DNA of 35,363 nucleotides, taken from positions 1-35,363 of the forward strand of contig DATDKQ010000241.1 in assembly GCA_036519915.1 (NCBI GenBank). Reading direction: 5' to 3'. The notes beneath the pieces were generated by a model. That model was not told where the DNA came from. It saw only the letters and a program-made list of their open reading frames with translations, and made no database searches. The position numbers were made by a program, and so were the translations under genes. This stretch comes from Solirubrobacterales bacterium. GTDB lineage: Bacteria; Actinomycetota; Thermoleophilia; Solirubrobacterales; 70-9. Below, piece after piece: positions 1 to 35,363 of the stretch. The stretch's first letter is position 1; every line of letters begins with the position of its first letter.

Positions 1-539
1 GCTCCGTGGTCCTGCCGGTCAAGGCGCTGTTGATGAACTTCCTCAACCTGAGCGCCGTCTTCGGGATCCTGGTCTTCGTCTTCCAGGACGGCCGGCTGGA
101 GGGGCTGCTCGACTACCGCGGGCAGGGAGCACTCGAGCAGACGATGCCGATCCTGCTGTTCGCGGTCGTCTTCGGGCTCTCTACGGACTACGGCGTGTTC
201 CTGCTCTCCAGGATCAAGGAGGCGCACGACTCGGGGATCCCGAGCAGGGAAGCGGTGGCAGTGGGCCTGGAACGCACCGGCCGGATCGTGACCGCGGCTG
301 CGTTGCTCTTCGCCATCGCAATCGGCGCGTTCGCGACCTCCCAGATCATCTTCATCAAGGAGAACGGGGTGGGCACCGCCCTAGCCGTCCTGATCGACGC
401 GAGCCTGATCCGCGCGCTCCTCGTTCCATCGCTGATGGAGCTGCTCGGCGACTGGAACTGGTGGGCGCCGAGGCCGCTGCGACGGCTGCACGAGAGGTTC
501 GGGCTCAACGATTCGAGCCCCGAGCCGGTCACCGGGTGA
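1..539 (+). CDS. MMPL/RND-superfamily membrane transporter, C-terminal fragment (5' end lies outside the window)
   Basis: The frame is open from the window edge (first full codon at nt 3) to TGA 537-539. The translation shows several TM helices and MMPL-type segments (GLSTDYGVFLLSRIKE, VTAAALLFAIAIGAF, LIDASLIRALLVPSLMELLGDWNWW). Confidence 0.85.
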   Translation, partial: SVVLPVKALLMNFLNLSAVFGILVFVFQDGRLEGLLDYRGQGALEQTMPILLFAVVFGLSTDYGVFLLSRIKEAHDSGIPSREAVAVGLERTGRIVTAAALLFAIAIGAFATSQIIFIKENGVGTALAVLIDASLIRALLVPSLMELLGDWNWWAPRPLRRLHERFGLNDSSPEPVTG

Positions 540-583
540 AAGCAGCCGGGTAGCGCCCAGGCCCGGGGGTATCCTGGCGGCCC

Positions 584-814
584 GTGACCATCGCCTCGGC
601 CATATTCCTGATCGCCATCGGGGCGATCCTCCGGTACGCGCTCAACGTCGAGAGCGACGTGATCGACATCCAGACCGTCGGCCTGATCCTGATGATCGCC
701 GGCGGCGCCGGCCTGGCGCTGTCGCTGCTCTACGAGCTCGTCCAGCAGGGTGGCGGGCGCGACAAGGACGAGTCGCCGCGCAGCGGCTACGACGACCCGA
801 CCCGCCGCCTGTAG
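584..814 (+). CDS. Small two-TM membrane protein, DUF6458-like
   Basis: GTG start at 584. The N-terminus (TIASAIFLIAIGAILRYAL ... VGLILMIAGGAGLALSLL) resembles small actinobacterial DUF6458 proteins and is followed by a charged C-terminal tail. The family call is from memory of the motif, not from a search. Confidence 0.65.
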   Translation: MTIASAIFLIAIGAILRYALNVESDVIDIQTVGLILMIAGGAGLALSLLYELVQQGGGRDKDESPRSGYDDPTRRL

Positions 815-833
815 GTACTCAGACCTCGTCTAC

Positions 834-850
834 GGCACCAGGTTGGTGCC
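834..850. terminator. Candidate bidirectional hairpin between convergent genes
   Basis: ggcacc-aggtt-ggtgcc forms a 6-bp perfect stem in the 85-nt gap between convergent CDSs ending at 814 and 900. There is no flanking U-tract, so the call is weak. Confidence 0.25.
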
Positions 851-899
851 CGGGCAATAGTTGGCCTACCTCAGCCAAAATGAGGCGGTGGCCGATTGA

Positions 900-1460
900 T
901 CAACGCCCCTTGCAGTACCCGCTCGGAATCGGAGCCCCGCCTGGATAGTCGAAGTGGGAGCTGCTCGCCGGACTCTGGCTGTCGCCATGGATGACGCCGT
1001 CGGCCGTCACGTAGGTGATCGTGAAATTCGTCTGAGGCGCACCGCGGCCCGAGTAGCAGACGCCGAAGCTCAGGTCTCGAGCAGCCTGCGAAGTGAAGAC
1101 GCCGTCCGTAAAGGTCTCGCTTCCCGCGGGGCCCGACACGTCGCCCGAGAGCGAGCTCAGCGGGATCGTGTTCGATCCGTTGCCGGCCTGGTTGCCGTTC
1201 GTGTCGAAGACATGGAGGTCCACGTCCGCGTCGCTCGCGCCGTTCCCCCAGGTCAACATTGCCCGGATGACCGGCGAGTGGGGCGCATCCGCCTTCCTCC
1301 TTTTCTTCTTGGCGCACTTCTTCTTGGCGGAGTGCCGCTTCTTGCACTTCTTCGCCGCACCGGCGCCGCGCGGTGCGCTCGCCGTGGCGCTTGCGGTACT
1401 GCTGATCGCCATGGCAAAGATCGCAAGGATCACCAGGCCGATCAGGCCTCTCTTCTCCAT
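900..1460 (-). CDS. Secreted protein: signal peptide, Cys-flanked polybasic stretch, then a beta-rich domain (possibly DUF2135/YfaP-C-like)
   Basis: ATG at 1460 is preceded by GGGGG about 9 nt upstream; the track start at 1469 is a TTG three codons further up. The signal peptide is MEKRGLIGLVILAIFAMAISSTASA. It is followed by AAKKCKKRHSAKKKCAKKKRRK and then the domain W..G..DADVDLHVFD..GN...SGDVSGPAGSETF. Stop is TGA at 900-902. Confidence 0.7.
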   Translation of the reverse strand: MEKRGLIGLVILAIFAMAISSTASATASAPRGAGAAKKCKKRHSAKKKCAKKKRRKADAPHSPVIRAMLTWGNGASDADVDLHVFDTNGNQAGNGSNTIPLSSLSGDVSGPAGSETFTDGVFTSQAARDLSFGVCYSGRGAPQTNFTITYVTADGVIHGDSQSPASSSHFDYPGGAPIPSGYCKGR

Positions 1461-1533
1461 TCGGAACAACCCCCTATTTCACTCGCTGGCGGGTATCGCG
1501 AGCTATACGGGCGAACGGGCTCTGCGGGATTGC

Positions 1534-2124
1534 CTAACCGAGTGACTGCCGGCCCGCCAGGGCCTTGCCGAGCGTCACCTCGTCGGCATGCTCGAGGTCG
1601 GCTCCAACCGGGAGGCCGCTGGCGAGCCTGGTGACCGTGACTCGGCCGCGCAGGGCGTCGGCGATATGGAGGGCGGTCGCCTCGCCGGTGGTGGTGGGGT
1701 TGGTGGCCAGGACGACCTCCTTGACCTCGCCGTTGACGCGATCGAGCAGCTCGGTGATCTTCAGGTCCTCGGGGTCGATTCCGTCGATCGGCGAGAGCGC
1801 GCCGCCGAGCACGTGGTAGACGCCTCGGTACTCGCCGGTCCGCTCGATCGGGATCACGTCGGCGGGCTCCTCGACCACGCAGATCATCGACTCGTCGCGG
1901 CGGCCGTCCTCGCAGATCCGGCAGCGCGGTCCCTCCGCCAGGTTGAAGCAGACCTCGCAGAGCCCGACCTTCTCCTTCACCTCGCGGATCGAGTCGGCGA
2001 GGCCGAAGGCGTCCTCGTCGTCCGCCCGCAGGATGTGGAAGGCGAGCCGCTGCGCGGTGCGCTGGCCGATGCCGGGCAGCTTGGAGAGCTCGGCGATCAG
2101 CTGGCTGATCGGTCCCGCGTACAT
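1534..2124 (-). CDS. recR: Recombination protein RecR
   Basis: HhH motif LPGIGQRTAQRLAFHIL, C4 zinc finger CEVCFNLAEGPRCRIC, and Toprim segment ICVVEEPADVIPIERTGEYRGVYHVLGG. It sits in the conserved position after ybaB. Confidence 0.97.
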   Translation of the reverse strand: MYAGPISQLIAELSKLPGIGQRTAQRLAFHILRADDEDAFGLADSIREVKEKVGLCEVCFNLAEGPRCRICEDGRRDESMICVVEEPADVIPIERTGEYRGVYHVLGGALSPIDGIDPEDLKITELLDRVNGEVKEVVLATNPTTTGEATALHIADALRGRVTVTRLASGLPVGADLEHADEVTLGKALAGRQSLG

Positions 2125-2152
2125 GTGGTCAAGCGTAGGGGGCGGGGTGGCT

Positions 2153-2488
2153 CTACATGCCGGGGAGGCCCGGCAGCCCTCCGCCGCCGAGGCCGCCCGT
2201 GATGCCGCCCATGCGGTTGGCGGCGAGCTCTTGAGCGGAGCGCAGCGCCTCGTTGACCGCCGCGGTCACCATGTCCTGGAGCAGCTCGGGATCCTCGGGG
2301 TCGATCGCGTCCGGGGAGATCGTGATCTCGCGGAGCTGCATGTCGCCGGTCATCGTCACCTTGACCATGCCGCCGCCGGCGCTCCCCTCGACTGTCTCGT
2401 TCTTGAGCTCCTCCTGCGCCTTCGCCATCTCGGCCTGCATCTGCTGCGCCTGCTTGAGCAGCTGGTTGAGATTCGGTCCCTGAGGCAT
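2153..2488 (-). CDS. ybaB: YbaB/EbfC-family nucleoid-associated protein
   Basis: The 111-aa product has LLKQAQQMQAEMAKAQEEL, GGGMVKVTMTGDMQL..ISPDAIDPEDPELLQDMV and a Gly-rich tail. Its ATG shares one nt (2488) with the dnaX TGA (TGATG). Confidence 0.95.
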   Translation of the reverse strand: MPQGPNLNQLLKQAQQMQAEMAKAQEELKNETVEGSAGGGMVKVTMTGDMQLREITISPDAIDPEDPELLQDMVTAAVNEALRSAQELAANRMGGITGGLGGGGLPGLPGM

Positions 2489-4164
2489 CAGCCCGTCCCA
2501 CTCTCCCTCTTACCGTCGGGAACGACCTCGCTCGCATCGAAGCTGTCCTTGACGAGGTCGACCAGATCCTCCTCGCTGATCTCGGCCGATTCCTCGCAGG
2601 CGTCCTCACCCGGGCCGTCGATCAGCTCATAGACGGGCCGCAGGCGGTGGCCGGCGATCGAGGCGAGGGCCTCGGTCATCCGCTCGATGTTCACGGGGGA
2701 CTCGGCCTTCTTCTTGTTGAACTTCGCCGATGCCGGGAAGCCGATCCGCAGCACGGAGCGCTCCTCGTCGATGGCCAGCGGCTTCGCCTCGTCGAACAGT
2801 GTGGAGAGCATCGCGGAGCCGGAGTCGCGCAGGTGGTCGACCACTGCGGGCCAGAGCTCCACGACGCGCTCGATCTCGACTGTCGCGGTGGCGACGCTCG
2901 CCTCAGGCTCGTCGCGGTCGGGTGTTTCGTCCTCGGCCGGGGGACGCTCGGGCGCCTCGGCAGCCTCGGACACCTGAACAGTCTTGGGCGGCTCGACCGC
3001 TGGTCCACCCTCCTGATTGAGCTGTGTTTCGAGCGACTCGATGCGCCGGAGGAGAGCCTCGCGTGAGGAGTCCAGAGATGGGGTTGCCACCTTGAGCAGC
3101 GCGACCTCGAGGGTCAGCCGCGGATCGTCTCCCTCGCGCATCCCGGCGACCGCGCCGCTGAGGGCGTCAATCGCGCCCATCAGCTTGGCGTCGTCGATCG
3201 CCTCGGCCTGCCCGGCGAGTCGCTCGGGCTGGGCGACGGTGACCGTGAAGGAGTCGGGGACCTCGCCGGTCGCGCGGGCGACCAGGAGCTGGCGCAGATG
3301 GGCGATCAGGTCGCGGGCGAACTGGCCGGGGTCGCGCCCGGAGCGGGCGAGGCGCTCGACGGACTCGAGAGCCGCACGGGCGTCCCCCTCGGCGAGCGCG
3401 TCGGTGGTGTCGAAGAGAAGATCGGCGTCGGCGGCGCCGAGCATCTCAACGACCTCGTCGGTGGTCACGGTCTCGCCGCCGAAGGCGACCAATTGGTCGA
3501 GGGTTCCGAGTGCATCGCGGAAGCTGCCGGAGGCCGAGCGCGAGATCAGGGCGACGGAACCGTCGTCGATCTGGATCTTCTCGGCGGCGGAGACCCGCCG
3601 GACCACCTCGGCGATCTGCTCGAGCGAAGGCCGCTGGAAGTCGAAGCGCTGGCAGCGGTCGATGATGGTGGGCATCACCTTCTGGGGCTCGGTAGTCGCC
3701 AGGACGAAGGCGGTGTTGGGCGGCGGCTCCTCGAGCGTCTTCAGGAACGCGTTCCACGCCTCCTTGGTGAGCATGTGGGCCTCGTCGAGGATGTAGACCT
3801 TCCAGCGGCCGGCGGCCGGCGCGAAGCCGACCCGGTCGCGGAGCTCACGGATGTCGTCGACCGAGCGGTTCGAGGCGGCGTCCATCTCGATCACGTCGAG
3901 CGAGGTGCCCGCCGCGATCGTCTGGCAGGGCTCGCACTCACCGCACGGGGTCAGGGTCGGCCCCTGGACGCAGTTGAGCGAGCGGGCGAGGATCTTCGCC
4001 ATCGATGTCTTGCCCGTCCCCCGCGAGCCGATGAACAGGTAGGCGTGGTGGACCCGGCCCTTCTCGACAGCGTTCGAGAGGGTGCGCACAATGTGCTCCT
4101 GACCGACAACCTCCGCGAAGCTCTGCGGGCGGTGACGGCGGTAAAGAGAGGTGGGTTGGGCCAC
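2488..4164 (-). CDS. dnaX: DNA polymerase III subunit gamma/tau
   Basis: GTG start at 4162-4164. Walker A is GSRGTGKTS, the Zn module is CVQGPTLTPCGECEPCQ, and clamp-loader boxes YILDEAHML and VLATTEPQKVMPTIIDRCQRFDF are present. Synteny is dnaX-ybaB-recR. Confidence 0.95.
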   Translation of the reverse strand: MAQPTSLYRRHRPQSFAEVVGQEHIVRTLSNAVEKGRVHHAYLFIGSRGTGKTSMAKILARSLNCVQGPTLTPCGECEPCQTIAAGTSLDVIEMDAASNRSVDDIRELRDRVGFAPAAGRWKVYILDEAHMLTKEAWNAFLKTLEEPPPNTAFVLATTEPQKVMPTIIDRCQRFDFQRPSLEQIAEVVRRVSAAEKIQIDDGSVALISRSASGSFRDALGTLDQLVAFGGETVTTDEVVEMLGAADADLLFDTTDALAEGDARAALESVERLARSGRDPGQFARDLIAHLRQLLVARATGEVPDSFTVTVAQPERLAGQAEAIDDAKLMGAIDALSGAVAGMREGDDPRLTLEVALLKVATPSLDSSREALLRRIESLETQLNQEGGPAVEPPKTVQVSEAAEAPERPPAEDETPDRDEPEASVATATVEIERVVELWPAVVDHLRDSGSAMLSTLFDEAKPLAIDEERSVLRIGFPASAKFNKKKAESPVNIERMTEALASIAGHRLRPVYELIDGPGEDACEESAEISEEDLVDLVKDSFDASEVVPDGKRESGTG

Positions 4165-4199
4165 GAATCGAGTCTATCCGTCGCCTAGGCTGACCCTCG

Positions 4200-4532
4200 A
4201 TGGCCTACGACGAAGACCTCGCAGAGCGCGTCCGCGGGTTGGTCTCGGTTCGCGACAAGATCACGGAGAAGCGGATGTTCGGCAGCAACTGCTTCCTGGT
4301 GGGGGGCAACTTGGCGGTCTGCGTCCGCCAGGACGAGCTGCTCGTGCGCCTCGATCCCCCGGACGCCGAAAAGGCGATCACCGAAGAGGGAGTCCGAGTC
4401 GCCGAGATGGGACCACAGAAGCGGCAGATGAAGGGCTGGGTATTCGTGTCGGCCGAGCACCTTTCGGACGATGGCCTCTCCGACTGGGTCGATGCTGGCG
4501 CCGACTACGCCGCCTCGCTGCCATCGAAGTAG
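4200..4532 (+). CDS. TfoX/Sxy N-terminal-domain family protein
   Basis: ATG at 4200. MAYDEDLAERVR...EKRMFGSNCFLVGGNLAVCV...MKGWVFV...DWVDAGADYAASLP matches the common stand-alone TfoX_N architecture of about 110 aa. Confidence 0.8.
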   Translation: MAYDEDLAERVRGLVSVRDKITEKRMFGSNCFLVGGNLAVCVRQDELLVRLDPPDAEKAITEEGVRVAEMGPQKRQMKGWVFVSAEHLSDDGLSDWVDAGADYAASLPSK

Positions 4533-4626
4533 GCGGCAGAGACGCACCAGCCCGAGATTTCAAATCCGGCACAATTGCCTTTCAACCTGTAGGACCTGGT
4601 TGATCGTGCCGATGAGGGAGGTCGAG

Positions 4627-5394
4627 GTGCAGGGCGTCAGACACCTAGAGCAGTCTGAGGGCGAAGCCCCGGATGCCGAGCGCCTCCTGAAGGAGGTCGA
4701 GGCGGCGCGCCAAGACCTGGAGCTCCGGACGGCTGAGCTCGAGACCGCGCAGGCGCGTTTGAAGCAACTCGAGCACCGGCTGCGGCTGATTCATGAGAGC
4801 CGCCCCTATCGATTCGCGTTGAGGATGTGGCGCATCCGGGCGAAGATACGCGCCCCGCTTTCGCGCTCGCCCGCAGGAACTTCACCCGACCAGGAGGCGG
4901 CGGCAGCCGAAACGGTCCAACCGCCTCCGGCCCCGTATCAGGCGCCGGCCGCGGCTGGCTATTCGGAGGCAATCGCCGCGCAGGCCGAGGACGCAGATCC
5001 CGTCCCCATCGAGAACCCAGAGCCCGCCTCCGGCGGCGACGCAGAGCCCGTCTCCTATTGGGGCAGCCGCGGTGTCCGAGAGACTGACCCGGACCGGTCT
5101 GGCCCGTTGCGCGCCGTGATGCTGCTCGGGGGGCTGACCGAGCCGCAGCTCGACAGCGCGCTTCGTGAGCTGGCCCTGAACGGTGCGGCCGACGACGAGC
5201 CGCTCGTGATCACCGACTGCGACGCCCTCAGAACGCTCGACGGGTTCGGGTACCTGTACGAATACATTCCCCCGCGCGAGGATTGGGAGGGGCGCCTCGG
5301 GCGCGATGGCAACGAGTACGACGACTTCGTCGGTCGACGGCTCGTCTCGATCGCCGGCATGTACGGCGTGGCGGGCGTTCCCCCAACGAGGTGA
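4627..5394 (+). CDS. Coiled-coil protein with an SRxYR...WR motif, a P/A-rich linker and an uncharacterised C-terminal domain
   Basis: The track ORF (from 4471) overlaps the TfoX gene. The in-frame GTG at 4627 sits 5 nt after a strong AGGGAGG (4615-4621); ATG 4612 is the alternative start. Coiled coil: LLKEVEAARQDLELRTAELETAQARLKQLEHRLRL. Motif: SRPYRFALRMWRIR. No family was recognised for the C-terminal ~110 aa. Confidence 0.6.
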   Translation: MQGVRHLEQSEGEAPDAERLLKEVEAARQDLELRTAELETAQARLKQLEHRLRLIHESRPYRFALRMWRIRAKIRAPLSRSPAGTSPDQEAAAAETVQPPPAPYQAPAAAGYSEAIAAQAEDADPVPIENPEPASGGDAEPVSYWGSRGVRETDPDRSGPLRAVMLLGGLTEPQLDSALRELALNGAADDEPLVITDCDALRTLDGFGYLYEYIPPREDWEGRLGRDGNEYDDFVGRRLVSIAGMYGVAGVPPTR

Positions 5395-5404
5395 TCGTCC
5401 CGAG

Positions 5405-6682
5405 TTGACCTCCGTCCTCTTCATCACAAGCAATGGGGTCGGCATTGGCCACCTGACCCGTGCGATGGCCATTGCCCGCCGGCTGCCGGACGGGCTGACG
5501 CCGATCATGCTGACGATGTCCAAGGGGCTTCCGATCGCCCGTGAGCAAGGGTTCTACTGCGAGTACTTCCCGTCGAGTCAGGTGTCCGGCCTCGACAATC
5601 CGCAGTGGGCGACCGGCCTGGCGGCACGGATCGCGGCACTGATCGAGGAGCACGAACCGGCGGTGGTGGCCTTCGACGGGGTGTCGCCGTACGCCGGCCT
5701 GAGGAAGGCGCTGGCAGCTCATCCCGAGCCGGCCTCCATATGGATCAGAAGGGCGATGTGGCGCGCGGACAGAGGGGTGAAGCAACTCGAGTTCGCCGAA
5801 AGGTTCGACCGGGTGATAGAACCGGGCGAATTCGCTGCGGATGCCGACCAAGGACCGACGGTAGAGCGCCGCGACGAGGCCTTGACCGTCTCACCGATTC
5901 TCTTCTGCGACGAATCCGAGCTGCTTCCGCGTGGGCAGGCGGAAGCACAGCTCGGTCTCGATCCTGAGCGCCTGCATGTCCTGATTCAGCTGGGCGAGGT
6001 CCCCGAGCCCCAGCGGGACTTCATGCTGAGGAGCTGCGCCGCTCGCATCCTCCAGCATCCGGGGACCCAGGTGGCAATCCTGGAATCCGCGATCAGCGAG
6101 GACCTGGTCCTTCCCCCTTCAGTGGTCAAGCTCGCCGCCGTTTATCCGATCGCGCGTCTCTACCGGGCTTTCGACTTCGTGATCACCGCCGCCGGCTACA
6201 ACTCCTACCACGAGCTGATCCGGTTCAAGGTGCCAGCCGCCTTCTTCCCCGCTCCGAAGATGACGGACGACCAACAGGCACGAGCTCGCTACGCAGAGAC
6301 CGCCGGGGTCGGGGTGGAGGTGGGCCTGGACCCGACCCCCGCGGTGGAGACCCTGCTGGACGAGTCAAAGCGCGCACGAATGGCCAGCCGCGCCCACGAG
6401 ATGAGCTTCGCGAATGGCGCACAGGAGGCTGCCGACGAGATCGCACGCCTTGCCTCCTCGCCAGATGTGGCCGGCGTCGCGACTCGTGACGGGCGGCTCA
6501 GCCTGAAGACGGTCACGGCCGAGCAGCTCAGCGTGATCGAGGGGATCGGAGCCGTCACCGCCGACCGCGTCATCGAATATCGCGACCGGGCCGCCGAGCT
6601 ACCCACCGTCGACGACCTGCGCGAGGTTCGGGGCATCGGTCCGGCCACGCTCGAAGCGCTTCGGAGTCGACTGGGGCCTTGA
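5405..6682 (+). CDS. GT-B glycosyltransferase (GT28/MurG-PseG-like) with a C-terminal ComEA-type helix-hairpin-helix domain
   Basis: The N-terminal loop is VLFITSNGVGIGHLTRAMAIARRL and the C-lobe is ITAAGYNSYHELIRFKVPAAFFPAP..DDQQARA. The last ~60 aa (LKTVTAEQLSVIEGIGAVTADRVIEYRDRAAELPTVDDLREVRGIGPATLEALRSRL) match the ComEA HhH pattern. The 5306 ATG would overlap the upstream gene by 89 nt and gives an off-frame-looking peptide. TTG 5405, after GAGGTGA, is proposed as the start, but it is uncertain. Confidence 0.72.
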   Translation: MTSVLFITSNGVGIGHLTRAMAIARRLPDGLTPIMLTMSKGLPIAREQGFYCEYFPSSQVSGLDNPQWATGLAARIAALIEEHEPAVVAFDGVSPYAGLRKALAAHPEPASIWIRRAMWRADRGVKQLEFAERFDRVIEPGEFAADADQGPTVERRDEALTVSPILFCDESELLPRGQAEAQLGLDPERLHVLIQLGEVPEPQRDFMLRSCAARILQHPGTQVAILESAISEDLVLPPSVVKLAAVYPIARLYRAFDFVITAAGYNSYHELIRFKVPAAFFPAPKMTDDQQARARYAETAGVGVEVGLDPTPAVETLLDESKRARMASRAHEMSFANGAQEAADEIARLASSPDVAGVATRDGRLSLKTVTAEQLSVIEGIGAVTADRVIEYRDRAAELPTVDDLREVRGIGPATLEALRSRLGP

Positions 6683-6704
6683 GCCTGGCGACTGGTCCAG
6701 ACCG

Positions 6705-7484
6705 ATGAAGTCTCAGCACCTGGTAGTCACCCGCTACACGCTCAAAGGCTGGGCATACGAGGAGTTCTCGCCGGAGTGGCTCGAGGAGAGGATGCGCGTA
6801 TTTCGCACCTACTGCGTCCCCTCGATGGCCCAGCAGGACGTTGACTTCAACTGGCTGATCCTCTGCGATGAAACGACCGACTCCGATTACGTGGAGAGCA
6901 TTCGAGCGATCTCCAAGTCGGTTCCGGCGCTTAAGGTTGTCACCACCTCGAGGGACCGTGGGATCTGGTCACGCCATGCCGTCGCATCGGTACTCGATGA
7001 CGACACCGACCTCTTGATCACAAGCCGCCTGGACAACGACGATGCCCTGCACGAAGGCGCGCTGCGCACGATGCACGAGTACATCGAGCCGTTCTCCCGG
7101 TCCTCTCACGATGCGTTCCTGGTTCGCTTTCCCCGGGGCTACAGGTACGAGGAATCGAGCGGGCGGATGTTCAGCTCCTACTGGATGGACAGCCCATTCA
7201 TCACACTGTTCGAGAAGCTCGACGAGGACAGGAAGAACCTCCGGAACGTCTACTTCGCCCAGCACCCGAAGATTCACCTCGAAGTCGCCACTCACCTCGA
7301 GGAGTCGATTCCGGCCTGGTTGCAGGTCATCCACGGTCGAGCGCAGAGCACCAACCCGGAGGCGCTGGCTGGCGTTGCCCTGACCGGAGGCAACCGCCGG
7401 TCCGTGGTCAGCGGCGAAACTGACATCGAGGTGGACCCCGCGGGGGTCGGACCCGCCTTCGGGCTGGATCTGTGGGAGAGATGA
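6705..7484 (+). CDS. Putative rhamnosyltransferase-like glycosyltransferase (PF11316-like), paralog 1
   Basis: HLVVTRYTLKGW...FSPEWLEERMRVFRTYCVPSMAQQ..DFNWLILCDE...SRLDNDDALH resembles the 'putative rhamnosyl transferase' family. The family call is from memory. Confidence 0.78.
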   Translation: MKSQHLVVTRYTLKGWAYEEFSPEWLEERMRVFRTYCVPSMAQQDVDFNWLILCDETTDSDYVESIRAISKSVPALKVVTTSRDRGIWSRHAVASVLDDDTDLLITSRLDNDDALHEGALRTMHEYIEPFSRSSHDAFLVRFPRGYRYEESSGRMFSSYWMDSPFITLFEKLDEDRKNLRNVYFAQHPKIHLEVATHLEESIPAWLQVIHGRAQSTNPEALAGVALTGGNRRSVVSGETDIEVDPAGVGPAFGLDLWER

Positions 7485-8251
7485 ACTTTCAGCACCTGGT
7501 CATCACCCGCCTCACCATCAAGCTGTTCTATGAGGCGTTCTCACCGCAATGGCTCGAGGAGCGGCTCCGGCTCTTCCGCACCTACTGCGTCCCCTCGATG
7601 GCCGAGCAGACGAGTGACGAGTACGAGTGGCTCATCCTCTGCGACGAGTCCACGGACCCGGGTTTCTTAAGGGGGGTTGAGGAGAGCCGTTCCCTGGTGC
7701 CTCAACTCCGCATGGTGTACACGTCGAAGGAGCGCGACGTCCACATTCCGGACGCCCTGGGCTCCCTGATCCAGCCCGACACCGAACTGCTGGTCACTAC
7801 CAGGCTGGATGGCGACGACTCCCTCCACGCTGAGACGATCGCCGCCGTCCAGGGCTATGTGGGCGCCTTCGCGCGGTCTTCGAATCAGAGCTGGGTGCTC
7901 GACTTTCCTCTCGGCTACCGGTACGACGAGCCCAATCAGCGCCTCTACGAGGTGTTCTGGATGTACAGCCCATTCGCATCGCTGTTCGAGAAGCTCCGCC
8001 CCGGCAAGAGGTTTCGGAACGTCTATCGCAACCACCACCGGCTTCACCTCTTCAGCCCGGCCCACTTCGACCTCTCGATCCCCGCGTGGCTCCAAATCAT
8101 TCACGGGCGTGCTGAGCAACGATCCGGAACGGCAATCGAGGCCGGAAACCGTGACTCAGCGATCCGGGCCACGGACGTCGAGGTCAATCCCGCCGAGGTG
8201 GGGAACATGTTCGGCATCGACCTGGCGGAGAGGACCGCCCGGCCGGGTTAG
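7481..8251 (+). CDS. Putative rhamnosyltransferase-like glycosyltransferase (PF11316-like), paralog 2
   Basis: ATG 7481 overlaps the upstream stop (ATGA); the track start at 7472 is a GTG three codons earlier. The protein is collinear with paralog 1 and about half the residues are identical by eye (FQHLVITRLTIK, FSPQWLEERLRLFRTYCVPSMAEQ, WLILCDESTD, TRLDGDDSLH, IPAWLQIIHGRAE). Confidence 0.78.
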   Translation: MNFQHLVITRLTIKLFYEAFSPQWLEERLRLFRTYCVPSMAEQTSDEYEWLILCDESTDPGFLRGVEESRSLVPQLRMVYTSKERDVHIPDALGSLIQPDTELLVTTRLDGDDSLHAETIAAVQGYVGAFARSSNQSWVLDFPLGYRYDEPNQRLYEVFWMYSPFASLFEKLRPGKRFRNVYRNHHRLHLFSPAHFDLSIPAWLQIIHGRAEQRSGTAIEAGNRDSAIRATDVEVNPAEVGNMFGIDLAERTARPG

Positions 8252-8273
8252 ATCTCGGCGGCCACAGGCCGGA

Positions 8274-9332
8274 TCAGGATCCCGCCGTCGCCGGCGTCGG
8301 CGTCGCCGGCGGAACCAATCGGAAGCGTGCCGCCGAGGCAATCGTCGCCAGACGGTGGGAGTAGGTGTGGGCGTGAAGGATCGCCTTCCTCGCCAAATCC
8401 GACATCTCGCCCCAGTCCTCTTCGGACCCAAGCATCCGCTCGATCCCCTCGTTGGCTTCGTCACGATCCTTCGTGACCAGGGCGGAGTAGCGAAACATAC
8501 GCCGGATCCCCGCGTGGTTTGGCGCGATCACGACGCTCCCCGCGGCCAGCGCCTCCATTGTGAGCTGAGGCACCACCAGGCGCCCGATGTTCGCCGGGTC
8601 GAAGCCGACCACCATGCGGCTGTCAGCGAATGCCTCCACCGCCTTTGACGCGGAAGGCACCGGTTTGACAAACGACGAGTAGCGCTCGGGGAGTGCGTCA
8701 TTGCTCCCGGCGCGCTCGGACCGGAAGATAACGAGGCCATGGTCGGCTGCGGCGTCGAGAATCGCCTCCAGCTCCTCCCGGAACCTCCCCGTGAAGCCCT
8801 CCGGCCATCGTTCGAGGAAGACGACCTGGTCCGAGCGGTCGCCGAACCCGGGCACTGAGTCGGGCACAGTCTGCGCCGCGAGCGGGAGTTGCATCGGCCG
8901 CCGACCCTTGAGTCGCTCGGTCACCGGCTCTCCTGCCTCGGGATCGGCCACGAAGAGGTGCTCCACCATGCGCATCAAGATGGTGGGCGTCTTGATCCGG
9001 CGTCTGAGCGCCGTCTCCCAGAGCGCCGTCGAGACGCCCTGCCGCTCAGCCCAGGCGATCAGCTCCGCCGCGCGTTCGACCTTCTCGTCAGCGAGCGGAC
9101 CCCCGCCGCCGGCGTGCGTCCGAAGCCCTGACGACTCGATGAGCAGCAGGTGGGGCAGCTCCTCGGAGCTCCAGTCCTGGTCCAGGACGTCGAGCGCGCT
9201 GCACGCGGCGCTGATGCACTCGAAGTGGGCGCTGCCGGCCACCGTCGCGACGCGCAAGTCCGCAACCGCTTCGGGGGCGTTGCCGTCAGATGTCTGCACA
9301 CGTGGCGCCAGAGAGTGATCATACGTCCACAC
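8274..9332 (-). CDS. CgeB-like glycosyltransferase (Glyco_trans_1_2-type C-terminal domain)
   Basis: GTG start at 9330-9332. The N-terminal part (DLRVATVAGSAHFECISAACSALDVLDQDWSSEELPHLLLIESSG) parallels the 14760-17162 product. The C-terminal part is VVPQLTMEALAAGSVVIAPNHAGIRRMF...ARKAILHAHTYSHRL. Confidence 0.75.
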   Translation of the reverse strand: MWTYDHSLAPRVQTSDGNAPEAVADLRVATVAGSAHFECISAACSALDVLDQDWSSEELPHLLLIESSGLRTHAGGGGPLADEKVERAAELIAWAERQGVSTALWETALRRRIKTPTILMRMVEHLFVADPEAGEPVTERLKGRRPMQLPLAAQTVPDSVPGFGDRSDQVVFLERWPEGFTGRFREELEAILDAAADHGLVIFRSERAGSNDALPERYSSFVKPVPSASKAVEAFADSRMVVGFDPANIGRLVVPQLTMEALAAGSVVIAPNHAGIRRMFRYSALVTKDRDEANEGIERMLGSEEDWGEMSDLARKAILHAHTYSHRLATIASAARFRLVPPATPTPATAGS

Positions 9333-9380
9333 CCAGAAACGCCGATGTGTTCATTCCAGGCGATCTTTACCCTGTCCGCG
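9333..9380. promoter_or_regulatory. Divergent intergenic gap expected to hold promoters for 8274-9332(-) and 9381-12527(+)
   Basis: This is inferred only from the divergent gene arrangement and the locally A/T-richer sequence. No -10/-35 boxes could be assigned with confidence. Confidence 0.3.
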
Positions 9381-12300
9381 ATGTCTCGCACTCTCGGCAG
9401 GGGAGCGGTCATGCTGGCGTTGGCCGTCTCCTTCTTCGCAGCTTGGACTGCGCGCGCTCAAGCCTGCGCCCCGCTCGCCTGCTCGGAGATCCGGGTCGAT
9501 CTTCCCTACACGCTCGACTTCAGCTCAGATCAGGGCAAGATCCAGGATGCGAACGGCGTCGGCACGGGATTCACCTATGTCGATCCGCCAAGCAGCGGCA
9601 CCGGGTACATCCCCGCCAACTTACAAGTCGACCAGGCGGCCGGCGTGCTGAACGTGACCACCACCGCCGGACTTGCCTTCAAGGCTGGGAACTCCCAGGA
9701 CAACGCGCTCGGCGTGGGGGTCGACGCCCCCAGCCAGGTGACCAGAATCGAGACGACCTTGGACTCGATGCCTGCTGCCAGCAACAACAACGAGCAGGCG
9801 GGGCTCTGGTTCGGCAACGACCAGGACAACTACCTGAAGCTGGTGACGATCGACACTCCGGCCGGCACGCGGATCCAGTTCCTGATGGAGGTGAACGGCC
9901 AGTCCGTCGATAACCAGCAGAGCCCCTTCGTCGACCTGGACGGCCACAACCTCTCCCTCAGCCTGGTTGCCGACCCAACCACCCAGCGCGTGGCGGCCAC
10001 CTACCAGATCGATTCCGGCGCTCCGGTCTCCTTTGAGCAGGATCAGGCGCCAGGTGAATTCTTCTCGTTCGACGCCGCGCGAATCGACCCGAACATCGGG
10101 ACTGACACCTTCACTGGCATCCTCGCCAGCCATCGGGGGGCGACCACTCCGCTCGTCTACCACTTCAATCGTTTCTCGGTGGTCAAGCAGGCCGATGTCG
10201 GTCCGCCTCCGGGTGACCTGCTCAGGGACGGCATCGCCTTCAAGTCCAGCTCCTTCCCGATCGACTTCCCAACCTCCATGGCGATGGGACCCGACGGACG
10301 GCTCTACGTCTCGGAGCTTTTTGGCACCATCCATGCGCTCACCCTGAATGACGACAAGCAGGTGATCGATGACCAGGTGATCACCACCTTGGGCGAGCGA
10401 TTCACGCTCGGCTTGACCGTCGATCCCGAATCGACGCCGAGCAACGTCATCCTCTGGGTGGCGCACTCGAGCCCCTCGATCGACAATGGAGTGCCCAATT
10501 CGGGCATCGTCTCGCGCCTCTCCGGTCCCGGCTTCGCGACGCGGGAGGACGTGATCACCGGGCTCCCGCGAGCAGTGGCGAATCATGGGACCAACGCCCT
10601 GCATTTCGGGCCCGACGGCAAGCTCTATATCGCACAGGGAGGCAACACCGGGGCCGGGGGGCCGAACCAGATCCCCGGCTCGGAGTTCGGCGACATGCAG
10701 GAGCAGCCTCTGTCAGCGGCTCTGCTTGTCGCCGACGTACGCAATCCAGGGTTTGACGGGTCGTGCGACAACCCGAGCGACATCTTCGGGCCCCCTCCCT
10801 GCGACGTGCAGACCTATGCAACCGGGATGCGCAACACCTACGACTTCGTCTTCCATTCCAACGGGCAGATCTACGGAGCCGACAACTCGGTCGGGACGCA
10901 ATCGACCTTCCCCCCCTCTCCCACACCGCCATGCCTCGGCTTTTCGAACCCGGCCCAGTGGGACGCCAACCCTCCCGGCGATGGGGTGGATCCCCTCCAC
11001 GATCCACTCAACCGGCTGGTCGAGGGCGGTTACTACGGACACCCCAACCCGTCTCGTAACCAGTGCGTCTTCTTTGACGGGCGGTTCCAGGGCGTCCCGC
11101 CACTGCCGAACTACCATCCGCCCCTCTACGACCTCGGCGATCACCGCTCGGCGGACGGGATCATCGAATACGCGTCCGACACCTTCTGCGGCTCGCTGAA
11201 GGGCGACCTGCTGCTCGCGAACTATGGGATCGGCGACGACATCACCCGGGTCGAGCTGAGCGACGACGGTACAGCTGTCACCCGCTCAGACAGCCTCCTG
11301 GGCGGCTTCAACGACCCCGTCCCGCTCGCCCAGGATCAGGACGGGACGATCTTCGTCGGCGAGTTCGGCGCCGGCCAGGTGACGGCGCTGTCCCCGGTCA
11401 ACATCGGCTGCTGGGCGGACCGCGCCCCCCTGCCGGCGGAACTGCTCGACGCCGGGGGAGCCGCTCTCGGCGGCAAGCTCTACCTGGTTGCCGGCGAGGC
11501 CGACGCCGGTCATCTATCCACGCTGTGGATCTACGACCCGGCCACAGACTCCTGGAGCTCGGGGCCGCCCCTGCCGGGACCGGCGGTGGAGAACCCGGCC
11601 GTGGCGGTGGACGGCGGAAAGCTCTACGTCTTCGGCGGGTCGACCCATTCGTTCTCGGGCGCCCAGAGCAACGCCGCGGTCTTCGACCCCACCACCAACA
11701 GCTGGACCAGCCTCCCGCCGATGGCGACCGCTCGCGGCGGAGCGATGGCAAAGGCGATCGATGGGAAGATCTACGTGGCCGGCGGGCTCGGAGCGGACGG
11801 TGCATCGCTGGATTCCGTCGAGGTCTTCGATCCCGCCGCCGCTGGCGGCGTGGGTGCCTGGAGCAGCGCGGCCGCGATGGGCACTCGCACCGACAACGCC
11901 GGCTCGGCCGTTCTCGACGGAAAGCTCTACGTGTTCGGAGGCGGCACCCGGAACTCGGACGGGAGCTATGTCGACCGAACCCTGGATACGGTCGAGATGT
12001 ACGACCCCGGCACCGATAGCTGGGCCGGTCGCGCCCCGATGCCCACCGGCCGCCAGTCGGTGATCGTGGGGACCTTGAACGGCCGCGCCCAGGTGATGGG
12101 CGGCGAGGTCAACCCGGCCGCGCCCGGCACGTTCGCCGCCAACGAGGAGTACGACCCGCTGACGGACAGTTGGCGCGGTCTGCACTCCGTGCCGACGCCC
12201 CGGCACGGCGCGACGGCGGCCACGATCGGCGACGTGATCTACGTCGTCGGGGGCGGACCGGAGTCTCTGACCTCGTTCTCCGGGGTCAACGAGGCCTTCT

Positions 12301-12527
12301 CGTTCAAGCCCTTCTCGGGTCCCCCGCCCCCGCCTCCGCCTCCGCCTCCGCCCCCGCCCCCGCCTCCGCCCCCGCCCCCGCAATCTCCGGCGGCCGGTCA
12401 GCCGGCGGGAACCGGCAGTGGTCCGCCCTGCGGGGCCCTCCGCAAGAAGCTGAAGAGGGCAGAGAGGCGAGGTAATAAGGCCAAGGTGCGCCACTTCCAC
12501 CGGAAGCTGCGCCGCCTGGCCTGCTAG
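9381..12527 (+). CDS. Large secreted multidomain protein: signal peptide, LamG/lectin-like domain, PQQ-type glucose/sorbosone-dehydrogenase-like beta-propeller, six Kelch repeats, polyproline, polybasic tail
   Basis: The signal peptide is MSRTLGRGAVMLALAVSFFAAWTARAQA. ATG 9411 has a better SD (GGGGAG) but would lack a charged n-region. The track start at 9150 overlaps the divergent gene. GSDH-like motifs are GPDGRLYVSE, HGTNALHFGPDGKLYIAQGGN, GMRNTYDFVFHSNGQIYGADN and GGYYGHPNP. Kelch blades are GGKLYLVAGE, DGGKLYVFGG, IDGKIYVAGG, LDGKLYVFGG, LNGRAQVMGG and IGDVIYVVGG, each followed by [YF]DP..[DN]SW. Stop is TAG at 12525-12527. Confidence 0.85.
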   Translation: MSRTLGRGAVMLALAVSFFAAWTARAQACAPLACSEIRVDLPYTLDFSSDQGKIQDANGVGTGFTYVDPPSSGTGYIPANLQVDQAAGVLNVTTTAGLAFKAGNSQDNALGVGVDAPSQVTRIETTLDSMPAASNNNEQAGLWFGNDQDNYLKLVTIDTPAGTRIQFLMEVNGQSVDNQQSPFVDLDGHNLSLSLVADPTTQRVAATYQIDSGAPVSFEQDQAPGEFFSFDAARIDPNIGTDTFTGILASHRGATTPLVYHFNRFSVVKQADVGPPPGDLLRDGIAFKSSSFPIDFPTSMAMGPDGRLYVSELFGTIHALTLNDDKQVIDDQVITTLGERFTLGLTVDPESTPSNVILWVAHSSPSIDNGVPNSGIVSRLSGPGFATREDVITGLPRAVANHGTNALHFGPDGKLYIAQGGNTGAGGPNQIPGSEFGDMQEQPLSAALLVADVRNPGFDGSCDNPSDIFGPPPCDVQTYATGMRNTYDFVFHSNGQIYGADNSVGTQSTFPPSPTPPCLGFSNPAQWDANPPGDGVDPLHDPLNRLVEGGYYGHPNPSRNQCVFFDGRFQGVPPLPNYHPPLYDLGDHRSADGIIEYASDTFCGSLKGDLLLANYGIGDDITRVELSDDGTAVTRSDSLLGGFNDPVPLAQDQDGTIFVGEFGAGQVTALSPVNIGCWADRAPLPAELLDAGGAALGGKLYLVAGEADAGHLSTLWIYDPATDSWSSGPPLPGPAVENPAVAVDGGKLYVFGGSTHSFSGAQSNAAVFDPTTNSWTSLPPMATARGGAMAKAIDGKIYVAGGLGADGASLDSVEVFDPAAAGGVGAWSSAAAMGTRTDNAGSAVLDGKLYVFGGGTRNSDGSYVDRTLDTVEMYDPGTDSWAGRAPMPTGRQSVIVGTLNGRAQVMGGEVNPAAPGTFAANEEYDPLTDSWRGLHSVPTPRHGATAATIGDVIYVVGGGPESLTSFSGVNEAFSFKPFSGPPPPPPPPPPPPPPPPPPPPQSPAAGQPAGTGSGPPCGALRKKLKRAERRGNKAKVRHFHRKLRRLAC
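12321..12380 (+). repeat. (CCN)20 microsatellite-like tract encoding a run of 20 prolines
   Basis: The tract reads ccc ccg ccc ccg cct ccg cct ccg cct ccg ccc ccg ccc ccg cct ccg ccc ccg ccc ccg, in frame within the 9381-12527 CDS. Confidence 0.9.
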
Positions 12528-14755
12528 CCGAGCAGCTGACGCGCCGCCTGCCCAGGCTGCTCCGATTTCGGTGACGGTAGAGACAGGAGCTCGTCCCAGA
12601 TGGGCATGACCTCCTCGAAGCTCCAGCGCTGGACGAACTCACCGGCCCGGCGCTGTTCCGCCGCCAGGAGCTCGTGCTCGGTCAACTTCAGGACGGCAGC
12701 CGCCGCAGCCTCGGGGGTCTGATGGACCCAGCGCCCGGTGTACTGCTCCACGGCGCCGGGGCGCTCCAGAATGATGGGAACACAGCCGGAGGCCATCCCC
12801 TCGGCAACCGCGACCTGGTGGCCTTCGTGTTCGCTGGTCGAGAGGATGAAGCCGGCCTTTTGGAGGAAGCCTCCAATGCCCTCCCTGTAAGGCTCGAACG
12901 ACACTGCCCTGCGCAGCACGGACGAGGCGCGAATCCTGCGGAGCTGCTCCTCGAAGTAGCTTCGCTCGTCTGGGCGCGCCCATAGCCATTCGTATTCCCA
13001 GGGGGGCCGGCCCTTGAGCAACAGGCGGAATCTGCCGTCCTCGCCTCGCAATTGCTCGATCAGATCGAGGGCGCGGTCCAGCCGCTTGCGCGCCGGCACG
13101 TAGCCCACCAGGGCCAGGTTGAAGGAGCTCCAGGCGAACTTGGGACGTCGCAGCGCCTTGACATCGATGGCGTTGGGGACGACCATCAGCTTCTCCTCGG
13201 GCCATCCGTAGCGCTCGGCGGCCTCGTCGAGCAGGTGACGCCCTACGAAGACGATTCGGTGCACACGATCGACGTCTACGGAGGGAGGGAAGTCGGTCTC
13301 GCGCTCCTGCCTGTGAAAGCGGACGACCAGCCGCGGCTTCGCGTCGAGGTTTCTGCTGTACCAGACCGAGTTGCCCAGGCACCATTCGCAGAAAACGGTG
13401 TCGGACCACCTACCCAGCCGGCCGCTGACCGATTTGTCCGTTTGATCGTGCCCCGGCCAAAGATCCAGGCGCACGCGGGCCCCGCTGGCCTCCGCGTGCG
13501 CGGGAATCGGGCCCAGGAACCTGAGATCGTGTCCGGCGATCACCAGGTGAAGCCTGGAGTCGGTCCTCGAGGATCGAGAGTACGTCCCGACCAGATCCCG
13601 CAGTTCCGGTGCGAGTCGAGCAGCGACGCGATCAAAGCTGTAATCGCGGCTGACGCTTAGACAGCGCTCGGCCGCCGAGGCGCGGAGAGAAGGGTCCTCC
13701 GCGAGCTGGGCAAGCATCTGCAGGACCTCGCCGGGGTCGGTTGCGAACAGTGGATAGTCGGGACCCAACAGCTGGTCATAGACCGGCGTGCGATTGAGGA
13801 TCACCGCGCAGCCCGCTGCGCCGTACTCGAGGAGCTTCGTCGCGAGCTCCTTGTCCATCATCGGGTGACGGACCGAGAGGGCAACGTCGGCTTCGCGCAT
13901 CAGCCCGAAGGCCCTGTCCCGCGACAGTCCCCCGTGCCAGACGAGGTTCTCGGTCTCGTTCAGGGCGGCCTCGGCAGCGGGCTTGAAGGCGGGATCGTCG
14001 GGCGGGTTATGGACCTTGTCCCCGACCACGTGCAGCTCCGCCTCGGGATGGCTCCGCCGCAGGCGGCGAAAGGTCTCCACCATCTCCAGGAAGTAGTACT
14101 CGGGGGCGAACTTGCCGGCGTAGAGCAGCTTCAGGGATCCCACGCCTGCGCGTTCAGGCGGCACCGTCGGCGGCGCAGGGATCATCGGGGGCAGCAGGAT
14201 CACCTTGTCGCGGTGCTCAGCAGCAGCAGCCGCGGCCATCGCCTTGATCGTGTCGGTCTGGCAGAGGATGCGCTCGCAGGAGGGCGCGATCAGCCGCAGG
14301 TGCTCGACCTCGCCCCCCGGTTCGTAGTCGTGCGGTGGCAGGTAATAGACCCAGAGCCGCCCTGCGAAGGAGTCGGTTCCGCAGATCTGCTCGCTGACCG
14401 CCCTGCCGCGCAGCAGCACCAGGTCGAAACCCTGCTGGGCGTCGAGGGACTGCAGGCAGTCGATCGCCTCGGCCGCGCCGAGTGGGCCCCCGTGGCCGAG
14501 AGAGTCGGGCTCGACCAGCTCGATCCGGGGGTGAATACGCAGGGGAGCCGTCAGCACGTCGCGCTCCTCGGCCGTTCGCAGCAGCAGGGTGACCCGCACC
14601 CAGGGCAGGGTCGTAAGCATTTGTGCCACCGACTGCACCCACACCGAGGAACCGTCGATCAGGTTCATGTTGACCTCGCCATACAGCGCGACGCGGACCG
14701 TGCGGCGGGCCTTCACCTGGGCCTCTGGCTCGCCCGCAAGTTGCAGCGGGTTCAT
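12524..14755 (-). CDS. Two-module glycosyltransferase (tandem GT4-like GT-B domains)
   Basis: ATG 14753-14755 lies 4 nt after the upstream TAG; the track start at 15019 overlaps the upstream gene and gives an R/S/P-rich junk peptide. Module 1 has LLYAGKFAPEYY...LHVVGDK...KLLEYGAAGCAVILNRT. Module 2 has FNLALVGYVPARKR...FILSTSEHEGHQVAVAEGMASGCVPII. Confidence 0.8.
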   Translation of the reverse strand: MNPLQLAGEPEAQVKARRTVRVALYGEVNMNLIDGSSVWVQSVAQMLTTLPWVRVTLLLRTAEERDVLTAPLRIHPRIELVEPDSLGHGGPLGAAEAIDCLQSLDAQQGFDLVLLRGRAVSEQICGTDSFAGRLWVYYLPPHDYEPGGEVEHLRLIAPSCERILCQTDTIKAMAAAAAAEHRDKVILLPPMIPAPPTVPPERAGVGSLKLLYAGKFAPEYYFLEMVETFRRLRRSHPEAELHVVGDKVHNPPDDPAFKPAAEAALNETENLVWHGGLSRDRAFGLMREADVALSVRHPMMDKELATKLLEYGAAGCAVILNRTPVYDQLLGPDYPLFATDPGEVLQMLAQLAEDPSLRASAAERCLSVSRDYSFDRVAARLAPELRDLVGTYSRSSRTDSRLHLVIAGHDLRFLGPIPAHAEASGARVRLDLWPGHDQTDKSVSGRLGRWSDTVFCEWCLGNSVWYSRNLDAKPRLVVRFHRQERETDFPPSVDVDRVHRIVFVGRHLLDEAAERYGWPEEKLMVVPNAIDVKALRRPKFAWSSFNLALVGYVPARKRLDRALDLIEQLRGEDGRFRLLLKGRPPWEYEWLWARPDERSYFEEQLRRIRASSVLRRAVSFEPYREGIGGFLQKAGFILSTSEHEGHQVAVAEGMASGCVPIILERPGAVEQYTGRWVHQTPEAAAAAVLKLTEHELLAAEQRRAGEFVQRWSFEEVMPIWDELLSLPSPKSEQPGQAARQLLG

Positions 14756-14759
14756 CGTC

Positions 14760-17162
14760 CTAACCCGCGTAAGCAGACTCGACGACCCGGGATGCGGCCC
14801 GGGGCGGCAGCCCGAGGGCAGGATCGGCCCGGAAGTTCGTCGCGCTCCCCGAGAAAAAGCGAATGCCGTGGCGTGACCAGTCGCGCAGGGTCTCGCCCGC
14901 ACCGGGCATGCGATCCGGCCAGCCCCGGTTGACGACGAGCTTGCGGCTTGCGATCGCCGAGTGAGGGTGTACGGAGTCGACGTACGAGAGCTCCAGGTCA
15001 TCCTGGGTGGAGGCCGCATCCGAGATCACGTCGAAGGCGGCGCTCCCGATCACGTCGGCCTCCGCGAAACGCGTGCAGACGAGCAGGTCCATGAAGTGGT
15101 ACTCGCCGTAATGGTGCGCCGGGTCGACGATCCCGACCCAGGGCGACGAGGCGAGCGAGGCGAGCTCCCTGAACCGTTTGGTTCGCTCTCCGCCCTGGTC
15201 CTGCTGCACGACCTGAACCCGGACGTCGCTGCGGGCATCGGAGAGCTCGTGGAGGTCGCCGGCCACGGATGTCTCCAGGCCCAGGCCGATCAGGAACTCC
15301 CCTGGTACCGATCTCTGCGAAGAGATCGCGGCCACCAGGTCACTGACCTTGCGCGCCTGATCCGCGTCGTCGATCAGCGCGAGCGCTGCGATCCCGTCGC
15401 CGAGTGCGGCCGACACGGAATACCCCATCGTCTGACCGATCAGCGCCAGGCGCTGCCTGTAGGTGTGCTCCGTCATCACCAGGCGCCTGGCCGGCACGAC
15501 GATCTCCCGCCGATAGTCGTCGTCGTGAATCAGATGGGTGAGCGCCTCGGTCGCCTGATCGGGCGTCGTCACCGCGGGGACCAGCTCGCCGAAGGTCCTC
15601 TCGACGCCCTCGCTCTCGGTGGTGAGGACCGCCGCATCGCAGGCGAGCAGCTCGAAGACCCTGCGCGAGAACATCGTCGGTGAGTCGACCACGGAGTTCA
15701 CGTTGAGGAAGACCTTGTGGCTCTTGTATGCGCGCACCACCTCCGAATAGGGGAGCGAGCCCCTGACGTGAGGGAGGAAGCGCTCGGGGAAGCCGAACGT
15801 ATCGTTGTCCCAGTCGAACGTGCGGTCATAGATGACGAGCCCGAAGGGGCGGGCCGCATCCAGCAGCATCTCCAGGCTCTGCCGCCGGTCCAGGTGGCGG
15901 TTCCTGTAGTAGGTGCCGGCGAAACAGGGCGAATCGCTGCGCTTCTGGTCGATCGAGATTGGGTTGTGCGTGCGTGGCTGGGCCGCAAACTGCAGGGCCC
16001 TGACCGGACCGGTTCCCTCCCGTTGAAGCTGCTCGTAGCGGGGCACGCAATTGCCGTCCGTCGTGAAGACGTAGTCGAAGAGCGCGGCGGCCTCCTTGAA
16101 ACGGTCGAAGTGAATCGGGTCCTCCTTACCCCAGAACGCAGTCGGGATGTCCCGCTGCCTGCACCAGTCGACCAGCGCTCTCAGCTTCGGCAGTCCGCGA
16201 ACATCGGCGCGCGGATAGCTCCCCACCTGGTAACGCCAGGACTCACCGTTGCCGCGCCATGCGGACTCCACCAGCAGCAGATGGGGCTGGTGCTCCTCCA
16301 GGCGTTCCTGCCAGTCCTCCGAATCGAAGGTCAGGAGGTCGCACTCCGGGCGGAAGCAGTTCGCTGACATCTCGTCGAGCACGGCCGCCACCCGCAGGTC
16401 GCGGGGGTCCGTCGGTTCCGATGTCGACCGCTCGGGCTTGACACGCACCTCCCCGTCGCCCTCTGCCGCGGATCGCCCCTCGCTGTCGCCGAGCTCGGGC
16501 GCCCTCGCCGGAGCCAACCCCTTCGCTGGGGCGGACGGCTCCGCGGGGGCCGACGGCCCAGGCCCCGTCACCGGCCCGAGCTCCTGCCGGCGGGATCGCC
16601 GGATCGGGTGACGCACGGCGGCACTGACTCGCCACAGAACCCGCATCAGCCTGTATGACCGACTCGACTGCAGCGCCTCGACCCGCCGTAGCAGCCGGTC
16701 GTGTTCATCCTTCTGCTTGCGCGCCTTCTTGTCGCGGCTGGTCAGCTGTTGTTTGAGGGTTGCGACCCGCGCCCCCTGCTCGGCCAGCTCGGTTTCCAGT
16801 GAGTCAAGCCGGTTGACCTTCTCCTCCAGCTGCTGGGAGCGGAGGTCGCGATCCGCGACTGCCGCCTCGGCGTCTCGGGCTCGCCACTTCAGCTCTTCCA
16901 CGCGCTCCTTCTGCTCGGCCAGCCGCGCCTGCAACGCCTCGCGTTCCGCGCCCAATCGGGCGATCTGCTCGCGGTGGCCGACGATCAACTCGTTCAGGTC
17001 GCGCTCGCGTGCCTCCAACACGGCGAGTCGGTGGGCGAGCGCGAAGGCCCGATCGTCGCGAGCCACAGCCGCCTCGCCCGCGTGGCCGCCCTCGCTCACG
17101 TCGCCTGACTCGCGAGTCGGCGCCCCTGTCCTTGAAGTCTCATTGCCGCGATCGTCGCTCAC
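14760..17162 (-). CDS. Coiled-coil + CgeB-like glycosyltransferase + additional C-terminal domain
   Basis: GTG start at 17160-17162, with GAAGAGGG upstream. An N-terminal coiled coil of ~170 aa ends in SSRSYRLMRVLWRV and is followed by a P/A-rich linker. The CgeB-like core is DLRVAAVLDEMSANCF...HLLLVESAWRG...FLNVNSVVDSPTMFSRRVFELLACDAAVLT...TEHTYRQRL. About 230 further aa have no assigned family. Confidence 0.8.
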   Translation of the reverse strand: MSDDRGNETSRTGAPTRESGDVSEGGHAGEAAVARDDRAFALAHRLAVLEARERDLNELIVGHREQIARLGAEREALQARLAEQKERVEELKWRARDAEAAVADRDLRSQQLEEKVNRLDSLETELAEQGARVATLKQQLTSRDKKARKQKDEHDRLLRRVEALQSSRSYRLMRVLWRVSAAVRHPIRRSRRQELGPVTGPGPSAPAEPSAPAKGLAPARAPELGDSEGRSAAEGDGEVRVKPERSTSEPTDPRDLRVAAVLDEMSANCFRPECDLLTFDSEDWQERLEEHQPHLLLVESAWRGNGESWRYQVGSYPRADVRGLPKLRALVDWCRQRDIPTAFWGKEDPIHFDRFKEAAALFDYVFTTDGNCVPRYEQLQREGTGPVRALQFAAQPRTHNPISIDQKRSDSPCFAGTYYRNRHLDRRQSLEMLLDAARPFGLVIYDRTFDWDNDTFGFPERFLPHVRGSLPYSEVVRAYKSHKVFLNVNSVVDSPTMFSRRVFELLACDAAVLTTESEGVERTFGELVPAVTTPDQATEALTHLIHDDDYRREIVVPARRLVMTEHTYRQRLALIGQTMGYSVSAALGDGIAALALIDDADQARKVSDLVAAISSQRSVPGEFLIGLGLETSVAGDLHELSDARSDVRVQVVQQDQGGERTKRFRELASLASSPWVGIVDPAHHYGEYHFMDLLVCTRFAEADVIGSAAFDVISDAASTQDDLELSYVDSVHPHSAIASRKLVVNRGWPDRMPGAGETLRDWSRHGIRFFSGSATNFRADPALGLPPRAASRVVESAYAG

Positions 17163-17189
17163 GGGTCAGCCCTCTTCCCCACAGGCAGA

Positions 17190-19505
17190 CTAGCCGAGCA
17201 GGGGGACCAAGGCCGACCGAATTCCGTCAGCTGCAACAGCCGGATTGTGGTGGGCGACCAGATGGGCTCGGGCGTTCGACCCCAGTTGCTCCCGCGCCAC
17301 GGCGTCGCCCGCGAGCTGAAGGATCGCCGTCGCCAATGCCTGTTCGGAGCCGGCGGGGACGAGCAGGCCCCCGCGGGCCTGCGTCAAGGGTTCGGCGAGC
17401 GCGGGCAGATCGCTCGCGATCACGGGAACACCCATCGCCATCGCCTCGAACGGCTTCAGCGGCGTGACCGTGCGACACACCTCGAGGTCGCGACGCGGGA
17501 GAGCGAAGGCTTGCAGCAGGGCATAGTGCTCGACCACGCGCTCCTGGGCGACGCGCCCGGTGAACACAACGGCGTCCTCGATCCCAAGCTCGCCCGCCAG
17601 ACTCTGGAGACCGGCCCTGGCGGGCCCGTCTCCGACGACCAGCGCTCTAACGTCTTCGTCGGCACGCGCCCGCGCCACGGCCCGCAGCAGATCGTCGATC
17701 CCCTCGTAGTCGGTGAGCGACGTGACCGAGCCGACCACGAAGCCTCGATCGAGGCCGTAGGAGCGCGCCAGCGCCTCGTCGGGCGCCCGCGGCGAGTACC
17801 GGTGCGTGTCGACGACGTGCGGCACGACGGCGACCTTGCCGGCATCGACCCCCCGGCTGACGAGCTCCGCCTTCATCGTCTCGCTGAGGGTGATCACCGC
17901 CTCGGCTGCGGTGGCGCAACCGGTTTCGGCCTCCCGTCGCAGGCGATAGAGTTCGCTCTCGGCCCCGCCCAAACGGGCCGCCCAGGTCATCTCGGGAAAG
18001 CCGCGGACGTCGTAGACGAAGGGGATCTCCGCTGCGGAGCAGAGCGCCCGCCCCACCGATCCGTTCAGGCTCGGGGTGCCGGCCATCAGCAGCCCCGGGC
18101 GAATCCTCTGAACCAGCTCGAGCAGGCTCTCGGCATTCGCCGTGGCCAGGCGGTCCCGAGGGATCTGGCTGTACTGGCGAAGACCGGGGAAGTTGAAACG
18201 ATGGTGGACGACTCCGTAGACGCTCTCCACCGGAGAGAAGTCCACGATCCCGCGGCTCGCCGGAAACCCGAGCCTGGTGGCCGCAACCGGCTCCAGGCCC
18301 GCCGCGGTCAGGGCCCCGAGAACGTCGCGGGACCGGTAGGCGTAGCCCGACGGCATCTGCGGCATCGAGACCTCGAGGAGGTAGAGCACGCCTCGTCCAG
18401 CACCACGATCCGAGCGCCGGATCGCCGGCAGACGCGGGGCCCAGCCGCTTTGGAGCTGGCGAAGCAGGCCGCTCAACCTGCTCGCCTGAGCTCCCGCACC
18501 CGACTTCTCCGCAAGCTCGCGCGCGCGTGACGGCTCGCCGGCACGCTCCAGCGCCAGCGCGGCAGCCTGCTGGGCTGGGCTCCCCCGCGGCGCCACCTCC
18601 GCGGCAGCGGCCGCGAGCCGCCTGCCGCCCGCGAGGTCCCCGCAGGCGAGGCCGACGAGGGCCGCCTGAGCAAGCGCATCGGGAGCCGACTCTCCGCCCC
18701 GCTCCCCGACCGCGCGCAGCGCGTCCCCCGCCTTGCGCGCCTCCACATGCTTGCCGAGCCGGGCGAACTCCAGCCCCGCCTCTCCCAGCACCCGCGGGTG
18801 CGCGTCGCCGAGCTGGTCGACCAGCGGAGTCAGCACCCGACCGGCGTCGCTCTCCGAGCCCGCTTCACGCATCGCTCGGGCCAGGTAGAGTGCGTACCTG
18901 CCGTTCTCGGGGTCCCGCCGCCGGGCGGAGCCCAGGGCCAGGACCGCCTCCGGGCGGCGGCCCGCGGCCCGAAGCAACCGACCGCGCAGATAGGCCGCCA
19001 GTGCGGCGGGGTGGCGCAGGTCGCCCGGCCGAGCAACGTTGCCGAGAGCCGGCCGCAACGACATGCTTCTCGTGAGCACCCCGCCGCGCCCCTGCGGGCC
19101 AGGAGCGGGAGAAAGGCGAGGGAGCCGGTCATAGACGGCGGCGAGAACGGCCGCACCGTCGACCCCGACGTCGGAGGCCGGGACCAAAGGAGGCAGGTCG
19201 GGAAGCCCGAGGGCTGATCTGACCTGTTGCGCCTGGCGCTCGTCTGCCACCAGCACCGCCCCGCCGCGTGCACCGAGCGGCCCGGCGCGAGCCAGACGCC
19301 GGTGCCGGCCACCGCCGACTCTGGCGCCGGACGGGACGTCAAGGACGAGCGCAGCGCCCGTCAGACGCGAGGCCAGACCCGCGAGGCGCCAGGAGCCCGG
19401 GCCGCATGCATGAACGACATCGGGCGAATCGCGCATCACCCGGTAGAGGGTCGACGGGGCTCCCGTCACGGACCGCAAGGTGATCCTGTGCCCCGCCCTC
19501 TCCAA
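17190..19505 (-). CDS. GT4 glycosyltransferase with an N-terminal degenerate GT-B lobe and an Ala-rich helical-repeat (TPR-like) region
   Basis: The catalytic part is GFVVGSVTSLTDYEGIDDLL...VVGDGP...TPLKPFEAMAMGVPVIASDLPAL. The track start at 19505 is a TTG. The frame stays open upstream and encodes a typical GT4 first strand, so the true start may be near 19574 (see findings). Confidence 0.8.
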   Translation of the reverse strand: MERAGHRITLRSVTGAPSTLYRVMRDSPDVVHACGPGSWRLAGLASRLTGAALVLDVPSGARVGGGRHRRLARAGPLGARGGAVLVADERQAQQVRSALGLPDLPPLVPASDVGVDGAAVLAAVYDRLPRLSPAPGPQGRGGVLTRSMSLRPALGNVARPGDLRHPAALAAYLRGRLLRAAGRRPEAVLALGSARRRDPENGRYALYLARAMREAGSESDAGRVLTPLVDQLGDAHPRVLGEAGLEFARLGKHVEARKAGDALRAVGERGGESAPDALAQAALVGLACGDLAGGRRLAAAAAEVAPRGSPAQQAAALALERAGEPSRARELAEKSGAGAQASRLSGLLRQLQSGWAPRLPAIRRSDRGAGRGVLYLLEVSMPQMPSGYAYRSRDVLGALTAAGLEPVAATRLGFPASRGIVDFSPVESVYGVVHHRFNFPGLRQYSQIPRDRLATANAESLLELVQRIRPGLLMAGTPSLNGSVGRALCSAAEIPFVYDVRGFPEMTWAARLGGAESELYRLRREAETGCATAAEAVITLSETMKAELVSRGVDAGKVAVVPHVVDTHRYSPRAPDEALARSYGLDRGFVVGSVTSLTDYEGIDDLLRAVARARADEDVRALVVGDGPARAGLQSLAGELGIEDAVVFTGRVAQERVVEHYALLQAFALPRRDLEVCRTVTPLKPFEAMAMGVPVIASDLPALAEPLTQARGGLLVPAGSEQALATAILQLAGDAVAREQLGSNARAHLVAHHNPAVAADGIRSALVPLLG

Positions 19506-19570
19506 GCTCGTCCCGATGCGACTCGCCCTGGACCTCGCCCCCTCGGTCGGGCTGAAGATGATCGAGGCCC

Positions 19571-21481
19571 TCAGTCCTCGACCTCCAGGTAGCGCAGACC
19601 GGCGTCGTCGCCGCGCCGCTCGAAGCTGAGCTTGTGGCGCATGGCCCCGGTTCGCCAGGTCAGCTCGCCCTCCAGCCCGTCCCGACTCAGGCGATTGCCG
19701 CCCGTCTCGGCCTCCGGCGCCTCTTCGCCCAGCAGCAGGAGCGTCGCGAAGATCGCCTCGGGGACGCCGCCCGCCAGATAGGCGGTGGTGGCGGCCGGAA
19801 GCATCTCGTAGGCCCCCCGCGAGACGAACCCAAGCAGCTCCGGCTCACGCTGGCCCACCACCAGCGGGGCGCGGTCGGCCTTGACCAGGGGCAGCAGGTG
19901 GAGGCGATCGGATCTCTTCGGAAGCTCGAGCTCGACTCGCGCCCCATGCTCGGTGCCGGTCAGCTCCGGCGCGAAGTGAAAGCGCTGGCTGTAGTCGTGG
20001 GAGTCGCCCTCGACGTCCTGGAGCGCATCGACGACGACCAGCCAGTGCCCGGGGCGGAAGACGAGCAGGCGGCGGTGCTCGACCGTCTCGTGGAATCGAG
20101 CACAGCACTCGCTCCACATCAGCTCCCCCTGCTCGCCCCAGCCGATCAGGCCGGAGCCATAAGGCTCCACATTGCGCCGCGGGTGGCTGAGGCCGTCGAT
20201 CTCGACCGTGTTGTGGGCTCGGGTCGTCTCCACGTAGACCCGGTTGGGATCGGAGTACATGAACCCCTGGCGCGCGAGCTCGGATTTCGGCTTGGTCTGG
20301 CCGAGGTAGCCATAGCGCCCGGAATCGGCGACCAGCTCCATCCCCCGGTCGTACCAGACGAACGAGAAGTCATCGGCATGCTTGTGCGCATGCGAGTGGA
20401 AGGCCGCGATCTGGATCAGGTAGGAGCAGTCGGCGAAGTCATCGAGACCCTTTGGCCAGCGATCGCGCATGACGACGTAACCGGAGGTCGGGTAGGCCTG
20501 AAGGCGGTTTTTTGGTGGCGAGCCCGACTCCCCACCGGTCGCGACGAAGCGGAGCGCGTCGTTGGCCGAGGTTGCGAACGGCTCCTGGTGAACGAGTCGA
20601 TACGAGGTGTCACCGATCATCGGGATGCAGCGGTTCGGCATCGCAAACCATGCGAGCACCTCCTCGGCGCGGCCGGCGAGCTCCCTGATCTCCGCCTGCT
20701 CGATCAGGTCGCAAGCGAGCAGACGCTCGAGTGTGTCGAGCAAGAGATAGTGATAGCCGGGCGAGTGCTCGCGGTGGACGCCGTCCTCGGCGAACTGGCC
20801 GCGGACCATGCGCCCCAGCCGCTCCTGCCCCTGCTCGAGCGCCTCGCCCATCGTGGGAAGCTCCGGGAAGCGGCGCGCCAGGGCGACCTGCCCGGCCGCC
20901 TGATAGAGGCCGTGGTTGTTGTGCCCTCTGAATCCTTCCTCTGGCTCGAGCGCCTGGGAGTGCACCACCGCCGCATGCGCCAGCGCGGCGATTGACTCGT
21001 CGTCAACCTCGGGATCGCGGCTGACGACATCCAGCAGGTAGCCGAGCCGGTAGGCCCGCAGGCCGATCGCCATGTCGTACCAGGCGAAGTCGCCGTCGAC
21101 GCTCGGGCTCGGGTACTGCCCGATCCAGTCCAGAGCGAGCCCCAGGCAGTAGTCGATGTAGCGCTGCTCGCCCAGATGCTGGTGGGCCGAGAGCACCAGT
21201 GACATCGGCTCCCAGGCCTGCAGGTGAAACTGCCAGCTTCGGTTCGACGCGCACAGCTCGGCCCAGGCGACCGGGGGCTGAACCAGGACCCGCGGAAGGC
21301 CGCCGCGCTTCCAGCCCTCGGTCAGGGTCCGCTCGACCTCTTCCACATACCTGTCGGCCCAGCGATCGCTCGAAAGCAGCGCTTCATACTCGCCCAGCGG
21401 CCGCTGCAAGCGGCCGGCGCGGAACACCTCCACCTCGAACTCGCCGAGAGTCGAGGTCCCGGAACGACGGAACAGGCCCAT
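19571..21481 (-). CDS. Heparinase II/III-like family protein (lyase or epimerase-type fold), no signal peptide
   Basis: Motifs are HNNHGLYQAAGQVALA, AFHSHAHKHADDFSFVWYDRGMELVADSGRYGY and AHNTVEIDG. ATG 21481 (MGLFRRSG...) is preferred over TTG 21535, which would overlap the divergent gene's start. Confidence 0.82.
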   Translation of the reverse strand: MGLFRRSGTSTLGEFEVEVFRAGRLQRPLGEYEALLSSDRWADRYVEEVERTLTEGWKRGGLPRVLVQPPVAWAELCASNRSWQFHLQAWEPMSLVLSAHQHLGEQRYIDYCLGLALDWIGQYPSPSVDGDFAWYDMAIGLRAYRLGYLLDVVSRDPEVDDESIAALAHAAVVHSQALEPEEGFRGHNNHGLYQAAGQVALARRFPELPTMGEALEQGQERLGRMVRGQFAEDGVHREHSPGYHYLLLDTLERLLACDLIEQAEIRELAGRAEEVLAWFAMPNRCIPMIGDTSYRLVHQEPFATSANDALRFVATGGESGSPPKNRLQAYPTSGYVVMRDRWPKGLDDFADCSYLIQIAAFHSHAHKHADDFSFVWYDRGMELVADSGRYGYLGQTKPKSELARQGFMYSDPNRVYVETTRAHNTVEIDGLSHPRRNVEPYGSGLIGWGEQGELMWSECCARFHETVEHRRLLVFRPGHWLVVVDALQDVEGDSHDYSQRFHFAPELTGTEHGARVELELPKRSDRLHLLPLVKADRAPLVVGQREPELLGFVSRGAYEMLPAATTAYLAGGVPEAIFATLLLLGEEAPEAETGGNRLSRDGLEGELTWRTGAMRHKLSFERRGDDAGLRYLEVED

Positions 21482-21524
21482 TCGCGGCGAGGTTAACGGA
21501 CGCCTGTAGCCTTTCTTCCCCGCG

Positions 21525-22475
21525 ATGGGCGCCAATCAGGCAGCTGAGAGCAAGGAGTCATCTGCGTCGGCGGTGGATGATCGGAGCCGCTTCGATCTGG
21601 ACGTGTTCGAGCAGCTGGTCGCCGACTACGAGCAACGGCCGCTGCACAAGCCGGTCAGGCGCGACCAGAAGAGCCAGAAGCAGAAGGCCGAGGCGCGAAT
21701 CCAGACGATCCAGAGGCAGCTTGGGCTGGACTTCAGCGGCAAGGTCGTCCTCGATCTTGGCTGCGGGCACGGCTGGCTGCCGGCCCTTCTGCCAGAGCTT
21801 GGCGGCGCTCGGCAGGCGATCGGGGTCGACCCCAGGCGCTACGAGACCTGGGCCGAGCACACCGACCCGCGGGTCGAGCTGATCGAGGGGGACATGTCGT
21901 CTGAGGATGTGGTCGACGGGGAGAGCGTCGACTCAGTGATCTCGGGCTCGGTACTGGAGCACGTCGCGCGCCCGATCGAGATGCTCGCCGCCATCCACCG
22001 GGTTCTGGTACCCGGAGGACGCGCCTGGCTCAAATTCAATCTGCATCGGGGTCCCTCCGCGTCTCACCGCTACAACGAAGTTCCCTTCCCCTGGCCGCAT
22101 CTCCTCTTCGACGACGCGGTCTGCAGGGCCTACTACAAGCGGGCACACGGGCGTGGCAACGTCCCCTTCGCCTGGGTCAATCGGATGACGGTCGGCGGTT
22201 ACGTGCAGACAGTGCAGGAGGTCGGCTTCCAGATCGTCCAGCTGAAGCGCCAGGTGGTGCCGATCGACGTTGAGTTCTACCTGCGCTTCGAAGACGTGCT
22301 CGGCCGCTATCCGGCGCTCGACCTCGAGACCGACTTCGCAACCCTGGTGCTCGAGAAGAAAGGCACAGGATGGAGGCGCAGGGGACGAGCGTCGCGCGAC
22401 CCGACCCAGCTGGGCTACCTGGAGCGGCAGCGGGTGCTGGACGAGTCGGTAGCCGCCCAGCGGGCCGCCAGCTAG
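21525..22475 (+). CDS. Class I SAM-dependent methyltransferase
   Basis: Motif I is VVLDLGCGHGWL and the post-I/II motifs are SVDSVISGSVLEHV and VLVPGGRAWL. Start is ATG 21525; the in-frame GTG 21573, 15 nt after AAGGAG, is the alternative. Confidence 0.8.
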   Translation: MGANQAAESKESSASAVDDRSRFDLDVFEQLVADYEQRPLHKPVRRDQKSQKQKAEARIQTIQRQLGLDFSGKVVLDLGCGHGWLPALLPELGGARQAIGVDPRRYETWAEHTDPRVELIEGDMSSEDVVDGESVDSVISGSVLEHVARPIEMLAAIHRVLVPGGRAWLKFNLHRGPSASHRYNEVPFPWPHLLFDDAVCRAYYKRAHGRGNVPFAWVNRMTVGGYVQTVQEVGFQIVQLKRQVVPIDVEFYLRFEDVLGRYPALDLETDFATLVLEKKGTGWRRRGRASRDPTQLGYLERQRVLDESVAAQRAAS

Positions 22476-24544
22476 AGCAGGTCGACCTGCCAGCGAAGGA
22501 TGCCACCGGGGCGATCGAAGACGTCCTTCTCGCTGCGATGCGAATAGAAGACACCGTCCAGGGCTGCCCGGCTGGCACGCGAGTAGGTGAAGCCGGAGCC
22601 GTCATCTCGGAAGATCGCGGGGCGGAAGAGCTCGGTCGAGAGATCGAAGTCCGTTTTGCTGATCAGGAACACCTGTGGGTTGCCGATCCGGCTCACATGC
22701 TTGGCCTCCGTCGTCGCGATCAGCGCCTCGCCGACGTCGGTGAGCGTGCGAACGGGGTTGCCTGCCCATCCGACCACCCTCGGGTCGAGCCGCTCCCCCT
22801 TCGGGCTGGCGAAGAAGCGGGCACCGGTTCGTCGAGCGAGCAGGTCCTCCAGCTCGCCTGACGCCCCGCCGAGCCAGTCGTCCGCCCCCCAGAAGAGCTC
22901 GTCCTTGGTGATGAACACATCTGTCTGGCGGTGGCAAGCCTGCGCCATACGCTGGTAGGGGCCGAGGTCGACATCCGGCTCGGGATTCGTCGCTTCCCTC
23001 CAGCTCATTCCATCGTCCGGGGAGCGCCAGACGCGACACTCGTTCTGGCGGTCTCCTGAGCTGAGCCACCAGACACTCGTCTCGTACGGATCGGGGACGA
23101 GGGTGTGGAAGTGCCTGATCTCGGGCCAGTCCTTCTCGAAGCTGATGCTCCAGGTCTCGCCGTCGTCGGTGGACCGGTAGACGCGGCTACTCATCGGCGG
23201 CTCGTCATCGGGGCCCAGCTCCTCGCCGCGACCGATCCGATACTTGTTGACGTTGTCGGGGTACTCGGCGAACATGATCACCCCGTTTCTCTCGCCGATC
23301 GCCCCGCGTGCGTGCCAGCTCGATCGGGCCAGCTCTTGGCGATCGAGCAGGGTCCAGTCACGGGAGAAGCGCAGCAGCACCGGGCTCTGCCCCTGATCGG
23401 CGAGGGCGTGCAACAGATGAGTTCCATGCGAGGTGGTGAAGCAGCTTCGGGTGTTCAGCCCCTTGACCGCCGGCAGCGAGACGTGGTGCCAGTCGAAGCC
23501 GTTGTCCTCGGAGACGGCAACGCCGTCCGAATAAGTGGCGATCACCGTGGGAGTGGCCTTTTGTCCCACCTCGTCCCAGACGTGCTCTCCGAAGCGGCCG
23601 GTCCTGGCATCGCTGGGAAGAGTGAGACGGATAACCACCCGCGAGAAGCCAAAGGCGGGGTCGACGGGCACCGAGTGGACCAGCTCGTCCGCGGGCCGCT
23701 TGAGCGGAGTCAGCATCTTGGGCGGGTCGTGTCCCGCCCCCGGCCGGTGTCGCGACCGCCGCAGGCGCAGCGGCACGGAGGTCGCGGTGCGACCCAAGCT
23801 GCGCAACCGCCGCGAGCCGGCCGTCCATGCGGCGGCGGCAAGGCCCCCCGGTCTGCGGCCGACGAACCATTCGTTGACCTGGCCGGCGGGCACGTCCTCG
23901 ACGTAGACGTGCATCGGCTCGAAGCCCGCTCGCCCGATGGCCTCGACCAGCCATTGCCGTCCGACCCTGATGTCCAGCAGGCCGTGGTCGTCGGGCAGGT
24001 ACTCGAAATAGTCAGCCCGGGCCTCGATCTCGCGGTGCGTGCGGGGCGGGTCCGCTCCCTCCTCGATCCGGTCGGAGCCGATGTGGGTGAAGAACATCCC
24101 CCCGGGCGCGATCACCCGAGCCAGCTCGCCCAGGGCCTGCTCCTGCTCCAGGAAGTAATCAAACAGCAGGATCGAGTAGGCGCCGCAGAACGACGCACTC
24201 TCGAATTCCCGAAGGTCTCGCACATCCACCCCCTCCTGATGCTCCGGGCCGTAATCGCCGTACAACGAAACGGATTTGATTGATATCCCATGGTCGATCA
24301 ACGTCCGCTCGCTGTCAGTGGGAGCAAAGGCAAGGATCGGGGCACGGGCAGCGAGCGACTGGTCGATCGCCGGCCAGACGATCTCCTCCATCACCGGGCC
24401 CAGGCTTCGCGTCCGTGCGCGCTGGTTGCAGCTCGGGCAGTTCTCTCCGTCGGCCACCGTCTCAATCGGATCGCCGCAGATCGGACACGAGCTCAGCCTC
24501 AGGCGTCGACTGCTGATCGCTTCGGAACCCCCGCTCGCCCTCAT
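22472..24544 (-). CDS. Fusion protein: Zn-ribbon + methyltransferase-like domain + BNR/Asp-box beta-propeller
   Basis: ATG 24544 is preceded by GAGAGGGA; the track start at 24574 is a TTG. The Zn-ribbon is CPICGD...CPSCNQ. The MTase-like part is ILAFAPTD...VIAPGGMFFTHI. Asp-box repeats are VSEDNGFDW, STDDGETWS and SPDDGMSWR. No signal peptide is present. Confidence 0.75.
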   Translation of the reverse strand: MRASGGSEAISSRRLRLSSCPICGDPIETVADGENCPSCNQRARTRSLGPVMEEIVWPAIDQSLAARAPILAFAPTDSERTLIDHGISIKSVSLYGDYGPEHQEGVDVRDLREFESASFCGAYSILLFDYFLEQEQALGELARVIAPGGMFFTHIGSDRIEEGADPPRTHREIEARADYFEYLPDDHGLLDIRVGRQWLVEAIGRAGFEPMHVYVEDVPAGQVNEWFVGRRPGGLAAAAWTAGSRRLRSLGRTATSVPLRLRRSRHRPGAGHDPPKMLTPLKRPADELVHSVPVDPAFGFSRVVIRLTLPSDARTGRFGEHVWDEVGQKATPTVIATYSDGVAVSEDNGFDWHHVSLPAVKGLNTRSCFTTSHGTHLLHALADQGQSPVLLRFSRDWTLLDRQELARSSWHARGAIGERNGVIMFAEYPDNVNKYRIGRGEELGPDDEPPMSSRVYRSTDDGETWSISFEKDWPEIRHFHTLVPDPYETSVWWLSSGDRQNECRVWRSPDDGMSWREATNPEPDVDLGPYQRMAQACHRQTDVFITKDELFWGADDWLGGASGELEDLLARRTGARFFASPKGERLDPRVVGWAGNPVRTLTDVGEALIATTEAKHVSRIGNPQVFLISKTDFDLSTELFRPAIFRDDGSGFTYSRASRAALDGVFYSHRSEKDVFDRPGGILRWQVDLL

Positions 24545-24645
24545 GAACCAATCCCTCTCACCGGTCAGCGGCAAGCGTAGTTCATGGGATCCGAGATCAG
24601 CACCTAACCTTCTGGGCAGCCGCGGGTGGGGACGCAGAGCTGCCG
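24545..24645. promoter_or_regulatory. Divergent intergenic region expected to hold promoters for 22472-24544(-) and the 24646-29654(+) block
   Basis: Inferred from the divergent arrangement. The region contains a ggcagc...gctgcc inverted repeat (24617-24643) just upstream of ATG 24646. No promoter boxes were assigned. Confidence 0.3.
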
Positions 24646-25974
24646 ATGACGAGGGGAACCGAGAAGAGAGGCGATCAGCGGGTTGGGGCCGGGGCGCCCG
24701 CGCTCATCATCGTTCGCAGCCCCGCGACCCACAACTCGAGGGAGCTCCGGGAGGCGCACACCCTGCGGAAGCTCGGATACCGGCCTCGGATCCTCGGGGT
24801 GGTCTCCGAGCAGGTCCGTGAGCGCCAGGCGACGGTCCAGGGGATCCCGGTCACCAGGCTGTCGCCCACCTCACCCTTCTCCTGGGTGAGGATGCGGCTC
24901 GGTAGGTCTCGGTCCGCGAGCACCGCCGGCCCCGGCACCGCCGGCTCGCCCTCGCGGGACGCCGACGCGGGCATGGCAATGTCGCTCGCCGTCCGCGTGC
25001 ACCGCTGGTTTCGGACGATCGACTTCTACCGCCGCGCCGTGGCCGCGGTTCGAGACCTGCGGCCGGCTCTGATCCACTGCAACGACTACAACACGATGTG
25101 GGTGGGCGTGGCCGCCCGCCTGATGGGCGGCACCGCCGTCGTCTATGACTCTCACGAGTTGTGGGCAGATAGGAATTTGCGGCCGGAGCCGCGCTGGTGG
25201 CTGCTCGCCTGCGAGTTCCTGTTCGTTCGCTGCGCTCATCGGACGATCACGGCAAGTCCGGGCTACGCCGAGATCATGGCCCGCCGCTACCGGATACCGC
25301 CGCCGCAGGTGATCCGCAACATTCCAGCCGATGTCCCCCCGGACGGCTCAGCGGCCGGCGACGTTAGGGAGCGCCCGGCGGATCCTTCACGGGCCGACGG
25401 CGAGCCGGTCGCCGTGTATGTGGGGGCGCTGACCAGCGGTCGCGGGCTCGAGGTCTCGATCCAGGCGCTGGCGCATGTCCCCGGGGCAAGGCTGCGGCTG
25501 GTCGGGCCCTCCCATGACCGCTACCGAGCGGAGCTTGGCGAGCTGGCGCGCCGCGAGGGGGTTGCCGACCGCGTCGAGCTGGCCGCGGCCGTCCCGCCCG
25601 AGCGGCTCCTCGATGCCATCCGCGACGCCAGCGTCGGACTGGTGCTGATCCAGCCGGTCTGCCTCTCCTACCGGATGAGCCTCCCCAACAAGCTGTTCGA
25701 GTACGTCGCGGCCGGAGTCCCGGTGCTGGGGAGCGACCTGCCCTCGATCGGCCGCCTCATCAACGAACATCAGATCGGCTTGGTCGCTCAACCCGATCAG
25801 GTGGGGGATATTGCCGCGAAGCTGAGTGAGATGCTGCAACCCAGTCGCAACGACGAGTTCCGGCTGGCGGTCCGCGCGGCGGCCGACCGGCTGCGCTGGT
25901 CGAGCGAGTCGCGGTTGCTGGCCGACACCTACATCCAGGCCGCAGCCCGGGCCCGTGACCCAGCGCCCGCTTGA
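24646..25974 (+). CDS. GT4-family glycosyltransferase
   Basis: ALIIVRSPATHNSRELREAHTL, LIHCNDYNTMWVG, VYDSHELW, VAVYVGALTSGRGLE, LPNKLFEYVAAGVPVLGSDLPSI. Confidence 0.85.
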   Translation: MTRGTEKRGDQRVGAGAPALIIVRSPATHNSRELREAHTLRKLGYRPRILGVVSEQVRERQATVQGIPVTRLSPTSPFSWVRMRLGRSRSASTAGPGTAGSPSRDADAGMAMSLAVRVHRWFRTIDFYRRAVAAVRDLRPALIHCNDYNTMWVGVAARLMGGTAVVYDSHELWADRNLRPEPRWWLLACEFLFVRCAHRTITASPGYAEIMARRYRIPPPQVIRNIPADVPPDGSAAGDVRERPADPSRADGEPVAVYVGALTSGRGLEVSIQALAHVPGARLRLVGPSHDRYRAELGELARREGVADRVELAAAVPPERLLDAIRDASVGLVLIQPVCLSYRMSLPNKLFEYVAAGVPVLGSDLPSIGRLINEHQIGLVAQPDQVGDIAAKLSEMLQPSRNDEFRLAVRAAADRLRWSSESRLLADTYIQAAARARDPAPA

Positions 25975-25979
25975 GCGAC

Positions 25980-26813
25980 ATGGCAGCCTCGACCCTCCGC
26001 ATCAAGCCCCGCCTCGCGAGGACCCTCTCAGGGGGACGCTGGGACGAGTACCGGCGGTTCCTGCACACGGCGCGCGAGCACGGTTACCGCGTCGTCGCGC
26101 TCGAGGAATGGGTCAGGGAGAGCCAGCCAGACGGGGTGGAACCCATCCTGATCCTGCGGCATGACGTCGATCAGCATCCCCGCTCCGCGCTGGCGATGGC
26201 AGCGATCGAGGAGGAGCTCGGCGTCCGTTCCTCCTGGTACTTCCGCTGGCGAACGGCGCACCCGCTGGTAATTGGGGCGGTCAGGGGCCGCGGCTTCGAT
26301 GTGGGACTCCACTACGAGACCCTGACCCGCAAGGCGCTCGAGCAGAAGGAGTTCGACGGGGTCGACGACTCCCTGCTGGCGGAGAGCCGGCGCGAGCTGC
26401 GAGAGGAGATCGCGGCCTTTGCCCGCCTCTTCGGACCGATCAGGTGTGCGGTGCCCCACGGCGACAGCCGCATTCCTGCGGTTCACAATGGCGAGTTGCT
26501 GCAGGACCGAGATTGCGACGAATATGGGATCGAGTTCGACGGCAACGAGGCCATGAACGGGCGAGACCTCGGCTACTGGCTGACCGACCGCAGCTCCGCC
26601 GAGGGCGGCTGGCGGGAAGGCATCGACCCGGCGGAGCTCTTCGCCTCAGGAACCACGCCCATCCTCTGCCTCACGCATCCCAACAACTGGGCGTCAGGAC
26701 CCAGCCTGTGGCTCGATCGGATGCTGCGGGTTCTGCTGCCGCCGGTGTTGCCCGACTCAAACAGGAGCCGGAACAGACCGATACGAACCGGATCGGATCG
26801 GCCGACGCTATGA
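25980..26813 (+). CDS. Polysaccharide deacetylase-like (CE4-superfamily) protein
   Basis: ILILRHDVDQHPRSALAMAAIEEELGVRSSWYF...GFDVGLHYE matches the divergent 'RHDVD' deacetylase pattern. Start is ATG 25980, or TTG 25971 in a TTGA overlap with the upstream stop. Confidence 0.68.
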   Translation: MAASTLRIKPRLARTLSGGRWDEYRRFLHTAREHGYRVVALEEWVRESQPDGVEPILILRHDVDQHPRSALAMAAIEEELGVRSSWYFRWRTAHPLVIGAVRGRGFDVGLHYETLTRKALEQKEFDGVDDSLLAESRRELREEIAAFARLFGPIRCAVPHGDSRIPAVHNGELLQDRDCDEYGIEFDGNEAMNGRDLGYWLTDRSSAEGGWREGIDPAELFASGTTPILCLTHPNNWASGPSLWLDRMLRVLLPPVLPDSNRSRNRPIRTGSDRPTL

Positions 26814-27586
26814 GGGACAACGACTTCGCTCCGATCGCCGACTCGCTTCGGCGACGCGTGCTCGAGTTCTACGCCGAGCACGGCGAGCGCCTTGACGGCG
26901 CGGCCGGCACCAATACGCTGGAGACGAATTCGGGGTTCGTCGAGCGACGGGCGGCGCCCCTGATGGAAATCATCAACCAGAGCACCGGGCGGGGCTCGAT
27001 CGAAGGGCTGCGGCTGCTCGATCTGGGCTGCGGCTTCGGTGCCCTCTCCGTCTACTTCGCGGCGCAGGGGGCGATCGTCACCGGCGTTGATCCAATCGAG
27101 TCCCGCCTACAGGTGGGCAGCTCGGTGGCGGCCGAGCACGATCTTGCTGCGGAGTTCAGGCACGGCTGGATGGAGGACCTGGATCTGGACGACGAGGCCT
27201 TCGATCTGGCCGTCCAGAACAACAGCCTCTGCTACATCGTCTCCCGCGAAGACCGCCGAGCTGCGCTCGCGGAAACCCGCCGGGTGTTGAAGCCGGGCGG
27301 ATCGCTGGCGATCAGGAATCCCAACCGCTGGAACCCGCTGGACCAGTTCACGGGACTTCCTTTGATCCACCTTTTCCCACCTGGCCAGACGGCGCGTCTG
27401 GCGAAGCTGCTCGGACGCCCGCGATCGGAGGTTCGGCTGGCCTCCTCACCCGAGGCCACCCGGGAGCTGCGCCAGGCCGGCTTCGTCGGCGTCGCCCACG
27501 TTGCCTCGCCGGCGAGCAGCTGGCCGGCCATGATGAAGCCGTTCGCCCGTTACCAGCATCTGACCGCACGGAGACCGAGTGACTGA
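26810..27586 (+). CDS. Class I SAM-dependent methyltransferase
   Basis: ATG 26810 overlaps the upstream stop (ATGA); the track start at 26444 is an off-frame-looking extension inside the upstream gene. Motifs are LRLLDLGCGFGALSVYFAAQGAIVTGVDP, FDLAVQNNSLCYI and VLKPGGSLAI. Confidence 0.85.
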   Translation: MRDNDFAPIADSLRRRVLEFYAEHGERLDGAAGTNTLETNSGFVERRAAPLMEIINQSTGRGSIEGLRLLDLGCGFGALSVYFAAQGAIVTGVDPIESRLQVGSSVAAEHDLAAEFRHGWMEDLDLDDEAFDLAVQNNSLCYIVSREDRRAALAETRRVLKPGGSLAIRNPNRWNPLDQFTGLPLIHLFPPGQTARLAKLLGRPRSEVRLASSPEATRELRQAGFVGVAHVASPASSWPAMMKPFARYQHLTARRPSD

Positions 27587-29654
27587 CCGAACCGAGCCTG
27601 CGCGGACCGAGACGGGCGATCCCGTCATCCCGACGGGCGAGCCGGGAACGACGCCGTTCCCCCCCTCGAGCGACCCGGGGGGCACCCCCCTTACGCCCCC
27701 GGACGACGAGCCGGGAATGCAGGAGGCCTTCGGCTATCGACTCAGTCGCGATGCCACCACCTACCTGATGGGTGCGGTCATCACCTTTGTCCTCGCCCTG
27801 GTAAGCATCATCGTGGTGACTCGGTTCCTCAGTCCGGCCGAGTTCGGGGAGCTGGCGCTGCTGATGACCTTTGCGGCGTTCCTGACCGTGATCTACAACG
27901 TGGGCGTCCTGCAGGGGACCTTCTCGTACGTGTTCGGCTCGGCCGGCGAGGAGGAGCTGGACGACGAGCCGGTGGATGCGGCCGCGGCCGGGACCAAGCG
28001 GCGAGCCCTGGGGACGGGCCTGATCACGACTTTCCTCCTGACGACGGCCGGCACCGCGGTGATCGTCGCCTTCGCGCCCTGGTTCGCCGAGCACATCGTC
28101 GGCGGTGGGAAGTCGGGTCTGGTCGTGATCGCCGCCATATCGGGGGCTTCAGGAGCGTGGTGGCGGATGGTCTCAAACATCCTGCGCATGGAGCGCAAGC
28201 CGCGTCGCTACGTGCAGCTCCATGCGGTCAGGCCGATTCTGGTGGTCGGCTGCGTCATCCCTCTGGTGGCGGCCGGCGGCGGCGTGGAGGGGGCGATCCT
28301 CGGCACAGCGATCGGGGGCGTGCTCGCGGTTCTGGTCGGCCTGGTGGTGACCCGCCGGAGCTTCGAGCTGGCGTTCAGCGCCTTCGACGCTCGCATGATC
28401 CTGCGACGCGGGCGCGTCCTGGTGCCGATCGTGATCTCGGTCTGGATCGCGCAGAACGTCGACATCTACTCGCTCTCCTGGTTCGCCAACAAGGATCAGG
28501 TCGGCCTCTATCGCCTGGCGAGCCGATTGGGTGCGTTCCTGGACTACTTCACGGCCGCCCTGTGGATGGCCTGGTCGCCGTTGCGCAGATCCGCAACCTT
28601 CGAAGCAGCGGTCGCCGAGCGAACCAGGGAGGTGTTGAGTGGAAAGCTACTGACCTACTTCGTCATTGCCGGCGCGCTGCTGGTCCTCTTGATGACGGTC
28701 ACTGCCGACACGCTGGTGCGGATCGCCCCGCCGGCCTACTCGGCGGCCGCACCGCTGATTCCGCTGATGGGCACGGCCTTTCTCTGCTACGGCGTACTGG
28801 TCGCCGTCTACCGCCTCTCGACCTATCCTAAGAAATACCCCGTCTACGTCGGGGCTGCGATCACCTCGGCGGGCGTCTTCCTGGCCTCGGCGCTCCTGCT
28901 CGTGCCTTGGCTGGGGGCCTACGGGGCCGGACTCTCCGTGATCACGGGCTTCCTGACCGGCGCGGCGGGGCTCACCTACGTCTATCAGCACGGGCCCAAT
29001 CCCCTGAAGATCGAGTGGGGCAAGATCGCCGCCGCAGTGGCGATCGGGGGCGGTTGCGTGGCACTGGCGCGCGTCCTGGGGCCTCTGGCGGGATCGTTGC
29101 GGCCGGCGGTCGAGCTGGTGGCGCTGGCGATCTTCCCGATCGCGATTCTGCGCTTGGGGATCATCTCGAGCGACGATCGCCGTGCGGTCGGTCGGGTGAT
29201 CCGACAACTGCTCCCCCGGCGCTCGCAGAAGTCGCCACAGATCGACGATCGCGTTCGGTCCTTGGATCCCGACGCCGCGCGCACCCTGGAGATGGTGGCG
29301 GTCCAGGGGTCCCCGATGGCAGGTGTCGCCGACAACCTGGGCATTGAGGTCGACGAACTCGAGATTCGGCTGGTCCGATCGCTGCGCAGCGTCGGCGGGA
29401 CCCGGCCTACGGACGAGGATCAACGCATTGCCGGGTACCTGTTCTCCGATTTGCCGGTGGCCGAGCGCGACGCCATGGCGCGCGCTCTCTGGACCGACGG
29501 GGTCGACCCCGCCGATCTGCATCGCCTCGAGCGCACCCTGGAGGAACTGCGGAAGGTTTCGAAGCAAACCTGGGCAGAGGCGACGTCGGCTGGCGACCAA
29601 GACGCGACGGGGGACCGGGGCCCGGCAGATCACGCCGTCGCGCGCGCTGAATAG
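27579..29654 (+). CDS. Wzx/MOP-superfamily polysaccharide flippase with a ~160-aa cytoplasmic C-terminal extension
   Basis: Many TM helices are visible and the N-terminal signature is RFLSPAEFGELALLMTF. GTG 27579 overlaps the upstream stop by 8 nt; ATG 27717 (MQEAFGYRL) is the alternative start. The hydrophilic tail begins at about nt 29163. Confidence 0.8.
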   Translation: MTDRTEPARTETGDPVIPTGEPGTTPFPPSSDPGGTPLTPPDDEPGMQEAFGYRLSRDATTYLMGAVITFVLALVSIIVVTRFLSPAEFGELALLMTFAAFLTVIYNVGVLQGTFSYVFGSAGEEELDDEPVDAAAAGTKRRALGTGLITTFLLTTAGTAVIVAFAPWFAEHIVGGGKSGLVVIAAISGASGAWWRMVSNILRMERKPRRYVQLHAVRPILVVGCVIPLVAAGGGVEGAILGTAIGGVLAVLVGLVVTRRSFELAFSAFDARMILRRGRVLVPIVISVWIAQNVDIYSLSWFANKDQVGLYRLASRLGAFLDYFTAALWMAWSPLRRSATFEAAVAERTREVLSGKLLTYFVIAGALLVLLMTVTADTLVRIAPPAYSAAAPLIPLMGTAFLCYGVLVAVYRLSTYPKKYPVYVGAAITSAGVFLASALLLVPWLGAYGAGLSVITGFLTGAAGLTYVYQHGPNPLKIEWGKIAAAVAIGGGCVALARVLGPLAGSLRPAVELVALAIFPIAILRLGIISSDDRRAVGRVIRQLLPRRSQKSPQIDDRVRSLDPDAARTLEMVAVQGSPMAGVADNLGIEVDELEIRLVRSLRSVGGTRPTDEDQRIAGYLFSDLPVAERDAMARALWTDGVDPADLHRLERTLEELRKVSKQTWAEATSAGDQDATGDRGPADHAVARAE

Positions 29655-29929
29655 CGGACCGTGCACCCGTCCTCGAGACGAGGCTCCCGGGCGTGTCCGC
29701 TGCTTTTGGCTCGGGTCAGGCTTGCCTGCATCACATGTCGGCTACCGCTTAAGGCTGCTTCCTTCCGGACCTGACCTGGTTCGCAGGCCGACATTGCGCA
29801 GGACCTGGCCGTCAACGCCGCCCGCGGCGGCACTGGCCCCAAGGGCCAGTCCCTCGTAAGGGAATTCAGCTCCGCTTGAGCGGGTTGCGGATTACAGGGC
29901 ACCGCTAATTCCCCGCCTAGCACGGTCCG
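29655..29929 (+). ncRNA. Candidate structured RNA or inverted-repeat-bounded noncoding element (family not recognised)
   Basis: A perfect 10-nt closing inverted repeat pairs cggaccgtgc (29655-29664) with gcacggtccg (29920-29929). Inside it are several hairpins and a three-way junction. Coding potential is poor and G+C is locally lower. The strand is suggested only by G-U pairs. Confidence 0.3.
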
Positions 29930-29938
29930 TGAGTGAGA

Positions 29939-31246
29939 TTAGCTGCTGGTGACCGGTTCGGCCGTCGTCGCGAGCCGCTCGATCAGCTCGGCGGCGCGCT
30001 CGTTGCCGGGGCTGGCCTGCAGCCGCTTCGATACCCCGTCGAGGCGAGCGCGAAGGTCGGAGTCGGCGAGCAGCCTGTCGATCGTCTCCCAAAGATCCCG
30101 TCGCTCGAACGAGTAAGTCGGCAGCCGGGTGCCGAAGCCCGTCTCGTCGATCCGCTGGGCGTTGTCGTGCTGGTCCCAGAAGATCGGCAGCAGGATCATC
30201 GGCTTGCCGAAGTGCAGCGACTCGGTGGTGGTGTTGTTCCCGCCGTGTGTGATCACGAGGTCCACCTGCGGCAGTACCGAGACCTGCGGCAGGAACTCCT
30301 CTCCGACCATGTTCTCCGCGAGCTCGTACTCGGCGTGCTGGGGCCCCTTCGAGACGATGTAGCGCTGTGGTGTCTCGGCCAGCGCCGCGACAAGCCCCTT
30401 CATCAGCGGCACGTCCCCCGACCCGAGCGACCCGAGGCTGACGTAGACGAGCGACCCGCTCCGGTCGGCCAGCTCCGAGGGGATGGTCCACTCGGCATCG
30501 GTAGTGCGCACGCTTGATTCGAGGTTGTGCCAGGTCGGCCCGAGGGAGATCGGGCGCCGATAGTCGACCTCGCGCGGATAGAGGTAGAGGTTGAGCCAGG
30601 GAGACTCGTGGATCATCTCCCCGTCGGGGAGGGGCGGGGCGCCGCGCTCGGTGCAGAACTGGCTGAAGTCACCCTGCATCTCGTCGATCGCCCGCCGGTA
30701 CTCGGACCGGTACCGCTCCCAGTCCGAGCTGTCATCGATCGCCAGTCCCGTGTACGGCGGCGGCAGGTCCGGGTCTTTCAGCTCCAGCGGGTTGCAGGAG
30801 ACGATCCGCACCCACGGGCGGCCGCTCGCGGGTATCGCCGGAAACGCGCAGACGTTGTCCTCCACGATCGCGTCGGGTTGCAGCTCGTCGAAGATCTCGA
30901 CCAGGCGAGGGTCGACGTAGCGCGCACCGTCGATCAGCGCCTGCCAGGTGGGAGCCATGAACTCGCCGAGCTGGTCGAAGGTCGACTTCCTGAAGACCGG
31001 GGCGGTCTCCCGGATGAAGTCCTTCCAGAACTGGCCCGGCTCCTCCTCGACCTCGGGCGGCGGGGCGAGCCGCATCAGGCGCTCCTCGAACCCCTTCTCC
31101 TCGAGCGTCCCGGCGAAGGACTCCTCGATCACGAAGACGACGCGGTGGCCATTGCGCCTCAGGACCTCACCGATGCCGACGCAGTTGTTGGTCGGGCCGA
31201 AGGCCCCCTCGGGGAAGAAGACGATGGTCTTCGCCTCGGCTGGCAT
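29939..31246 (-). CDS. GT1-family UDP-glycosyltransferase (macrolide-glycosyltransferase/MGT type)
   Basis: The N-terminus is IVFFPEGAFGPTNNCVGIGEVLRRNGHRVVFV. The UDPGT signature is THGGNNTTTESLHFGKPMILLPIFWDQHDNAQRIDETGFG. ATG at 31246, TAA at 29939-29941. Confidence 0.85.
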   Translation of the reverse strand: MPAEAKTIVFFPEGAFGPTNNCVGIGEVLRRNGHRVVFVIEESFAGTLEEKGFEERLMRLAPPPEVEEEPGQFWKDFIRETAPVFRKSTFDQLGEFMAPTWQALIDGARYVDPRLVEIFDELQPDAIVEDNVCAFPAIPASGRPWVRIVSCNPLELKDPDLPPPYTGLAIDDSSDWERYRSEYRRAIDEMQGDFSQFCTERGAPPLPDGEMIHESPWLNLYLYPREVDYRRPISLGPTWHNLESSVRTTDAEWTIPSELADRSGSLVYVSLGSLGSGDVPLMKGLVAALAETPQRYIVSKGPQHAEYELAENMVGEEFLPQVSVLPQVDLVITHGGNNTTTESLHFGKPMILLPIFWDQHDNAQRIDETGFGTRLPTYSFERRDLWETIDRLLADSDLRARLDGVSKRLQASPGNERAAELIERLATTAEPVTSS

Positions 31247-31322
31247 CGGCGCCGGTCAGCGTATCGTTGGGTTCCCGCCTTCCGGGGTTCACTTCTCCCT
31301 CGATCGAGCCGATAAGGCGGAG
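31247..31322. promoter_or_regulatory. Divergent intergenic gap between the GT1 gene and the PilB-like ATPase gene
   Basis: Inferred from the divergent arrangement only. Confidence 0.3.
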
Positions 31323-33083
31323 GTGACCAAGACGACGGACACGCCTGCCGCAAGCGCGGCGGTGCCCAAGCCCATCCCCGGCCTCACCCCCGCTTCGGGC
31401 AACAAGGACCCCCGTCGGCGGCTCGGCGACGTCGCGGTCGACCTCGGCTTCGTCGACCGCGAGCTGATGGAACAGGTGATGGCCAAGGAACGCGAGGCGC
31501 ACGTCCCGATGGGAGCGCTCCTCGTCGAGGCCGGCCTGCTGGACTCGGCCCAGCTCGCCCGGGCCCTCGCCGAGCGCAATTCGCTCGCCTACGTCGACCT
31601 CAACGAGTTCGAGATGGACCAGGCCGCCGCGAACTTGATCGACGCTGCGGAGGCGCGGCGCTGCCGGGCGGTGCCGATCGCCTTTCTCGCAGAGGACGTG
31701 CTCCTGGTGGCCACCGCCGACCCTGCGAACGTGCTCGGCGCCGACGACATCGCCCTGGCGACCGGCCGTGAGGTCCGGCGGGCGATCGCCACACCGGAGG
31801 GCATCGAGGCGCTGATCGGCAGGCTCTCGAAGCTGAGCGGGTCTGTGAAGGAGATCAAGGAGGATGCGGACTCGGAGACGGAGGACGGGACCAAGCTGGT
31901 CGAGCTGCGCGCCCTGGGGGAGGAGGCCCCCGTGGTCAAGCTGGTGCACTCGCTGATCGCCGACGCCGTCACCCGCGGCGCCTCTGACGTCCATTTCGAC
32001 CCGAGCAGGGGAGCGATGCAGATCCGCTACCGGGTGGACGGAGTGATGATCGACTCGACCACCGTCCCCAAAAGCCTCGTTGCGGGGCTCATCTCGCGGA
32101 TCAAGATCATGACCGAGCTGGACATCGCCGAGCGCCGGATCCCCCAGGACGGCCGGGTCGCCCTCACCGTCGACGGTAACCACATCGACATTCGGGTCTC
32201 GACACTGCCGGTGATCCGCGGCGAGTCGGTGGTGATGCGGATCCTCGACAAGGGGCGCGTCGTGCTCGAGCTGGGGGCGCTCGGGATGCGGGATGCGGAC
32301 CGCGAGAAGCTGCTGCGCTCGGTGGGACAGACCCAGGGCGCCGTACTCGCGACGGGCCCCACCGGGGCCGGGAAGACGACCACGCTCTACGCACTGCTGA
32401 ACGCGGTCAACAATCCGCAGAAAACTCTGATCAGCATCGAGGACCCGGTGGAGTACGAGCTGGAGGGGGTGAAGCAGATCCACGTCAACCCGGGCGCCGG
32501 ATTGACGTTCGCCTCGGGCCTTCGGGCCATGGTGCGGTCGGATCCGGACACCCTGATGGTCGGCGAGATCCGCGACCGCGAAACGGCACAGGTGGCGATG
32601 GAGGCCGCCCTGACCGGTCACCTGGTGCTCTCGACGCTGCACACCAACGACGCCTCGCTCGCGGCCGCCCGCCTGATCGACATGGGGGTCGAGCCCTTCC
32701 TGATGGCGTCCTCGATCGAATGCATCGTCGCGCAGCGACTTGCCCGCCGGCTCTGCCCTGGGTGCAGGAAGCCCGCCAAGCTCAGCCCGGAGGAGCTCCT
32801 GGAGATCGGTGTCACCGACGGCGGGGGCGAGATCTGCGAGCCGGTCGGCTGCGTCACGTGCAACCACACCGGCTACGTGGGGCGGGTCGGCCTCTACGAG
32901 GTGCTGGTGCTGAACGATGAGATCCGCTCGCTGATCCTCTCCAAGGCCTCCAGCGGGGAGATCGAGGAAGCGGCCGTGGTGGCGGGCATGCACAGGCTCC
33001 GCGACGACGGCCTCGAGAAGGTGTGCGAAGGCGTCACCTCGCTCGCCGAGGTCCTGCGGGTCCTCGGCAACTCCGCGAGCTAG
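31323..33083 (+). CDS. Type II secretion / type IV pilus assembly ATPase (GspE/PilB/MshE family) with an MshEN-like N-terminal domain
   Basis: Walker A is GPTGAGKTTTLYA. Other motifs are LMVGEIRDRETA, the His box GHLVLSTLHTNDA, and the tetracysteine CPGC...CVTC. GTG 31323 is the only canonical in-frame start that lies after the divergent gene and before the N-terminal domain; the track start at 30948 lies inside the GT1 gene. Confidence 0.88.
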   Translation: MTKTTDTPAASAAVPKPIPGLTPASGNKDPRRRLGDVAVDLGFVDRELMEQVMAKEREAHVPMGALLVEAGLLDSAQLARALAERNSLAYVDLNEFEMDQAAANLIDAAEARRCRAVPIAFLAEDVLLVATADPANVLGADDIALATGREVRRAIATPEGIEALIGRLSKLSGSVKEIKEDADSETEDGTKLVELRALGEEAPVVKLVHSLIADAVTRGASDVHFDPSRGAMQIRYRVDGVMIDSTTVPKSLVAGLISRIKIMTELDIAERRIPQDGRVALTVDGNHIDIRVSTLPVIRGESVVMRILDKGRVVLELGALGMRDADREKLLRSVGQTQGAVLATGPTGAGKTTTLYALLNAVNNPQKTLISIEDPVEYELEGVKQIHVNPGAGLTFASGLRAMVRSDPDTLMVGEIRDRETAQVAMEAALTGHLVLSTLHTNDASLAAARLIDMGVEPFLMASSIECIVAQRLARRLCPGCRKPAKLSPEELLEIGVTDGGGEICEPVGCVTCNHTGYVGRVGLYEVLVLNDEIRSLILSKASSGEIEEAAVVAGMHRLRDDGLEKVCEGVTSLAEVLRVLGNSAS

Positions 33084-33110
33084 CTCCGCCAGGCGACGAC
33101 CGTACTTTTT

Positions 33111-34844
33111 TTGGCTGCAAACTCAGTAGTTCGCCCCGTAGCTGGGGAGCTCGCAGGGTGCGACTATTGCACCCTGCCTCGGCTCAGGCCCTCCCATGCG
33201 CGCCCGAGGGGCAACCTCGGGAAGCTGGTCGCCCTCCTGGCTGCGCTGGCTGCGCTGGCGTTCCCCTGCGCGGCGCTCGCCGAACCGGGCGAGTACCTCG
33301 GCTACGCGAAGTCCTCGTCGATGTACTCGAACGCGACGGACACCGTCAACGGACAGTCGCAGCCCGCGACCCTGCTCCGACTCCAGAGCCAGAGGTTCAC
33401 GGTTCGCTCCGTCCCGCTCGGGACGATCAAGGCCGGCGAGACGATCAAGGCCCTCTCGGAGGCCGAGGTCACCAACGACCTGGTCACCAGGGACGCCTCG
33501 GGCAACAACGTCTACCACGACGTCGGGGTGGAGGCTGCCCTGATCATCGCGACCTCTCCGACGGCGACCACCGGGATCGAGGTCGGGGAGTCACAGGGCA
33601 CGACGGTCACCCCCCAGGTCCATCATTGGACGTTCGAGAAGTCGGGGACCTTCAGGGCCACCCAGAACTACAGCGGCCGCTATCTGAACCTGGTGATGTG
33701 GGCTTACAGCCCGGAGAACCTGACCCAGTGCTGGACCTTCCCCCGCTCCGTGCTACCCAGCCCGCAGCAGCCGCGGGACTGCGGCGTCGACGTCTACTAC
33801 GGCCGCGGGCACCTGAGCGTTCTCCGCGACGCCCCGTCGTCCGCCGCCCCGAGCGGAGCCACCCCCTTCTCCGTCCAGCAGTTCGACGGAGCGAGCATCC
33901 CGGAGGCATCGCCAACCGATGCTCCGATCACGTACGGTGGCCAGCCGGCCCAGTTGATCGTCGCGCTCGCCAGGCCGGTCGGGACCCTGAAGAAGGGCGA
34001 CATCCTCACCGCTTACTCCGAGCTCCAGGTCGACGCGAGGAACGCGGTCCGCAGCAACACCTATTGCAACGTGATGGTGGCGACCAAGCTCTACCTCTCA
34101 CCGAGTCCCAACTCCCTGAACGGGGCGGCGGAGATCGGGGCCGAGGGCGGGCAGAACTTCACTGGCCGCGAGGCGCGCCAGATCAAGACGCTCGAGCAAG
34201 GCGTCGTCCCGAGCTCGGCCACGTTCAAGCTGACCCAGGACTACACGAGCCCGATGTACGTCGTCCTGCGGGTCTGGACGGTCGGCAACTCCGCCTGCGA
34301 GCTCTACGGCAACGGCATCCGGGTCCAGTTGGGCCAGGCGCAGAGCTTCATGCACGTGATGCGCTACCGGCCGGAGGCGCAGGCGAAGCTGGTCGCCGAC
34401 ACCTACGACAGCGGCGACAACTCCGAGTGGGCGAGGGCGCTCAATGTGGTCACCGGGTCTCCCCTAGCCGTGTACTCGCTCCCGCTCCCGAAGCTCGCGC
34501 CGGGCCAGCTGATCGAGGCCCTCTCCGAGATGGAGGTGGACAGCGCCTACCAGCGAGCCGGCATTCATACGACGTTCGTCCTCGCCGACAGCCCGAGCGC
34601 CACCACCGGCACGAACCTCCAGACGGACAACTTCACCGAGGTGAATCCCTACATGGGGAGCCTGCCGATCCAGGACTCGACCGCCTGGGTCGTCCCGTCG
34701 GGAGTCAGCGGCACGAAATATCTGAACCTCGTCGCATACGCCCAGGGCCTCCAGACCCTGGGAACTGCGCCGGACAACAACGTCTCGATCGCCCCTGACG
34801 ACGGGCGTCTGGTCGTGCAGCGGTTTCGCCCGCCGGGTCGCTGA
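33111..34844 (+). CDS. Secreted protein built from three copies of an uncharacterised ~130-150-aa domain (start codon unresolved)
   Basis: The long ORF has coding-like composition. The signal-peptide core is GKLVALLAALAALAFPCAALA/EPGEY. There are three collinear repeats (see findings). TTG 33111 is the only canonical in-frame start, but it places a T7 tract and a 9-bp hairpin inside the coding sequence. Confidence 0.7.
   Translation: MAANSVVRPVAGELAGCDYCTLPRLRPSHARPRGNLGKLVALLAALAALAFPCAALAEPGEYLGYAKSSSMYSNATDTVNGQSQPATLLRLQSQRFTVRSVPLGTIKAGETIKALSEAEVTNDLVTRDASGNNVYHDVGVEAALIIATSPTATTGIEVGESQGTTVTPQVHHWTFEKSGTFRATQNYSGRYLNLVMWAYSPENLTQCWTFPRSVLPSPQQPRDCGVDVYYGRGHLSVLRDAPSSAAPSGATPFSVQQFDGASIPEASPTDAPITYGGQPAQLIVALARPVGTLKKGDILTAYSELQVDARNAVRSNTYCNVMVATKLYLSPSPNSLNGAAEIGAEGGQNFTGREARQIKTLEQGVVPSSATFKLTQDYTSPMYVVLRVWTVGNSACELYGNGIRVQLGQAQSFMHVMRYRPEAQAKLVADTYDSGDNSEWARALNVVTGSPLAVYSLPLPKLAPGQLIEALSEMEVDSAYQRAGIHTTFVLADSPSATTGTNLQTDNFTEVNPYMGSLPIQDSTAWVVPSGVSGTKYLNLVAYAQGLQTLGTAPDNNVSIAPDDGRLVVQRFRPPGR
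33153..33177 (+). promoter_or_regulatory. Perfect 9-bp stem-loop in the leader/5' region of the downstream secreted-protein gene
   Basis: gcagggtgc-gactatt-gcaccctgc lies 41 nt after a T7 tract (33106-33112). No U-tract follows it, so it is not a classical terminator. Confidence 0.4.
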
Positions 34845-34934
34845 TTCTGATCCGAGCCCGCCGGTCGATCTGAACCGCGACCGTTCGTCGTTAGGGTGAA
34901 GCGGCGAATCGCGCCGCCCAGAGAAGGAGAATTC

Positions 34935-35318
34935 ATGAAGTACGCGTTCACGATCTACACCGATGAGTCTCAACGGGAGAACGCCACGCCCGAGCAGATG
35001 GAGCAGGTCAGCCAGGCGTACGGCGCCGTCACCCAGGAAATGCAGGAGAAGGGCATCTTGGTGGCCGGCGACGGCCTCTATCCGACCGCGACCGCGACGA
35101 CCGTCCGCGTCCGGGACGGCGAGCGGACGGTGACCGACGGGCCCTTTGCGGAGACGAAGGAGCAGCTCGGCGGCTTCTACGTGCTGGACGTCAAGGACCT
35201 CGACGAGGCGATCGAGTGGGCGGCCAAGATCCCGGGCGCCCAGGCCGGATCCATCGAGATCCGCCCCGTCCTGGTCTACGACGAGTCCGGCAACATCGTG
35301 GAGCCGACGGCCGTCTGA
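34935..35318 (+). CDS. YciI-like (DGPF-motif) family protein
   Basis: AAGGAG lies 5 nt before ATG 34935. MKYAFTIYTDE...DGPFAETKEQLGGFYVLDVKDLDEAIEWAAKIP is the characteristic YCII/DGPF signature. Confidence 0.9.
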   Translation: MKYAFTIYTDESQRENATPEQMEQVSQAYGAVTQEMQEKGILVAGDGLYPTATATTVRVRDGERTVTDGPFAETKEQLGGFYVLDVKDLDEAIEWAAKIPGAQAGSIEIRPVLVYDESGNIVEPTAV

Positions 35319-35320
35319 CC

Positions 35321-35363
35321 GAGGTTCGGCCTGAGCTGGTCGATCGTCTGTTCCGGCACGAGT
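35321..35363 (+). CDS. Probable 5' end of an ECF-type sigma factor (the type usually paired with YciI-like genes), truncated by the window end
   Basis: The frame reads EVRPELVDRLFRHE. LFR.E resembles the N-terminal motif of the sigma factors that commonly follow DGPF/YciI genes. No canonical start codon could be placed (a CTG at 35315 is the nearest candidate), and only ~14 codons are visible. Confidence 0.35.

Follow-up and report, generated by a model that had tools for sequence, protein, structure and literature searches.

Why should a locus for glycan assembly encode, between its glycosyltransferases, a protein that looks exported and carries two different beta-propellers? We addressed this question for the gene at positions 9381-12527 of the window, that is, of the whole 35,363-nucleotide stretch of contig DATDKQ010000241.1 from a Solirubrobacterales bacterium (Table 1). 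The ORF extends over 9150-12527 (+) in the ORF list, and translation from the ATG at 9381, a start Met that is common to close homologues (79-91% identity), yields a protein of 1048 aa with the N-terminus MSRTLGRGAVMLALAVSFFAAWTARAQA; the GC3 of the CDS is 0.84. A preliminary description of the window had called this protein giant, which overstates its length. The order of parts given there is borne out by Pfam, hhalign and Foldseek, with the exception of a LamG label for the first domain: a signal-peptide-like N-terminus is followed by a ConA-like sandwich, a GSDH propeller, a Kelch propeller, 20 prolines and a polybasic tail.

Table 1 Positions in the window of the gene, the parts of its predicted protein and the two flanking genes
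Feature	Positions	Strand	Details	Evidence
Whole CDS, three-domain protein, predicted secreted	9381..12527	+	1048 codons + stop	ORF list, translation
Signal-peptide-like N-terminus	9381..9461	+	residues 1-27; cleavage predicted between ARA and QA	sequence inspection
ConA-like beta-sandwich, GH43_C2/DUF1349 type	9462..10199	+	residues 28-273	Pfam, AF2, Foldseek
GSDH/sGDH-type six-bladed beta-propeller	10218..11396	+	residues 280-672	Pfam PF07995, PDB profile search, hhalign
His402 codon, equivalent of sGDH His144	10584..10586	+	invariant, 54/54 members	hhalign, HMM alignments, column counts
Arg484-Asn485 codons, equivalents of sGDH Arg228-Asn229	10830..10835	+	invariant	hhalign, HMM alignments, column counts
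Six-bladed Kelch beta-propeller	11409..12305	+	residues 677-975	Kelch_1, PDB search, Foldseek
20 proline codons	12321..12380	+	(CCS-CCG)n; low pLDDT	DNA read-out
Polybasic C-terminal module	12429..12524	+	residues 1017-1048	sequence, AF2 model
CgeB-like glycosyltransferase (Glyco_trans_1_2)	8277..9332	-	divergent, 48 bp upstream	Pfam PF13524 at 1.5e-12
Double GT4-type glycosyltransferase	12527..14758	-	convergent, stop codons overlap	Pfam Glyco_trans_1_4, Glycos_transf_1

On the evidence of its sequence, the protein looks exported. By inspection, the first 27 residues fit the Sec signal peptide that had been assigned there, with a basic n-region, a hydrophobic core and an ARA-QA junction, at which no lipobox is present; the AF2 model contains a helix at residues 10-22, with low confidence. 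Directly after this region comes a CxPLxC Cys pair in which both C29 and C34 are nearly invariant. We infer export from the signal peptide together with three conserved Cys pairs (C29/C34, C462/C474, C518/C562) and the lack of any TM segment in the 1048-aa protein, in agreement with the extracytoplasmic location proposed earlier.

For the N-terminal domain, the LamG identity is unsupported, and the GH43_C2/DUF1349 type is found instead. No Laminin_G family match was obtained with Pfam, either for the window protein (E<=1) or in the search of its relatives (E<=0.1). The Pfam GH43_C2 model matches 21 of 33 relatives (best 5.7e-8) and falls just under the threshold on the window protein itself (2e-4, 21.4 against a cut-off of 22.7); DUF1349 matches 9 of the 33. 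The AF2 model of the sandwich (pLDDT 90.2) finds as its top Foldseek match 6MS3, the C-terminal domain of a GH43 beta-xylosidase (E 2.9e-10, TMq 0.62), and further matches include 3O12/3MEP (TMt 0.72-0.76), DUF1349 proteins and legume lectins. Of the region previously described as LamG/lectin-like, the lectin-like half therefore stands and the LamG half does not.

The central domain is the best conserved of the three, with 45-66% identity to relatives across phyla (tblastn), and is a propeller of the GSDH type, as had been read from sequence motifs that are indeed present. Pfam PF07995 scores 38.1 bits on the whole protein and 42.9 bits on the isolated domain, against a cut-off of 25, and matches 35 of 35 relatives (best 3.3e-17). 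A PDB profile search retrieves sGDH (1C9U/5MIN) at about 1e-6 and 2ISM/3A9G, the latter being PaeAsd, at about 2e-3, and hhalign against 1C9U gives a probability of 96.6% (E 6.9e-10) and covers sGDH residues 25-268; in the AF2 model, the domain consists of six four-stranded blades. Within the alignable part, His402, Asn401, Arg484, Asn485, Tyr487 and Asn502 align with sGDH His144, Asp143, Arg228, Asn229, Gln231 and Gln246, respectively, and all are invariant among 54 sequences. In sGDH, His144 is the general base, and Arg228 and Asn229 flank the PQQ carbonyls (PMC6881810). The preliminary description had proposed a check of the PQQ-site residues, and the equivalents of these three sGDH residues are conserved. 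In blades 5-6, the family gave no alignment to sGDH residues 320-454 (hhalign probability 0.2%), and these blades of sGDH hold Lys377, Arg406 and Arg408, which we take to be the PQQ-carboxylate binders. At these presumed positions, a motif alignment made by eye places Ile/Val617, Asp645 and Leu/Val647; other invariant basic residues (Arg397, Arg559, His492, His554) could replace the carboxylate binders. Because the last two blades cannot be aligned with sGDH, PQQ binding stays putative, and because the counterparts of His144 and Arg228-Asn229 are invariant, an oxidising activity of this propeller is plausible.

The third domain contains the six Kelch blades that had been described. Kelch_1 (PF01344) matches at 7.9e-50 (166 bits, five repeats detected), the PDB sequence matches are the designed SAKe and KLHL12 (1e-48 to 1e-36), and the AF2 model has at least 24 strands in six groups; the top Foldseek matches to the structure have six blades without exception, with TMt 0.84-0.90 to KLHL/NS1-BP Kelch domains. 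Pfam NANM reaches 76 bits (cut-off 45), with generic Kelch models scoring far higher, and the NCBIfam NanM/YjhT models remain far under their cut-offs (NF010730, 69.4 against 416; TIGR03547, 60.4 against 256). Kelch_3 and Kelch_4 ('Galactose oxidase, central domain') match generically. In 53 of 54 members, the propeller is free of Cys, which makes a Cys-Tyr cofactor impossible, and the sole conserved His in the 54 is His942. The galactose-oxidase-type Cu ligands, for which it had been suggested to search this domain, are thus missing, every one of them.

Beyond the Kelch propeller, the window protein carries two parts that vary among relatives. The run of prolines comprises exactly the 20 that had been counted, with 4-7 Pro only at the same site in close relatives, and is a disordered linker of variable length. 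The polybasic tail is likewise as described: its 32 residues, the last of the protein, include 14 Lys/Arg, with a Cys at either end, and are modelled as a two-helix hairpin (helices 1017-1030 and 1033-1045, block pLDDT about 94). Outside P0001-P0005 and L009, the Solirubrobacterales clade of the window itself, this module is not conserved; it is likely an envelope-retention module. The earlier proposal of tethering to the envelope via the basic tail would thus hold for this clade but not for the wider family.

That family is large, strongly conserved and unstudied, and is found in polysaccharide-building clusters of many bacterial phyla. This core of three domains recurs in more than 500 proteins, which are 45-66% identical across about 90% of it and come from Solirubrobacterales, Chloroflexota, Marinobacter, Georgenia, cyanobacteria, Planctomycetota and Myxococcota. 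The homologues are labelled solely 'Kelch repeat-containing protein' in their sources, and we found no paper on the three-domain family. The combination, which had earlier not been recognised as that of a described enzyme, is not rare, given the hundreds of homologues that share it. The three core domains are a single conserved unit, because they co-occur in essentially every relative, the conserved linkers between them are very short, and the whole-protein AF2 model has a pTM of 0.69. Around this core, most relatives add N-terminal Ig/BACON-like extensions, and the surface-retention modules differ, being the basic tail, RTX repeats or fn3 domains.

The genes around that of the window protein form a glycan-assembly locus, including the divergent CgeB-like glycosyltransferase, as the preliminary description had held. 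This CgeB-like neighbour is also present in two related loci, L001 and L009, in which the convergent GT4-type arrangement is syntenic as well. Loci with Wzy, Wzx and glycosyltransferase genes surround homologues in Gaiellaceae and on other metagenomic contigs, and the Marinobacter homologue sits within an exosortase-A/PEP-CTERM EPS locus. The 240 genes located no more than three positions away (62 dereplicated loci) include 30 GT2, at least 12 GT1/GT4-type, 13 Wzx and 6 exosortase genes, and, of 53 dereplicated loci, at least 31 contain a gene for glycan assembly (glycosyltransferase, Wzx/Wzy or exosortase-A) within 10 kb; about 40% of the loci have no glycan genes nearby. Since the association recurs across phyla, in Wzx/Wzy-type as well as exosortase-A loci, the link to glycan genes is no local accident. 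Other recurrent neighbours are purple acid phosphatase-like proteins and DUF5060 proteins, the latter domain presumably being that of GH140-type proteins. In one locus only, the gene has a c-type cytochrome as a neighbour.

We therefore propose, with a probability of roughly 0.4, that the window protein is an extracytoplasmic, envelope-tethered, glycan-acting enzyme of EPS or cell-wall-glycan pathways, probably a sugar oxidoreductase of the sGDH type. Exported via Sec, it would serve as an accessory component of exopolysaccharide or cell-wall-glycan assembly, working outside the cytoplasm, with the central propeller as its catalytic part. His402 would act as the general base, and Arg484 and Asn485 would polarise a quinone-type cofactor, putatively PQQ with Ca2+, such that an aldose may be converted to its lactone by oxidation at the C1 hydroxyl; the best candidate for this aldose would be the sugar at the free reducing end of the released polymer or its repeat units. 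The glycan might be held and presented by the ConA-like sandwich, a domain type that in GH43 propeller enzymes closes the active site, and by the Kelch propeller, which could also accelerate the interconversion of anomers in the fashion of NanM. In the lineage of the window, the flexible poly-proline linker and the polybasic hairpin, conceivably stapled by a disulfide, would retain the enzyme on the anionic monoderm surface. Several points speak against this reading: blades 5-6 of the propeller do not align with sGDH, about 40% of the loci lack nearby glycan genes, and a secreted dehydrogenase requires an electron acceptor, while the c-type cytochrome neighbour is confined to one locus. In addition, to our knowledge, many of the host lineages, such as cyanobacteria and Chloroflexota, are not known as PQQ makers.

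Because EPS structures vary between species while the protein is highly conserved, the target would have to be a feature common to all. In its broadest form, which we consider possible rather than probable, the proposal would imply an unrecognised, widely conserved extracytoplasmic step of EPS assembly, in which a quinoprotein-like propeller chemically modifies a shared feature of the polymer, such as the reducing terminus, which might be oxidised or released, both in monoderm Wzx/Wzy loci and in proteobacterial exosortase-A/PEP-CTERM loci.

Among the alternatives, the one that fares best, although it seems unlikely, casts the protein as a lyase, hydrolase, epimerase or release enzyme that processes the glycan without redox chemistry, its conserved His/Arg/Asn pocket working without PQQ; such an enzyme could trim, release or remodel the exported polymer, as PslG, AlgL or BcsZ do elsewhere. 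Against this stands the fact that the retained residues are exactly those that serve hydride transfer to PQQ in sGDH (PMC6881810), and that no CAZy-type catalytic family matched in the profile searches. The association with EPS loci is as strong for this reading as for an oxidoreductase, blades 5-6, which carry the cofactor clamp in sGDH, are unrecognisable, the sandwich most resembles an accessory domain of GH43 propeller hydrolases, and the recurrent phosphatase-like and DUF5060 neighbours point to hydrolytic partners. We know, however, of no GSDH-family propeller that is a hydrolase or lyase.

A role without catalysis appears improbable. The protein would then be a matrix protein or adhesin, a secreted multivalent lectin that links exopolysaccharide to the cell surface in the manner of Bap1/RbmC, and the combination of a lectin-like sandwich with two propellers, the Ig/BACON-like extensions, the variable retention modules and the placement of the gene in EPS loci would all fit, as would the existence of cofactor-free GSDH-fold proteins, such as HHIP. 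Nevertheless, a lectin for species-variable EPS should diverge, and here the pocket residues of a dehydrogenase fold are invariant; the GSDH-like domain being the most conserved, a catalytic domain fits the pattern better than a lectin.

We give even less credence to a stand-alone scavenging sugar dehydrogenase or degradative enzyme that would act on environmental glycans, with no functional meaning attached to its position in these loci. About a quarter of the genes within three positions encode a glycosyltransferase, Wzx or exosortase, far beyond what we would expect by chance; this enrichment spans unrelated phyla and two pathway types, and synteny with glycosyltransferase genes is kept in close relatives. 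Some relatives, including those in Thermobaculum and in loci L003 and L004, do lie among housekeeping or phosphatase-like/DUF5060 genes without glycosyltransferases nearby, and BACON-like domains typically occur in proteins that forage glycans. Finally, the notion that the Kelch propeller is a galactose-oxidase/GlxA-type (AA5) radical copper oxidase acting on the glycan, for which there is the precedent of Streptomyces CslA-GlxA besides the generic Kelch_3/Kelch_4 matches, is refuted at the sequence level by the six, KLHL-like rather than seven blades, the lack of Cys, the single conserved His and an NCBIfam GlxA score of 10.7 bits (E 0.11) against a cut-off of 800, and has practically no chance of being correct.

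Little is known of the fate of Wzx/Wzy-made or exosortase-associated exopolysaccharides after export, that is, of their release, end finishing and retention. The core described here retains 45-66% identity over a range that runs from Thermoleophilia to Marinobacter and cyanobacteria, and about half of the loci examined place it beside glycosyltransferases. This conservation and proximity, together with the catalytic residues of sGDH, make the proposed oxidoreductase a testable candidate for a post-export step; if active, it would be a bacterial enzyme of the sGDH fold that acts on polymers, in a novel combination of domains.

Several known systems resemble the window protein in part. Bap1 and RbmC of Vibrio cholerae are secreted propeller-plus-lectin matrix proteins linked to exopolysaccharide, but their eight-bladed propellers and beta-prism lectins are unrelated, and the likeness, by description, pertains solely to the scaffold alternative. 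GH43 beta-xylosidases share the domain structurally nearest to the sandwich, GH43_C2, which packs on the catalytic propeller; in the window protein, the domain order is reversed, the propeller is of the six-bladed GSDH type as opposed to the five-bladed GH43 one, and there is no GH43 catalytic domain. The sialic-acid mutarotase NanM/YjhT is an exported bacterial six-bladed Kelch propeller, and Pfam NANM matches above its cut-off, in contrast to the specific NCBIfam models. CslA-GlxA of Streptomyces is an actinobacterial surface-glycan deposition system, to which the window locus is similar in placing an extracytoplasmic, envelope-associated, Kelch-containing oxidase candidate beside the glycosyltransferases of a surface-glycan locus. 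GlxA itself, a copper radical oxidase, has seven blades, a Cys-Tyr cofactor and a membrane anchor at the N-terminus, all of which are missing in the window protein.

With sGDH (GdhB of Acinetobacter calcoaceticus, 1C9U) and the Asd/YliI type (3A9G, 2ISM), the family shares a six-bladed extracytoplasmic propeller and detectable homology. Unlike sGDH, the family has no recognisable basic PQQ-carboxylate clamp of the kind that we take sGDH to have in the unaligned blades 5-6, contains an insertion of about 30 residues, with Cys, between the 'DN' and 'YYGHP' motifs, has its propeller fused on both sides, to the ConA-like and Kelch domains, and is encoded in EPS loci rather than among genes of sugar catabolism. 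By description, the window protein is also akin to the fungal AA12 PQQ-dependent pyranose dehydrogenases (CcPDH, TrAA12), which combine a secreted sGDH fold, the catalytic His and an Arg pair with fused carbohydrate-binding or accessory domains (PMC6881810). The AA12 enzymes, however, are eukaryotic and have cytochrome b and CBM1 as partners, whereas the partners in the window protein are the ConA-like sandwich and the Kelch propeller.

The gene lies in a single long ORF of the window with a high third-position GC content (0.84), and its 1048-residue product begins at an ATG that supplies the same start Met in the closest homologues. In Pfam searches, the protein matches Kelch_1 (7.9e-50) and GSDH (PF07995; 38.1 bits, cut-off 25), and in an AlphaFold2 model built on an alignment of 54 homologues (mean pLDDT 87.4, pTM 0.69), a beta-sandwich is followed by two propellers and a helical C-terminus. 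The proline run comprises exactly 20 codons that form a near-perfect hexanucleotide repeat, (CCS-CCG)n, and 14 of the last 32 residues, between two Cys, are Lys or Arg. Because the Pfam matches, model layout, proline count and basic tail agree, the gene is confirmed to encode the two propellers, 20-proline run and polybasic tail recorded in the preliminary description; the protein is large, however, not "giant". With very short, conserved linkers and this pTM value, the core, that is, the ConA-like N-terminal domain and both propellers, forms one conserved unit.

Features of the window protein, its locus and the neighbourhoods of its homologues (residues refer to the window protein; coordinates refer to the window unless a locus, L, is named)
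Feature	Position, match or count	Source	Remark
ORF	9150-12527(+)	ORF list	ATG at 9381
Beta-sandwich	residues 28-273	AlphaFold2 model	
First six-bladed propeller	residues 280-672	AlphaFold2 model	
Second six-bladed propeller	residues 677-975	AlphaFold2 model	
Disordered stretch with proline run	after Kelch propeller	AlphaFold2 model	run at 12321-12380(+)
Two confident helices	residues 1017-1045	AlphaFold2 model	
Asn401	sGDH Asp143	hhalign	invariant, 54 sequences
His402	sGDH His144	hhalign	invariant, 54 sequences
Arg484	sGDH Arg228	hhalign	invariant, 54 sequences
Asn485	sGDH Asn229	hhalign	invariant, 54 sequences
Tyr487	sGDH Gln231	hhalign	invariant, 54 sequences
Asn502	sGDH Gln246	hhalign	invariant, 54 sequences
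Small secreted protein	903-1469(-)		
Coiled-coil protein	4471-5391(+)	Pfam	no match
Tandem putative rhamnosyltransferase paralogues	6705-7481(+), 7472-8248(+)	PF11316	10-base overlap; pair also in syntenic L001
Coiled-coil protein continuing into CgeB-like glycosyltransferase	14763-17162(-)		
Heparinase II/III-like protein, N and C domains	19574-21535(-)		inside biosynthetic locus; no obvious signal peptide in translation; also in syntenic L001
Fusion protein	22475-24574(-)	Pfam	all matches below threshold
PilB/GspE-type secretion ATPase	30948-33080(+)	T2SSE 2.7e-131	
577-aa exported protein after the ATPase gene	33111-34841(+)	Pfam	no match
GT2 neighbours	30/240	census	
GT1/GT4-type neighbours	at least 12/240	census	
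Wzx-type flippase neighbours	13/240	census	
Exosortase neighbours	6/240	census	
EpsI-like DUF3485 neighbours	6/240	census	
Purple-acid-phosphatase-like neighbours (Pur_ac_phosph_N)	7/240	Pfam census	
Purple-acid-phosphatase-like/DUF5060 neighbour examples	L002 15304-18240; L005 6657-9980; L039 14801-21424		
Cytochrome_CBB3 protein, 170 aa	L004 14125-14637		contig shared with L015
Paralogous three-domain copies, Halospina denitrificans	L029 1899-4721 and 5989-7173		

The domain combination, which the preliminary description did not recognise as a described enzyme, is not unique: the same core is present in hundreds of database proteins. The database search yielded 544 proteins, and the 120 best of these all show ~90% or more query coverage, 56-91% identity and the same Pfam set; where source names are given, these are "Kelch repeat-containing protein", "large repetitive protein" or a COG-style pair. 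Scanning one genome from each species, we found 138 relatives, the closest in a Solirubrobacterales MAG (80% identity, same gene order). Further hosts include Chloroflexota, many Marinobacter species, Halospina, Ferrimonas, Cellvibrio, Georgenia, Motilibacter, Frankiales, Anabaena, Scytonema, Rivularia, Planctomycetota, Myxococcota and Rokubacteria. All three domains occur together in essentially every relative, the GSDH-like domain being the best conserved (45-66% identity), and in most relatives, the N-terminus is extended by long Ig/BACON-like regions and the chain ends directly after the Kelch domain. The Marinobacter homologues, which stop at this same point, lack a PEP-CTERM sorting signal. 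In some genomes, two paralogous three-domain copies lie close to each other, as in Halospina denitrificans and on one 45,750-bp contig (P0014 and P0015). Literature searches on this architecture, and on family members in Marinobacter or exosortase loci, found no relevant paper; the family is abundant in databases yet uncharacterised.

In the window, the gene is embedded in a run of glycan-assembly genes, which encode two Rhamno_transf paralogues, transferases of CgeB-like and GT4 type, a UDP-glycosyltransferase, a Wzx-like flippase, methyltransferases and a heparinase II/III-like protein; the same arrangement is found in a forest-soil contig that is 86% identical. Two proteins of this locus share a coiled coil followed by the motif S-R-x-Y-R-[FL]-x-x-R-x-W-R (SRPYRFALRMWRIR, SRSYRLMRVLWRV), and the second of these runs on into a CgeB-like glycosyltransferase. 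A fusion protein has a zinc-ribbon-like CxxC...CxxC start together with a methyltransferase-like segment and a weak match to a sortilin/BNR-like propeller.

The homologues in Gaiellaceae and two metagenomic contigs lie in Wzy/Wzx/GT2/GT4 loci, and that of Marinobacter similis A3d10 in an exosortase-A locus that also encodes PrsT, XrtA, GT2, Wzx, an O-ligase-like protein associated with XrtA and a GT4 of the XrtA system. A census of three genes on each side of the homologue in 62 dereplicated loci covered 240 proteins. At least 31 of the 53 loci that could be used have glycan-assembly genes within 10 kb, and at least 26 have them within three genes; both are lower bounds because seed proteins were used for counting. 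Polysaccharide-assembly genes make up about a quarter of the neighbours, across unrelated phyla and two pathway types, in our informal judgement far more than expected by chance. Large secreted purple-acid-phosphatase-like proteins (Pur_ac_phosph_N and Metallophos, with Big, PA14 or cadherin domains) adjoin homologues in distant phyla, and DUF5060 proteins likewise recur directly beside them; both may be functional partners. For the former, we give the Pfam census figure, the per-locus labels being partly inflated by shared Ig-like domains. In a single locus, from a Solirubrobacterales genome, a c-type cytochrome, a possible electron acceptor, is encoded directly downstream of the homologue.

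We consider it probable (about 0.6) that these proteins are extracytoplasmic glycan-acting enzymes of exopolysaccharide pathways, and the target would be something that many polymers share, for example a free reducing-end sugar. Our results establish the domain identities, the conserved residues, the features of export and the gene context, whereas cofactor, substrate, reaction and tethering are inferences. The glycan-modifying or glycan-oxidising role originally proposed is plausible and could be tested in culturable hosts.

For the central propeller, GSDH was matched in 35 of 35 relatives tested. Searched alone against the PDB, the window protein retrieved the Pyrobaculum aldose sugar dehydrogenase (3A9G, 2.6e-7), and the family profile retrieved soluble quinoprotein glucose dehydrogenase (sGDH; 1C9U/5MIN, ~1e-6) and 2ISM/3A9G (~2e-3). 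Foldseek with the whole model gave Kelch matches only, so that the likeness to sGDH comes from sequence comparison. In hhalign, the family profile aligned with sGDH (a reference identical to 1C9U chain A) over sGDH residues 25-268 (probability 96.6%, E 6.9e-10). The counterparts of the proposed general base, His144, and of Arg228/Asn229, which flank the reactive PQQ carbonyls (PMC6881810), are among the matched residues. Because these residues are invariant, the catalytic face is retained, with PQQ as the putative cofactor. Of the PQQ-site residues, conservation thus stands for His402, Arg484 and Asn485; blades 5-6 are different, and hhalign could not align them with sGDH (probability 0.2%). 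By-eye motif alignment places Ile/Val, Asp and Leu/Val at the positions of sGDH Lys377, Arg406 and Arg408, which we take to be the PQQ-carboxylate binders. An sGDH-type oxidoreductase would be the most probable form of the glycan-acting enzyme, a reading that we advance tentatively; weighed between the invariant residues and the divergent last blades, a non-redox processing enzyme seems unlikely.

The N-terminal domain, described initially as LamG/lectin-like, lacks a LamG profile match and is reassigned to the GH43_C2/DUF1349-type ConA-like fold, so that, of the assignments checked with Pfam and Foldseek, GSDH and Kelch hold, joined by ConA-like in place of LamG. The Pfam match to GH43_C2 is weak in the window protein; among 33 relatives, GH43_C2 was matched in 21 and DUF1349 in 9. 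Residues 224-251 of this domain form a conserved loop. A PDB search with the sequence profile of this domain found nothing. Modelled separately (pLDDT 90.2; inputs to structure prediction were sub-sequences of database proteins), the domain matched in Foldseek the C-terminal ConA-like domains of GH43 beta-xylosidases (6MS3, E 2.9e-10, TMq 0.62), the DUF1349 proteins 3O12 and 3MEP (TMt 0.72-0.76) and also legume lectins. A non-catalytic matrix lectin is improbable: the most conserved part of the protein is the dehydrogenase-type propeller, its catalytic His and Arg-Asn pair being without variation. Slightly more doubtful still is an unrelated scavenging enzyme; in Thermobaculum and two long contigs, the homologue has no glycan-assembly neighbours, and polysaccharide loci surround many of the other homologues.

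PDB sequence search and Foldseek place the Kelch domain nearest to designed and KLHL-type six-bladed propellers. It has six blades, a single conserved His and, in 53 of 54 family members, no Cys; therefore, the galactose-oxidase-type Cys-Tyr/copper site that the preliminary description proposed to look for is excluded. The NCBIfam model of the copper oxidase GlxA scores 10.7 bits (cut-off 800); a copper radical oxidase in this domain is refuted. The NanM/YjhT models gave sub-threshold scores only. In the proposed glycan-acting enzyme, the ConA-like and Kelch domains would serve as glycan-holding modules, and the latter might be NanM-like, anomerising.

With a signal peptide recognised by inspection, three conserved Cys pairs and no membrane segment, the window protein is predicted to be exported. 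Inspection led us to reject lipoprotein anchoring, since the Cys that follows the signal peptide is outside any lipobox and shifts in register among relatives. Close relatives have only 4-7 prolines at the position of the proline run, and linker length therefore looks prone to slippage. The linker and the basic, Cys-flanked tail are restricted to the close clade of the window protein. Solirubrobacterales are monoderm Actinomycetota, and in this lineage, the linker and basic helical hairpin would keep the protein attached to the anionic wall. A small secreted protein of the window carries, directly after its signal peptide, a basic Cys-containing stretch, AAKKCKKRHSAKKKCAKKKRRKA, that resembles the C-terminal tails (KKCKKKSSKKARKRCRKKARK) of the homologues P0002 and P0004 and that of the window protein. 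These may be instances of one polybasic, Cys-stapled module, specific to this lineage, by which several exported proteins are retained at the surface.

Compared with known systems, the window protein belongs with the GSDH, Kelch and ConA-like folds, and falls outside galactose oxidase/GlxA, NanM orthology and LamG. In predicted mode of action, it is closest to sGDH, the aldose sugar dehydrogenases (Asd) and the fungal AA12 enzymes. Unlike all characterised members of these groups, it combines flanking domains of its own, divergent blades 5-6 and a Cys-bridged insertion with a different genomic setting.
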